From: Thermoproteota archaeon
GTDB taxonomy: Archaea; Korarchaeota; Korarchaeia; Korarchaeales; Korarchaeaceae
Assembly: GCA_027491435.1 (NCBI GenBank)
Contig: JAOZFG010000012.1
Span: forward strand, 1 to 54,773
Direction of reading: 5' to 3'
DNA: 54,773 nucleotides
A program made the translations under genes and the position numbers. Under the pieces are notes generated by a model. The model was not told the DNA's origin and searched no databases. It saw only the letters and a list, made by a program, of their open reading frames with translations. Of the stretch, positions 1 through 54,773 are shown in pieces. How positions within the stretch are numbered: position 1 is the first letter of the stretch; each line of letters starts with the position of its first letter.

Positions 1-1072
1 CCCTGGACTAGCCTGATCTGGCTTGAACTGAGGCTGAGAGTATCTTCAAGGGTTCGTCTTCACAACTTCATCAATTACATGACCAGAGGGAGGCCATACC
101 GGTTGTATCAGTCTCGACATATCTATAAACCCTGAGAACTAAGATTCTCAGTGTTGTGGGATCTGAGGATCTGATTGGAGGATCAGAACTCCTGATAGGG
201 GAGCTCTTCGTCTCACACCTCAATTAAGATCTTCTCGTCGTTTAAAGAGTTACCTCAACTCATTGAAGGAGTACCAGAGGTTTGAAGAGGAAGATCAAGA
301 GTTCTTACATATTCTTGGACGAGGTGACGAGCTTGGAGGGCTGGTGAAAGCCGTCAAGTCACTGATTGACTTAGGAGTCTTGCTTAAGGACGTAGTAACT
401 GTGACGGGCTATCTTCCCTTAAGATCAGAGGGACATCGAGCTCTTCCTGGGAAAAGGGGAAGGCGTCGCGATGGAGGTCCTGCCCCTACTTTTCCCAATA
501 CGTGGGGCTGGTTGACTCGGGTGCTACTCGGGGAGAATGTATAGCTTGTTCAGGGACTACCTGGAAATCGAGGGCTTTCTCCCTAGGATCAACGGACTGC
601 CAGCTTCTGACATCTTGTGAGCTTACGTTAACGAGGTCGTGAGGTTTAGGAGGAGTTTGGAGGTATAAGAAGGTGATGCAGCCTCTTCAAGACGGCACCT
701 TCTCCCCAAGCCACAGAGCGCTAGCCTCTACACCTCCGGTTCTCTACAAGGTGCGATCCTACTTGGGCTCATGAGAGTACTTGATTGGACGAAGTTTCTG
801 TGGGAGAGGTAAAGCGGGAAGTTCTTCAGGGATCCGCTGCTGGCCAGGGCTTTCTGAACTGGTCTGGTAAGAGGTTTCTGGAATCCGCTGTTTACGGGTG
901 GGTGTTTAGAAGCACGTGTACAGGGGTAACGGGTGTACTACAGGAACGACTAGGAGTGAACGTCGCAGCTGACGGGGGGTTTAGGTGAAGGCTGGCAAGG
1001 CCCAATGAAACATCCTAAGGGAGCGGTGCTGGAAAGGAGGACGTACCTGTCCTGCTGTTGAAGGGAGAGTGA
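1..1072 (+). pseudogene. Decayed paralog of the AAA+ ATPase (COG1373/DUF4143) at 7260-8438
   Basis: Frame-hopping fragments IFLDEVTSLEGW*, KAVKSLIDLG..VVTVTG, MEVLPLLF, LFRDYLEIEGF, KFFRDPLLARAF and VKAGKAQ* are colinear with VLDEVTGLEYWW, VLKGLIDSG, VEVLPLSF, AFHLYLDLGGF, IFFRDPIIPRAF and VKAGKAH of the intact gene; many stops and frameshifts. Confidence 0.85.
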
Positions 1073-1286
1073 ATGACACCTCCAGCCGTCTCAACCCCTT
1101 ACGTTAATTCACGGACTGAAAGGGACCTTTTCCACCTCGGAGAGAGACGGGCATGGTCGACAGCCGGCTTCAAATTGACCCCACATCCAGGAGTTGAAGT
1201 TGCTCGGGAGCCCTCCTTCAGCGGACTTAAGGGGCAAAGCGACACTGACATGAAAGCTTTTATTTCCGTTCTGGCAGTCGCGAGGG

Positions 1287-1607
1287 ATGCCGGCTTACGT
1301 GGTCGACCTGAAGGCGGACATGAAGTGGATTGGGCTGGTGGAGAGGTTCAAAGAGGAGCTGTTAAGGAGGTTCAATGGAGGGATACTCAAGATAGTTGCC
1401 CTCTACTCCCCCAAGGACAGGCTTTACGACTCGAACGTGCTCGTGGTGGTCAAGGAGGACGACGCAGGCGTCGTTGAGGGGGTGATTGAGGCGGCTTTGG
1501 AGGCAGAGAGGGAGATGGGGCTTGAGGGAGTTATCTCCCCCTTGGTGGTGGGGCCTGAGGAGAGGAGGATAATAGAGGGGTTTGAGGGGTTCGAGGTTGT
1601 CTGTTAA
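1287..1607 (+). CDS. Minimal nucleotidyltransferase (MNT)-fold antitoxin-like protein with degenerate motifs
   Basis: 106 aa; KIVALYS..LYDSNVLVVV resembles MNT hhhFGS..DSDhDhhVV; overlaps a HEPN gene; TTTTATTT TATA-like box ~25 bp upstream. Confidence 0.65.
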   Translation: MPAYVVDLKADMKWIGLVERFKEELLRRFNGGILKIVALYSPKDRLYDSNVLVVVKEDDAGVVEGVIEAALEAEREMGLEGVISPLVVGPEERRIIEGFEGFEVVC

Positions 1608-1929
1608 CAAGGCCATCAGGCTCATGAAGGAGGCCGAGGAGGACCTCAGGATTGGGTGCTACGACAAGGCCGTCAGCTCATCTTACTTCTCAGTTAGGAT
1701 GCTGGCTGAGCTCTACTTAAAGGGTTTGAGGACTAGAAAAGACGATAAGCTGGCTAACGCCCTGGGGAGGAGGCTGGGAGACGATTTCAGGAGGGAGTTC
1801 ATGTTCCTATTCGAGAGGAGGAAGGAGGCAGACCACAGGGACAAGGTTTTCTCGAGGGAGGAGGCGGAGGACGTACTCAGGAGGGCTAAAAAGGTCTTCT
1901 ACCGCCTCCTCGATGAGATGGGCCGGTGA
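1597..1929 (+). CDS. HEPN domain protein (toxin-like)
   Basis: EAEEDL..G.YD.AVSSSYF N-terminal pattern and R-x4-H (RKEADH); TTG start at 1597 after GAGGGG (track start 1582). Confidence 0.8.
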   Translation: MSVNKAIRLMKEAEEDLRIGCYDKAVSSSYFSVRMLAELYLKGLRTRKDDKLANALGRRLGDDFRREFMFLFERRKEADHRDKVFSREEAEDVLRRAKKVFYRLLDEMGR

Positions 1930-2051
1930 AACTACAAGTAGTTAAGTTGGGAACTCCAAGTCTGGCGCCTGCTTGAACCCTATCTCTCACCCCAAATGGT
2001 GATTCGAAGGTGCGGAGGCCCTGACATAGTCCCTTAAAAAAGTTGGAGGGG

Positions 2052-3335
2052 TCAGCTCTCATCCCAGTCCAGGAGCCTCTTCTCCCCCTCCAGCTTCTGA
2101 ATGTCCGTTATGTCCTGAACAACCTCCAAGGTTCCCAGATAATTGCCCTGTGAATCCCTAACGGGGAAGTACCTTATGTGAAGCTTCCTCCCCCTCATGT
2201 TTATCCAGAACTCCGCCACTTCCCTCTTTCCCTCCCTGAACTCCCTTATTATCCTCTCTACCAGGTGAACACTGCCAGGGGGGTGGCACAGGCTTACCTT
2301 CCTGCCTAGCACGGTCTTGGTCCTGAGGAAGAACATGCCCTCTTTCCTTGAGTAGTACCTGAGCCTGTCGTCGGCGTCCACGAAGGTTATCTCGAAGGGG
2401 AGGGTTTTCAGTATGCTGTCTATCTCCTCCAACCTCAGGTACCCCTGATCCAGCTTTAAATCCCCTTCTCTAATTAGAGGCATGGTGTCCACGGGCTCCA
2501 GGGTGCTCAACAAGGCCTTGACCTCCATAGGAAGCTTTGAGGCCACCTCCTCACTTATGCCCGACCTGACTTCGGGAGGGTACACGGGCTCTCCAGGAAC
2601 CCACTCGTCACCGGGCCTGACCTTGTAGTAGCCCACTTCAGCCTCCTCAAGCTTTATGGCCGACCACTCCCCCTCGCTTAGCATTGCCAGCACCGTCGGG
2701 TAGAGGATCTTGTTCTCCCTGAAGACCATGTCCATCATGTCCCTGGAAAGCTCCTCAGCAAGCTTCTTCACCTCCTCATCACTTCCCTTCCACAGGGCCT
2801 GGTTAAGCTTCCTTACCTTGGCCATCAGCTGATCCTGCTTGGTCCACAGCACCCTGGGAACGGCCGTAAGACCTCTCCTCTCTATGTAGGGGAAGAGCAG
2901 GAACTGTTCCTTCATGAAGTGAGCCCTGATCCCCCTAAGCTCTGCCGCCAGCTTCTTCAGTTCTTCCTTAACTCCGGGCTTGTCTAGAGACCTGGCGTAC
3001 AGGGTCAGCTTCTCCGCGTCCTTCATTATCTCGTCGTTCTCCATTATCAGGGTGTGCAGTGGATGTCCGGGGGTGAGGTCCTTGAGTTCGACGCCCAGCA
3101 AAGAGTCCCTGAACAGGGAAACGTGCAGGTCGCACAAGGCAGCTATTTCAAGTGGTGAGACGCCTGAAGCCACAAGCTCTTGCTCCACCAGTGGAATCTC
3201 CCAAGGAGAAACGTGTTTCAGGAGTTCCTCGAACCTTCCCTTAAGCTCCTCAAACTTGACGCCCCTGTGAAGGTCCTCTAGTATCGACTTAAGCTTGGCT
3301 AACTTCTCCTCCTGGGATAACGCCTCGCTGCTCAT
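2052..3335 (-). CDS. DUF438 + hemerythrin-like + PAS_10 domain protein (COG2461)
   Basis: EQEL..G...EI..LCDLH (DUF438); GHP..EN, HF.KE.LLFP and EN.ILYP (hemerythrin-like); LPFEITFVD..D, CHPP.S and G.LEV.QDIT (PAS_10). Confidence 0.9.
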   Translation of the reverse strand: MSSEALSQEEKLAKLKSILEDLHRGVKFEELKGRFEELLKHVSPWEIPLVEQELVASGVSPLEIAALCDLHVSLFRDSLLGVELKDLTPGHPLHTLIMENDEIMKDAEKLTLYARSLDKPGVKEELKKLAAELRGIRAHFMKEQFLLFPYIERRGLTAVPRVLWTKQDQLMAKVRKLNQALWKGSDEEVKKLAEELSRDMMDMVFRENKILYPTVLAMLSEGEWSAIKLEEAEVGYYKVRPGDEWVPGEPVYPPEVRSGISEEVASKLPMEVKALLSTLEPVDTMPLIREGDLKLDQGYLRLEEIDSILKTLPFEITFVDADDRLRYYSRKEGMFFLRTKTVLGRKVSLCHPPGSVHLVERIIREFREGKREVAEFWINMRGRKLHIRYFPVRDSQGNYLGTLEVVQDITDIQKLEGEKRLLDWDES

Positions 3336-3553
3336 AACTATCGATTAGTACATGCGTCATACTCTTATAAATGTTAGGTTGACCTTAAGCTACAAAAACT
3401 TGCTCCTAAAATAAGCCATACAGCGACCATATATGATAATAAAATTGATAGATTGGACTATATATAAAAATTTAATTATGAATATAAGCTATTTTATTAA
3501 AACATGATGGGAAAACAGTTTTAGGTTTGATCTAGGGATTACCTGAGGAAGAC

Positions 3554-4318
3554 ATGAGCAGTATTGGCAGGAGAGAGGTGTTTCAACTAATCAGGGAAGT
3601 TTTAGATCTCAGCGTGTACGAAGCTAAAGTATATTTATTACTCTTGGCTGGAGGGACGCTAACTGTAGGCGAGTTAAGTAGAAGGGGGAGGATTCCCAAG
3701 TCTAAAGTGTACGAAGCTCTGAAATCTCTAGCTTTGAAGGGGTTAGTGGTTAGAGTTAATTCTAGCCCCCTAAAGTATTCTACAGTTCCTGTAAGAAAAG
3801 GTATTTATAACAGGCTCTTTCAACTCAGAATGGAACTAGCTAGAAAGGAAAGATTAGCTGATGAGCTAATTAAGGTCTTGGAAGGATTTGAATTTGATGA
3901 GGGCGCTGTCGCCGTTAATTTGGAGGGCGAGTCCTTTAAGACCTCATTAACTTTTGATTTGATGATCGCTAGAGAGGAGGTATTACTAGCTATTTCTGAA
4001 TTAGCGCTAAATTTTAGTTGGCCTTTCAGTTATATTTCTTTAAATTCTAGCGTTAATTTTAAGTTTCTGACACCTAAAGTGCCTCCTTTAGTTAAGTACT
4101 TAATAGATAATGGCCTTTTTGAGAGAGTGGAAATTAAAGACTGCGATTACGTAAGGCAACCATTCCTAGTGATTGACGAAAAAATAACATACCTGATTAT
4201 AATTTCAGATTCTGGTAAGGTCTCCTCAGTGATCAGAGTTGAAGATAAGGACTTCTCGGAGCAGATGGCTTTTACGTTCCGTAAGATTTGGGAAAAATGT
4301 GAGGAAGGTGATTCGTGA
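3554..4318 (+). CDS. TrmB-family transcriptional regulator
   Basis: LS.YEAKVY..LL..G.LT..ELS...IPKSKVYE.L.SL..KGLV wHTH, followed by an effector-binding-like domain (FLVIDEK); lower GC than flanking genes. Confidence 0.85.
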   Translation: MSSIGRREVFQLIREVLDLSVYEAKVYLLLLAGGTLTVGELSRRGRIPKSKVYEALKSLALKGLVVRVNSSPLKYSTVPVRKGIYNRLFQLRMELARKERLADELIKVLEGFEFDEGAVAVNLEGESFKTSLTFDLMIAREEVLLAISELALNFSWPFSYISLNSSVNFKFLTPKVPPLVKYLIDNGLFERVEIKDCDYVRQPFLVIDEKITYLIIISDSGKVSSVIRVEDKDFSEQMAFTFRKIWEKCEEGDS

Positions 4319-4322
4319 GAGG

Positions 4323-5915
4323 TCATTCCCTATTAGGCAGGAAAAGCCCTACTATGTTCCTCAGTCCAAACGTCTTTATCACGTTGATCAGGAAGGCCAG
4401 GAAGCCCAGGGCCAGGAGGGCTCCGAAGAAGGCAGCGGCTCCCATGTAGGGCAGGTAGGCGTCAGTGTAGTAGATGGTTCTCCTGAGCATGCCCTCCCTC
4501 CAGGCCAGACCCATGGAGAAGGCCATCCCTATTCCCCCTATCATCCAGAGCCAGAAGTGAACGTTGCCCAGCTTTTCATCCAGCTCCACACCGGCTAACA
4601 TCGGAGTAAGAGCGTAGATAGCTGCGAACAATATGCTGCTCAACCCGGTAAGCAGGGTCTGGTGGAAGTGGAATCCGGGAACCCACTGGGTGTTGTGTAT
4701 TATCACGTTCAGGCCGTAGTTGGCCTGAATGAGCCCGGCCATCCCTCCAAAGAGGAAGCCCAGTATGCCGCCCAGCATGAACTTAATGGGGAGGGAGAGT
4801 TTGAGGGGCCTCGCAAGCCACAGGGTCATCATGGCTGTGAAGAAGGTAAGGCCCATGGTGAAGCCCTCGCCCCAGGTTATGAACTGCCCGCTGAACAGCC
4901 TGAGGAACCAGGGTTGAGGCCTGTCTGAGAGCAGATGGTGGCTCCAGACCCCCATAGATACTATCAGATCAGCCAGTATCACGTACCTGACAACTTCCTC
5001 AGCGTAAAGCTTCCTGTTGGCCAGGAGAGGGGCTAGCAGGTAAAGGGTGCCTGCGGTCCAGATCAGGACGTCCCCGTCAGCTATCATGTCCAGGCCCCAC
5101 CAGTACACGTTCTTGTAGATCAGAGGGTCCACCACCAATGGATTTATAGGCCCCACCAGCATCCTGTAAAGCATGAAGCCAGCTATCAAAACTCCAGCGC
5201 CAGCTAGCACCACTGCATTTATCACCGCATCTATTGAACCCCTGAAGACAGCCACCACGAAGACGGGCAACTTCTCCTTGGGGTCGTAGCCTCCGTCAGC
5301 CATTAGAGGCTTCTGCACCCCGAAGAACACCCTAGCCCTGTTGACAACTCCGCCCACGAATTTCATGAGCCCCTCTAGCCCGAATGAGGCCATTATCAGG
5401 CTTATGGCAGCGGTCTTAGTGGTCAGTCCTGGCTTCGAGACCCCCAGTATAGTGGCGAATATGTTGAACAAGAACATAAGGACGGATATCTCGGTGAGCA
5501 CCAGCCCAACTGAGAAAGTCAGGGCTCCTGGCTCGGGGAAGTACACCGGAAGGGGCCAGTAAACTGTGTAGAGCGGGGCGTAGTAGAAGAGGAAGCCCGA
5601 GAGCCATATGGTGAGCACCCCTATCGTCTGGGTCCACAGGTTTATAGAGGCCAGCCTGAGGCTGAACAGGGGCCTCTTAAGCAGGGTGGGCACCAGGAAG
5701 AAGAAGGCCCCCATGACGGCCATATAGGCCCATCCGTAGGTCCCCACCAGAGGATGCACTGTCATGACTGCGTAAAAGTGCTTCTCATCTATGAAGGGGA
5801 CGTTCATGAGCCTGACCCTCATCATCATGCCCTCTATCCCGGCCAGGGCCAGGAAGAGGGAGGCCATCACCACGTACTTCAGGGTCAACCTCTTAAGGGC
5901 CGCCTCCTCGCTCAT
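4323..5915 (-). CDS. Heme-copper oxidoreductase subunit I, B-family-derived; gNOR-like (putative nitric oxide reductase)
   Basis: Multi-TM protein; MTVH (helix II heme His), VWSHH, FHFH and GMLRR present; helix VI reads YWWGLDMIAD instead of FWFFGHPxVY; ATG 5915 overlaps the subunit II stop (ATGA). Confidence 0.85.
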   Translation of the reverse strand: MSEEAALKRLTLKYVVMASLFLALAGIEGMMMRVRLMNVPFIDEKHFYAVMTVHPLVGTYGWAYMAVMGAFFFLVPTLLKRPLFSLRLASINLWTQTIGVLTIWLSGFLFYYAPLYTVYWPLPVYFPEPGALTFSVGLVLTEISVLMFLFNIFATILGVSKPGLTTKTAAISLIMASFGLEGLMKFVGGVVNRARVFFGVQKPLMADGGYDPKEKLPVFVVAVFRGSIDAVINAVVLAGAGVLIAGFMLYRMLVGPINPLVVDPLIYKNVYWWGLDMIADGDVLIWTAGTLYLLAPLLANRKLYAEEVVRYVILADLIVSMGVWSHHLLSDRPQPWFLRLFSGQFITWGEGFTMGLTFFTAMMTLWLARPLKLSLPIKFMLGGILGFLFGGMAGLIQANYGLNVIIHNTQWVPGFHFHQTLLTGLSSILFAAIYALTPMLAGVELDEKLGNVHFWLWMIGGIGMAFSMGLAWREGMLRRTIYYTDAYLPYMGAAAFFGALLALGFLAFLINVIKTFGLRNIVGLFLPNRE

Positions 5916-6376
5916 CCTCTCACCACCCTTATGGCCCCCTCCACGAACATCTTGGGGTGCTCGGGCCCGGAGTACTCGGTGGACCTGACGGTATAGCTTC
6001 CCTCCTCCTTGAACACCCACACGATCCTGTTCTCGTACTTAGGAACCACCTGCATCTGGAAGACCATCTGTTTGGTGGCGTCGTTGAACACCCCGAACCC
6101 GTAGGTTAGGTCCTCACTGGTCACCACGAACTCAACCGGCACTTCCTTAGCTATCACTATCGAACCCTTCTTCAAGGGCTCCTCCTTCCCTCCCTTAACC
6201 ACGTAAAACTTGTGGTCCTTAACGACTACCCTGATCACCTCCTGGGGCTTATACTTGCCGTAGAGGTCCCACTCTATCCAAGGCACTAGGGGCGACAGCG
6301 TCAGAGCGTTGAACGTTACAGCGAACAGGGCTATTATCCCCAGCCATATCTTCTCCTCCCTCTCCATTTTAGGCAA
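5912..6376 (-). CDS. Heme-copper oxidoreductase subunit II (one TM + cupredoxin) lacking CuA ligands
   Basis: E..W N-terminal TM; TSEDLTYGF (canonical S.DV.HGF) and RSTEYSGPEHPKM (canonical C.EYCG.GH..M); SD AGGAGGTGA before TTG. Confidence 0.88.
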   Translation of the reverse strand: MPKMEREEKIWLGIIALFAVTFNALTLSPLVPWIEWDLYGKYKPQEVIRVVVKDHKFYVVKGGKEEPLKKGSIVIAKEVPVEFVVTSEDLTYGFGVFNDATKQMVFQMQVVPKYENRIVWVFKEEGSYTVRSTEYSGPEHPKMFVEGAIRVVRG

Positions 6377-6380
6377 GATA

Positions 6381-6488
6381 TCACCTCCTGGGCTTAGTTA
6401 GCTTCTTCGCGTACCAAGTCATGAACAGGATGGCGCCAAAGGCGTAGATCAGGTAGAACAAGTCCACAGCGTCTACCACCGAGATCAT
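6381..6488 (-). CDS. 35-aa single-TM protein, putative subunit IIa-like component of the oxidase
   Basis: MISVVDAVDLFYLIYAFGAILFMTWYAKKLTKPRR; AGGTG SD and TTTATA box upstream; its stop lies within the SD of subunit II; absent from the ORF track. Confidence 0.75.
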   Translation of the reverse strand: MISVVDAVDLFYLIYAFGAILFMTWYAKKLTKPRR

Positions 6489-6500
6489 AATGACACCTGT

Positions 6501-6590
6501 CATATAAAGGACGCCTTTCGTGTAATTAAGATTCTGCGAACATGTTAAGTGAAAAAAATTTGTGTGACACTAGGGTTATATTTAAGCTAA
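6501..6590. promoter_or_regulatory. Divergent promoter of the oxidase operon and HTH_10 regulator, with candidate activator box CGAACATGTTAA (6537-6548)
   Basis: Minus-strand TTTATA at ~6503-6508; plus-strand TTATATTTAA at ~6576-6585; AACATGTT palindrome between them. Confidence 0.5.
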
Positions 6591-6611
6591 GAGGGCCAAA
6601 AAGGGGAGAGC

Positions 6612-7226
6612 ATGATAACATGTACGGCCTTCCTGCCGAAGGGGTGCTGGCTGGGGGACTTGACCAGGTCCAAGCCTCAGGTTAAGGGCTCGGTCCTCTC
6701 CTTCATCATGGTCGTGGGTGAGGAGGTGAGGGCCACGTCAACGGTCATGCTAACTAACGCTGACGACGAGGTGGTGGACAGGGTCAAGTCCCACGATTCG
6801 GTTCACGAGGTTAAGGTCGTCAGCTGCTACAGGGGCTCCGTGGTCCTTAAGGTAAAGCACGATTGCCCGCTGGCAGAGGCTTTCGTGAACTCCTCCCCAC
6901 CGCCAACTCCCTTCGTCGTCCGGGAGGGTAGAGGGGAGTGGGCCGGAAAGGATGAGCCCGAGTACAGGGAGATGAGGGAGGAACTGTCCAAGAGGGGCGT
7001 GAAGGTGATAGCTAGGCACGTGAGGAGGAGAGACTTAACCCTGAGGCAGAGGATCATATTCCTGAGGGCCATTCAAGAGGGATATTACGATTATCCCAGG
7101 AGGATAACCCTATCTGAGCTTGCGGAGAAGCTGGGAGTTTCCAAGTCTTACCTCTCAGAGACCCTGATGAAGGTCGAGAGCAGGCTGCTCAAGGAGGCGG
7201 CCAGATCCCTATTAGTTGACAGTTAA
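6612..7226 (+). CDS. Bat-type HTH_10 transcriptional regulator (COG3413)
   Basis: C-terminal LT.RQ..I...A...GYYDYPRRITLSELAE.LGVSKS.LSE.L.K.E; N-terminal Cys motifs GCWL and HDCPL. Confidence 0.9.
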   Translation: MITCTAFLPKGCWLGDLTRSKPQVKGSVLSFIMVVGEEVRATSTVMLTNADDEVVDRVKSHDSVHEVKVVSCYRGSVVLKVKHDCPLAEAFVNSSPPPTPFVVREGRGEWAGKDEPEYREMREELSKRGVKVIARHVRRRDLTLRQRIIFLRAIQEGYYDYPRRITLSELAEKLGVSKSYLSETLMKVESRLLKEAARSLLVDS

Positions 7227-7259
7227 CTATCAATCTTTTATATATGTATTGACAGTTAA

Positions 7260-8438
7260 ATGGCGATGAGGCTAGAGCCGATAAACCCCTGGTGGTACAG
7301 CGACTCCTGGCACAGGGAGGACTTTCACCTCTCCGCATACCGCTCCTCCAAATACAGGTGGAGGCCCCCCTGGATTGACTCCCTCTCCCTGAAACCCTTC
7401 TCCCTAAACTTCGTGGTGGGGCCCAGGCAGGTTGGTAAGACTACAGGATTGAAGCTATTAGTGAGGGAGCTCATAGAAGGGGGTGTTGATCCGAGGAGCA
7501 TAACCTACGTAAACTGCGACCTTCTGGTGGATTTGAGGGAGCTCAGGGACGTCTTAATGAAGTTAAGAGATGGGGTTATAGTGCTCGACGAGGTCACCGG
7601 GTTGGAGTACTGGTGGAGGGTCCTCAAGGGGCTTATCGACTCGGGGAGGTTCTCAAATAGCGTGCTGATAGTGAGCGGATCCTCCTCCGTGAGGGTAAGG
7701 AGGTACGCTGAGTCCTTCACCGGGAGAATGGGAAGAGGCAGGAGAGTTGAGGTCCTACCACTCAGCTTCAGGGAGTTCGTGAAGGTAAGGGGGGAGAAGT
7801 CTCTCGAGAGGGCCTTCCACCTATATCTGGATCTCGGCGGGTTTCCCAGGTCAGTAAACGAGGATAATAAGTTCCTCCACGAGTTGCCGGACCAAGTAGA
7901 TAAGGAAGTAGCTAAGGTCGAGAGGAGCGTCAGGATAGCTAGGCAGGTGATACAACAAATAGTGGAGAAGGGGCCCTCGGCCTTGAGCTACAACTCAATA
8001 GCTAGAGAGCTCGGGCTTTCCCACGTAACTGTCAGGGAGTACGTGGAGCTCTTGGAAGACCTTTACCTGGTTGGGGTGGCCTACTGGAGGCAAGGCAACA
8101 GGGTCAACTTCAGAAAGGAGAAGAAAATTTTCTTCAGAGATCCAATAATTCCGAGGGCCTTCTACCAGATCAGGGGCGAAGTTAGAAAGGAGGCCCTTTA
8201 CGAGTGGGTCGTTCAGGAGCACCTCTACAGGAAGTTCGGTGAGGTCTTCTACTACAGGGACGGATATGAGGTAGACGTTATAGCCGATGGGGTTAAAGTG
8301 GAGGTTAAGGCCGGCAAGGCCCACAGGAGGTATCCAAAGGGAGTGACCGTGTTGGAGGAGTGGGACGTCCCCTACTTCCTTTATGAGTTAGGCCCTAGCG
8401 CTAACCTTTTAACAAATCGAGGTCAACAGCCCCGATGA
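7260..8438 (+). CDS. AAA+ ATPase, COG1373 family (AAA_14 + DUF4143)
   Basis: NPWW, GPRQVGKTT, LDEV, SGSSS, LPLSFREF, GGFP, wHTH and C-terminal EVD..EVK. Confidence 0.9.
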   Translation: MAMRLEPINPWWYSDSWHREDFHLSAYRSSKYRWRPPWIDSLSLKPFSLNFVVGPRQVGKTTGLKLLVRELIEGGVDPRSITYVNCDLLVDLRELRDVLMKLRDGVIVLDEVTGLEYWWRVLKGLIDSGRFSNSVLIVSGSSSVRVRRYAESFTGRMGRGRRVEVLPLSFREFVKVRGEKSLERAFHLYLDLGGFPRSVNEDNKFLHELPDQVDKEVAKVERSVRIARQVIQQIVEKGPSALSYNSIARELGLSHVTVREYVELLEDLYLVGVAYWRQGNRVNFRKEKKIFFRDPIIPRAFYQIRGEVRKEALYEWVVQEHLYRKFGEVFYYRDGYEVDVIADGVKVEVKAGKAHRRYPKGVTVLEEWDVPYFLYELGPSANLLTNRGQQPR

Positions 8439-9727
8439 AGAAGGAGTTCAGCTGGGCTGTGGTCTTAAGCCTTGCCTTCCTGGGATTCAGCAGGAGCACT
8501 GGCTGGGCCTTGAACAAGGGCTTATCTTTCCCCCTGCTGTCCAGTTACACCGAGTCGGCCTTCGTCAAGGGAACCGTGCTAGCTGTCGAAGGGTTAATAG
8601 GGATATTCATCCCTCCCCTGCTGGGATATTACAGCGACACCCTTAGGTTAAAGAGCGGGAGGAGGAAGCCCTTCGTAATCGTGGGCGGGCTCCTCGCCTC
8701 CCTGTCGGCCTTAGCGATATACACGGCCTACTCCATAGGCCTTGGCCTACTCGAGTTCTCCCTAACTTTGGCGGCCTTTTACCTATCCCTTCACATTTAT
8801 ACAGCTCAGTTTAGGGCTTTGATGCCTGACCTGGTGGAGAGCGGCAAGAGAGGTAAGGCTAGCGGTATCATAACTCTGTTCGAGTGGGCTGGAAACCTTT
8901 TCCTCTTTGGAGTGGCAGCTATCCTGATAGCCAAGGCCGTTTCCGAGGCTGGAGGTGGGGGTGGGGGGATAAAGGCCCTGACCAGGACCCCCTACCTCAA
9001 GGTGCCCTTTCTCATAACGGCCTTCTTCCTGTTAATGAGCGCTCTGGTAGTCTACCTTCTGGTCAAGGAGTCTAGGGTTGAAGTTGAGGCTGAAGAAGGC
9101 CTTATAGAATACGTGAAGAGCGTGTTCAGGGACAGGAACTTCCTCAGGTTTTACACGGCTCAGGTGATGTGGTGGCTCAGCTTCGAGTTCGTCGCCATAT
9201 TCTTGTATGGCATACTTGCTTACATATTATACGGCGCTGCTACAGAGGCTTACGTCAAGAGCGTCACCTCTTTGGGCCTTATGTTGATGGCCCTCTTCAA
9301 CGTGACCGTCCTCTTGGGATCCCTTCCCGGCGGGCTCCTGTACGACAGGGTGGGCAGGAGGATCAGCATAATTTTGGGAAGCCTGGTCTTCGCCCTGCCC
9401 CAGGTCTGGGCCTGGTTCATAAGAAGCCAGGCTGAGATAGTGATGACCCTGGCCGTTGCTGGGTTAGGATGGGGTATGCTCATGGCCTCCTCCTATCCGG
9501 TCATCGGGGATCTGCTAACCAGTTATAGGAGGGAGGAGTTCACCGGCAGGTATTACGGGTTCTTCGAGGCCACCAGGTCGCTGCCAGTCCTCCTGGCTGG
9601 TGTGGTGGGAGGGGCAATAGTAGATCTGGCTGGGGGGAACTACAGGGTGCTCTTCCCCATAGGGGCGGCCCTGGTCTTCCTCTCCACGGTCCTCATATGG
9701 GGGATGAGGAGGTTGGAAAATGGTTGA
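8435..9727 (+). CDS. MFS transporter (sugar/glycoside-cation symporter-like)
   Basis: ~12 TM; GYYSD...GRRKPF, RALMPDLV and G.LYDRVGRR motifs. Confidence 0.88.
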   Translation: MKKEFSWAVVLSLAFLGFSRSTGWALNKGLSFPLLSSYTESAFVKGTVLAVEGLIGIFIPPLLGYYSDTLRLKSGRRKPFVIVGGLLASLSALAIYTAYSIGLGLLEFSLTLAAFYLSLHIYTAQFRALMPDLVESGKRGKASGIITLFEWAGNLFLFGVAAILIAKAVSEAGGGGGGIKALTRTPYLKVPFLITAFFLLMSALVVYLLVKESRVEVEAEEGLIEYVKSVFRDRNFLRFYTAQVMWWLSFEFVAIFLYGILAYILYGAATEAYVKSVTSLGLMLMALFNVTVLLGSLPGGLLYDRVGRRISIILGSLVFALPQVWAWFIRSQAEIVMTLAVAGLGWGMLMASSYPVIGDLLTSYRREEFTGRYYGFFEATRSLPVLLAGVVGGAIVDLAGGNYRVLFPIGAALVFLSTVLIWGMRRLENG

Positions 9728-10568
9728 CCTCGCGATCGTTCTAGTCGTCGTGCTATTGCTGGTGGACGGCTTCCTGGCCTTCATAACATACAGGCTGGTC
9801 AAGCCCCCAAGACACGTCGAGGACTGGACCCCAGCCGACCTGGGCTTAAGCTACAAGGACGTGGAATTTCAGACGGAGGACGGGTTGAAGATAAGGGGCT
9901 GGTGGGTTGACGTCAACTCGAACAGGACTTTAGTCGTGATGCACGGTTACACGACCAGCAGGTGGGCCTTTTACGTGAAGAGGATGATTAAGGAGGCCGT
10001 TGAGAGGGGGTTTAACGTGCTAGCCTTTGACTTCAGGGCCCACGGGGAGAGCGAGGGTAAGATAACCACCTTCGGCTTCTACGAGATCCTCGACTTGAAG
10101 GCCGCCCTAGACTGGCTTCAACCTCTAAACCAGAAGGTATGTCTCTTGGGCTACTCAATGGGTGGGATAGTGGCAGTCAGGGCTCTAGCCGAGGACGACA
10201 GGTCCCTAGCAGGTGTAGCCGATAGCGCCCCGGTTTACGCGGATAAGAGCGCTGCTAGAGGACTCAAATACTTCGCCAGGCTACCCACCTGGATTTACCC
10301 GGTGATAAAGGGTTACGCCATGTTCCTGGGCGCCAAGAACGTGGACCTGATTGACTACGCCGACAGAGTCAGGAAGCCCCTTCTACTGGTGGTTGGCGAG
10401 CAGGACCCACTCGTCAGGGTTGAGGAGGTGAGGGAGTTCTACGAGCTCAACAGGAGGGTGAACGATGACGTCCAAATCTGGGTAGGCAAGGGAGGACACG
10501 TCAGGATAATGCTTGAGGAGCCCGAGTACGCTGAGAGGGTTCTCGCATTTCTAAAGGACAGGTGCTGA
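9720..10568 (+). CDS. Membrane-anchored alpha/beta hydrolase
   Basis: N-terminal TM; HGY, FDFRAHGES, GYSMG nucleophile elbow, GEQD.LV and GGH catalytic residues. Confidence 0.9.
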   Translation: MVDLAIVLVVVLLLVDGFLAFITYRLVKPPRHVEDWTPADLGLSYKDVEFQTEDGLKIRGWWVDVNSNRTLVVMHGYTTSRWAFYVKRMIKEAVERGFNVLAFDFRAHGESEGKITTFGFYEILDLKAALDWLQPLNQKVCLLGYSMGGIVAVRALAEDDRSLAGVADSAPVYADKSAARGLKYFARLPTWIYPVIKGYAMFLGAKNVDLIDYADRVRKPLLLVVGEQDPLVRVEEVREFYELNRRVNDDVQIWVGKGGHVRIMLEEPEYAERVLAFLKDRC

Positions 10569-10629
10569 CGGACTTACTTTTTCCACTTAAACTTTAATAG
10601 ATAAACTAGTGAGCATTGTTGGTGGCATT

Positions 10630-11037
10630 ATGGGATTCGACTATGCAAAGGTTGAGAGGCCCTTCGGAGTCACTGTTATAGCGGTGCTCGCAGGGATTGG
10701 CGGCGTCTTAGGTATACTGGGAGGGATTGGAGGTCTAGCCATTAGCTCCATGTTCAGCGGCTATGGTCATGGAGGGGCCATGCTGTCCGCTCTTATAATG
10801 GTTTACAGCTTATTAGCGATAATCTTTGGAGTCCTAGACCTGATACTGGCCTGGGGTCTCTGGAACGGTTTCGAGTGGGCGTGGCTTCTGGGAGTTATCC
10901 TGTCCGGATTAGGGGCGTTGATAGCTCTGCTCTCCTTGATAAACAACCCCGGGTCGATAATCTCCCTGATAGTGAACGGCATCATACTCTACTACCTGTT
11001 CAAGCCCGAGGTTAAGGCCTACTTCGGTAGGGCCTAA
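10630..11037 (+). CDS. Small 4-TM archaeal membrane protein
   Basis: RPFGVTVIAVL...GLW.G..WAW...ILYYLF.P.VK.YF pattern; ATG 10630 after GGTGG. Confidence 0.75.
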   Translation: MGFDYAKVERPFGVTVIAVLAGIGGVLGILGGIGGLAISSMFSGYGHGGAMLSALIMVYSLLAIIFGVLDLILAWGLWNGFEWAWLLGVILSGLGALIALLSLINNPGSIISLIVNGIILYYLFKPEVKAYFGRA

Positions 11038-11078
11038 ACTTTTTAAGCGGAATAAATTAGAAGGCAATTTAAAAAAGG

Positions 11079-11507
11079 TTAGGAGGGAGCTAGCACTTCA
11101 AAGAGGAGCCAAGCCGCATCTATTATGTCCCTGGAGGTTATCATCCCCACGGGCTTATTATCCTCCACTACGGGGAGGTGCTTCACGTTAACTTCCCTCA
11201 TCTTCCTCATGGCCTCGATGACTGAAGTGCCAGGGCTTACCGTTATTGGGTTCTCGGTCATTAACATGTGAATGGGCAGGTTCTTCCCAACCTTCCCCTC
11301 GGCCACCGCAAACCTGAGGTCTCTGTCGGTGAATATGCCAACGAGTTCGCCGGCGTCGTTCACCACCATGACGCTGCTTATGTTGTTGTCATTCATCACC
11401 TTGGCTGCCTCCTCGACTGGAGTTTTCTCGTTGACGGTTATCGGGGGAGTGCTCATTATATCGCCAACCCTGAGAGGGATCTCTCGCCTCCTCTTCAGCA
11501 GGGGCAT
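11079..11507 (-). CDS. CBS-pair protein
   Basis: VGDIMS.PPIT..GIFTDRD and LMT.NPIT..HLPVV..GMITSRD. Confidence 0.92.
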   Translation of the reverse strand: MPLLKRRREIPLRVGDIMSTPPITVNEKTPVEEAAKVMNDNNISSVMVVNDAGELVGIFTDRDLRFAVAEGKVGKNLPIHMLMTENPITVSPGTSVIEAMRKMREVNVKHLPVVEDNKPVGMITSRDIIDAAWLLFEVLAPS

Positions 11508-11572
11508 GCCACCACCTCTATGTATAGGCCTGATCTAAGATAAAAATGTTTGATAGAAGAATACGAAATGAG

Positions 11573-12349
11573 TCAGGACTGCCTCAACCAGACAACTCTC
11601 TGCGGGAAGGGTATCTCGACGCCAACCTCGTCCAGGGCCTCCTTTATCCTGGCCAGAAGCCAGACCTTCGTGGAGAACCACTCGCTCGTCGGAGCCCAGC
11701 ATCGGAAGTTCAGTATTATGGCGCTGTCCCCGTACTCCTGAACCAACACCTCCGGCGGGGGGTTAACCAGCACGAAGGGGTGACTTTCTGCTAGCTTTAT
11801 CAGGGCCTTTTTGGCCTTTTCAAGGTCTGATGAGTAGGAAACGCCCACATTTATGCTTATCCTCCTGACGGGCATCATGCTGAAATTAACTATTGGGCTT
11901 GAGAACAGCTTCTCGTTAGGTATCCTGACTATGTGCCCGTCCCAGGACATTATCCTGGTAGAGAATATGTTTATTTCCCTTACCACGCCCTCAACTACAC
12001 CCTCGACCCTGACAGCATCCCCTATCCTGAGGGGCTTGTCTATATATAGGAAGATCCCGCTAAGGAAGTTGGAGAAGACCGTCCTGCTGGCGAAACCCAC
12101 CGCTATACCCAGAACTCCCCCAGCCACCAACAAGCCTGATAGGTCTATGTTAAGAGGTGAGAGCGACGATATTATGCCGAAGAATAGTATTGAGTAGTAA
12201 ATCAGGAGTTCAAGAGGTTGGTAGATCTCCTTGGTCATGTACTTGGGGAGGACCTCCCTTATAGTCTTCCTCACGATGTGGGCGACTAGGAAAGTGACCA
12301 GGACGCCTATGGCCACGTAAACGTAGGGGGTGAGCCAGCTCCAGTCCAT
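11573..12349 (-). CDS. mscS: Small-conductance mechanosensitive channel
   Basis: GIAVGFAS...SNFLSG...DKPLRIGD, IPNEKL and IEIPFPQR-like C-terminus. Confidence 0.92.
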   Translation of the reverse strand: MDWSWLTPYVYVAIGVLVTFLVAHIVRKTIREVLPKYMTKEIYQPLELLIYYSILFFGIISSLSPLNIDLSGLLVAGGVLGIAVGFASRTVFSNFLSGIFLYIDKPLRIGDAVRVEGVVEGVVREINIFSTRIMSWDGHIVRIPNEKLFSSPIVNFSMMPVRRISINVGVSYSSDLEKAKKALIKLAESHPFVLVNPPPEVLVQEYGDSAIILNFRCWAPTSEWFSTKVWLLARIKEALDEVGVEIPFPQRVVWLRQS

Positions 12350-12350
12350 A

Positions 12351-13007
12351 TCACCACCTCATTCTGTAGCCGCTCATTATACGGCTTATCACGCTTACAG
12401 ACCTTCCAGTTGGGTAAATTTGGTCAGCCTCTACAGGGGGGACGTTCTTCAGCTCCACGTTTATTAAGTCACCTACGGTAGCCTCCACCACCTCGTAGAA
12501 AACTTTGTCGCCCTTAGCGTATATGTCCAGCTCCGCGACTGGGATTACCAGCTTGTCCACCTGCCTGGGCTTGTTCACCCTGAAATTAACCCTGACCAAA
12601 GCATACTCCGTCTCCTCCGGCTCCTCCAGGGCTTTTGTCCTGTGGTGCCTGCAAACGATTCCTTCTGTGGTAGGGCCGTAAAGGGTGTACTTCACTAAGA
12701 ATGGGGAGAGGTAGGCCGTCACCCTGCCCTTGACCCTCACCGCCAGGTCGTAAGGGGCGGTAAACCACACTTCCTTGTCCTCCTCCAGTAGGAGGGGGTC
12801 GAACTCCAGCATCAGGTAGTCGGTGACCTTCTTGGGCACGTAGACCGGGGGATAGGGCCTAACTTCCACCCTACTAACCTTTACCGCCACCGTCCTGTCT
12901 GTGTAGAGGTCCTTTAGGTGAAGAGCGCCCTCCCTGAAGGAAAGCTCGGCCTCCCCCACCTTCAGGGAGTCCCCCTCCTGCAGCGTCCATGGAGGGCCGG
13001 AGACCAT
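12351..13007 (-). CDS. DUF432-like archaeal protein
   Basis: P.PP..VP...TDYLMLEF and KYTLYG....GIVCR motifs; follows the same-strand nnr gene with TGATG coupling and precedes mscS. Confidence 0.7.
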   Translation of the reverse strand: MVSGPPWTLQEGDSLKVGEAELSFREGALHLKDLYTDRTVAVKVSRVEVRPYPPVYVPKKVTDYLMLEFDPLLLEEDKEVWFTAPYDLAVRVKGRVTAYLSPFLVKYTLYGPTTEGIVCRHHRTKALEEPEETEYALVRVNFRVNKPRQVDKLVIPVAELDIYAKGDKVFYEVVEATVGDLINVELKNVPPVEADQIYPTGRSVSVISRIMSGYRMRW

Positions 13008-14584
13008 CAAACCACCTCTAGCCTGTATATCCTGAGAAGCTCATCAAGTTCCTCTCTCAAAAGCCTTAGAGCCTCTGGAAGGGACTCCATTATGTCAACC
13101 GCCGTTATTCCATCTTCTCCCTTCTCAGAGGCCGCCAGGTCACCGGCCAGACCGTGGACGAAGACCCCCATCCTGACGGCGTCTCCAAACTCCAGGCCAA
13201 GCCCGTACATCGCAGCTATAGTCCCGGTCAAAACGTCTCCAGATCCGGCAGAGGCCATTCCAGAGTTTCCGGACATGTTGATGAAGATCCTACCGTCGGG
13301 GAAGCCTACAAGGGTGTGAGCCCCTTTAAGGACCACGTGAACCCCAAATTCCTCCTGGGCCCTCTTTAGGGCACTTACCCTATCGTCAAGCACCTCCTTG
13401 ACCCTGAGGTTCAGGAGCCTGGCCATCTCTCCGGGATGCGGGGTTATAACTGTGGGCCACTCCCTCCCAGCCAGCAAATCCGTGTGCCCTGAAACAGCCG
13501 TGAGCCCGTCTCCGTCCAATATTAGGGGCCTGTCCACCAGCTTGACGAGCTGCCTCATGAGCTCTTGGGTCTCCTCATTCAGAGAGGTTCCGGGGCCAGC
13601 GATCACCACGTCTATGTCGTACTCCTTTATCAGGTCCAGTATCCTGTCCAGGTTGCTCAGGGCTAAGGAGCCCTCCTCGGTCTCATCCATGGGGATGTAC
13701 ACCACCTCGCTGGCCTTCGCCCCTATGAAGGGTATAACGGACTTGGGGGCTGCCAGCCTTGAGTAACCCCCACCGGCCTTCATGAAGGAGAGGGAGGCGA
13801 AGTAAGGCGCTCCGTAGTAGTTCCTGGCTCCAGAAACGGCGAGGAGTTTACCGAAGGTCCCCTTATGTCCCCACTCAGGCCTCTCAGGTAAGGGCATCGG
13901 GTCGTTTGTCTCCACTTTTATTTCTTCCCTGTCGTAGAGCTCCGGCGGGAAGGATATGTGGGATACGAAGAGCCTTCCCCCATACCAGTACCCAGGGTAG
14001 AGCAGGTTTCCCAGCTTGGGCAGGCCAAACGTAACTGTGTAATTCGCCTTAACTGCTACCCCATAAACCCTTCCATCGTTCCCGTTTATCCCAGAGGGTA
14101 TGTCGACGGAAAAGACCACCCTTCCGGACTCGTTTACTGCCTCTATCACCGACCTGTAAACTCCTTTGACCTCCCTGGACAGGCCTGTTCCGAAAATGCC
14201 ATCAACTACAGCTTCAGCCCACTTAAGCGATTTTTTAAAGTCTTCGAGCCTTGACTCTTCCACTATCTCGGGCTTTAACACCTTAAGGACTCTCTCATAG
14301 TTGGCCTTCGCCGAGCCCCTGTACTTCTCCGGGTTGCCAACGATCCAGACCTTCACCAGACCGCCGTTGGAGTGCAGCTTCCTGGCCACCACCAGGGCGT
14401 CTCCCCCGTTGTTCCCAACCCCAGCCACAACCACGAACCTCCTGCCCTTGACCCCGAACTCCCTCTCTATCACGGTGTAGACGGCAATTCCAGCGTTTTC
14501 CATCAGTATCTCTTGAGATATTCCGTACTCCTCGACGGCGGCCTGATCCAGGGAGCGCATCTCCTCAACTGTACAAACCTTCAT
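13007..14584 (-). CDS. nnr: Bifunctional NAD(P)H-hydrate epimerase/dehydratase (NnrE-NnrD)
   Basis: LMENAG, G.GNNGGD, DGIFGTG, DIPSG, HKG.FG, TPHPGE, LKG and AGSGDVLTG; start at [10 protein letters not shown]. Confidence 0.95.
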
Positions 14585-14586
14585 CC

Positions 14587-15156
14587 TCACACCTCCATCA
14601 GGTTCAGGTACAGGGCCCCGGCGTCGGTCAGCCGGTAGCCCCTGACCATGCCCTTCTCCCTCAGGGACCTGATCACCCTGTGGACCGTCGAGGGAGAGAA
14701 CCCCACTCTGGAGGCTATTCTCCTCACTGACCACCTCCCTTCTTGGGAGAGCACTTTGAGCACCCTCTTCTCCTTCTCGCTCAGGCAGGTAGTAACTCCT
14801 CTAAGTGGGATTTTAACGGTGGTCAGTCCCGAGACGTCCAGAACCAGGTTGACCCTGTACCTCCTAGACTTTGAAGAGAGAGCCAGCAGGAGCAGGGCTA
14901 GTAGTTCTTCCCTTCCGTTGAAGAGAGCGGTCACATCTTCGTTTATCATGGAGGAGAGCCTCCTCCCCTCAGAGATTAGGTCGGAGTAAACGTCGAACCT
15001 GAACTCCTTGACGTCTATGAAGGCCTCCCTCAGGGGCAGGGGCACGTCCCCCTTCCAGGAGATGAAGAGCAAGGAGTCGTAGTCGTCTACCTCCTGAGAG
15101 ACGACGAACCTCCTGTAGCTCCTCTCTTCAGCCCCCTCGACGGCCACGAACAGCAT
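14587..15156 (-). CDS. Divergent Csa3-like CARF-wHTH regulator
   Basis: Aligns by eye over its length with Csa3 at 46528 (G.EE....RF, D.hhhh, TVHR..R, LT..G..YL.L); SGGMR replaced by NGRE. Confidence 0.65.
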
Positions 15157-15183
15157 CAGCACTCCTTGCCTAGGGGCGAGGAC

Positions 15184-15194
15184 AGTTTATAACT
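15184..15194. promoter_or_regulatory. Near-palindromic AGTTTATAACT TATA element in a 48-bp divergent gap
   Basis: Reads TTTATAA on + and TTATAAA on -; ~30 bp from the minus-strand start and close to the mpg start. Confidence 0.45.
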
Positions 15195-15204
15195 ATCCCC
15201 GGTC

Positions 15205-15807
15205 TTGAGGCGAGTGAGGTTGGGCAAGGAGTTCTTCTGTAGGGACCCAGTTTTAGTGGCCGTTGACCTCCTAGGCAAGCTGCTGGTGAGCGAGACAACG
15301 GGAGCTAGGGTTTCAGGGATGGTGGTGGAGACCGAAGCCTATCTGGGCGTGAACGACAGGGCCTCTCACGGGTACGGGTGGAAGAGGAGAAAGGGTTCCT
15401 GGCCCCTCTTCGAGGACTGCGGCCTCACCTACGTTTACCCGGTTCACGGAAAGCCCTTGCTTAACGTGACCACGGCTCCCCCTAAAGAGCCCACTGCCGT
15501 ACTCATAAGGGCTCTTGAGCCCGTTGAGGGAGTGGAGATCATGGCTAAGCTCAGAAGGATAGAGATTAGGGGTGAGAGGGACTTGAGGAAGCTTTGTTCC
15601 GGACCCGCCAGGCTCGCTCAGGCCCTGGGGATAGGGCTTGAGCACAACGGGCTGGACCTGAGCAAGGGCCCCATATACTTCGAGGAGTACAGGAAGCCTG
15701 AAAGGGTTCTCACGTCAAGGAGGGTGGGGGTTGAGTACGCTGGAGCCTTCAAGGACCTTCCCCTCAGGTTCCTAATGGACAGCCCGTTCGTCTCCAGAAA
15801 GCCCTAA
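15205..15807 (+). CDS. mpg: 3-methyladenine DNA glycosylase (AAG/MPG family)
   Basis: VA..LLGK.L, VETEAY.G..D.ASH, YVY..HG, LNV, AVLIRALEP, SGPARL.QALGI and S.RVGV. Confidence 0.95.
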   Translation: MRRVRLGKEFFCRDPVLVAVDLLGKLLVSETTGARVSGMVVETEAYLGVNDRASHGYGWKRRKGSWPLFEDCGLTYVYPVHGKPLLNVTTAPPKEPTAVLIRALEPVEGVEIMAKLRRIEIRGERDLRKLCSGPARLAQALGIGLEHNGLDLSKGPIYFEEYRKPERVLTSRRVGVEYAGAFKDLPLRFLMDSPFVSRKP

Positions 15808-16240
15808 GGAGGGACTCGTCAATTCTAGAGAGCTCTCGCAGGGTGAAGTGAGGATTCAGTAACTAAGAAGGTGATTCGAGTGGTTGAGGAGATAAAGGTA
15901 GCGCTAGCTAATCTAAATTATGGTCTAGGCTATCCCTTGAAGTTGATTCGATATGTTGAATATTTGAGGAACGTGATAGAATTAACAGGTAATTTTCTCA
16001 GATCTCATCTCCCTGCTTAGCAGAAAGATAGGAGATCTTTGTCAATTAGTTAATGGAGATTAAGGCCTGGAGAGATCTTTAAAGGCCTTATCTGCTAAGG
16101 CCTGCTTAGTACGCTAACGACGCTACCCTATTCCTATCAATTGATCAGGCTTTCTAAGTTCTTTAGCCATCAGCTGAGGAGCATACGCCTCCTTGGAACT
16201 GTTGTAGGTTAGAAACGAGTGGCCGTCGACCCTAACCTGC

Positions 16241-16921
16241 CTAATCAACTGAAGGCCCATCAAATAACTTCTTACCATCAGATATTCTGAAGAGGATCCA
16301 GATCAGGATTGTTAAAGCCAGAGATGAAGCTAGAGGGATGAACTCATGGCTCACCGCTACTATTGGGAGGTACAGGGAGAGGAAGGTCAGAAGACCCCAT
16401 CTGATCCTTTCAGGCTCCTCAAACAGGGACTTGTAAGTGATTAGGGCTATCAAGGAAGTGAAGAACCATCCGAGGTAGTTGGTCACCGGTATCCCGAAAA
16501 TGCACGGGCAGCCAGTCCTCCAGACCCACAAGCCAAGCTTTACCATTGCTGGATCCACCGCTAAGTCTAGGGAGACTAGCATGAGGGAAGCCGCTAGGAC
16601 CCTCCTCCACCCACTGGCGTCGACGCTTATGTAGGCAGCGTACACGTAGGCGCCCCAGGCCATCACTATGGGGACGGGAACTCCCAGAACCTTGGTCCTC
16701 TCAAAGGCCAGATACTCGTAATGGCCGAAGGGAAACCCGTAGTTCACCCCCAGATACTCGAAGAGAAACCCTGAAGCCATCCCCAAGGCGTAGAGCAAAG
16801 GGGCCTGCCTCCACCCTCGTTTATAGGCCAGTGCCATAGACACGATGAAGGAGAGGGTGAAGAGAATGTCCCCGATCCACCTTGGGCCCGCTAGGAAGAG
16901 AGCGTTTAGCAAGGAGCCCAC
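16241..16921 (-). CDS. CruF/DUF422 carotenoid-biosynthesis-like membrane protein
   Basis: E.LGV..GFPFG.Y.Y, GVP......W, DL..DP and GIP.TNY.GWF. Confidence 0.82.
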   Translation of the reverse strand: MGSLLNALFLAGPRWIGDILFTLSFIVSMALAYKRGWRQAPLLYALGMASGFLFEYLGVNYGFPFGHYEYLAFERTKVLGVPVPIVMAWGAYVYAAYISVDASGWRRVLAASLMLVSLDLAVDPAMVKLGLWVWRTGCPCIFGIPVTNYLGWFFTSLIALITYKSLFEEPERIRWGLLTFLSLYLPIVAVSHEFIPLASSLALTILIWILFRISDGKKLFDGPSVD

Positions 16922-16947
16922 AATTATTGGCAGGTGGTAATTAACCC

Positions 16948-17289
16948 TCAGGGATTATCCCTCCTACACCTCCTAAATGCCTCTATAAACGATTTAGCAA
17001 AGCTATTAGCGTGTTTCTCAGTTCCCCTGTGCCGCCCAGAGAACATCCTCAGGTGATGGTATAGCTCATGAAGTATTATGAAGGGGTTCCTTAGATAGGA
17101 TCCGTTCGACAGGTAAATGGTCTCATCCCTGGCCCTGTAAACGGCTAGAGCAGACCCCATTCCCTTAACCCTTCCCACCTTTATCCTAGGCGGGTATTTA
17201 CCGTAAAATCCGCACACTAACTTGACGGCCTCTTCGGTAGAGCCTTCCAGTATTAGCCTGACCACCTTGGCCTTGAGGCAGTCGTCCAT
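16948..17289 (-). CDS. Small HExxH zincin-like protein
   Basis: ILHELYHH with downstream E..ANSFA, as in ImmA/IrrE-like metallopeptidase domains. Confidence 0.65.
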   Translation of the reverse strand: MDDCLKAKVVRLILEGSTEEAVKLVCGFYGKYPPRIKVGRVKGMGSALAVYRARDETIYLSNGSYLRNPFIILHELYHHLRMFSGRHRGTEKHANSFAKSFIEAFRRCRRDNP

Positions 17290-17359
17290 CCGTCATAAAG
17301 CCCAGTTTAACCTTAAAAATTGGACTTTAACTCCTTTAACGCCCAGGCCTGTGGCAAGT

Positions 17360-17449
17360 TGACAGGATAATTGGCGTTACAAGCTCAATTAGTTATTCTG
17401 TAAAACAGTATTTTGTAATTAAGCTATGCAGAACCTATTAATCCTGTCA
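17360..17449. repeat. ~90-bp imperfect palindrome
   Basis: TGACAGGAT/ATCCTGTCA outer arms; AGCT.AATTA/TAATT.AGCT inner arms; CTGT-AAA-ACAG centre. Confidence 0.6.
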
Positions 17450-17580
17450 TCCTAAAAGACGTTGATCCATTTTACGTTTCTTTCATTAAAAATTATTGAG
17501 TTGTCGACCGTCACCTCGGCGATATCAAAACTTAAATGTAACAGGGTCCGGAATACGTGGCCCTAACGGGAGGTGTAATT

Positions 17581-18426
17581 ATGGCTTCTTCCAAGCTCAT
17601 GGCTGTAGGGCTCATCGTCGTGGCCGTCGTGGCTTTTGCCGCTGGCTACTTCTTCTCTGGTGGCATGAAGGGTGAGGTGAAAAAGGAGACTACTTGGGAC
17701 ATAATCAAGAAGAGGGGCTACATAGTAGTAGCCACCTCGCCCGACTGGCCTCCCTTTGAGTTCATAGACCCCAAGACCAACAAACTAGTGGGCTACGAGG
17801 TTGACCTGATGGAGGCCGTGGCGGCTAAGCTGGGCATAAAGGTTAAGTGGAAGCACATGAACTTCGACTCAATAATATCGGCCGTCAAGAACAAGGAAGT
17901 AGACCTAGGAGTTAGCGGCTTCTCAGTCACTCCAAAGAGGCTTGAGGAGGTGCTCTTCACCATGCCTCACGTGGTCACTGAGGTACAGCTGATAACCACC
18001 GTCGAGAAGGCCAAGTCCCTGGGCATAGACAAGCTGAAGTCCCTGGACGAGATAGCCAAGTACAAGCTGGTGGTTGGAACAGGAAGCGGCACCACTCAGG
18101 AAGACGAGCTGATGAGGTTAGTTAAGGAGGGCAAGATATCTTCAGATCTGGTGAGGTCGTTCCAGGACTTCGAGCTTGCTTTGGAAGCCCTGAAGAAGGG
18201 TGACATAGACGCTGTCTACGCTGAGACTCCAGTTACCACCTGGTGGATATCCACTGAGAAGACCCCGCTCACCGTGATTTACAGCAGGTCCTATTGGCCT
18301 GTGGCATGGGTGGCCCACAAGGATAGCGCTGAACTAGTTAAGTACCTAAACGGCGCTCTAGCCGAGCTATTTGCCGAGGGCAAGGTTGACGAGATAAGGG
18401 CCAAGTGGGGAGTAACCAGCGGCTGA
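17581..18426 (+). CDS. Polar amino acid ABC transporter substrate-binding protein
   Basis: N-terminal TM; TSPDWPPFEF, GYEVDL, FDSII.AV...VD and T.KR...V.FT. Confidence 0.92.
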   Translation: MASSKLMAVGLIVVAVVAFAAGYFFSGGMKGEVKKETTWDIIKKRGYIVVATSPDWPPFEFIDPKTNKLVGYEVDLMEAVAAKLGIKVKWKHMNFDSIISAVKNKEVDLGVSGFSVTPKRLEEVLFTMPHVVTEVQLITTVEKAKSLGIDKLKSLDEIAKYKLVVGTGSGTTQEDELMRLVKEGKISSDLVRSFQDFELALEALKKGDIDAVYAETPVTTWWISTEKTPLTVIYSRSYWPVAWVAHKDSAELVKYLNGALAELFAEGKVDEIRAKWGVTSG

Positions 18427-18436
18427 GGGGTCCTTT

Positions 18437-19087
18437 TTGATCGACCCAAACGACCTCCTTTTTTTACTTCAAGGGGTACCCGCCACTCTCGCTATTTCTT
18501 TTCTGTCATTCGGGATAGGCTTCGCCCTGGGGATACCAATCGCTGTGGCTAGGCAGATGTCCCCTTCGCTCTCCTACCTCATGGAGGCCTATGAGAAGGC
18601 GTTCAGGGGCATCCCGGTGCTGGTCTTCATGCTCCTGTTCTACTTCGGGCTAGGAGGGTTCGTGCCCTTCCTAAAGGACCCCTTCACCTGCGCAGTTGTC
18701 GCTTTAGGACTTAGAAGCGGGGCTTTTCAGTCTCAGATATTCAGGGGTGCGATAAACAGCGTAGACAAGCAGCAGATGATGGCCGCCCTTTCCCTGGGGA
18801 TGACTAAGACAGAGGCATTCAGGTACGTTATACTGCCCCAGGCCTTCATAGTCGCCCTCCCAGGGCTGGGAAGCGAGATATCCCTGTTGATAAAGGATTC
18901 GTCCTACGCATTCATTCTAGGCGTCCTAGAGCTTACGAAGCACGCTGACATACTAAGGAAGGCCTCTAGATCCTTCGTTTTTCCCTACTTGATGGCCGCC
19001 GTTCTCTACATACTGATGACCTTCCCGATAGCCAACTACCTGGACAAGTGGGGCTCCAGGCTGAAGACCAAGTACGGGTTGAGGTGA
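18437..19087 (+). CDS. Polar amino acid ABC permease
   Basis: FRGIP.LV, FRGAI.SV...Q..AA.SLG, ILPQA and LIKDSS. Confidence 0.92.
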   Translation: MIDPNDLLFLLQGVPATLAISFLSFGIGFALGIPIAVARQMSPSLSYLMEAYEKAFRGIPVLVFMLLFYFGLGGFVPFLKDPFTCAVVALGLRSGAFQSQIFRGAINSVDKQQMMAALSLGMTKTEAFRYVILPQAFIVALPGLGSEISLLIKDSSYAFILGVLELTKHADILRKASRSFVFPYLMAAVLYILMTFPIANYLDKWGSRLKTKYGLR

Positions 19088-19091
19088 TCTT

Positions 19092-19829
19092 ATGGAGGTT
19101 CTGGCCTGTAAGGGTTTGAGGAAGGTTTACGGGGACCTAGAGGTCCTGAAGGGGATAGACTTCTCAATAAATAAGGGGGAGACCAAGGTCATAATAGGGC
19201 CTAGCGGCTCGGGTAAGTCCACCTTCCTAAGGATAATGGGGCTTCTGGAACCCCCTACCGAGGGCAAAGTCTTCTTCGAGGGAAAGGACGTTTACGGGGA
19301 GAACCTAAACCTAAACATGATCAGGGCCAAGATAGGCTTCGTCTTCCAGGATCCGAGCTTATTCAGACACCTAACTGCCTTGGAGAACGTGAAGTTAGGT
19401 TTGAAAGTTGTTTTGAAGATGAGTGACGAGGAGGCCACTAAAAAGGCAATGGAGACCCTCAAACTGGTCAGGATGGATGAGTGGGCTGACTACTACCCAG
19501 CCCAGCTCTCGGGAGGGCAGCAACAGAGGGTGGGCATAGCCAGGGCCCTTGCCATGGACCCGGACATAATCCTGTTCGACGAGCCAACTGCATCTCTGGA
19601 CATAGAGCTCACATGGGAGGTGATAGACGTAATGAAGGATCTAGCCAGGAGGGGCATAACCATGTTGGTGGTCACCCACGAGATAGGCTTCGCCAAGGAG
19701 GTGGCTGACGAGATAGTACTTATGGACTCAGGGAGGATAGTTGAGAGCGGGCCTCCGGAGCAGATGCTCAAGAGCCCGAAGACTGAAAGGGCGAGGGAGT
19801 TCCTGGGCAGGCTTTTGGGCGGTGTCTGA
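19092..19829 (+). CDS. Polar amino acid ABC ATPase (GlnQ-like)
   Basis: GPSGSGKST, LSGGQQQRVGIARAL, LFDEPT and VTHE.GFA.EVAD. Confidence 0.95.
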   Translation: MEVLACKGLRKVYGDLEVLKGIDFSINKGETKVIIGPSGSGKSTFLRIMGLLEPPTEGKVFFEGKDVYGENLNLNMIRAKIGFVFQDPSLFRHLTALENVKLGLKVVLKMSDEEATKKAMETLKLVRMDEWADYYPAQLSGGQQQRVGIARALAMDPDIILFDEPTASLDIELTWEVIDVMKDLARRGITMLVVTHEIGFAKEVADEIVLMDSGRIVESGPPEQMLKSPKTERAREFLGRLLGGV

Positions 19830-20498
19830 ATGTACTTCATATTAGAGTACAGCCAGTTCATAATTGAGGGCTTCTACGTCACGGTCACTATGACTTTAGT
19901 GGGCTTAGCTGGAGGAGTGGTCTTAGGCGTTCTCTCAGCCTTGGGGGACGTCTACGGTGGGAAGCTGCTGAAGATCATAATAAACTCGTACGTGGAGTTC
20001 TTCAGGGGTAGCCCCCTGATAGTGCAGCTGCTGATCTTCTACTATTCGATACCAGCCATTACAGGGGTGAAGTGGGACGCCCTGACCGCCGGCTCATTGA
20101 CCCTTATGTTGAACAGCGGCGCCTACCAAAAAGGTTACTTCAAGGGGGCGATAGAAGCCGTGTTTAAGGACCAGTTGATAGCTGCCAAGTCACTGGGAAT
20201 GACCTTCCCCCAGACCTTAAGGCATGTGGTGCTCCCTCAAGCCTTGAGGATTGTCATACCCCCTTGGACCAACGAATACGTCTCTCTAGGCCTCAGCACA
20301 TCAGCTCTCATAGTAATCGGGATAAGAGAGCTCACCAACGTCGCCGTCAGCATCTCAGCTCAGACCTTCAGGCCCCTAGAAGTTTACCTGTTCATAGGCC
20401 TCATCTACTTTGTCTGGATAACCCTATCGTTGAAGGTGCTGGACTGGGTCTACAACAAGGTGAAGATACCCGGCCTAGCCGTCAGCGAGGTCATGTGA
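19830..20498 (+). CDS. Polar amino acid ABC permease
   Basis: YVEFFRGSPLIVQL, Q..AA.SLG and VLPQALR..IPP. Confidence 0.92.
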   Translation: MYFILEYSQFIIEGFYVTVTMTLVGLAGGVVLGVLSALGDVYGGKLLKIIINSYVEFFRGSPLIVQLLIFYYSIPAITGVKWDALTAGSLTLMLNSGAYQKGYFKGAIEAVFKDQLIAAKSLGMTFPQTLRHVVLPQALRIVIPPWTNEYVSLGLSTSALIVIGIRELTNVAVSISAQTFRPLEVYLFIGLIYFVWITLSLKVLDWVYNKVKIPGLAVSEVM

Positions 20499-20512
20499 TC
20501 CCCAACTTTTTT
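20499..20512 (+). terminator. Pyrimidine/oligo-T archaeal terminator
   Basis: TCCCAACTTTTTT directly after the stop; a similar CCAACTTTTTT follows the DUF438 gene on the minus strand. Confidence 0.5.
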
Positions 20513-20606
20513 ATGAGGAGGGCTTCCCTTATTAGGGGAGCGTCCCTCCATGCTCCTTATATTAAACCCCTTCACACTCCTGAGGAAGTTTGCTAGGTGC
20601 AGGGGA

Positions 20607-21266
20607 ATGCTACAGAGGGAATGTGAGGAGTACAGGCTGCTGGGAGAGATAGAGAAGGCCGTGGAAGAGGCGATAGAGTATGCGATTAGGAGGATGAGGG
20701 CTGCCAATTACAGGATAAGCGAGGCCGACGTTCCAAAGCTCTACTATAAGTGCATGAAGATTCTCACAACCGGTTTTGATGAAGAGGCGCTCATGTCCAA
20801 GGAGTACTTAACATACCTGGAGTTCTACAAGTTCTTCAAGAAGAGGGTGGAGGAGAGGGTCTGGCCTCTTATCTGGAAGCTGTTTGAGATTAGAGGTGTT
20901 AGAGTCAGGAGGATAATAATAGCTGACAGGATGGGCGGCGAGGGGATAACTGAGAGTAGGGCCTACATGGGCAGGGACATAGACTGCATGGTGGTCGTGG
21001 ACAGCCGGGACTTGAAGAAGGCCAAGGAGGAGGCGATAAGGATTGAGGAGATGGTAAATCAGACCGTAGGCAATAAGCTGCAGAAGATACTGATAGATAA
21101 CGGTAAGGCTAACGAGAAGGAGCTTAAGAAGTGCAAATTTTACGACTTATTTGAGATAGAGGTCTTCGACGACGAGGAAAAGGCCAGGAAGTGGGGCTCC
21201 ATACTAGAGCTCTCCAGAAAGGACTTCCTAAGGGAGATAGCTAAGAAAACCCTCTTATTCCACTAA
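20607..21266 (+). CDS. Hypothetical protein with Pol-beta-type nucleotidyltransferase-like C-terminal domain
   Basis: VRRIIIAD...RDIDCMVVVD (DxD) and LFEIEVF (third carboxylate); canonical GS absent; track start 20550. Confidence 0.5.
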   Translation: MLQRECEEYRLLGEIEKAVEEAIEYAIRRMRAANYRISEADVPKLYYKCMKILTTGFDEEALMSKEYLTYLEFYKFFKKRVEERVWPLIWKLFEIRGVRVRRIIIADRMGGEGITESRAYMGRDIDCMVVVDSRDLKKAKEEAIRIEEMVNQTVGNKLQKILIDNGKANEKELKKCKFYDLFEIEVFDDEEKARKWGSILELSRKDFLREIAKKTLLFH

Positions 21267-21827
21267 CTTTATCGGTTGAGCCTTAAGCTCCCCTAGATCC
21301 ACTAGAACAGCTCTCCTCCTGTATGCTGGTCCGGGATTTACAATGAGCGTCTCCCCTAGCTTGGAAATCGTAGGGCTCTCGTGTATGTGCCCGCAGAAGC
21401 ATGCCACGGGCCTCATGTCCTCTATCACTTTCCTGACCACGTAGCTCCCCACGTGTCTCCCCGAGTAGGCCACGTCAGCGTCGCTGTCCTTAGGAGGGTA
21501 GTGGGTTAGCAGGACCCACCTTTCCTCGACGCGGGCATTAGGCAACTCCTCGCTCACGGACATGCCTACGAAAGTGAACTCTTTAACTTGGGCTACCCTG
21601 CCGTCTAGCAGTATGCCCCTTCTTCTGGCCTCTTTTATCACAGAGGAGTCGTCCATGTTTCCAGAGACGTAAAAGGACCTGTAGGAGGCTATCTCCTTTA
21701 TGACAGCTGGGCTACAAGCATCTCCAGTGACTACCAGTAAATCAGCGTTGTGGAGCTCAGCTGACCTCACCAGGAGCCTTGCGGCCCCGACGTCTGAGTG
21801 CACGTCAGACGCCACCAGCACCAGCAT
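21255..21827 (-). CDS. Calcineurin-like metallophosphoesterase
   Basis: SDVH, TGD, GNMD, THYPP, CGHIHE and NPG motifs. Confidence 0.92.
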   Translation of the reverse strand: MLVLVASDVHSDVGAARLLVRSAELHNADLLVVTGDACSPAVIKEIASYRSFYVSGNMDDSSVIKEARRRGILLDGRVAQVKEFTFVGMSVSEELPNARVEERWVLLTHYPPKDSDADVAYSGRHVGSYVVRKVIEDMRPVACFCGHIHESPTISKLGETLIVNPGPAYRRRAVLVDLGELKAQPIKLVE

Positions 21828-21869
21828 GCTTCCCCTAATTTTATATTTTGATCTAAAAAAGTTTCCTCA

Positions 21870-22919
21870 ATGGGCGATGGGGAAAACGTTACACCAAATG
21901 TAGACAACTTCGGCTTAATAGTTAAAAAAATTGATGAAGAGCCCGTTGGAGCTGACGACATAACCCCCGATCCCCTGAAGGAGCTTTCAAACAGGCTTAA
22001 GGAGATGAGGGTCAAGATAAGCGTGAGGGTCCTTAGAAAGGGAGCGACTAGGTACTACCCCTTCTTAGGCAGGTCGGTCACAGAGGGACCTGAAGATACC
22101 CTGTATATGATTAGGGAGGGTTACTTCGTTTACGGGGACGCCAAGGCTAAGATTCCCGACGGAATAGTGCCCGTTGACTTAGCAGCGATAAGCTTGGAGA
22201 TCTACTCCAACCCTATGGAGGCCCTATCTGGCGACATGGAGCTATTCTCAAGTGTTACGTTCACACATCCCCTTCTCTGGTCCTCCCCACACCTAATGGG
22301 CACGGAGTTCTCCAAGAAGTTCTCGCATCTTTCTAGGTCCTTGAGCCTGCTGGAGAGGTACAGGGGGTTTATTAGGTCCTTGACACTCTTGGTAAGCGTC
22401 GAACAGGTTCCCGTCATGATGAGGGCCTCGAGGCTCCTGGCCTCCATGGGAGTCGATCCGCCAGTCACCAGGTCCGACTTCCTCCTCTTGGTTGAGCTCA
22501 ACCCAATGGAAGCCAAGGCCATTAAGGCGTTAGCTGCCAAGAAGGCCCTGGACCTTAACATGCTCAGCCCGAATGAGGCTGCCGTCATGTTGATCAAGCT
22601 GCTCAAGGTGCCAGATCCTGAAGGTTACAAGAGGAGGAGGTTGCAGAGGTCTTTCAACAGGAGGAAGGAGAGAGTGGGGCTTACCCTGATGGAGATGTCC
22701 ACCCTTTTCGAGGTTGATAGGGTCTACCTCTGGAGGAAGGTTCTTCCCGTGATGGTGGTCAAGGGACTGGCCTTCAGGTGGACCTTCAAGAGGGGGAGCA
22801 GGGACGTGATAGTTTATGAGGCCAACTCCACGATTCCATTCATCGCCGACCTGGTAGCTGGGTACGAGGTGGAGCTCGCGCTCCACAGGAGAGGGTTGAT
22901 GAAGATAACCGAGCTCTAG
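21870..22919 (+). CDS. Hypothetical protein, possible C-terminal winged helix
   Basis: 349-aa ORF with host codon usage; GLTL.EMS..FEVDR..LW...L..MV.KGL + beta-hairpin resembles a wHTH. Confidence 0.6.
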   Translation: MGDGENVTPNVDNFGLIVKKIDEEPVGADDITPDPLKELSNRLKEMRVKISVRVLRKGATRYYPFLGRSVTEGPEDTLYMIREGYFVYGDAKAKIPDGIVPVDLAAISLEIYSNPMEALSGDMELFSSVTFTHPLLWSSPHLMGTEFSKKFSHLSRSLSLLERYRGFIRSLTLLVSVEQVPVMMRASRLLASMGVDPPVTRSDFLLLVELNPMEAKAIKALAAKKALDLNMLSPNEAAVMLIKLLKVPDPEGYKRRRLQRSFNRRKERVGLTLMEMSTLFEVDRVYLWRKVLPVMVVKGLAFRWTFKRGSRDVIVYEANSTIPFIADLVAGYEVELALHRRGLMKITEL

Positions 22920-23980
22920 AGCTTTATCGCCATGGTCAGCTCTGGCTTAACGTAGACCCTTAACTTCTTGCCAGAAGGGACGTCTAGGTCCGGGTCAACC
23001 TCCACCAAGAATTTCTCGCCCTTGTAGTAGCCCTGAAGGAGTTGGGAGTTGCCCAAGAAGGAGGTGTGGAAGACCTCCACCTCGAACTCGTTGTACTCGC
23101 CTTCTGGCTCGCTTAATGTGAAGGACTCCGGCCTTATCATAACTAGGACCCTTTCTCCTGGATTAAAGGTAATCCCTGGCTTTGAGGGCCTGGCTTTCAC
23201 CTCCAGATCAACGTCAAGCTTGACTAGCAGGTATTCGTTCACCTCCTCCACCGTACCAGGTAAGAAGGTGCCCTGCCCTATGAACCTGGCCACGAACTCG
23301 TTCTCTGGGCTCTTGTACACCTCCCTGGGGGTGCCCACCTGCATCACCCTGCCCCTGTTCATCACGGCCATCCTGTCGGAGATGCTCATCGCCTCCTCCT
23401 GATCGTGGGTCACGTATATTGTAGTAATGTTCAGCTCCTTCTGAATCCTCCTGAGCTCAGCTCTCATCTCTATCCTCAACTTGGCGTCTAGGTTGCTGAG
23501 GGGCTCGTCAAACAGGAGAACCCTTGGGTTCAGCACTATGGCCCTTGCTAAGGCTACCCTCTGTTGCTGTCCACCCGAGAGCTGGTGAGGGGTCCTTTTC
23601 TCAAGCCCCTCAAGCTTGACAAGCTTAAGGACCTCCTTAACCCTTCTGTCTATCTCCTGCTTGGAAAGCTTCCTTATTTTAAGGCCGTAGGCTATGTTCT
23701 CGTACACGTTCATGTGAGGCCACAAGGCGTAGTTCTGGAAGACCATACCCGTGTCCCTCTTGTGAGGTGGTAGCTCGGTCACGTCCTGGTCGTCGAAGAG
23801 AATTCTACCCTCATCTGGAAGTTCAAGGCCGGCTATGGTCCTGAGGAAGGTCGTCTTCCCGCAGCCAGATGGTCCTAAGAGGGTAAAGAATTCCCCCTCC
23901 TTTATCTTGAGGTTGACTTTATTCACGGCCACAACGTTCCCGAACCTCTTAACCAAGTTTTCAACGGTTATGCTGACCAT
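22916..23980 (-). CDS. ABC ATPase of Fe3+/thiamine/polyamine type (COG3842) with TOBE domain
   Basis: GPSGCGKTT, VFQNYALWPHM, LSGGQQQR, DEPLSNLDAKLR and VTHDQEEA. Confidence 0.95.
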   Translation of the reverse strand: MVSITVENLVKRFGNVVAVNKVNLKIKEGEFFTLLGPSGCGKTTFLRTIAGLELPDEGRILFDDQDVTELPPHKRDTGMVFQNYALWPHMNVYENIAYGLKIRKLSKQEIDRRVKEVLKLVKLEGLEKRTPHQLSGGQQQRVALARAIVLNPRVLLFDEPLSNLDAKLRIEMRAELRRIQKELNITTIYVTHDQEEAMSISDRMAVMNRGRVMQVGTPREVYKSPENEFVARFIGQGTFLPGTVEEVNEYLLVKLDVDLEVKARPSKPGITFNPGERVLVMIRPESFTLSEPEGEYNEFEVEVFHTSFLGNSQLLQGYYKGEKFLVEVDPDLDVPSGKKLRVYVKPELTMAIKL

Positions 23981-23990
23981 GAAAACCACC

Positions 23991-25853
23991 TCACAGGCTT
24001 ATCAGGGCCGTGGCCCTCTTTCTGAGTATGAGGTTGGCCCCCACTATGAACAGGAACTGGAGGCTCATCAGGATGAACCCCATAGCCGCTGGCTGGAAGG
24101 TCCCGCCCGTCAGCCCGTGGAACAGCATGTCATACATCTTCCAGGTCATGGGGGCGTCTGCGTGATTTGCGTCTCCCACCACTATACTGGTGCTTACCTC
24201 GGACATGGAGTAGATAAACGAGAGCATTCCGCCCGCTATTATGTTCAGAAGGATCAAGGGCATTATTATCCCGAAGAAGGTCCTGGTCTTGCTGGCCCCA
24301 ACGGTCCAAGCTACTTCGTCCAGGGTCTTGTCCGTTTGCTCTAATCCGGAGAAGACGGCCCTTACCGTGAAGGGTATCTTTCTGACGGTGTAGGAGGCTA
24401 TAAGCAAGGGGGCTCCGCTTATGGTAGGGGACAAGGGAGTCCCCAGGTAAGTGAGGAAGAGGCCCGTCGCCACGGCTATGCCTGGAACTGCTATGGGTAA
24501 AGTGACCAGAAGGTCCAAAGCCTCCATTCCGGGGAGCCCCTTCTTCCTTGAGACCAGGTAGGCCGCGCTCACTCCCAACACTACCATGAAAGCTGTGGCT
24601 ATTGATGAGTAGACGACGCTATTCAATATACTTCTTCTAGCCTCCTCCCCGGATAGGACGGCCAGGAAGTTGTTCAGGGTGAACTCCTCAGGTATTATGG
24701 TGGGCCCCCACTCCTTGGCGAAGGCCAGCAGGGTAACCCCTATGTGGGGCAGAGTGGCGAAGAACAACACCGTTATGGTGAAGGCGTAAACCAGGATAGT
24801 GACCTTCATGGAGAGCTTCCTCCTCCTGGGCCTCCAGATCCCTCCCTTGCCTAGCATGGCGTACCTCTTGAGGCTTACGTACTTCCTGATGGAGATGAAG
24901 ACCAGCGACGATATTACCAGGAGTATTAAGGCCAGAGTTGTGGCCTCCTCAGATATTAGCCCTGCCGGCGTGAACATCTTGCTGAATATCTGAAAGGTCA
25001 GCACCTTCTCCGCTGTCGTCCCCTTGAAGACTATGGGCGTTCCTAGATCCTCCAAAGCCAATATGAAGACTAGAAGGGCCCCCGCCTCTATCCCAGGGGT
25101 AGCCAGGGGCAGGGTTATGGTCCTGAAAAGCTTGAAGCCGGAGGCCCCCACGTTCATGGCCTGCTCCTCAAGCGAGGGGTCTATGCTTATCAGCGCCGTG
25201 TAGGCGTTTATCATTACTATAGGGTAGAAGAGGAGGGTCTGCACGATTATCACCGCTGGCAAACCAGTTATCTCGATCTTGAAGGGGAGTAAGCCCAACA
25301 CGTCGTGAAAGAGTATGTTAAGGACCCCGTCGGCCACTATCATCTTCTTTAGGCCTATAGCCCCTACGAAGGGGGTGGAGAGGAGAGGTATCATGGACAG
25401 CACCCTCAGAGCCTCCGAGCCCGGGAACCTATACTTGGCGAAGATGAAGGCCAGAGTGAATCCCAGGGCCGTGCTAAGAGCCGTGGTGGATGCGGCCACC
25501 ACCAAGGAGTTCACGAGGACGCCGAAGTCCCATCCCTTGAGGTAGATTATCTTAACTAGCTTCCCGCTCGGGTCAGTGTACTCTATGACGTCGAAGAGGT
25601 TCCCCCTTATCCCCTCGATCCAAACGAAGGGAAAATGTTGCGAGAACTTAAGCCTTAATGGAAAGTAGTAGGGGTCTGAGAGGATTGAAGTGAACCATTT
25701 AAGGGAGAATCCCTCAGAGGTGTAGAAGGACCTGACGACTATCATCGAGAGGGGAACTATCATGAAGGCAGCGAAGGTCACCAGCACTATAGTAAGCTGG
25801 ATTACCGTCAGAGCGTCGACTTCCCACTTAATTTTCCTCCACAGGGATCCCAT
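23991..25853 (-). CDS. Fused double-domain ABC permease, FbpB/ThiP-like (COG1178)
   Basis: Two EAA-like loops (IDPSLEEQA..VGA and DKTLDEVA..VGA); own TTTTTATA box at ~25887-25895. Confidence 0.92.
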   Translation of the reverse strand: MGSLWRKIKWEVDALTVIQLTIVLVTFAAFMIVPLSMIVVRSFYTSEGFSLKWFTSILSDPYYFPLRLKFSQHFPFVWIEGIRGNLFDVIEYTDPSGKLVKIIYLKGWDFGVLVNSLVVAASTTALSTALGFTLAFIFAKYRFPGSEALRVLSMIPLLSTPFVGAIGLKKMIVADGVLNILFHDVLGLLPFKIEITGLPAVIIVQTLLFYPIVMINAYTALISIDPSLEEQAMNVGASGFKLFRTITLPLATPGIEAGALLVFILALEDLGTPIVFKGTTAEKVLTFQIFSKMFTPAGLISEEATTLALILLVISSLVFISIRKYVSLKRYAMLGKGGIWRPRRRKLSMKVTILVYAFTITVLFFATLPHIGVTLLAFAKEWGPTIIPEEFTLNNFLAVLSGEEARRSILNSVVYSSIATAFMVVLGVSAAYLVSRKKGLPGMEALDLLVTLPIAVPGIAVATGLFLTYLGTPLSPTISGAPLLIASYTVRKIPFTVRAVFSGLEQTDKTLDEVAWTVGASKTRTFFGIIMPLILLNIIAGGMLSFIYSMSEVSTSIVVGDANHADAPMTWKMYDMLFHGLTGGTFQPAAMGFILMSLQFLFIVGANLILRKRATALISL

Positions 25854-25981
25854 CTAGGGGCGCCACCCATGTGACTGGGGCCAAGATATAAAAAAGGTGT
25901 TAGTGGGCGTCAACCCCTCAGCAGGTCGGCCGCCTGCTATTACTAGAATCGCTTTTATACAAGTAGTGGATTTACTATACG

Positions 25982-26209
25982 ATGGCCAGGGTCAAGGTGA
26001 CCAGGAACTACCAAGTTACGATACCCGCTGAGGTGAGGGATAACCTGGGAATAAAGGAGGGAGATTACCTGGAAGTCTACGTCAGCGAGGAAGGGTACAT
26101 CATCATGAAGAAGGTCAAGAGAACCAGGAGAACCCTAAAGTCAGGCCGAAAGCTCACGGTGGATGAGATAGATGAGATAATAGAGAAGGGAAGGAGGGAA
26201 ACCTTTTGA
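25982..26209 (+). CDS. vapB: AbrB/MazE-type antitoxin
   Basis: KVTRNYQVTIPAEVR..LGIKEGD.LEV; overlaps the PIN gene. Confidence 0.9.
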   Translation: MARVKVTRNYQVTIPAEVRDNLGIKEGDYLEVYVSEEGYIIMKKVKRTRRTLKSGRKLTVDEIDEIIEKGRRETF

Positions 26210-26607
26210 GGGCGGTGGTGGACACTAACGTGCTGATCTACGACACTTACGAGGACTCCGTCCACCACAGCGAGGCGTCCCAGCTGCTCGACAGCTTAGA
26301 TGAGTGGGTCATCCCTATGGTGGTCATTTACGAGTACATCTGGTTCCTTAAGGGGATGGGGGTGGACCCCAAAACAGCCCTGGAGAAGATTGAGGACTAC
26401 GTCCTCTCGGAGAAGGGTAGGACCTACAAGGAGGACGATCTGCTGGTGAGGAGGGCCTTAACTTCACTTTCCCAGCAGGGGTTGTCCCTCAGCAGGTTTA
26501 ACGACGAAGTGGTCATAGGGGTGGCCGCTGAGGAGGGCATTCCCCTGGCCACATTTGACAGGAGGATGAGGTCGAGGGCCAAGAGGCTAGGGGTAAAGGT
26601 GTTGTAA
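26206..26607 (+). CDS. vapC: PIN-domain toxin
   Basis: VVDTNVL, conserved E, ND and LATFD acidic tetrad. Confidence 0.92.
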   Translation: MRAVVDTNVLIYDTYEDSVHHSEASQLLDSLDEWVIPMVVIYEYIWFLKGMGVDPKTALEKIEDYVLSEKGRTYKEDDLLVRRALTSLSQQGLSLSRFNDEVVIGVAAEEGIPLATFDRRMRSRAKRLGVKVL

Positions 26608-26992
26608 ACTACCTGAAGCGCTGTCACTTAAAGCACTTTTCATCACAGTACACCGCTACCCTTCTTGAGTAACGTGATAATGTGACTTAGTGAACTGAAG
26701 CCCTGCTAGTTATAGCAGCTTTCGTTTAAATAGACTAAGCCTATCTGTCTCATGACTGTAGCTCTCGCCCCTGACCTGATCACATGATTGACTAGGTGGC
26801 TTCGTGCTCTGTACCATCTCTCTATATTACTTCCCCGCTGCCTCTTAGCTTCTCCTACTGAGGCGAAGTAGCTGACAAATAGTGCCCGAAAAAGAACATA
26901 TGGCTGTGATGAGACGCTCCCTGCTGAGCTAAAGGTCCCTTTCAGTTCCTACGACGTTAAAGCACGCTTCCATTTGACAGCACCCCAAAAAG

Positions 26993-27940
26993 TTAGTAGA
27001 GGTGACAGGCCACCCAGTGGCCCTTCTCAACCTCTTTAAGCTCGGGCACCTCCTTATCGCAGGGTTCAAACCTGTAGGGACACCTGGGGTGGAACCTGCA
27101 GCCTGGGGGCGGGTTCCTGGGATCTGGTGGTTCACCTGGCATGACCTCCTCTGGGGCCCTAGCATCAGGTGACGGCTCCAGGACGCTGGCCAGCAGCCCC
27201 TTGGTGTAGGGGTGCAGGGGGTTTGAGAAGAGCTCCTGAACGTCGGCTAGCTCCACGATCCTGCCAGCGTACATCACAGCCACCCTGTGGCTCACGTTCC
27301 TAACCACTGCCAGGTCATGGCTTATGAAAAGGTAACTAACCCCTGTCTCCTCCTGCAGGCCCCTCAGCAGGTTAAGGATTTGAGCCTGAACGCTTACGTC
27401 CAACGCTGAAGTGGGCTCATCAAGCACAATGAAGCTTGGCCCCGGGGCCAAGGCCCTGGCTATAGCTATTCTTTGCCTCTGCCCACCAGAGAACTCGTGG
27501 GGATACCTATACATCATGTCTGGAGAGAGGCCCACCCTCTCCAGCAGCTCTGAAACCTTCTCCTCTTTCTCCTTCCTCCCCTTGACTAGGCCGTGTATCT
27601 CCAGGGGCCTGCCCACGACGTCTATGACCCTCATCCTGGGGTTCATGCTGGAGAGAGGGTCCTGGTACACTATCTGCATCTCCTTCCTTAGGGGTCTCAT
27701 GTCCTTCCTCTTGGTTATGTCCTCCCCCTTGAAGAATATGGAGCCTGAAGTTGGCTCTGTAAGCCTTAGAACGGTCTTACCAACGGTGCTCTTGCCGCTT
27801 CCGGACTCCCCGACTAGGCCGAGGGTCTCCCCCTCTGACAGGGTGAAGGAGACCCCGTCCACGGCCCTGACCACCTCTTTCTCCCTGAGAAAGCCCCCCG
27901 ATACGTAGTGCTTCACCAGGTTTTCAACCCTGAGAAGCAT
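26993..27940 (-). CDS. dppF: Peptide ABC ATPase with C-terminal oligo_HPY domain
   Basis: [28 protein letters not shown] and [10 protein letters not shown]; true start MLLRVENL. Confidence 0.93.
27005..27119. repeat. 115-bp perfect direct repeat, copy 1 (copy 2 at 27960-28074)
   Basis: Base-by-base identity between the 3' ends of dppF and dppD; a second 56-bp identical block at 27181-27236 and 28127-28182. Confidence 0.95.
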
Positions 27941-27944
27941 GGGA

Positions 27945-28895
27945 TCACCTCCAGAGGTAACAGGCCACCCAGTGGCCCTTCTCAACCTCTTTAAGCTCGG
28001 GCACCTCCTTATCGCAGGGTTCAAACCTGTAGGGACACCTGGGGTGGAACCTGCAGCCTGGGGGCGGGTTCCTGAGGTCCGGCACCGTGCCGGGGATTGG
28101 CTTCACCTCCCCTCCACTAACCCTGGGGACGCTGGCCAGCAGCCCCTTGGTGTAGGGGTGCAGGGGGTTTGAGAAGAGCTCCCCCTTGCTGGCCACCTCC
28201 ATGACCTTGCCCGCATACATTACAGCTATCCTATCACCTACTGAGGCCGCCACCCCCAGGTTATGGGTTATGAAGATGAAGGAGGCCTTGACCTGCTCCT
28301 TGAGCTCGTATATCAGCCTTATTATCTGGGCCTGGACGCTAACGTCAAGGGCTGAGGTGGGCTCGTCCATTATCACGAGGTCTGGCTCGTTAATTAGGGA
28401 GGCGGCTATCAAGACCCTCTGCCTCATCCCCCCGCTCAGCTCATGGGGGTAGCTGTTCAAGACCTTCTCGGGCGCTGGGACCTTGACCTTTCTTAGCATT
28501 TCAAGGGCCCTCTCCTCAGCTTCCCTCTCACTCCCCCCTTTGTGAGTTAGGTAAACGTCCTTAAGGAACCTGCCGACCGTGAAAACCGGGTTCAACGCCG
28601 TCAAGGGCTCCTGAAAGACCACAGTTATCCTGTCCCCTCTTAATTTCCTCATTTCCTCCTCGCTCAGGGAAAGGAGGTTCTGTCCCCTGAAAATTATGCT
28701 GCCGCTTACCCTCGCCCTCCTTGGAAGCAGGCCCAGCACCGCCAAGGCAAGGGTGCTCTTGCCGCTTCCTGACTCTCCGACCAGGGAGAGGGTTTCCCCA
28801 GGCCTCACCTCCAAGCTCACACCTTGAAGGGCGTGAACTATTCCCTCTTCAGTGTAGTAGTCCACCGCTAGCCCCTTAACCTCCAGCAAGTTCAC
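27945..28895 (-). CDS. dppD: Peptide ABC ATPase with C-terminal oligo_HPY domain
   Basis: [33 protein letters not shown] and CRFHPRC; GTG 28895 overlaps the dppC stop. Confidence 0.93.
   Translation of the reverse strand: MNLLEVKGLAVDYYTEEGIVHALQGVSLEVRPGETLSLVGESGSGKSTLALAVLGLLPRRARVSGSIIFRGQNLLSLSEEEMRKLRGDRITVVFQEPLTALNPVFTVGRFLKDVYLTHKGGSEREAEERALEMLRKVKVPAPEKVLNSYPHELSGGMRQRVLIAASLINEPDLVIMDEPTSALDVSVQAQIIRLIYELKEQVKASFIFITHNLGVAASVGDRIAVMYAGKVMEVASKGELFSNPLHPYTKGLLASVPRVSGGEVKPIPGTVPDLRNPPPGCRFHPRCPYRFEPCDKEVPELKEVEKGHWVACYLWR
27960..28074. repeat. 115-bp perfect direct repeat, copy 2
   Basis: Identical to 27005-27119. Confidence 0.95.
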
Positions 28896-29725
28896 ACCTC
28901 CACCTTCGGGTTTAGGACGTCGTTCAGCCCGTCGCCGAACAGGTTGAAACCAAGGACCGTGACGAAGAGGGCCACCCCGGGGAAGACCCAAACGTGAGGC
29001 GCTGTGACCAGGTAGGTCCTGGCGTCGCTCATCATCTGCCCCCACTCCGGCGTCGGCGGTTGTACGCCAAGGCCTAGAAAGCTTAGACCTGCTGCTGTGA
29101 GTATGGAGGCCGCCGTCCTTAAGGTGGCGTGTATTATCACGGGAGCTAAGGCGTTGGGCATCAGGTACCTGAAGAACACGTTGAAGCTGCTCTCCCCTAT
29201 CGCCCTAGCAGCCTCCACGTACTCCATCTCCTTGACCTGTAGGGCTGACCCCCTCATTATCCTGACGAACTGCGGGAAGTTGTAGAGGGCCACCGCCAGT
29301 ATGACGTTCTCTAGGCCGGGGCCCACCACAGCAGCTACGAAGAGGGCTAAGAGGATGTCGGGGAACGCCAGCATTATGTCTATGACCCTGGTTATAAGCT
29401 CGTCTACCCATCCTCCCAAGTAGGCTGAAAGGCCTCCCACCACGACCCCGGCTACTACAGCCAGGAGGACGCTGGCCGTGGCCACTATGAGAGAAGTTCT
29501 AGCCCCCCAGATAACCCTGCTGAGTATGTCCCTGCCCAGCTGATCAGTGCCGAAGGGGTGCTCCGGGCTCGGCGGCAATAAGCTGTCCCTGAGCTCCCCC
29601 TTAGTCGGGTCGTAAGGAGATATAAAAGGGGCCAGGATCCCTATGAGGGCGAAGGCCAGGACTATGAGGCCGCCCACCTTCACGTTCCTGTTCCTTAAAG
29701 CCCTCCTGACTAGCCTGCTCTCCAT
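28892..29725 (-). CDS. dppC: Peptide ABC permease
   Basis: HPFGTD.LGRD..SR...GAR.SL, YVEAARA.G and LSFLGLG..PP.PEWG. Confidence 0.95.
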   Translation of the reverse strand: MESRLVRRALRNRNVKVGGLIVLAFALIGILAPFISPYDPTKGELRDSLLPPSPEHPFGTDQLGRDILSRVIWGARTSLIVATASVLLAVVAGVVVGGLSAYLGGWVDELITRVIDIMLAFPDILLALFVAAVVGPGLENVILAVALYNFPQFVRIMRGSALQVKEMEYVEAARAIGESSFNVFFRYLMPNALAPVIIHATLRTAASILTAAGLSFLGLGVQPPTPEWGQMMSDARTYLVTAPHVWVFPGVALFVTVLGFNLFGDGLNDVLNPKVEV

Positions 29726-29733
29726 CCCATCAC

Positions 29734-30660
29734 CTACTCAAGCCTTATCCTCGGGTTTATCAAGGCGTAGAGTATGTCGACAGCCGTGTTTATCATCACG
29801 AAAGTTATGGACACCACTAGAATTCCTGCTTGGACCACCGGATAGTCTCTAGCGAATATGGCGTTGACTATAAGCCTTCCAAGCCCTGGGTAACTGAAAA
29901 CGGTCTCCGTCAGTACGGCCCCGGCCATCATGTAACCGAATATGAGCCCCGCCACCGTGACAACAGGTATTAGGGCGTTCCTCAGGGCGTAAACGTATAT
30001 GACCTTCCTGCGAGGGAGCCCGTAGGCCTTAGCAGTCCTTATGTAGTCCTCGGACAGCACCTCCAGCATGCTAGCCCTGGTGGCCCTTCCCACGTAGGCA
30101 GCCCCTATGAGGCCTAAGGTCAGGGAGGGTAATACCAAGTGTCTGATAGAGCCGCTCCCCCCGCTGGGAAAGAGCCTGAGCCAGACTGAGAAAACCTCTA
30201 TCAGTATGAGTCCCAACCAGAAGACGGGCATGGACAGGCCCATTAAAGAGAGGGAGGTGACCGCCTGATCCCTCGGGGTGTTGGGCTTTAATGCAGCGTA
30301 TATCCCCATTAGAACGCCTGCCACGATTCCGAAGGTCATAGCCAGCACTGATAGGGTAAGTGTGTTCAGGTAAGCAGGCCATAGCAGCTCACTTACCCTG
30401 TGACCGGTGAAGAGTGACTCCCCGAACTCCCCCCTGAGGGCCCTGCCCATGAAGATCAGGTACTGCTCCCATAGGGGCCTGTCCAGCCCGAGCCTCCTCC
30501 TTATTATCTCCACTTCCTCCATGGTTGCCTCAGGTGGGGCCAGCAGCTGTGCCGGATCGCCTGGAAGCATGTGTATCATCAGGAAGACTATGACGCTAAC
30601 CCCCAGTATGGTGGGTATGGAGAGAAGCAGCCTCCTCAGCACGTACCTACCCAGGGACAT
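29734..30660 (-). CDS. dppB: Peptide ABC permease
   Basis: PGDPA, GLDRPL..QY, DYIRTAKA.GL, NALIP, ETVF..PGLG and RDYPVVQ. Confidence 0.95.
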   Translation of the reverse strand: MSLGRYVLRRLLLSIPTILGVSVIVFLMIHMLPGDPAQLLAPPEATMEEVEIIRRRLGLDRPLWEQYLIFMGRALRGEFGESLFTGHRVSELLWPAYLNTLTLSVLAMTFGIVAGVLMGIYAALKPNTPRDQAVTSLSLMGLSMPVFWLGLILIEVFSVWLRLFPSGGSGSIRHLVLPSLTLGLIGAAYVGRATRASMLEVLSEDYIRTAKAYGLPRRKVIYVYALRNALIPVVTVAGLIFGYMMAGAVLTETVFSYPGLGRLIVNAIFARDYPVVQAGILVVSITFVMINTAVDILYALINPRIRLE

Positions 30661-30689
30661 CTTCACCCCTCAAAAAATGGGGGAAGGGC

Positions 30690-32285
30690 CTAGCCCTCGA
30701 AGTAGGCGTACTTAGTCAGTATGACCTCTGTGGGTATGTAGTAGAGGCCCCTTATCCCCTTCCTGTAGACCACCACGTCCCCTGGGTTGTATATCGGGAT
30801 GGCCGGGAGGTCGTCAAGCAGTATCTCCTGTATCTTCTTGGTGTACTCGACTATCTTATCCCTGGGAGCGTGCTCAGCCTGTTTTATCAGCTCGTCAACC
30901 TTCGGGTTCTCGTAGAACCAGAGGTTGAACTTGGGGATGCTCTCGCTGAGGAAGAGGGGCCTGAAAACCCCTATGTACTCGCCAGTGCTGGGAGCCCAGC
31001 CTATCAGGAAGAGGTCCCTCTCGGGGCTTGCCTCCTCAGGCTTCTTGAGGAGCTCAGCCACGTAGCTTCCCCACTCCCAGGTCCTGAGCTTGACCTTGAG
31101 GCCTATGGCCTCCAGGTATTGAGCTACAGCCTGAGCCGCTTCGTAGTCCCCTGGGTATCTGCCCTTGGGGGTCCAAAGGTTCACCTGAAGTCCCTCGGCT
31201 CCGGCCTCCTTTATCAGCTGCTTGGCCTTCTCAGGATCGTACCTTATCTTCCCGGTGTCGTAGAACCCTATCACCTCTTCAGCCAGCACGCTCTTGGCGA
31301 CCCTGCCCACCCCGTGAAGTATCTTCTCCACTATCGCCTCCCTATCTATGGCCAAGTTTATGGCCTGCCTGACCCTCTTGTCTTGGAGCCTGGGGCTCCT
31401 CATGTTACACCCTATGAAGACCACCCTTATCGTCCTGGTGACGTTCACGTTCAGATCCGGGTTTGCCTTGAGCCTGGCCACGTCTATAGCCGGGACCCTT
31501 ATGGCCACGTCGGCGTCCCCTGATTCAACCATCTGAACCCTTGCCTCGTCCTCCGGCACCACTAGGAACTTGATGCCCGCCAGCTTAGGCTTGCCTCCCC
31601 AGTAGTCCTCGTTGGGAATCAGCTCCACATAGGTGTTGGGCTTCCACTCCTTAAGCTTGTAGGGCCCGGTTCCCACAGGATTGTGCTTGAGGTCCACTCC
31701 CTCCTTTATGGCTTTGGGACTTATCATCATGCCTGCTGGGTGCGCCAGCAGGTTGAGGAAGGTGGCGACTGGCTTCTTAAGCACTATCCTGACCGTATAT
31801 TCGTCCACCACCTCTACCCTATCTATGAAAGGAACTAACCTGTTCCTGTTGGCCAGCTCCTTGTTGTTGAAGAGCCTGTCGAAGTTCGCCTTAACAGCCT
31901 CGGCGTTAAAAGGAGTTCCGTCCTGGAACTTAACGCCCTTCCTGAGGTAGAACGTGTAAGTGAGCCCGTCATCGCTCACCTCCCATCTCTCGGCCAAAAC
32001 CGGCTTGAGCCTAAGCTTATCATCGTACTCCACCAGCCCCTCGTAAATGTTGGATATAACGTAGATGCTGGGGTTGTCGGGGACGTCATGGGGGTCTAAG
32101 GTGACTATGTCAGTTCCCATGGCGACCCTGAGCACCTTACCTTCCTTTGGAGGAGATGTCTTCCTGACCTCTGTGGTCGTCTGAGCTGTTGTGGTTGGGG
32201 AGGATTCCATTTGTGGTGAGAGCAGGATTATCGCCCCTATGGCCAGGAGCACTATTACGGCTACAGCCGCCCACTTGAGTTGCAT
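30690..32285 (-). CDS. dppA: Peptide/nickel ABC substrate-binding protein (family 5)
   Basis: LDP, IYEGLV, LAE.W..S.DG.TYTF.LR.GVKF.DG.PFNA, PVGTGPY and VRQAI..AIDR. Confidence 0.93.
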   Translation of the reverse strand: MQLKWAAVAVIVLLAIGAIILLSPQMESSPTTTAQTTTEVRKTSPPKEGKVLRVAMGTDIVTLDPHDVPDNPSIYVISNIYEGLVEYDDKLRLKPVLAERWEVSDDGLTYTFYLRKGVKFQDGTPFNAEAVKANFDRLFNNKELANRNRLVPFIDRVEVVDEYTVRIVLKKPVATFLNLLAHPAGMMISPKAIKEGVDLKHNPVGTGPYKLKEWKPNTYVELIPNEDYWGGKPKLAGIKFLVVPEDEARVQMVESGDADVAIRVPAIDVARLKANPDLNVNVTRTIRVVFIGCNMRSPRLQDKRVRQAINLAIDREAIVEKILHGVGRVAKSVLAEEVIGFYDTGKIRYDPEKAKQLIKEAGAEGLQVNLWTPKGRYPGDYEAAQAVAQYLEAIGLKVKLRTWEWGSYVAELLKKPEEASPERDLFLIGWAPSTGEYIGVFRPLFLSESIPKFNLWFYENPKVDELIKQAEHAPRDKIVEYTKKIQEILLDDLPAIPIYNPGDVVVYRKGIRGLYYIPTEVILTKYAYFEG

Positions 32286-32314
32286 AAGCTAGCCTTCACG
32301 ATGCGCATATAAAA

Positions 32315-32378
32315 GTTGGGAATTTTTTATTCCTAACGTAATTTTCACAATAATTTTTGATGAGAGTGAGTTAGGAAT
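32315..32378. promoter_or_regulatory. Candidate operator upstream of the dppA promoter
   Basis: GTTGGGAAT-N5-ATTCCTAAC inverted repeat abutting the minus-strand TTTTATA (32308-32314); third half-site GTTAGGAAT at 32370-32378. Confidence 0.55.
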
Positions 32379-32453
32379 GCTGGCTTAGAGGTTAGTAACC
32401 CTTCGAGAAAAGCTATTGTTTAAGATGAGGAGGAGAACTAAAAAAGCGGAAGG

Positions 32454-33854
32454 TTATGGGTCAGGGATCTCCTTGTAGAGCCTCTCGTACCTCTCTGTGG
32501 CCGCTTTCCTCCATATGCTCTGCATCTTGCTGGCGAACTCCGTGTCCTCCAGGAGCTTGTTGTTTATGGACTTGGCGTACTCCAAGGTGAAGGTGTAGGT
32601 CTTGCCGTCCATCTCCCAGGTTAAAGGCTTGCCCAGCTCATGGGAGAACTTATCGAACTCCTCCTTGGTTATCTTGCCCTTCTTGTAGGCGTTCACCAGC
32701 TTCTGCCAAGCCTTAACCAGGGAGTCGTGGGGGTCGCAGTAAACTGAGTCGAAGTAGTACTTCAGGGAGAAGAGTATCTCGGTGGCCAGCTTCTCGTCGA
32801 AGGGTATGCCTATGTTGTTGACCGTGGCCTTGTAGGCCTCGTAGAGGTCAGGCCTCGCCTTGCCCTCCGGCGTGTTGAACACGTCCTCCCTGACTGGCAT
32901 CCTGTTCACCCTTTTGTCAAGCCAGATCTTCTGTCCCTCCACCGAGAGAACCCACCTTATGAACGCTTGGGCCGCCTCCTTGTGTTTCGAGGTCTTCAAG
33001 AGGGCTATTGGGTCCCCGTTAACTATAGACTCGTTGTAGGGGAGCACGTACTTCACCCCGGGGAATTCTATCTGAGCTCCGTAACCGTAGAAGTCTATCA
33101 TTATGCCTATGGGGACTTCCCCTGTCTCAACAGCGGTTAGAGCCTCTACCGAACCGCCATACGGCCTTCCGTTGGCTGCCATCCTAGCCAAGAGCTCCCA
33201 GCCCTTCTCCCAGCCGAACTTCTGGATGATTATCTGGTATATCCTGGTGTGAGAGGTTGAAGTCAGGGCCCTGGCGTAGGAGATCGCTGGCTTCGGAAGT
33301 ATCTTAGCCAGCTCGGGGCTGGCCAGGTCCTCCCAGTACTTTGGCTCGGGTAATCCGTACTTCTTGAGGAGAGGCTCGTTCACCGAAAAGCCGAACGATG
33401 AGATGGCAGCTGCCACCCACATCAGCTTCCCGTCCTCGTAATGCTTTATCTCAGCCCCCCCTATCTCGTCTGGGAGCTCTTTCACCACTTTAAGGGTTTC
33501 CGGGTCAGTTATAGGCTCTATCAGGCCCTCCCTAATGAGCTGATTGAACAGGGCTGGCCCTCCTCCCCAGGCAACGTCACACTCCTGCTTCCTTATTGTG
33601 TCACGCCACAGGGCGACGTGAGGGCTGAAGAACCTTATGTCCGAGATGTTGTACTTCTTAGCCAGGTCCGTCTTCAGGAACCTCTCAGCGGTGAGCAATT
33701 GGATCTCGCTGGCGTGTCTGGTGATGACCTTGAGAACTATACCCCTCTTCTTGGGGGTGGTCGTCACCTGCTGTGGCTGTTTAGGCATCAAGAGAAGGGC
33801 TACAACTGCTATAGCTAGCGCTACTATGATAAGGGCTAGGACCTTAATGTTCAT
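32454..33854 (-). CDS. ABC substrate-binding protein, AfuA/FbpA-like (COG1840)
   Basis: ITRH, DVAWGGG, P..WEDL, GWEKGW, IDFYG, DPIALL, A.AFI.WVLS.EGQ and NRMP. Confidence 0.85.
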   Translation of the reverse strand: MNIKVLALIIVALAIAVVALLLMPKQPQQVTTTPKKRGIVLKVITRHASEIQLLTAERFLKTDLAKKYNISDIRFFSPHVALWRDTIRKQECDVAWGGGPALFNQLIREGLIEPITDPETLKVVKELPDEIGGAEIKHYEDGKLMWVAAAISSFGFSVNEPLLKKYGLPEPKYWEDLASPELAKILPKPAISYARALTSTSHTRIYQIIIQKFGWEKGWELLARMAANGRPYGGSVEALTAVETGEVPIGIMIDFYGYGAQIEFPGVKYVLPYNESIVNGDPIALLKTSKHKEAAQAFIRWVLSVEGQKIWLDKRVNRMPVREDVFNTPEGKARPDLYEAYKATVNNIGIPFDEKLATEILFSLKYYFDSVYCDPHDSLVKAWQKLVNAYKKGKITKEEFDKFSHELGKPLTWEMDGKTYTFTLEYAKSINNKLLEDTEFASKMQSIWRKAATERYERLYKEIPDP

Positions 33855-33885
33855 AGCAACACCTCAAAAAGAGAGGTGGAGGGGT

Positions 33886-34905
33886 TCATTTCTTCTTCTT
33901 GAGGAAGAAGTAGGCCAAGGCCAGCACTATAACTATAATTACAGCAATTCCAGCCAGCCACTCCATCGGGAGGCCGGCTGACTCGACGGTGGTGCCCCAG
34001 GCGAAGGCGTTCTTCACGAAGGTAGGCCCGTTCAGCTTGACCCCGTGGTACTCGGTCAAGAATATGTTCCTGTCCCCGTAAAGTGACTCTGCAGTCACTA
34101 TAACTTTGCTGTACGAGCTGCCTACTGGTATCTTCTCAGCCGCTGCCTCCACGAAGGAGCCTGTGTCTCCCACTTTGTAGGCCTTGGGATCGACCCCGTC
34201 GTGGCTGACGACCTTCCCCTTGTCACTGCTCCTGTAGAGCCACTGGCAGTTATCGGAGACAACCTCGTCGAAGGGCACGAACTTCCCGTCCTTGTATCCA
34301 GCTAACAAGGCAGGGCCGTGGAACAGGACCTTAGGAGCCCCCTTGGTTATCTCGCCGGCCCATCCCTGGGTGTTGGCCTTGTAGCTTATCACCCTGTATC
34401 CAGCTCCGGCGTTGGATTCTGGGTCCTCCAGGCTGGCGTACTCAACCCTTATGCTGGATCCAATTTTTTCCAGTATCTTGTTAGGCTCCCCGGCCTTAAA
34501 CGAGGTGTCCTTGGGGTTCAGGTAAGGCTCCACGTAATCCGAGTCAGCCCCGATCCAGAGGAACTTCCCGCCCTGCTTGAACCAGTTGGCTATGGCCTCA
34601 ACCTCCTCCGGAGAGAAAACGCTCTTGTAGTCCTTCATCTTGCCTATTACGAGGACGTCGACTCCTTTCAGGGTGTCTGGAGTTATCTTGGTCAGCTCCT
34701 TTACCTCATACCCCCACGCAGTTAGGTTGGCCTCTAGGCTCTTCAGGACAGCCTGCCACTTCTTGCTGTCGATGTCCTTCACCCTGCCAGGCGTTAGGTC
34801 AAAGGCTACGACCTTTTTCTTCTGAGCGGACACGGGTAAGGTGCTAAAAACTCCGATGGCAAGGGTTAGGACCAGAAGTAGGGAAAGTAATGCGACCCTC
34901 TTCAT
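33886..34905 (-). CDS. Secreted, C-terminally anchored protein with GATase-like/DUF4350-like domain
   Basis: Signal peptide; L.GVDVLVI..F...EVEAI..WF..GGK.LWI.ADSD; C-terminal TM followed by KKKK. Confidence 0.65.
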   Translation of the reverse strand: MKRVALLSLLLVLTLAIGVFSTLPVSAQKKKVVAFDLTPGRVKDIDSKKWQAVLKSLEANLTAWGYEVKELTKITPDTLKGVDVLVIGKMKDYKSVFSPEEVEAIANWFKQGGKFLWIGADSDYVEPYLNPKDTSFKAGEPNKILEKIGSSIRVEYASLEDPESNAGAGYRVISYKANTQGWAGEITKGAPKVLFHGPALLAGYKDGKFVPFDEVVSDNCQWLYRSSDKGKVVSHDGVDPKAYKVGDTGSFVEAAAEKIPVGSSYSKVIVTAESLYGDRNIFLTEYHGVKLNGPTFVKNAFAWGTTVESAGLPMEWLAGIAVIIVIVLALAYFFLKKKK

Positions 34906-35137
34906 GGTACCACTATGCCTTACATCAAGTGAACTAAATAAATTGTGCCACTGCCGTTGCAGCTGTCATATAAAGAGGGTTAACTGACGACGTGAAATAG
35001 GCCAGCAAACCTGCTGCTTCGGTAAAAACACATAAATATTTTCCGGAAAACTAGGATCGGCTCCATAACTAAAATATTTGAACTCAAGGAGATTGGGCGG
35101 CGCCAAGGGTTATAACTGGACTTTCCTCTTAACTCAT

Positions 35138-36133
35138 GTGAGGGTGGGTAAGGCAGATCTGCCCCTTCACAGCGGCAAGGCCCCCAGGTGGCTCTTCGTT
35201 AGGATGAAGAGGCTCGCCAAGGTGATAGTTAGGAGAGCGGTAGAGGAGCACGGGAAGAGGGGCTTTCTTGAGAGGGTCTCCGACCCAATATGGTTCCAGT
35301 CCCTGGGCTCCTTATTGGGCTACGACTGGCACTCCTCAGGGGTTACTACAGTTCTGACTGCCGTCTTAAGGGAGGTTACAGGCGAAGTCGGGGTTTACGT
35401 TGTGGGCGGAAAGGGGAAGGCCTCCAGGAGCGTTCCCCAGCAACTGGCCGAGCTGGAGGTCCCCAAGGTTGAGGAGCTGGTGAAGGCCAGCAGGTTGGCT
35501 GCCAAGGTGGACAACTCGGCGCTCCAGGACGGCTACCAGCTCTATCATCACGCCATGTTCGTGACCGAGGACGGGGATTGGGCCATAGTTCAGCAGGGGA
35601 TGAACGTGCAGGTCAAGTCGGCCAGGCGCTACCACTGGCTCAGCTTCGCCTTTGAGAGCTTTGTTGTGGAGCCCCACACGGGGATAATAAGCGGGAAGAC
35701 GGGCAAGGTGTTGAACCTAGTAGCTAGAGAGAGCGAGGGCGTGAGAAGGGCGTCAGTCGACCTGGTGAAGGAGGGCGTTCCCAGGCTCCAGAGAATGTAT
35801 AGGGAGCTCAAAATGCCCTGGAGAATAGATTGGGAGGCCGTTAAGAGGGCCTACGAGCTGGACCCTGAGAACTACGAGGAGCTACTAATGGTTAGAGGGA
35901 TAGGGGGTAAGGCCTTGAGGGCCTTGGCCCTGATCGCTGAAGTGGTCTACGGGGAGAGGGCCAGCGTCAAGGACCCGGCCAAGTACTCCTTCGCCTTCGG
36001 AGGGAAGGACGGGGTCCCCTACCCGGTAGACCTCAAGCTAATGGACGAGGTGACCTCCTACCTAGAGGGGGTTGACCTGGAGAGGTTCCTCATTCCTGCT
36101 GGGAGACGGTCAGGTAGATCCCCAACAAGGTAA
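35138..36133 (+). CDS. DUF763 family protein
   Basis: ADLPLH.G.AP.WL..RM, DP.WFQ, DWHSSG.TT, AAKVD..ALQDGY.LYHH, VQQGMN and DP..YSFA.GGKDGVPYPV; TTATAA 28 bp before GTG. Confidence 0.92.
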   Translation: MRVGKADLPLHSGKAPRWLFVRMKRLAKVIVRRAVEEHGKRGFLERVSDPIWFQSLGSLLGYDWHSSGVTTVLTAVLREVTGEVGVYVVGGKGKASRSVPQQLAELEVPKVEELVKASRLAAKVDNSALQDGYQLYHHAMFVTEDGDWAIVQQGMNVQVKSARRYHWLSFAFESFVVEPHTGIISGKTGKVLNLVARESEGVRRASVDLVKEGVPRLQRMYRELKMPWRIDWEAVKRAYELDPENYEELLMVRGIGGKALRALALIAEVVYGERASVKDPAKYSFAFGGKDGVPYPVDLKLMDEVTSYLEGVDLERFLIPAGRRSGRSPTR

Positions 36134-36962
36134 TGGCCCCTCCCACCACAGTGCTAAGCTTTGGAAGCTCCCCCAGCACTAAAGCGGCCAGGATGCTTGC
36201 TCCAATAGGTTCTCCCAGTATGGAGACGCTCACTATAGATGTCTTGAGGTACTTGAGGGCGTAGTTGTAGGAGTTGTGCCCCAATCCGGTGGGGAATAGG
36301 GCTAAGGCCAGGAAGATGGCGTACTCCCTCAAGGGGTAGCCTGTCAGGCGCACGCCCCAGAGATGGGCTGTGGCAAGTAGGAGCAACCCCGAGAACCCGT
36401 AGACAAAGGTCGTGTAGGGGCCAAGGCCCAGCTTCCTCCTGAGCCTCCTACCGGCCACCAGGTAAATGGCTAGGCTCACAGACCCTATGAAGGCAAGGAA
36501 GTCCCCAAGAAGGTTAAGCTCAAGGGAAGAGTGCCCCAAAGCTATTATGAAGGCCCCTAGGAGGGCCATCGCTATTCCTACAAGCTCTCTGAGGTTGGTC
36601 CCCTCCTTAAGGAAGGCCCAAGATATGAGGACCACGAAGATGGGGGAGGAGTCCACTATAACCGTGCTGGCAGCGACCGACGTGTAGAAAAGGCTAGTGG
36701 TCCATGAGCCGAAGTGCAGGGCTAAGGCCACGCCCGATACCAGGAGGGTCCACAGCTCCCTGTTGCTCAGGCCCCTCAACTCTCCCAGAGATCTGAGGGA
36801 GAGGAGTCCCATAATAACAGAAGAGAAGACCATCCTGTAGCCGGCTATGACGAAAGGATGGCTTGAGGACAGCCTTATCAGTATGCTGGCCGTTGAAACG
36901 GCTGCAATTCCCAGCCCCAAAGCTAGCTTAGGGTTTATTGGTGCCTCCTCACTTCCCGACAT
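36090..36962 (-). CDS. EamA/DMT family transporter
   Basis: ~10 TM; LALHF..W..SL..TSVA, GD.LA, GH..YN.AL and EP.GAS. Confidence 0.92.
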   Translation of the reverse strand: MSGSEEAPINPKLALGLGIAAVSTASILIRLSSSHPFVIAGYRMVFSSVIMGLLSLRSLGELRGLSNRELWTLLVSGVALALHFGSWTTSLFYTSVAASTVIVDSSPIFVVLISWAFLKEGTNLRELVGIAMALLGAFIIALGHSSLELNLLGDFLAFIGSVSLAIYLVAGRRLRRKLGLGPYTTFVYGFSGLLLLATAHLWGVRLTGYPLREYAIFLALALFPTGLGHNSYNYALKYLKTSIVSVSILGEPIGASILAALVLGELPKLSTVVGGAITLLGIYLTVSQQE

Positions 36963-36980
36963 CGGTGGAAGCGACCTGGA

Positions 36981-37847
36981 TTACTTATATAGCCTCCTGA
37001 AGGACTTTAGGATCTCCTCTATGCCCTTGCCCTTAACCAACCTCAGGAGGTCGCTCCTTCTAATAGCTCCCCCATTTAGGTTCAGCTCGAGCGATCCAGG
37101 AAAGGCGAAGCCGCAGCCGTTACCGAACCTGCAGGTCATAAGGTCCCAGTCATGCTCCCTGAATTTGCACGGCAGGTCTAGCTCGCTCACCAGGTTTGCT
37201 AGGGCTTCCCTCCCACCCCCACCCGGGAAGGAGGACCTTAGCCTAAGGTGAAGCGCGCCTCCCCTCTTAGTCACCATCAGGCTGGACGGCACCGGCCCCT
37301 CCTGGTAAAGGAAGTACTTGCCCTCCCTCCACCCTGAGACCCTGGGAGTCCACGTGACGAAGTTGAGCTCGAAGTTCAGGGGGTCGTTCACCCCTTCCCT
37401 GGTAATGGACCTGCTAAAGGCCTCGAAATCCGGGATTAGCAGGACGAACGCCCTGAGATTTCCCTTCCTCCCGGTGAGTATGAGTTGGTCTATTGCCTCA
37501 TCCAGCTTGCTCTTCAGCCTGTGCCTCCTGAGGACGAACTTCACCTCAACGGTCAGGTCCCCTATCACCAGGTCCGGGGTCGGGACTTCCTTCAGTGGAG
37601 GGGAGACCAGCTTCCAGTAGTCGGGCTCCTCCACCTTAGCGTAGTAGGCCAAGAAAGTGCCCGTCGCTATATCTGAGAGCGTCATCCTCCCCATCCTCTT
37701 TACGGGGAAGCACCTCTTGCACCTGTCGAAGGTGGATGGGTGGGCGGGCCCCATCTTATGGGAGTCCCCGTAGAAGGTTCCTAGGGCTAGTATCTCGTCC
37801 TCGTCAAGCCGGTAAAGCCCGTCGTTGACCTTCAGCGTAACGACCAT
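36981..37847 (-). CDS. Putative PD-(D/E)xK nuclease
   Basis: TPDLVI...TVEVK followed by helix with EAIDQL. Confidence 0.55.
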   Translation of the reverse strand: MVVTLKVNDGLYRLDEDEILALGTFYGDSHKMGPAHPSTFDRCKRCFPVKRMGRMTLSDIATGTFLAYYAKVEEPDYWKLVSPPLKEVPTPDLVIGDLTVEVKFVLRRHRLKSKLDEAIDQLILTGRKGNLRAFVLLIPDFEAFSRSITREGVNDPLNFELNFVTWTPRVSGWREGKYFLYQEGPVPSSLMVTKRGGALHLRLRSSFPGGGGREALANLVSELDLPCKFREHDWDLMTCRFGNGCGFAFPGSLELNLNGGAIRRSDLLRLVKGKGIEEILKSFRRLYK

Positions 37848-37883
37848 TTCACTTTATTAAGGGGATCCTCCATATTAAATGGT

Positions 37884-38606
37884 GTGAGGTACCCCCCTCC
37901 CCTCAGGTCGTTGCTTATAGCTGGAGCGATGGTCGCCTTAACGGTTATTCTGGTGTACATGGGAGAGTACAGGGGTCAGGCGATGAGGCAGAGCTCGGGC
38001 GAGGAGGTCAAGTTACCCTCTCCCAGAACTGAGGGGGGTATGTCAGTGGAGGAGGCCATCCTGAGGAGGAGGTCCATCAGGGACTACAAGAGGGAGCCCC
38101 TGACCCTTGAAGAGGTGTCCCAGTTGCTTTGGGCGGCCCAGGGAATAACTTCAAGGAGGGGCTTCAGGTCGTCCCCCAGCGCCGGCGCTACCTACCCAAT
38201 GGTGATCTTCCTGGCAGTGAAGGAGGGCGGGGTCATCGGTTTGGAGGCGGGGATTTACAGGTACGACCCCTGGAACCACTCCCTCACCGTGATTTCCAGG
38301 GGAGATCCCTCTTTCCAGCTTTACAGGGCCTGTCTTGATCAGGAGTGGGTGAGGTCAGCTCCCGTTAACGTGCTCCTATTCGCGAACTTCACCAGGACCA
38401 CCAGCTGGTATGGGGAGAGGGGGGTCAGGTACGTTTACATGGAAGCCGGACACATAGGACAGAACATATACTTACAGGCAACTGCCTTAAGGCTGGGCAC
38501 CGTGGCCGTAGGCGCTTTTTACGACGAACAACTCCAGGAGATTGTGGGCATGGAGCTAGACCCCCTGTACGTGTTCCCAGTTGGGAGGCCTTTAAATGAG
38601 CCATAA
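37884..38606 (+). CDS. SagB/ThcOx-family nitroreductase with N-terminal TM anchor
   Basis: RRSIR.Y, LLWAAQG, PSAGA.YP, YG.RG.RY..MEAGH..QN..L.A and G.F.D. Confidence 0.9.
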   Translation: MRYPPPLRSLLIAGAMVALTVILVYMGEYRGQAMRQSSGEEVKLPSPRTEGGMSVEEAILRRRSIRDYKREPLTLEEVSQLLWAAQGITSRRGFRSSPSAGATYPMVIFLAVKEGGVIGLEAGIYRYDPWNHSLTVISRGDPSFQLYRACLDQEWVRSAPVNVLLFANFTRTTSWYGERGVRYVYMEAGHIGQNIYLQATALRLGTVAVGAFYDEQLQEIVGMELDPLYVFPVGRPLNEP

Positions 38607-38784
38607 CTGGTTGGCGACCCTTTCCATGTACTACGGAGCCCTGGTAATAGTGACAGGCTTAATACTCTACTTCTCCCCAAAGATAAGGAGGAAGAGGTTC
38701 CTGAGCTACGTGAGGCTAGTCCACTTGGTAGGGGGGATACTCACAGGTATTTTAGCGCTGTTGACCTACCTCTCAGCCCCTTAG
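38596..38784 (+). CDS. Small two-TM protein with two His residues
   Basis: 62 aa; overlaps the nitroreductase stop; TGLILY...R..HL..G pattern. Confidence 0.6.
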   Translation: MSHNWLATLSMYYGALVIVTGLILYFSPKIRRKRFLSYVRLVHLVGGILTGILALLTYLSAP

Positions 38785-39683
38785 TAGTAGGACACCATGT
38801 ACTTTGAGATCGTATCAGTGAGGATCTCCTTAGCCCTATCGTAGCTCTTACTCCTCACCAGCCTGTTTAGCACGTCTGAGAGGAGGGCCCTAACCTGGCT
38901 CTCTGGAGCCCTCCTAGGTATGACAGCTGCCGCTAGAAGGCCCGTGTTAGACACTATAACTATCTTCTTGTCCTGCATCTCTATAGACGTGGGTATGTCC
39001 TCCATGGACTCTTTGACGAAGTCCTTCGCCAGGGACAGGAAGGCGCTCAAAGTGACGCTCCTGCTGTTGGCCGGGCTCCTTATCAGGGGCCTGCCCTTAT
39101 CGTCAATTATGATTATGTCCTCTATCTTCACAGGGGTTAAGATCCTCTCTCCGGTGAGCTTCTCGTAGAGCCATCCGAAGGCCTCATATAGACCGAATCC
39201 TGTCAGACCACTAGTCCATACGACCTGCCAGGGCCTATCCCCTAGCTTGTAGGGCTCGAGGAAGTCTATTATTTCACCGGGGGTGGCCGCGTTCTCTAGA
39301 TCAGCCTTGTTGGCCAGTATGAGCACGGGCACCTTCCTCCTGACCATAGACACAACCTTCCAGAACTCCTGCTTAGCTTCAAGGAACCTGGACCTATCAG
39401 CGGCGTCTATGACGAAGATTATAGCGTCAGCCCTCTCAGCGTATTCCACCCACATCTTCCTGAAGGCCTTCTGGCCTCCCAGGTCCCACACCTTCAGCTC
39501 CAGGTTTCTAACTGAAAACCTCTCGTAATTGGCTCCCATAGTGGGAATGGTGACTCCCGGATCTCCAGACCTCAAGTAGTTTAATATGGTTGTCTTTCCA
39601 GCCTTATCGAGCCCCAGCATGACGATTGTGACTGAGTTTTTGAAGCCCAGGAATAGCTTGATCAATTTTTTGGCCCAGGACAA
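38781..39683 (-). CDS. Arf-family small GTPase fused to a C-terminal longin-like domain
   Basis: Amphipathic N-terminal helix; GLDKAGKTT, TIPTMG, WDLGGQxxxRxxW, NKAD and SGLTG; C-terminal IIIIDDKGRPL..LSAFLS..F..E..SI....KIV..L.A longin pattern. Confidence 0.9.
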   Translation of the reverse strand: MSWAKKLIKLFLGFKNSVTIVMLGLDKAGKTTILNYLRSGDPGVTIPTMGANYERFSVRNLELKVWDLGGQKAFRKMWVEYAERADAIIFVIDAADRSRFLEAKQEFWKVVSMVRRKVPVLILANKADLENAATPGEIIDFLEPYKLGDRPWQVVWTSGLTGFGLYEAFGWLYEKLTGERILTPVKIEDIIIIDDKGRPLIRSPANSRSVTLSAFLSLAKDFVKESMEDIPTSIEMQDKKIVIVSNTGLLAAAVIPRRAPESQVRALLSDVLNRLVRSKSYDRAKEILTDTISKYMVSYY

Positions 39684-39794
39684 CCTTAACCCCCGCTTAC
39701 TAATATTTCTGACTTATATTTTAGCGTTGTCATTTATATGCGTTTTCCGAGAGATTCGACTCTACGAGGCTTTAAATAATGATGAGCTGCTAGT

Positions 39795-40211
39795 TTACAG
39801 CATTCTGTAGATTTCTGGCATCTCCCTTACTATTTCCGCTAATTTGAGGGAGTATTCCCCACCGTTGACCCTCTTAACTAATTCTTTTATTTTGTTTCTC
39901 ACTTTCAGGTTTATAGAGCCTTTTGAAGCAACACCTAGACTCATAACCATATTTCTGGTAGACCTCCTTAGGGTAAATGTTGCCGTGAATACTTCAAAAT
40001 CTCCTATCCTAAAGGAAACGTATTCGCCCCCTCCAGCGCTCATCGTGAAAGAACCTAAGCTTATTTTTTCTTTAATCTCCTCATTTAAAACTTCGTCCGG
40101 GAGCTTCATAACTATCTCAGGTCCATCAGTGCTCAGCGTAGCTAAGAAGACAAAGCCCTTATCGACATTATCTCCCTTCCTTTGCCTTGAGAGGGTGTCG
40201 CTAGCTCCCAT
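39795..40211 (-). CDS. Putative uDENN/NPRL2-type longin-domain protein
   Basis: FVFLATL...GPEIV.KLP and FT.TFTL..STRN....LGV patterns; TTATAAAA ~30 bp upstream (track start 40217). Confidence 0.55.
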   Translation of the reverse strand: MGASDTLSRQRKGDNVDKGFVFLATLSTDGPEIVMKLPDEVLNEEIKEKISLGSFTMSAGGGEYVSFRIGDFEVFTATFTLRRSTRNMVMSLGVASKGSINLKVRNKIKELVKRVNGGEYSLKLAEIVREMPEIYRML

Positions 40212-40217
40212 GATCAA

Positions 40218-41072
40218 TCAGGTATCTGTACTATGCGACTTTTATAACCTTTTATTATTTGCTGAAGCTGTTCTCACGGATGAAAGTTTAGCATTTCTAA
40301 GCTAATTCACTAGCTTATTAAATTTAAATGGCTAGTAACATCCCTTATATAAAAGTAACTGCGTTATTAAGAAAAATCTTTTAATTAATTTATTATAGCG
40401 TTATGCGCTTGAGGATCACCGCTTTTTCCCAATTAAAATTTATCGTAATGAGCTTAATAAGGCTAAAATAATTATTTATATAGATTGTAGGAAGTGAGGA
40501 AGTATAAGCTTAAATGTGAAAAGTTAATAAGATAAAAATTACTGATCAAAAATAGCTGTAGTTAGCTCTTATGAACCTAAGTGATCGGATCTCTTTCAGA
40601 AAAATGTAGAGCTATAATAATTAAATACATTTCGAGCCATTATCAAATTAATGATTATTTAATTATAAAGTCCAGTAAATGTATAAAAATGAAAAGAACT
40701 CAACCTCAAAGGAGCGGATCTCGTTCGTTACTGTGAGTCTGAAATTCATATATTGATTCAGTTTAAGCATAAGTTGTTAAGGGTCTTCTTACAGATATAG
40801 GAGAAATGCGTAAAGTTAGTTGTAGTTGAATCTCTAGCGGTTAGCTTGGGGCCTAATTTGACATCGCCTAAAATTAAGCGAATTTCGGTTCCAAAATCCA
40901 GTTTCAGATATCCAGTTTTGAGAGTTTTTCACAAATACTTTATAAAGGTTAGGCGGCCAATCTCATACCTCCTTTTGAAACGAAGTGACTTTAGATTCCA
41001 TCATTAGGAACATATAGCATTTCCTTATGGAAAATAATACTTATATATGAAACACTCCCCAGTTAACGTGGG
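40218..41072. promoter_or_regulatory. ~850-bp AT-rich non-coding region with the cas promoter and palindromes
   Basis: No credible ORF; TTCC-N7-GGAA (40996-41010) and TTTCC-N4-GGAAA (41020-41033) precede TTATATA (41041-41047); extra TTTATAAA at ~40939-40946. Confidence 0.55.
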
Positions 41073-41414
41073 GTGATCCCCTTGGAATGTATGAATGAAA
41101 TCTCTAGCGTCCTGAGGTTTTTTGCCGATCAGAAGAATTACAGCTATATAGACAGGATAGCAAACGCCCTAACCCCCGATCCCGCTGAAAAGGCCATACA
41201 AGAAGCCCTAAGGCATTTAAGATCCCTTTATGACTCTTCCTTTGATTATAAAGACGAGAAAAGCGGAAAAACTTTGAAAGCCGTTAGAATAGGTGATAAG
41301 CCCGTAATTCTGCCCAAAATGCCGAAAGAAGAATGTGTTAGAGAGGTGTTAGAGGCTCTCTCTGATAGCTCCTTTAGGAGGAGGCTTGCTATCCTGTCTC
41401 TCTCATGGGGGTGA
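41073..41414 (+). CDS. csa5: Type I-A small subunit Csa5 (Cas11)
   Basis: YSYIDRIANAL......AI.EALR pattern; first gene before cas7. Confidence 0.85.
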   Translation: MIPLECMNEISSVLRFFADQKNYSYIDRIANALTPDPAEKAIQEALRHLRSLYDSSFDYKDEKSGKTLKAVRIGDKPVILPKMPKEECVREVLEALSDSSFRRRLAILSLSWG

Positions 41415-41418
41415 TGGT

Positions 41419-42426
41419 ATGTTCTTATCGGCTGGCGTCAGGTTTGAGGCCAATGTTGAGGCCTTGAATTCGGTAGAGACCACTGGTAATTTTTCCAAAC
41501 ACAGAAAGGTTCCCTACATAATATGGAATGAGGAAAAGGAATCATATGACGTGATATACGTCCCGGCTATGAGTGGAGAGAGCTTGGCACATGCATATCA
41601 GGAGCTCCTAGTTAGGGAGGCCCTTAACCTAGACAAGAATGCGCCAATATGCGACGACTGTAGAAGGGGAGAGTTCTTCAAGTCTATGAATAAGGACCAC
41701 TTAAAGGGAAAAGTAGACGTCTCCAAACTCAAGCAGATTACTCCTCAGGAAGTTGAGAAATCCATTGTGAATAACTGCCTGATTGAAGATATAGGTGGAT
41801 TTTTGTACGCTGAAAAGCCCCCTGTAAAGAGGACTTCATCGTTCCAGTTTAGTTACGCAGTGCCAGTGAAGAATGTAGCGTTGTTGAGCGTCACGGAGCC
41901 CTTACTTCACGCCAGACATGCTCAGATGAGGGAGATGAAAGGGAAGTCTGAGAGGGAAGGGGCTGCAGAGCAAATGATATACTACGTAGAGGCTGGAACT
42001 GCGATCTACGGTTTCACCTTCAACCTGGACCTCGACTCCATAGGTTTAAGCTCATTTACCGGGGAGCCCATAATAGGGAAGAAAGATCTAGAGTTTAGGA
42101 AGGAGGTCGCCGTGAGGGCCTTTATAAGGATGATAAGCAGCAAGCAGTTCGGGGCTAAGTTAAGTAGGTTCTTCCCCGCTGGAGACATTCTAGGGGTGTA
42201 CGTGTCTCTGACCCAGCACCCGTTCTCTGTAACTTCACCGATATACAAGGATGCCATCTCCATGACCGCTAGGAGGTTAGATGTGCTAAAGAGTAAGTTC
42301 AACGAGAAAGTCTCCCTGATAGTATACGACTCGATGGAGGGGGTTGAAGGCCTTAGCTACGATTTCATAGAAGTAGTTAAGACTCCCGAGGAGGTAGGAG
42401 CCCTCCTAATAGAAAGGGGGTTCTGA
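41419..42426 (+). CDS. cas7: Type I-A Cas7 (Csa2)
   Basis: EALN.VE..GN..KHR, VPA.SGESLAH.YQ, EDIGGFL, VKRTS, HARH, YYVE and GAK.SRF.P. Confidence 0.95.
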   Translation: MFLSAGVRFEANVEALNSVETTGNFSKHRKVPYIIWNEEKESYDVIYVPAMSGESLAHAYQELLVREALNLDKNAPICDDCRRGEFFKSMNKDHLKGKVDVSKLKQITPQEVEKSIVNNCLIEDIGGFLYAEKPPVKRTSSFQFSYAVPVKNVALLSVTEPLLHARHAQMREMKGKSEREGAAEQMIYYVEAGTAIYGFTFNLDLDSIGLSSFTGEPIIGKKDLEFRKEVAVRAFIRMISSKQFGAKLSRFFPAGDILGVYVSLTQHPFSVTSPIYKDAISMTARRLDVLKSKFNEKVSLIVYDSMEGVEGLSYDFIEVVKTPEEVGALLIERGF

Positions 42427-43142
42427 TGAAATTCCTCTTAGTGAGGGTGAGGTTTAACTGGGGCTTTGCGGCCAGGTTTCAGCCTCAAAGCAAAATGAGG
42501 ATGGCCTTCAAGTACCCCCCTCCCACCACTTTATTAGGGGCCCTGGCCTATCCCTTAATCAGACTTAGAAGCGGTAGGGTTGAGTTAGTAGCCAAAGGAA
42601 AGAAGTTAACCAGTGCTACGGAGCAATTTAAGAAGTACTTTGAGGAGGTTGCCGTTTCTATGCAGGATGAACCTTCAGTTTACGGCAGCTATTTGAGAGT
42701 TAACAGAATCTATAGAGGAAGCGTTGACTTCGGGGTTACGGCCCTACCATCCTCTTTCCTTTACTCTAACGGAGAGGCTACAGCAGACCTGGTTTACGTG
42801 ATGAAGGAGGTGCCTGAAGGTTTGGAGAGGGCCGCTTGGGGGATATCCAGAATAGGGTCTAGAGAATCTGTAGTCTCTGTGGACTCGGTCTATGTTGGGG
42901 ATGCTTCCCTTAAGAGGGGAGAAAGCGCTAAGACGAGGTTTTCTTTCTACCTAAAAGATTACAAGGTTAGAGGCAATGGCACTGTGCTTTACGTCGTGGA
43001 CTGGAGGGAGCAGGAAATTGGCAATTACGCTAAGGCCGAGAGAGTCCCTTATTACTACCCCAAGGGGGAGGTAGAGGTCTCCGGAGAACTAAGCTGGTTC
43101 GAACTAAATTTGCCTTGGGGTAAGGAGGTGGTGTTACATTAA
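42426..43142 (+). CDS. cas5: Type I-A Cas5
   Basis: WGF, YPPPTTLLGALAY and RIGSRES.VSV. Confidence 0.93.
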   Translation: MKFLLVRVRFNWGFAARFQPQSKMRMAFKYPPPTTLLGALAYPLIRLRSGRVELVAKGKKLTSATEQFKKYFEEVAVSMQDEPSVYGSYLRVNRIYRGSVDFGVTALPSSFLYSNGEATADLVYVMKEVPEGLERAAWGISRIGSRESVVSVDSVYVGDASLKRGESAKTRFSFYLKDYKVRGNGTVLYVVDWREQEIGNYAKAERVPYYYPKGEVEVSGELSWFELNLPWGKEVVLH

Positions 43143-43143
43143 G

Positions 43144-44367
43144 GTGAGAATTGATCTGCCAGTTTCTGGCATTGTGAGCGAGCTAATTTACCTGGGGATA
43201 GCCCTGATCATAGAATATGGAGGGGCTGATCCAGCAGGTCCAGGAGTTATAGAGATAGATCAGGGCTTATTCAAGGACTCTCTACCTGAAATAATAAGAA
43301 GTGTGCTGGAACAAGTGGATGAAAAAGTGAAAGATTTTCCTGGGACTAAAGTAGCCGGAAATGATAAAAACAGTTACAACAAGGCTTACTTGACGAACTT
43401 CGGGATTAACCTCCCTGAAGGGATTACTTACCCAGCTCTTTTCAGAGATGTCTCCAACAGGACGGCTGATCTAATAAAGGGGGGTAAGTTAAACCCGGTT
43501 AACTCAATAAGATCGATAGATGGGAACTTCCTCGGGGTTAAAGGGCCTGAAAACTTTATAATGCCCTCTATAATAAAGCAGATGGAGTTTTATGAGAAGA
43601 GCACTGTATTTATGAAGCCCACCACAGGCCCAAAGTCGATGATAGAAATGGACCCGTTTTGGTTCACTCTGCTCTCTCTTGGGTTCCTCTGGGGATACTC
43701 CGGCTATTATGGGGGGGCTTACTACATTACGACATATCCAGGTATAGAGGCAAGGCTTGAAGAGCACTCTCAGATATTGGACACGATAAACATGGTTTCC
43801 TACACCAACCTGAGGAGTAAAAGAAGGCTCGATAAGGAGGAAGTTTATGAGTTGGGGCTCTCCCTAGATATAGCTTTAAAGGCCGAGAGCTCAGAGGCTG
43901 TAAGTGGCTATAGGTGGCCGGTTAGGCTTTACAAGGAGGCGGTAGTAGGACAGGCTTATACAGCTGAGAAGAGCCTCGATCTAAACTTAGGTGACATGAT
44001 AAATTTTATGATAAGATACGCCTCTAATTGGAGGAAATTAAGTAAGAAACCAACTGTAAAGTTAAATAATAGGGAAGTATCTCCCTTAGAAGCTTTAATT
44101 GCTTTGGCTGAGAGGGAGCTGAGCTCCAATAAGGGGGTTAGGGGAGATAACGAGATGGTGGCCTACTTGCTGGTCAAGGACATACATAGGGCCATATCAA
44201 GTGGCAAGCCTAGTCTAATGGAAGAAACCCTGTACAGGGCTGCCAGGAAATCGAGAGGAGCGAGGGAGTCTGGAGAAGTGGATGGCACGCTTAGCTACAC
44301 TTTGTACACGTTCTTCAGCAGGAGACACCTAGAAGTCCTTCTAGGTGTCCTAAATGAGCTTAGTTGA
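43144..44367 (+). CDS. cas8a: Type I-A large subunit (Cas8a/Csa4-like)
   Basis: Position between cas5 and cas3; GNDK and PSI.K..EFYE motifs; divergent sequence. Confidence 0.75.
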   Translation: MRIDLPVSGIVSELIYLGIALIIEYGGADPAGPGVIEIDQGLFKDSLPEIIRSVLEQVDEKVKDFPGTKVAGNDKNSYNKAYLTNFGINLPEGITYPALFRDVSNRTADLIKGGKLNPVNSIRSIDGNFLGVKGPENFIMPSIIKQMEFYEKSTVFMKPTTGPKSMIEMDPFWFTLLSLGFLWGYSGYYGGAYYITTYPGIEARLEEHSQILDTINMVSYTNLRSKRRLDKEEVYELGLSLDIALKAESSEAVSGYRWPVRLYKEAVVGQAYTAEKSLDLNLGDMINFMIRYASNWRKLSKKPTVKLNNREVSPLEALIALAERELSSNKGVRGDNEMVAYLLVKDIHRAISSGKPSLMEETLYRAARKSRGARESGEVDGTLSYTLYTFFSRRHLEVLLGVLNELS

Positions 44368-45904
44368 CGAATATAAGAGACTGGTGAGGGGCCTCTTTAA
44401 TAACCCAGGCACCAGAGTCATAATTGAAGAGGCATTGAAGAGCTTAGATGAAGATTTGGAGGGAAAACCTTTCTACGTTATTAGAGCCCCTACAGGATAC
44501 GGCAAGACTACCTTTTCGTATACCCTGGCTTTACACGCCTTAAAGGATAACAGTCGCTTTGAAAAGGTCATACATGTGCTTCCTTTCAGGGCAATAATAG
44601 AGGACGCTTACCATAAGTCCTCTTTTCTCTTTCCCTTTGTCGGCAGGCAGATGATGGGAGTTCATGAAAGCCCGTTCCTGCTAAAAGCCCTTACATTTAC
44701 AACTGTGGACACGTTCATCTACGACTTGATGAAGCTTAACACCATGAAGTCCTCAGCTATAAGGGAGGGAAGGGAGTACGGGTACGACTACTTCACGCAG
44801 GCAGGCATAGTTTTGAGCGCAATTGTCTTCGACGAAGCTCATGTAGCACTAGAGGGGGAGATGGCCTCCGCTTTTCTAACTGCTTTAGAGGTGCTCATGC
44901 ACCTTGGAACTCCAATATTCATCTTAACAGCCACTATTAGCGAAAACTACTCGAAAAGACTTAGGAGGCGGGCCGAGGAGAGGGGATATATCTATAGAGT
45001 ATTCCCCGAGTTCGGTCAGCAGGTAAATGATGATTTCTTCAAGAGGGAGGAGGCTAAACAGATAAATATAAGCGTCGCCGACGGATTTGACCTAGTTAAT
45101 TTGGTGAGTGGGGATAAGAGGTACCTGATAGTAGTCAATACAGTTAAGAGAGCCCAGGAGATATACTCTAGGTTGAGATCTCAACTGAAGGAGAGAGATA
45201 TCTTATTAATTCACAGCAGATTTACTCCTAGCGATAGGAGAGCTAAAATAAGTAAGTTAGAGTCTTTAAAAAATAAAGAGAGCTGGGTAGTAGTTTCAAC
45301 TCAGGTAATAGAGGCAGGAGTAGATATTTCCAGCGATGTGCTAATAACTGAGCTAGCCCCTCCTACAAGCCTAATCCAAAGGATGGGCAGGAACGCCAGA
45401 TTCGACGAAAAAAGTGGAGAAATTCACATAATACTTAGTGAGAAGTGCCCTCCCTATCCAGATGACCTCTGTGAAAGGACAAGGAATTGGTTGAAGGAGA
45501 AATACCAGAAATTGAAGCCCAGGGATCCCAGCACTTATCAGGGGCTGTTGAACGAAGTTTACCAAGTTTTAAAGGGAAGACGTTATCCAGACCTGTTGAC
45601 CTTCATGCTGGATCCTCTGGTAAGATCAGATGAGATGTCTAGCTATATAAGGAATCTCTCTGGAAGGAATTTCCTTAGAGAGTATCCGATCCAGCTATTC
45701 GTAGGCAAGGAAGCTGTTCCAGTCACTCCATATATACTTAGGGAGCTCATCAGAAGGGGAGCTAAAATAAGTTGCGGTGAAAAATGTAAATTAACCGAGG
45801 GAAACCTCCAGAACGTCGTGGAGAGAATAGCTAACTGGGAGGACATAAAGTTGACTCTGGAAAACCAAGATTTCTACGATAAGGAGCTTGGATTAAGGTG
45901 GTAA
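44354..45904 (+). CDS. cas3: Cas3' helicase
   Basis: APTGYGKT, DEAH, TAT, VNTV.RA, HSRF...DR, STQVIEAGVDI and QRMGR.AR. Confidence 0.95.
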   Translation: MSLVDEYKRLVRGLFNNPGTRVIIEEALKSLDEDLEGKPFYVIRAPTGYGKTTFSYTLALHALKDNSRFEKVIHVLPFRAIIEDAYHKSSFLFPFVGRQMMGVHESPFLLKALTFTTVDTFIYDLMKLNTMKSSAIREGREYGYDYFTQAGIVLSAIVFDEAHVALEGEMASAFLTALEVLMHLGTPIFILTATISENYSKRLRRRAEERGYIYRVFPEFGQQVNDDFFKREEAKQINISVADGFDLVNLVSGDKRYLIVVNTVKRAQEIYSRLRSQLKERDILLIHSRFTPSDRRAKISKLESLKNKESWVVVSTQVIEAGVDISSDVLITELAPPTSLIQRMGRNARFDEKSGEIHIILSEKCPPYPDDLCERTRNWLKEKYQKLKPRDPSTYQGLLNEVYQVLKGRRYPDLLTFMLDPLVRSDEMSSYIRNLSGRNFLREYPIQLFVGKEAVPVTPYILRELIRRGAKISCGEKCKLTEGNLQNVVERIANWEDIKLTLENQDFYDKELGLRW

Positions 45905-45905
45905 C

Positions 45906-46577
45906 GTGGGTTGCATATCCTTCAAGGAGCCGAGAGAGCCCTTAGAGGTACACCTTCATTTAACGGCCCACTTCATAGATAGGGCCTTCTTGAGGAGGGG
46001 TTACCACAAGAGGATTGGTGACAGAGGAAGGGAGGTCTTGCTGCTGGCGGCCATATTACACGACATCGGGAAGGGCCACAAAAGTTTTCAGTCCAGGGGG
46101 ACTTTCCCAGGACACGAGCTATACTCAGGTTACCTAGTCCACAGGATGGTTGAGGAGGGGTTAATTGAGCTAGGTGATTGGGGGGTTCCCTTATCGGCTG
46201 CCATAGCTCTGCACCACCACACTATGAAGGGAAGGAGCGTCTTTGAAGATTTCGAGTTAACAGAGGAGTGCCGCTCTCAAGTTGAGGAGGTCATCCAATC
46301 ATTTAACCTAGAGGGGAGCCTCAATAACCTAGAGAAAGCTTCGCTAAAAGAAATTAATGAGTGGTTATATAAAATCAAGGGCTGGATAAGGAAACCGGGC
46401 AACCTAAAGAGGGTCTACCTTATACTTTATCCTTTAATAATAGCTGACAACATGGCGGCTTCGATAAGGGGGGGAAGCACCCTGCTTAGCAGCGAACTGC
46501 AGACTAGCTATTGGCCGGTGGTGCTGTATGAGAACTTATGTAATCACCCTTGGTTACGACGAAAAGTTTGCCCTTAG
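45906..46577 (+). CDS. cas3'': Cas3'' HD nuclease
   Basis: E.L..HL, LHDIGK, HE..S, ALHHH and ADN.AA. Confidence 0.93.
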   Translation: MGCISFKEPREPLEVHLHLTAHFIDRAFLRRGYHKRIGDRGREVLLLAAILHDIGKGHKSFQSRGTFPGHELYSGYLVHRMVEEGLIELGDWGVPLSAAIALHHHTMKGRSVFEDFELTEECRSQVEEVIQSFNLEGSLNNLEKASLKEINEWLYKIKGWIRKPGNLKRVYLILYPLIIADNMAASIRGGSTLLSSELQTSYWPVVLYENLCNHPWLRRKVCP

Positions 46578-47142
46578 ATTCCTGCTGAGGCACCCGGTAG
46601 AGGAGGGAGATAAGGTTTACATAGTCATGCCTGAGGGCGGCGATGAGAAAGTCTTAAACGCCTTTAGAAACTTAAATAAGTTAGTTGACGGCGTTAAGCC
46701 AATAGAGCTGAACTTAGATAGACCTGTGGAGGAAGTCTCCAGGATCTCCAGGTTGTTAGCTGAGGAAACTTCAGGTGACCTCTTCCTGTGCCTAAGCGGT
46801 GGTATGAGGGCTGTCGTGGTGATAACCTTGTTGGCAGCACAGAAACTGGTGAGGGAGACCACTAGGAGGGCCTGGCTGGAAATCGAGTTTGAGAACTTAT
46901 CCGGGTACATGAGAATGCCCCTAAACGTGATAACCCTGCCTAGGAACGAGAGATACCTTAAGATATTAAAGGCCATTAGGGAGCTGGGTAAGACGTCCAT
47001 CAGAAACCTGAGCTTATCTACGGGAATACCCATAACCACGGTGCACAGGGAATTAAGGAGGATGATTGCTGCAGGGCTCGTCAGTAAGGACTTGAACCTA
47101 ACGGAGGAAGGGTGGGCTTACCTCAAGCTGTACTCAGACTAG
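46528..47142 (+). CDS. csa3: Csa3 CARF-wHTH regulator
   Basis: TLGYDEKF.LR and LSGGMR motifs plus C-terminal wHTH. Confidence 0.92.
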   Translation: MRTYVITLGYDEKFALRFLLRHPVEEGDKVYIVMPEGGDEKVLNAFRNLNKLVDGVKPIELNLDRPVEEVSRISRLLAEETSGDLFLCLSGGMRAVVVITLLAAQKLVRETTRRAWLEIEFENLSGYMRMPLNVITLPRNERYLKILKAIRELGKTSIRNLSLSTGIPITTVHRELRRMIAAGLVSKDLNLTEEGWAYLKLYSD

Positions 47143-47221
47143 TCCCTCTTTTTCTATTCTAGGGGTTGTGGAGGGAATAATGGGATAAAACCTATTTTAA
47201 CTCTAACTTACAAATTTACAT

Positions 47222-48436
47222 ATGTTATCCCTATGGAACGGAATGCCTGTATGCTTTCCCAAGTTTGATGGATCCCAATACTTATTGGATCCCTGGTTAC
47301 TAAATTATGATTTAAGTAGGATTAGGTACTCTAGATTTAAAATAAATAATCGCATCGTGAGCTACGTTTATTACATGCTGGTTTTTCTCCCTCAATTCTG
47401 GAACCTATTTACCCTTAGGGTAACTGCTGAGAACTTGATGGAGCGACTATCTTACACGCTCAAGCGAGGGTCTAGTAGCTTACTGTTAAGTAAGCTCTAC
47501 AACATAGATGGATTTAGCAAGGGAGCCGTTAGTAGAGGGGTGTTTGAAGAGCTCAAGATTAGTAAGAGGCTTATGGACCTTTACATGGAGACCTTGGATC
47601 TCATCTTTTCTTTAACTCCCCTAACCGTGTATAAGGAGCTACTCTGGTCGCCCAACCTCTGCACGTATGTGTATAGAACCGACTTAGATTATCTGAACTC
47701 TTACTGCTACGGCCGCTTCCTAGCCTTCCTGAGGCCTGACCTGATCAGGCGCGTAGAGGGGGACAAGTGGGTCGCCTGGAGTAAACTCGTGGAGTTGTGC
47801 CCAAAGGGAGTTAAGGAGCGTAAGATCTACTTGCTTATACCTGAAGATATGTTGGGGATAGTGAAAGCCATTGGTCCAGCCATTTACAAGGTCACTGGCG
47901 AGGTAGAGGCGAGGTATAAGGCGAACTCCCTGACCAAGAAGTTGTATAGGGCAGTGGAATTGGAACCTTTTAGGCTATCCCCTGAGGAGGTCGTTCCCTT
48001 CTTATACCCCTATCACCTCAGTGAAGAGGACTCCCAGAGGAGGGTTATAAGCTATTACGTAAGGACAAGCATTGTTTACGACATCCTAGACGAGATAAGG
48101 GAGAGGTTTCCCTTCTACTCTGGGAGGTCGACTCCGTTGAATTTCAAGAAGAGACATATGTTATCGAAAGTTGAGGACGGTGGAGATTACCTGAATTACA
48201 TAGCGGTGAACCCGAGCTACGTGATCAGCCTGTTGAAGAGTTATAACCTTAACAATCGCCACGGCATACACGCTAGGAGGGTACTAGATGGCGACGTCCT
48301 AAGTAAGGTCATCTCAATCGAAGAAAGCTCCTTAGCTAGGTTATATGACACCCTCTTCTTCCTACACTTAGAACAGAGGAAGAGCGTATTCACTTGCATT
48401 AAGGATTTCTTCTCCCTCAAGGAGGAACCTCCATGA
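47222..48436 (+). CDS. Hypothetical protein in defence island
   Basis: 404-aa ORF with own TTTTAA box ~25 bp upstream; no family recognised; 20-nt convergent overlap with drmB. Confidence 0.7.
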   Translation: MLSLWNGMPVCFPKFDGSQYLLDPWLLNYDLSRIRYSRFKINNRIVSYVYYMLVFLPQFWNLFTLRVTAENLMERLSYTLKRGSSSLLLSKLYNIDGFSKGAVSRGVFEELKISKRLMDLYMETLDLIFSLTPLTVYKELLWSPNLCTYVYRTDLDYLNSYCYGRFLAFLRPDLIRRVEGDKWVAWSKLVELCPKGVKERKIYLLIPEDMLGIVKAIGPAIYKVTGEVEARYKANSLTKKLYRAVELEPFRLSPEEVVPFLYPYHLSEEDSQRRVISYYVRTSIVYDILDEIRERFPFYSGRSTPLNFKKRHMLSKVEDGGDYLNYIAVNPSYVISLLKSYNLNNRHGIHARRVLDGDVLSKVISIEESSLARLYDTLFFLHLEQRKSVFTCIKDFFSLKEEPP

Positions 48437-50198
48437 GTAGGTGCCTATCCAACCACATGTTCCTGTACTCACACGAAGTTTCCGATAGGTAAGTGCAGGC
48501 GTAACAGGCAGCCCCTACGTAGAGAGGCGGAGAGAACTCTTGATCGGAGCAAAGAGGGTCGTTAGGACATGAGCTGGCTAGCTCCTGGACCTTACTCAAT
48601 ATTTCCTTGAATTTGGGAGTTAAGGAAATTAGGCCCCCTAAGGAGCCATCTCCCGGCTGAACGGTGTATATGAGAACCCCTCCTATCCCTCTCTTAACGT
48701 CCACGTAGACCCTTTCCCTCAGAGAGGCTGATGAGTAACCAGAGTGTTGAGATAGGGACCTTATAAGTAAGTGGGAAAAGGTGTGCCACCACACAAATAA
48801 AGGATTCAACTCAATCCTCTTATGTGGGTTCAGAAACAGGTTATCCTCATACTCTCTGGACCTATTCAGAAAGGCGTCATTCCACCTTTCCCAGTTAGGC
48901 CCTCCGGGCCCTATGTCCTTAGAAGTTATGAAGAGGCCCTCTCCAAAGTGCTTCACCCCGGGGTACCACCTGACGCCCTCACTATCGGTGAAGCCCACGT
49001 CAACGAGCTCTGGTTTACCGCCCGGAACTGGTCTTAAGTAACCAACCTGTATTATCACAGACCTAAGCTTCGTTATCGGTGTTAGCCTGTAAGTTCTGCC
49101 ATTATCGCTCACTTCCTCCCTTATCATTTCCTTGGGAGCTTCAAACAGCACTTCTGATAAACCTAGCCTGTCCTTTATGCTAACAGGAGGGGCCCCATTT
49201 ACGGAGACGTCCAGAAGTATTTTGAACTCCTCCTCCCATATGCTAAGCTTACCCTCGCTAGCCTCGTCCTGCGTACTGAAACAAACCTCCTTTAGGGCTA
49301 TCCTTAGGACCTCTCTGTCTGAGCTCAGGAGCTTAGATATTGAACTCTCCCTAAATAGGCGGGCCTCCCTTATCCTCTCCATAACCTCCTTGAACTTATC
49401 AAACCACCCCTCATCCTCTAAATCCTCTCTATTCAATAGAGGGACTATGGAGTAGCAAAATCCATCCTCTTCAAGAATTCTGTGAACCTCCGTGTAGACC
49501 GGGGGCAGCGTGAACAGAGGATACACTACTGGCACTCTGAGGTAGGAGGACTGCCTCAATATCACGTAAGAGTTCCTGTCGCACTTACCCCTAACGGGAG
49601 GACTGTCTAACCTCTCAACCTCTGGCCTCCTCCCGGAGCACGGCCAAGGTCTGCCGTATACGTCCTCCATAGTGACTTCAGCTCCGCATTTTGGACACTT
49701 CACCTTAACGCTGCTCATTGAAGGGCCCTTCGACTCGTATATGTAGTAATCTGGCCTACACTCGTGGGACCCGTGAACTACGTAATGCCAATCTACGTCA
49801 TCCAAATGGCCAGCACTACATGCCCTGACGAACCTAACCCCGTCCCAGTTGTTCCTTCCCTTTCCCTCCCTCTTACATTCAGGACAACCCTTGCTGTAGG
49901 GGAAGAGGTAACCGTGATCGGGGCAGACCCACCACTCGGGGAATACCCTAGTTATGTAATGAACCCTTTCCCTTAGAAGCTCCTCCTCAGATGGTAGTTG
50001 GAAGACCCTCTTGTTCATTCCTAGAAGCTTTTTTATCCTTCTCTCGTTTATTTCGAAGTCCTTAGGATTTAATTTGCTGTAAAATAATCCTATATCAGGT
50101 CTAGGGATTAGCCTAGGTCCCTTCCTGCTCTCCAGTATTGAGCCTGGACCGTAGGTTATGATGAATTGAGTCCTCCTCATCCTCTCTATTCTGGCCAT
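48417..50198 (-). CDS. drmB: DUF1998 protein, DISARM DrmB-like
   Basis: R..Q.I.TYGPG, RFV.AC..GHLDD, GEG.FI, HTFSHLLIR.LS..SGY..ASLRERVY, GSLGGL and C.NDPLC...ACYAC...SETSC. Confidence 0.9.
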   Translation of the reverse strand: MARIERMRRTQFIITYGPGSILESRKGPRLIPRPDIGLFYSKLNPKDFEINERRIKKLLGMNKRVFQLPSEEELLRERVHYITRVFPEWWVCPDHGYLFPYSKGCPECKREGKGRNNWDGVRFVRACSAGHLDDVDWHYVVHGSHECRPDYYIYESKGPSMSSVKVKCPKCGAEVTMEDVYGRPWPCSGRRPEVERLDSPPVRGKCDRNSYVILRQSSYLRVPVVYPLFTLPPVYTEVHRILEEDGFCYSIVPLLNREDLEDEGWFDKFKEVMERIREARLFRESSISKLLSSDREVLRIALKEVCFSTQDEASEGKLSIWEEEFKILLDVSVNGAPPVSIKDRLGLSEVLFEAPKEMIREEVSDNGRTYRLTPITKLRSVIIQVGYLRPVPGGKPELVDVGFTDSEGVRWYPGVKHFGEGLFITSKDIGPGGPNWERWNDAFLNRSREYEDNLFLNPHKRIELNPLFVWWHTFSHLLIRSLSQHSGYSSASLRERVYVDVKRGIGGVLIYTVQPGDGSLGGLISLTPKFKEILSKVQELASSCPNDPLCSDQEFSPPLYVGAACYACTYLSETSCEYRNMWLDRHLLMEVPP

Positions 50199-53100
50199 CT
50201 AACCCACCTCGAAGAGGGTGAATTCCTCGACGTCCCTGAGGGAATTTGGGGAGTTCCTATAGACAACCACTCTATTGGCCCTCTCGTGCATCACGTCTCC
50301 CAGCACAACGTCGTATTTTGTCTGAAAGTACTCGTTGAAGACAAGCTCTCTCCCTACGCTTATAACTGTTCTAGCTACTTTCTCCCACCTTTCAAGCTCT
50401 TCCCTAATCTTGGCGAGTACTGAAGTGTCATCTTCAGATCTTAGGACTTGAGGTTGCCTCCTGTACCTGTTTGCCAACACGTTGATGACGTTATCAAGAT
50501 CGGAGCTCGCCCTAGGACAGGAAATCACGTTGATGGCATCTTCGTTATTAATCCAGCTGCACTTCACTTTTAAGTCGTTTCTCAATATGGCCACGGCTAC
50601 AGGTCCAACACAGCGGCTCATAGTAGTGGGAGCGAATGGAGTAGCTGTAGAAGGCTCTACGTACCTCTCCAAGTTCAGGTGGTAACCCAAAAACATCTCG
50701 TAGTGGCTGAGGTCTCTGGGCCTGCTGAACTTGAAGTACGTGATAACGAGGCCGGGGAAGGACCTGCCCACCCTTCCCGTAGCCTGAAGGTAGGCAGAGC
50801 TTGTCTTAGGTTGCCCGTGAACGAACATGAGGGAGAGCCTCCTGACGTCAACTCCTGTGCCGAACATAGACGTTGTTAAGAGGACGTCTACGCACCCAGG
50901 ATTTTCAGGATCTCCGCTGAACTCCCTCTTGATGGTGTTCAGCTTGGCAGGCAATTCAGTCGATTCCACTTTACTTGAAAGCTCCTCAACTCTACTGAAG
51001 TCTATCTTCCTAACCCCCTCACCTCCTCCAGCTAGGAACTCAAGCTCTTCCCTTACGTGTTGTCTTAGCACTGACCTGGAGATAGCCAGCTCCTTTATTG
51101 TATTGAAATAGGCTACTAGGGTCCAATAGGGATCAACTTCCTTTCCATAAATTAAGGAGAGTTCGTAGGCAGTTTGCAGGAGTGAAGCCCATATCTTCCT
51201 TATGGCGAACTGGCTTCCTATCCCAGGGGTTAGAATCCCCACATAAAGCTTCCCTGAACCCATCTCCAGGAGACCTCTTCTCCTGAACCTTATGAAGAAC
51301 CTATCAGAGAAATCCTTCCCGTAGTAGGGGAACTTCCTAGCTTCTCTAACGAAGATCGCCCTTACCTGATCGTCAGAGCTCCTTACAGTTGCTGAGGAAG
51401 CTATGTACTTGGGAATTTTCTCCCTGCTGCTCAAGTAGTCGACTGCGGTCTCGAAAATCCCTACCATGCTACCTAGCGGCCCGTTTATCAGATGCAGTTC
51501 ATCCTGAATTATCAGCTCAGGAGGGTCAAAAGGCTCTACCTCAACTGAAAACTCGTGACCCCTGGGAAAAAGCTCAGAGAGGGATTCTACAGGCACATCT
51601 TCCCTGTAATACCCCCAATAGGGGGAGTAGCGGTTGACGTTTCCAAATATCGCTGCGGATCTGGGCTCGTAAGATAGTCTAGCTATTTTGTCTACGGTCC
51701 CCACTAAGAATGATGGCGGATCCTTGTATATTTGCTCATCTACTGTTAAGGCAGGTATGGGAATCCTCCAGGAAATCCCACCCTTAGACATGTAATCTGG
51801 GGGTTCCTTGAAGACAAATCCCTTCTCGGGTGGCCTAAGCTCTCTGTCCAATCGAACCTTTTCTTTGCCGCCAGAAGGAGCTCCTTCAATCCAGTAAGCC
51901 CTGTTTAAGCTACACTTTGGATTAGGGCAGAGGATTACGAAGTCGGTAACCTTCCAATCATTTGGCTTATTTCTGACAGGGAAGTATCCTGGCCTGCTAG
52001 CGTTAAGGGGAACAAGGCTTGCAGATAACCTTTTGCTACTCCTCCTGGCGTTAAACCTCTTCTTAAGGCTGTTGTACACTTTAGTGAAAGTGTCCAGGGA
52101 TATAGGAGAGTCCGAATTTATCACCAGCTCCACGCTGAAGGTCCCCTCGCTGGGCAGCCTGTGAACTTCTTCCACATAGGCCTCCACACCTCCCTTGTAT
52201 TTCCAACTCTTTATGTAATTCAGGGTATTGTCTACGAGCTCTTCACTCCCCTCCTCCAGCCTGATAGTCAAGAATATTCTGTGTTCTCCACTATCTAGAC
52301 CAGTTTGAGGCAAAGCTGTTATGGAACCGCAGACTGGACAGTTTAGTACCTGCGCTGGCTCTCCCTTAGCCCCCTTCCTCCTGCCCTCCAGTATCCTTAT
52401 GGCGTCATCCTCCTTGTAGTTCTTGCTAGATATCCTGTTGGGGGAGACGTGCCCTCCAACCCACAGCCCTAATGAGAACTTTGTAGAGCCCCAGATGAAG
52501 TCTTCCTTTCCAGGATAACCCTCAGGCCTCCAGCCTACGGGATCCCTTCCCAAACCCCATACCCTCAAGTACTCCATGGCCGTTATTACCCTGAGAGCCC
52601 TCCTAAACTGCTGAATTGTGAGCAGCCTTAAAGTATACCTGAGTACAGCTGCTACCCCAGCTCCTGACTTGCCCAACTTCAAAGCACGTCTCCTTCTTAG
52701 GGCCAAAGTAAAGGCCACGATGGCCAAGTAAGCTTCAGTCTTTCCTCCCCCCGTGGGGACGAATAGTACGTCGCAGACCTCTCTGGATGGACTATTAGGG
52801 TCTGAAATCGATTCTAAGGCTAAAAGGAAGAATGCTAGTTGGAAGGGTCTCCACTTGAAATCTCCTATAGGTAGATCCCCCTCCTTTCCTTTTTTCCAAG
52901 CTGTTTGAAGGTCTATAGCTTTGTTAGCGAAGCAAAAAGCCAGCCTGACGTCATCGTCGTCCCTGAGTATCTCCAAAGCCTTCTTCATTCTGTTCAAAAA
53001 TTGAATATGATATCCTTTAATATCTGATAATTCTCCTAATTCATCTGAATTAAACGTTGATTCTATCCATTTTTCATAATTATCAACCAATGGCCTTAAC

Positions 53101-54074
53101 TTCTTAATCAGCTCCTCAGGGTTCCAAGTCTCAGCTAAAACGTGAGCTGTCAACTCGGGCTCTGGACTAAATTTCTGATCCCACTCGTATTCGGGGGCTT
53201 CAAGAAGTATTGCAGGCATAAATTCCGTCCTCAAGGTAGGGTTAATGAAGTCTTTAGCCAAGTCCCCTACCATCTCCCTGTCCTGCCAAGTAAAAGGGTC
53301 TTTAACCATGGACTCTAAGTCCACTTCCTTCCAAACGGCTGAACACATATGTCCTTTAGCTAGCGGCCTTCTATTTGAAAATATTTTATCCAGAATTAAC
53401 TCCTCTTTATCAATTTTAGGAAAGCTAGTCATCTTGCTAACTAGCGAGCCCTCCCTCAAATTTATCCTGATCTGGGGTTGAAATATGTAACTTTCAGGGC
53501 CCTTAGTAGACTTAAGTTGATTGACTAGGTATATAGTAAAGTGAAATCCGGTCTCCCTCTTCTTAACAACAACTTTGAGGGAGAGCTCAGCTTCTTCCTT
53601 CCTAACTAAGCCCCCTGGACCTAGATAGAAAGTGCTTCTCCCCGAGCTGGGGTCTAGCTTGAGTAAGGCATACCTAGGCCTCCTGTGCCAACCTCCATCG
53701 CCCTTAAAGTATCTCGCCCAAGTGACAAGCACGTCCATTAACCCCTTACCCTGGACGAGAAAGGAGAGGCCCATGGAGGAAGGCCTTCTCCTGGGGTCTA
53801 TGGGCCCAGTGGTCGAGAGGAGGAAATCCTCGTCCTCTTCGGAGATGGGATCTCCTTCCTCTATAGCTCCAATCATATCTTCCTCGCTCTCAGGAGGTAC
53901 TTCTGCCCTCTTAGCCTCTACTTTAGACTTTAAAGGTGACAACACGCCGGACACGTATAGGTTTAGTGGGTTATCCTTAACTATTTCCCAAGGACCGCTT
54001 TTAGGGCCGATCAGGTTCAGGTAAAGCTCCTTCAGCAAGGATAGCCTAAAGAGGGGCTGACGACCACGACTCAT
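50199..54074 (-). CDS. drmA: SF2 helicase, DISARM DrmA-like
   Basis: WRPFQLAF, PTGGGKTEAY, RYTLRLLT.QQF.R, QDELH, SAT, TL..YFN..EL, GVDV.RL and QATGRVGR; TTTTAAA ~25 bp before ATG 54074. Confidence 0.92.
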   Translation of the reverse strand: MSRGRQPLFRLSLLKELYLNLIGPKSGPWEIVKDNPLNLYVSGVLSPLKSKVEAKRAEVPPESEEDMIGAIEEGDPISEEDEDFLLSTTGPIDPRRRPSSMGLSFLVQGKGLMDVLVTWARYFKGDGGWHRRPRYALLKLDPSSGRSTFYLGPGGLVRKEEAELSLKVVVKKRETGFHFTIYLVNQLKSTKGPESYIFQPQIRINLREGSLVSKMTSFPKIDKEELILDKIFSNRRPLAKGHMCSAVWKEVDLESMVKDPFTWQDREMVGDLAKDFINPTLRTEFMPAILLEAPEYEWDQKFSPEPELTAHVLAETWNPEELIKKLRPLVDNYEKWIESTFNSDELGELSDIKGYHIQFLNRMKKALEILRDDDDVRLAFCFANKAIDLQTAWKKGKEGDLPIGDFKWRPFQLAFFLLALESISDPNSPSREVCDVLFVPTGGGKTEAYLAIVAFTLALRRRRALKLGKSGAGVAAVLRYTLRLLTIQQFRRALRVITAMEYLRVWGLGRDPVGWRPEGYPGKEDFIWGSTKFSLGLWVGGHVSPNRISSKNYKEDDAIRILEGRRKGAKGEPAQVLNCPVCGSITALPQTGLDSGEHRIFLTIRLEEGSEELVDNTLNYIKSWKYKGGVEAYVEEVHRLPSEGTFSVELVINSDSPISLDTFTKVYNSLKKRFNARRSSKRLSASLVPLNASRPGYFPVRNKPNDWKVTDFVILCPNPKCSLNRAYWIEGAPSGGKEKVRLDRELRPPEKGFVFKEPPDYMSKGGISWRIPIPALTVDEQIYKDPPSFLVGTVDKIARLSYEPRSAAIFGNVNRYSPYWGYYREDVPVESLSELFPRGHEFSVEVEPFDPPELIIQDELHLINGPLGSMVGIFETAVDYLSSREKIPKYIASSATVRSSDDQVRAIFVREARKFPYYGKDFSDRFFIRFRRRGLLEMGSGKLYVGILTPGIGSQFAIRKIWASLLQTAYELSLIYGKEVDPYWTLVAYFNTIKELAISRSVLRQHVREELEFLAGGGEGVRKIDFSRVEELSSKVESTELPAKLNTIKREFSGDPENPGCVDVLLTTSMFGTGVDVRRLSLMFVHGQPKTSSAYLQATGRVGRSFPGLVITYFKFSRPRDLSHYEMFLGYHLNLERYVEPSTATPFAPTTMSRCVGPVAVAILRNDLKVKCSWINNEDAINVISCPRASSDLDNVINVLANRYRRQPQVLRSEDDTSVLAKIREELERWEKVARTVISVGRELVFNEYFQTKYDVVLGDVMHERANRVVVYRNSPNSLRDVEEFTLFEVG

Positions 54075-54618
54075 CTGGAACACCCTTCTGGTTCGGTTTA
54101 AAAGTGAGTGGCACCTCTTTTCCAAAGAATAAGTCGAGTCCTATAGAATTGGTGTAACTCTGGGTATTGACGGAGGCAGTAGAAGGTATGGTAGTGCTGT
54201 CGACTTGAGGGCACCCCGTGCTTTGACCTAGTTTTTCAACCATTAAGCCGATCAGCCGCCACCTCTTGAGGCCTGTAAAATCACTATCGGTGATAAATGT
54301 TAACACTTTTTCTCCTTAGCCTTCTTAGGAGGATCAGCTCCCTCGGCTCTTACTTACTAAACAACATTAGAGCTCTGTGTTCCGCGCTATCCAGCAACTT
54401 ATAGGGGAAGTTCATCGCAGCTTCGTCCGCAACGTCCCTTCAAGGTCCTCCTTTCCACAGATGGCAGCGGCCCCTTCAGAACATTAATTTGCAGTATCAT
54501 CCTCGATCATTAGGACAAATTTTTGACTTAAATGGATGGTAACTAATTGACATAAAATTTAAAAGTATAAGCCCCGATGGATTTCACGTTCTAGCTATTG
54601 ATAGGGGGTGAACAATCC

Positions 54619-54773
54619 ATGACTTCTGGGAGCTCTCCACAGGGAAGTAGTGGAGATGACTATGCTAAAATAAATTTCGAGAAGAACTTATGTAAAGATA
54701 AAGATGAAGATGAAGGTAAAGAAGAAATATCCAAAATGTTTGGGAAGATATGGGGTGTAACCGATTCATCCTT
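54619..54773 (+). CDS. 5' fragment of a gene running off the window
   Basis: GGGGGTG SD, then MTSGSSPQGSSGDDYAKINFEKNLCK... open to the window end. Confidence 0.55.
   Translation, partial: MTSGSSPQGSSGDDYAKINFEKNLCKDKDEDEGKEEISKMFGKIWGVTDSS

Follow-up and report, generated by a model that had tools for sequence, protein, structure and literature searches.

On the minus strand of the window, by which we mean the whole stretch of 54,773 nucleotides that was analysed, lies a three-gene operon encoding a 35-aa membrane peptide, a cupredoxin subunit II and a heme-copper subunit I. The features of the operon and its surroundings are as follows.

2052..3335, minus strand: DUF438-hemerythrin-PAS protein (Pfam PAS_10, DUF438, Hemerythrin)
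3554..4318, plus strand: TrmB-family regulator, convergent to the operon (Pfam TrmB, 9.2e-19)
4323..5915, minus strand: subunit I (NorG-like), heme-copper oxidoreductase fold, 530 aa, P0001 (Pfam COX1, 2.1e-62)
4935..4940, minus strand: codons of H326-H327, the two retained helix-VII metal ligands, within the invariant W324-S325-H326-H327
5076..5090, minus strand: codons of D276-M-I-A-D280 in helix VI, with Asp at both the CuB-His and the cross-link Tyr positions, placed by conservation and alignment
5912..6376, minus strand: subunit II (NorH-like), one TM helix and a cupredoxin domain without CuA (weak NCBIfam CoxB/SoxA matches)
6381..6488, minus strand: single-helix membrane peptide of 35 aa (P0002), candidate third subunit
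6489..6611, no strand: divergent promoter region with a TATA-like ATATAAC (6575-6581) and a palindrome core AACATGTTCGCA (6535-6546)
6612..7226, plus strand: HTH_10-family regulator, divergent from the operon (Pfam HTH_10, 1.2e-16)

The reading frames of all three operon genes are intact, and the start ATG of subunit I overlaps the subunit II stop in a shared ATGA. A longer form of subunit I, starting at a GTG at 6020, lacks support because homologues of 525-545 aa span 98-100% of the 530-aa form. Subunit II likely starts at the ATG at 6367, which gives a predicted protein of 151 aa, rather than at the TTG at 6376; the Met at position 4 is the conserved start among its relatives. Searching PDB oxidase sequences with subunit I (phmmer) gave 57 matches, with ba3 chains scoring just 49-52 bits, and its AF2 model (pLDDT 76, pTM 0.81) matched oxidase subunit I chains at a Foldseek TM of about 0.7. 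Subunit II adjoins subunit I in 77 of the 80 best loci of the family to which we assign the operon below (gNOR). The P0002 peptide has matches in 8 of these 80 loci (tblastn), and in 28 of 56 loci, from archaea and Chloroflexota, subunit II is directly preceded by a hydrophobic ORF of 25-70 aa. When P0002 was docked on subunit I by complex prediction, the score was 0.92, compared with 0.00 for the best of three controls. The ba3 oxidase has an extra one-helix subunit of roughly 35 aa, subunit IIa, and the modelled docking suggests that P0002 is probably a comparable third subunit.

Active site of subunit I

Helix VI of subunit I reads Y-W-W-G-L-D276-M-I-A-D280, with the D276 codon at 5090..5088 and the D280 codon at 5078..5076. 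Automated alignments to A- and B-type sequences differ on which residue stands at the His position: against an A-family chain, phmmer put L275 and not D276 opposite the His, and hhalign, run against B-like sequences, introduced a gap of 6 columns that sets G-D282-V-L-I-W against G-H-P-V-V-Y. Residue 282 varies in the family (D, N or L), so D282 is not conserved. The nearest non-family relatives, P0141 (WWGLH-SYV-N) and P0158 (GH-TLV-N), share its distance of 50 residues to the HH pair and need no gaps in the alignment, which places D276 on their His and D280 on the Tyr position. This alignment confirms what an earlier note on this DNA had read at 5088-5090, an Asp in a helix-VI D-M-I-A-D, and the note was also right that the other five His ligands (H54, H326, H327, H416 and H418) are intact and that the cross-link Tyr is missing, the invariant D280 standing at that position four residues after D276.

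These five His, D276 and D280 are invariant across 18 diverse family members (alignment A1), as is Ser320, which lies six residues before the HH pair at what we take to be the helix-VII position of the C-family oxidase Tyr. The D-x3-D motif is found in 310 of 311 relatives from both domains. Its longer form, W-[WFY]-G-L-D-x-x-A-D, occurs in 119 of the 120 matches listed for the homologue search, in all 120 listed for a second search from P0123, and in 71 of 71 locus ORFs, so the motif is not there by chance. The alignments show that subunit I retains the predicted ligands of the low-spin heme (H54 and H418) and of the high-spin heme (H416), and that the metal site beside the high-spin heme would be made up of D276, H326 and H327; one turn of the helix further on, D280 takes the place of the cross-linked Tyr of O2 reductases. 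Subunit I thus has neither the three-His CuB nor the redox-active His-Tyr cofactor of the A-, B- and C-family O2 reductases.

CuA site of subunit II

Alignment of subunit II to the CuA domain of Thermus ba3 oxidase (2cua and 1ehk_B) places Tyr92 at the first CuA His and Ser132 and Ser136 at the two Cys. The earlier note had named Tyr, Ser and Ser at three CuA positions, correctly, and had left unmentioned that the second CuA His (H140) and the Met (M143) are still present. Over 62 family rows, the five ligand positions hold Tyr in 62, Ser in 62, Ser in 62, His in 60 and Met in 58. Y92, E134, Y135 and H140 are invariant in the family. Judged by these predicted ligand positions, we show that subunit II cannot hold a binuclear CuA centre.

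Assignment to the gNOR family

Murali et al. 2024 (PMC11214002) describe gNOR as having one active-site His replaced by Asp and, for subunit II, a cupredoxin that lacks the CuA residues, and a table in PMC8756737, which cites Sievert et al. 2008 and Hemp & Gennis 2008 for gNOR, lists D at the tyrosine position and 0 proton channels. The present operon has a heme-copper subunit I with Asp for the helix-VI His, Asp at the Tyr position and five His kept, together with a CuA-less cupredoxin subunit II. The gNOR assignment that the earlier note had drawn from the His-to-Asp replacement is supported by its match to the hallmarks given in these two sources, and the operon almost certainly belongs to the gNOR (norGH) family. 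A His-to-Glu heme ligand change in gNOR, described in the FIND preprint (10.1101/592808), is absent from the present subunit I. The family is already published, so the operon is a further copy, one of thousands, and nothing differs in its defining features.

The family forms one clade (SH-aLRT 100, stem 0.84) that includes L078, a homologue from a Methylomirabilota MAG, in a tree that does not contain the named type sequences of Sulfurimonas, Sulfurovum, Persephonella and Damo_1118. In this unrooted quick tree the family lies among the non-A sequences, beside H...N and B-like groups (SH-aLRT 87-89, long branches); NCBIfam gave generic annotations for 10 outgroup sequences, and the outgroups are therefore labelled by their own motifs alone. 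The hhalign comparison of subunit I to B-like sequences gave a probability of 100. A-family chains took the top ranks when subunit I was searched with Foldseek, so the structure search does not favour the B family.

Among 8000 candidates scored, 3201 proteins belong to the family at E <= 1e-20, and gNOR occurs in at least 570 species genomes. Archaea account for 22 of the best 80 loci, and PMC11214002 gives gNOR for both domains, so that the phrase "known mostly from bacteria" in the earlier note overstates archaeal rarity. No paper among the matches listed ties gNOR to archaeal taxon names. Family-labelled reference sequences were not found by tblastn against plasmids, the names Sulfurimonas, Sulfurovum and Persephonella are absent from the matches listed for cluster members and for the P0123 homologue search, and a protein-cluster search with subunit I returned generic COX1 clusters only. 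Mislabelling of the kind that had been foreseen does occur, with relatives named "cytochrome c oxidase subunit 1" or "cbb3-type cytochrome c oxidase subunit I". The practical value of the assignment lies in annotation, where a cytochrome c or cbb3 oxidase label on gNOR misleads; in the present lineage, which has no other heme-copper enzyme, it would wrongly imply aerobic respiration.

Neighbouring genes and promoter region

The HTH_10 cluster adjoins the operon in 10 of the 80 loci, all of them archaeal, and in two genomes of the same genus, G002 and G011, the HTH_10 gene is kept with the operon and the flanks are not. We find that the gNOR operon and its HTH_10 regulator travel as one accessory cassette. 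The promoter region between them shows no change in ATATAAC or AACATGTTCGCA when the window is compared with three relatives of 80-84% protein identity. The 12-mer AACATGTTCGCA is unique in the window at 0 mismatches, and at up to 2 mismatches it has 4 matches there against 1.64 expected. We infer that this palindrome is a putative operator and that the HTH_10 regulator may act on it, just downstream of the TATA-like box. Its use as a regulon marker was unsupported, with six exact 10-mers genome-wide and one-mismatch matches at about twice the reversed control.

The TrmB gene was considered as part of the system and rejected; it is near gNOR in 1 of 80 loci, has no match in five same-genus genomes, and is probably unrelated to the operon. 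The DUF438-hemerythrin-PAS protein, from its domains, is a possible O2/NO-responsive sensor, and a homologue lies within 6 kb of gNOR in 11 of 80 loci. Fixed adjacency of this gene within the genus was rejected, since in G002 and G011 it is on other contigs. Neighbours of the family over the 80 loci include hemerythrin proteins (13), Crp/FNR regulators (12) and HTH_10 regulators (10), and a ferritin-like protein and a Fur regulator lie near gNOR in the closest relatives (3 loci each). A role related to O2 would fit the hemerythrin and Crp/FNR neighbours as well.

Host genome and other gNOR holders

The host genome (Thermoproteota) is 99.5% complete and carries a reverse gyrase gene. A search for sequencing runs listed none, of RNA or otherwise. 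Subunit I of gNOR is its sole PF00115 match, and no other heme-copper enzymes were found in same-genus genomes. The operon is accessory in the genus, being carried by 5 of 20 same-genus genomes and by none of another 20 relatives. A gene for a cytochrome bd quinol oxidase is also present in the host. The earlier note had pointed to nirK, nirS and nosZ as genes to look for; in the host genome neither nirK, nirS nor the nosZ propeller was found (the control of the nosZ search also matched nowhere), and narG gave weak narG-like matches only. CtaA was likewise not found in the host genome, in a search whose control also missed Sulfolobus. Heme O synthase was rejected as a tracer of gNOR because 19 of 20 same-genus genomes have a CtaB-type gene over cut-off, with or without gNOR. 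Elsewhere in the window, a search next to the cas genes at 39600-41450 revealed no repeat array.

Nitrite reductases were also sought in 30 gNOR-holding genomes picked from the 80 loci (21 archaeal, 9 bacterial). NirK was over cut-off in 2 of these 30 holders and NirS in one, marginally; absences in this sample are soft because MAG completeness was not given. That neither the host nor 28 of the 30 holders showed an NO-forming nitrite reductase over cut-off speaks for gNOR often acting independently of denitrification. A missing NO-producing enzyme in the host and most holders fits scavenging and equally fits a substrate other than NO.

Proposed function

NO reduction is the published, family-wide prediction for gNOR, and no purification or assay of any gNOR was found in the literature on it. 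We consider NO to be probably the physiological substrate of the present enzyme. The best explanation as a whole, in which we place moderate confidence, is a gNOR operon for quinol-driven NO scavenging, and we favour this over denitrification. The oxygen-rich site of two His and two Asp would bind non-heme iron and not copper, as is also predicted for the family. Electrons would come from the quinol pool of the membrane, given that the host has a cytochrome bd as well; PMC11214002 suggests quinol oxidation by gNOR as possible, and norGH is described in PMC8906906 as a quinone-oxidising, non-electrogenic NO reductase. The heme/non-heme site would then carry out 2 NO + 2 e- + 2 H+ -> N2O + H2O, and an engineered myoglobin with a 2-His-1-Glu non-heme iron and NO reductase activity is cited in PMC11214002 as a mimic of the gNOR site. 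Four-electron reduction of O2 by the usual mechanism should not be possible because the Tyr and its cross-link His are both missing. The enzyme most likely scavenges NO that comes from neighbours or from abiotic chemistry.

The operon could instead encode a respiratory, energy-linked NO reductase, with gNOR acting as an anaerobic terminal oxidase and not a detoxifier on NO from nitrite-reducing neighbours or from an unrecognised nitrite reductase of its own. Such a role would agree with the treatment of gNOR in PMC11214002 as a denitrification enzyme adapted to sulfidic settings, with the quinol pool and quinol-using enzymes of the host, with the position of gNOR as the only heme-copper member in the genome, and with the two sampled holders that have NirK over cut-off. 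We nonetheless think it unlikely. Nitrite, nitrate and N2O reductase genes (nirK and nirS, narG, nosZ) were not found in a nearly complete genome, which makes a role in respiratory denitrification unlikely; published models give gNOR no proton channel (PMC8756737) and make it non-electrogenic (PMC8906906); the operon is accessory; and 28 of 30 sampled holders are without NirK over cut-off and 29 of 30 without NirS.

A shade less probable is an unconventional quinol oxidase that scavenges O2 or peroxide with no need of the His-Tyr cofactor and so protects an oxygen-sensitive thermophile. The lineage otherwise lacks heme-copper oxidases, and the hemerythrin, ferritin-like, Fur and Crp/FNR neighbours, like the DUF438-hemerythrin-PAS gene near the operon in the window, are as typical of O2 and iron stress as of NO stress. 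In subunit I, however, neither the Tyr nor its His partner is left, Ser320 stands at the helix-VII position that we take to be that of the C-family Tyr, and O2 in the host is already served by cytochrome bd. According to PMC11214002, oxidases of all three families need the Tyr to reduce O2 with four electrons.

That the enzyme performs some other chemistry, on N2O, nitrite, sulfur or another small oxidant, and that the name gNOR is a misnomer, strikes us as improbable. The family has no published assay that we found, most sampled holders lack an NO source, and the invariant Y92, E134, Y135 and H140 of subunit II have no assigned role; moreover, PMC11214002 proposes another heme-copper branch as an N2O reductase, and new chemistries in the superfamily are therefore plausible. 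Against this, nothing speaks positively for any alternative substrate, the carboxylate at the Tyr position and the acidic site are shared with cNOR and qNOR (E in PMC8756737), and a 2-His-1-carboxylate iron beside heme does reduce NO in the engineered myoglobin cited in PMC11214002. The loss of three CuA ligands, of one CuB ligand and of the Tyr might suggest an oxidase in decay that is no longer catalytic. This is highly improbable, and the conservation pattern already contradicts it, with three intact frames, five metal His kept, and the same replacements in 310 of 311 relatives of both domains in a family of thousands.

Beyond quinol-driven NO scavenging in this host, a wider reading is conceivable but on balance doubtful: gNOR would be a laterally moving three-subunit cassette with its own regulator, serving not denitrification but the destruction of an external small oxidant, NO or another, by strict or near-strict anaerobes that have no nitrogen-oxide pathway. 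In the host genus, gNOR would then be the only heme-copper enzyme ever present. If this were true, it would be a mistake to read "aerobic respiration" or "denitrification" from annotation in many uncultured archaea and Chloroflexota. The context data make a modest contribution to the question of gNOR function, and the family is well worth a first purification because a thermophilic version may be stable.

Comparison with known systems

The present enzyme resembles the Thermus thermophilus ba3 oxidase (1ehk) in the fold of subunit I, in a helix VI with WW-x-x-[metal ligand] and in the HNT motif before helix X, as well as in a single-TM cupredoxin subunit II that aligns to 1ehk_B and 2cua. In place of the G-H-P-I-V-Y, His-Tyr cross-link, three-His CuB and CuA of ba3, it has D...D and Y/S/S, and O2 reduction by the ba3 mechanism is excluded as far as its predicted active site goes.

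In the structures of cNOR and qNOR the active site is acidic and a carboxylate occupies the Tyr position. Both resemble gNOR in placing a heme beside a non-heme metal, in having no Tyr cofactor and in being predicted to lack proton channels, and qNOR also uses quinol; according to PMC8756737, the carboxylate at the oxidase Tyr position is E in cNOR and qNOR and D in gNOR. They pair with a heme c subunit or have an N-terminal domain fused to them, whereas gNOR pairs with a cupredoxin, and their FeB has three His and a Glu, whereas gNOR has one His swapped for Asp. E. coli bo3, a comparison made in PMC11214002, shares a cupredoxin subunit II without CuA and a quinol donor, but it is an A-family O2 reductase with CuB and Tyr intact, and the quinol site of gNOR is proposed only.

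The candidate NO reductases sNOR and bNOR are B-family-like and two-subunit, with H...N active sites; they differ in keeping the helix-VI His, in having Asn at the Tyr position and in being described as CuA-containing. P0141, the nearest non-family sequence found, groups beside the family (SH-aLRT 89, long branches) and, by its motif alone, may be an sNOR. The closest likeness is to gNOR (norGH) itself, with the same D/D active site, two helix-VII His, three heme His, CuA-less cupredoxin subunit II and mislabelling by annotation pipelines. What is particular to the present copy, relative to gNOR at large, is a hyperthermophile-type Thermoproteota host without nir, nos or nar, the gene for a 35-aa peptide, and the HTH_10 regulator.

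Operon structure and the subunit I active site

Three overlapping or closely spaced genes occupy the minus strand between 4323 and 6488, and these and their neighbors are listed below.

Genes of the operon and its flanks
3335..2052: DUF438-hemerythrin-PAS gene, flanking the operon
3554-4318: TrmB-family gene, convergent to the operon
5915..4323, minus strand: subunit I (P0001, 530 aa), its ATG overlapping the subunit II stop
6376 (more likely 6367)..5912, minus strand: subunit II
6488..6381, minus strand: 35-aa ORF (P0002), one hydrophobic helix
6612-7226: HTH_10 regulator gene, divergent from the operon

A 565-aa, GTG-started subunit I from a mechanical ORF list was rejected as too long, because the 530-aa form is covered to 98-100% by homologs that are themselves 525-545 aa long. 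Subunit I matches the Pfam COX1 model (2.1e-62); subunit II has weak matches only, to the CoxB and SoxA models.

Helix VI of subunit I reads YWWGL-D276-MIA-D280. The D276 codon lies at 5090..5088, where the earlier note had placed an Asp in exchange for the CuB His, and the five other His ligands that it described as intact (H54, H326, H327, H416 and H418) were all found. These six residues and D280 are invariant in an 18-member alignment spanning 51-84% identity. The closest sequences from outside the family, the heme-copper proteins P0141 (WWGLH-SYV-N) and P0158 (GH-TLV-N), align with subunit I gap-free and at an identical spacing of 50 residues from the HH pair, which places D276 at the His position and D280 at the position of the cross-link Tyr. 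An hhalign comparison with nine B-like sequences instead paired G-D282-V-L-I-W with G-H-P-V-V-Y, a pairing that needs a six-column gap; D282 is D, N or L inside the gNOR family. A phmmer pairing with an A-family chain set L275 opposite the CuB His and was not followed, as the gap-free alignment favors D276. The placement agrees with the published passages on gNOR, which give Asp for His (PMC11214002) and, in one table, D at the Tyr position (PMC8756737).

An AlphaFold2 model made from the 18-row alignment (mean pLDDT 76, pTM 0.81) predicts both Asp residues on a single long helix, 264-299. Foldseek matched this model to oxidase subunit I chains (TM ~0.7) and, because A-family entries ranked first, leaves the subfamily undecided. 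Subunit I carries ligands for two hemes and, as read from its sequence, would hold a site of two His and one or two Asp beside the high-spin heme; the His-Tyr cofactor is absent.

Subunit II and the 35-aa peptide

CuA is absent from subunit II. The CuA domain of Thermus ba3 aligns with Y92 at the first His and with S132 and S136 at the two Cys, confirming the Tyr, Ser and Ser previously read at three ligand positions, and H140 and M143 remain as the second His and the Met. Of 62 family rows, all 62 have the Tyr and the two Ser at these positions, 60 the His and 58 the Met; E134 and Y135 are also invariant.

Among 80 loci, tblastn matched the 35-aa ORF in 8, and a hydrophobic ORF of 25-70 aa ends a few bases from subunit II in 28 of the 56 loci examined. 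Such ORFs from archaeal and Chloroflexota loci have the common pattern D/E-x-x-[DW]-x-x-Y...K-x-x-K. Complex prediction gave a score of 0.92 (best of three controls, 0.00), with at least 98% of contacts in agreement among runs and partner pLDDT of at least 88; in calibration, 58 of the 80 solved complexes and 2 of the 110 mismatched pairs attained this mark, counts that are only rough here because a custom alignment served as input. The predicted contacts are with residues ~362-406 and 466-473 of subunit I and 28-29 and 98-101 of subunit II. The ba3 oxidase has a solved subunit IIa comparable to this peptide, and likeness to it may lie behind the predicted complex.

Distribution and phylogeny

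Of 8000 candidates scored in a word-indexed search, 970 proteins had E <= 1e-10, with 48-84% identity in the best 120, and a second search with a distant member as query returned 3201 at E <= 1e-20 among 8000. The motif W-[WFY]-G-L-D-x-x-A-D occurs in 119/120 matches from the first search, 120/120 from the second and 71/71 locus-derived ORFs. In a 50%-clustered library only two close full-length representatives were found (712 and 416 bits) and the next full-length protein scored 132 bits (30% identity), so we consider the family tight and well separated. With one genome per species, at least 570 stretches encode a relative. The best 80 comprise 22 archaeal loci (Nitrososphaerota 10, Bathyarchaeota 6, Thermoproteota 5, Geothermarchaeota 1) and 58 bacterial loci, 56 of them from Chloroflexota. 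Two separate loci, L005 and L010, lie in one Bathyarchaeia assembly (63% and 61% identical to the window protein), and thus some archaea have two gNOR copies.

A tree of 61 rows (IQ-TREE quick search, LG+G4, SH-aLRT support only) was built from 36 family members and 25 full-length outgroups (>=430 aa) from the 50%-clustered library search, leaving out fragments and type gNOR sequences. All D...D sequences fall in a single clade (SH-aLRT 100, stem 0.84), in which the window protein groups with three Thermoproteota MAGs (100), followed by Bathyarchaeia (98) and a Thermoprotei/Methanomethylicia pair (98). L078, a Methylomirabilota locus, also falls inside the clade, nested among Nitrososphaerota sequences (99); it is an indirect anchor to published gNOR, as it comes from another MAG than Ca. 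Methylomirabilis oxyfera, which PMC6094997 names as a holder (Damo_1118-1119). The outgroups have long branches and no family names, and their order is unreliable; nearest to the clade are P0141, which carries Nitrospinota/Nitrospirota names, and P0153, a 462-aa heme-copper relative whose helix VII has Q-H in place of H-H and whose helix VI lacks the His. The gNOR assignment made earlier was right: every defining feature tested at the sequence level is present.

Host genome and gene neighborhood

The host genome (1.64 Mb, 43 contigs, 99.5% complete), of which the window is contig 6, encodes a reverse gyrase (1249 bits) that supports the thermophilic host proposed before. gNOR is the genome's sole PF00115 match. 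The nirK and nirS genes, which the earlier note had suggested looking for together with nosZ, were not found in the host genome; the NosZ propeller was also without a match, a weak result as the control matched no genome, and narG searches gave just 25-bit matches to another molybdoenzyme. Cytochrome bd is present, as is a CtaB-type heme O synthase (254 bits; host contig 43, 77173-77991, minus strand), and no CtaA was found in the genome.

Among 40 related genomes, gNOR occurs in 5 of 20 from the same genus and none of 20 others, and the genus yielded no further heme-copper enzyme. CtaB was rejected as a tracer of gNOR, since it passes the cut-off in 19/20 same-genus genomes whereas only 5/20 have any heme-copper enzyme. 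DNA comparison with five same-genus genomes showed that only 4292-7189, the operon plus the HTH_10 gene, is kept together in two holders, with the flanking genes elsewhere; the TrmB gene had no match in the five. We conclude that this unit is an accessory cassette carrying its own regulator.

Recurrent neighbors within 6 kb of the best 80 loci
Hemerythrin-domain proteins: 13 loci
Crp/FNR regulators: 12 loci
HTH_10 regulators: 10 loci
UbiA/CtaB-like prenyltransferases: 7 loci
Unannotated 491-aa membrane protein: 7 loci
Small ferredoxins: 6 loci
DUF166: 5 loci

These recurrent clusters include neither nir nor nos genes. In 30 holder genomes from these loci (all 21 distinct archaeal and 9 bacterial; MAGs without stated completeness), NirK passed the cut-off in two, with sub-threshold matches (125-165 bits) in three more, and NirS was found in one, marginally. 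The three closest relatives (L002-L004) have ferritin-like (Dps/rubrerythrin-type) and Fur-family regulator genes downstream of the operon, which are absent from the corresponding position in the window.

The divergent intergenic region keeps a TATA-like ATATAAC in the window and these three relatives, with a palindrome ~30 nt downstream (CGAACATGTTCG in the relatives, AACATGTTCGCA in the window at 6535-6546). It is reasonable to infer a putative repressor site near the transcription start; genome-wide counts did not single the palindrome out. Its core, AACATGTTCG (6535-6546), has a second copy with one mismatch, AACATGTACG, 70 nt away at 6617-6626, at the very start of the HTH_10 gene, and the two may form paired regulator sites.

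Elsewhere in the window, a cas cluster of the type I-A kind (41386-47142, plus strand: DevR/Csa2, Csx9, Cas3 helicase, HD nuclease, Csa3 regulator) lies in a low-GC stretch (40-48 kb, GC 0.40-0.47 vs ~0.53 elsewhere), with no repeat array in 39600-41450 beside it. The adjoining pair at 48417-54125 (minus strand), a 1308-aa helicase-C protein and after it a 593-aa protein that carries an MrfA Zn-binding domain, may be another defense or repair module. At 38781-39683 (minus strand) a 300-aa protein of this Thermoproteota genome has a strong Arf small-GTPase match (PF00025, 6e-50); to our knowledge, such GTPases are uncommon in organisms other than eukaryotes and Asgard archaea.

Predicted role and relation to known enzymes

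The 2-His/Asp site would hold non-heme iron, because its ligands are hard and rich in oxygen, the position of D280 is occupied by Glu in cNOR and qNOR (PMC8756737, table) and an engineered 2-His-1-Glu iron beside heme reduces NO (Lin et al. 2010, as cited in PMC11214002). The predicted reaction is 2 NO -> N2O, and following published models proton pumping would be absent. Quinol is the probable electron donor, since the enzyme, like bo3, has lost CuA, and cytochrome bd implies a quinol pool. gNOR may instead act on O2, peroxide or another substrate. As the host lacks every other nitrogen-oxide reductase, the most economical prediction is that the enzyme scavenges exogenous NO.

According to the published account, gNOR is known from Bacteria and Archaea, in 156 GTDB genomes and 913 metagenome hits (PMC11214002), and its supplementary datasets, which give taxa, environments and co-occurring denitrification genes, may already cover our points on host context. 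The window operon thus adds one member to an already published family of predicted nitric oxide reductases.
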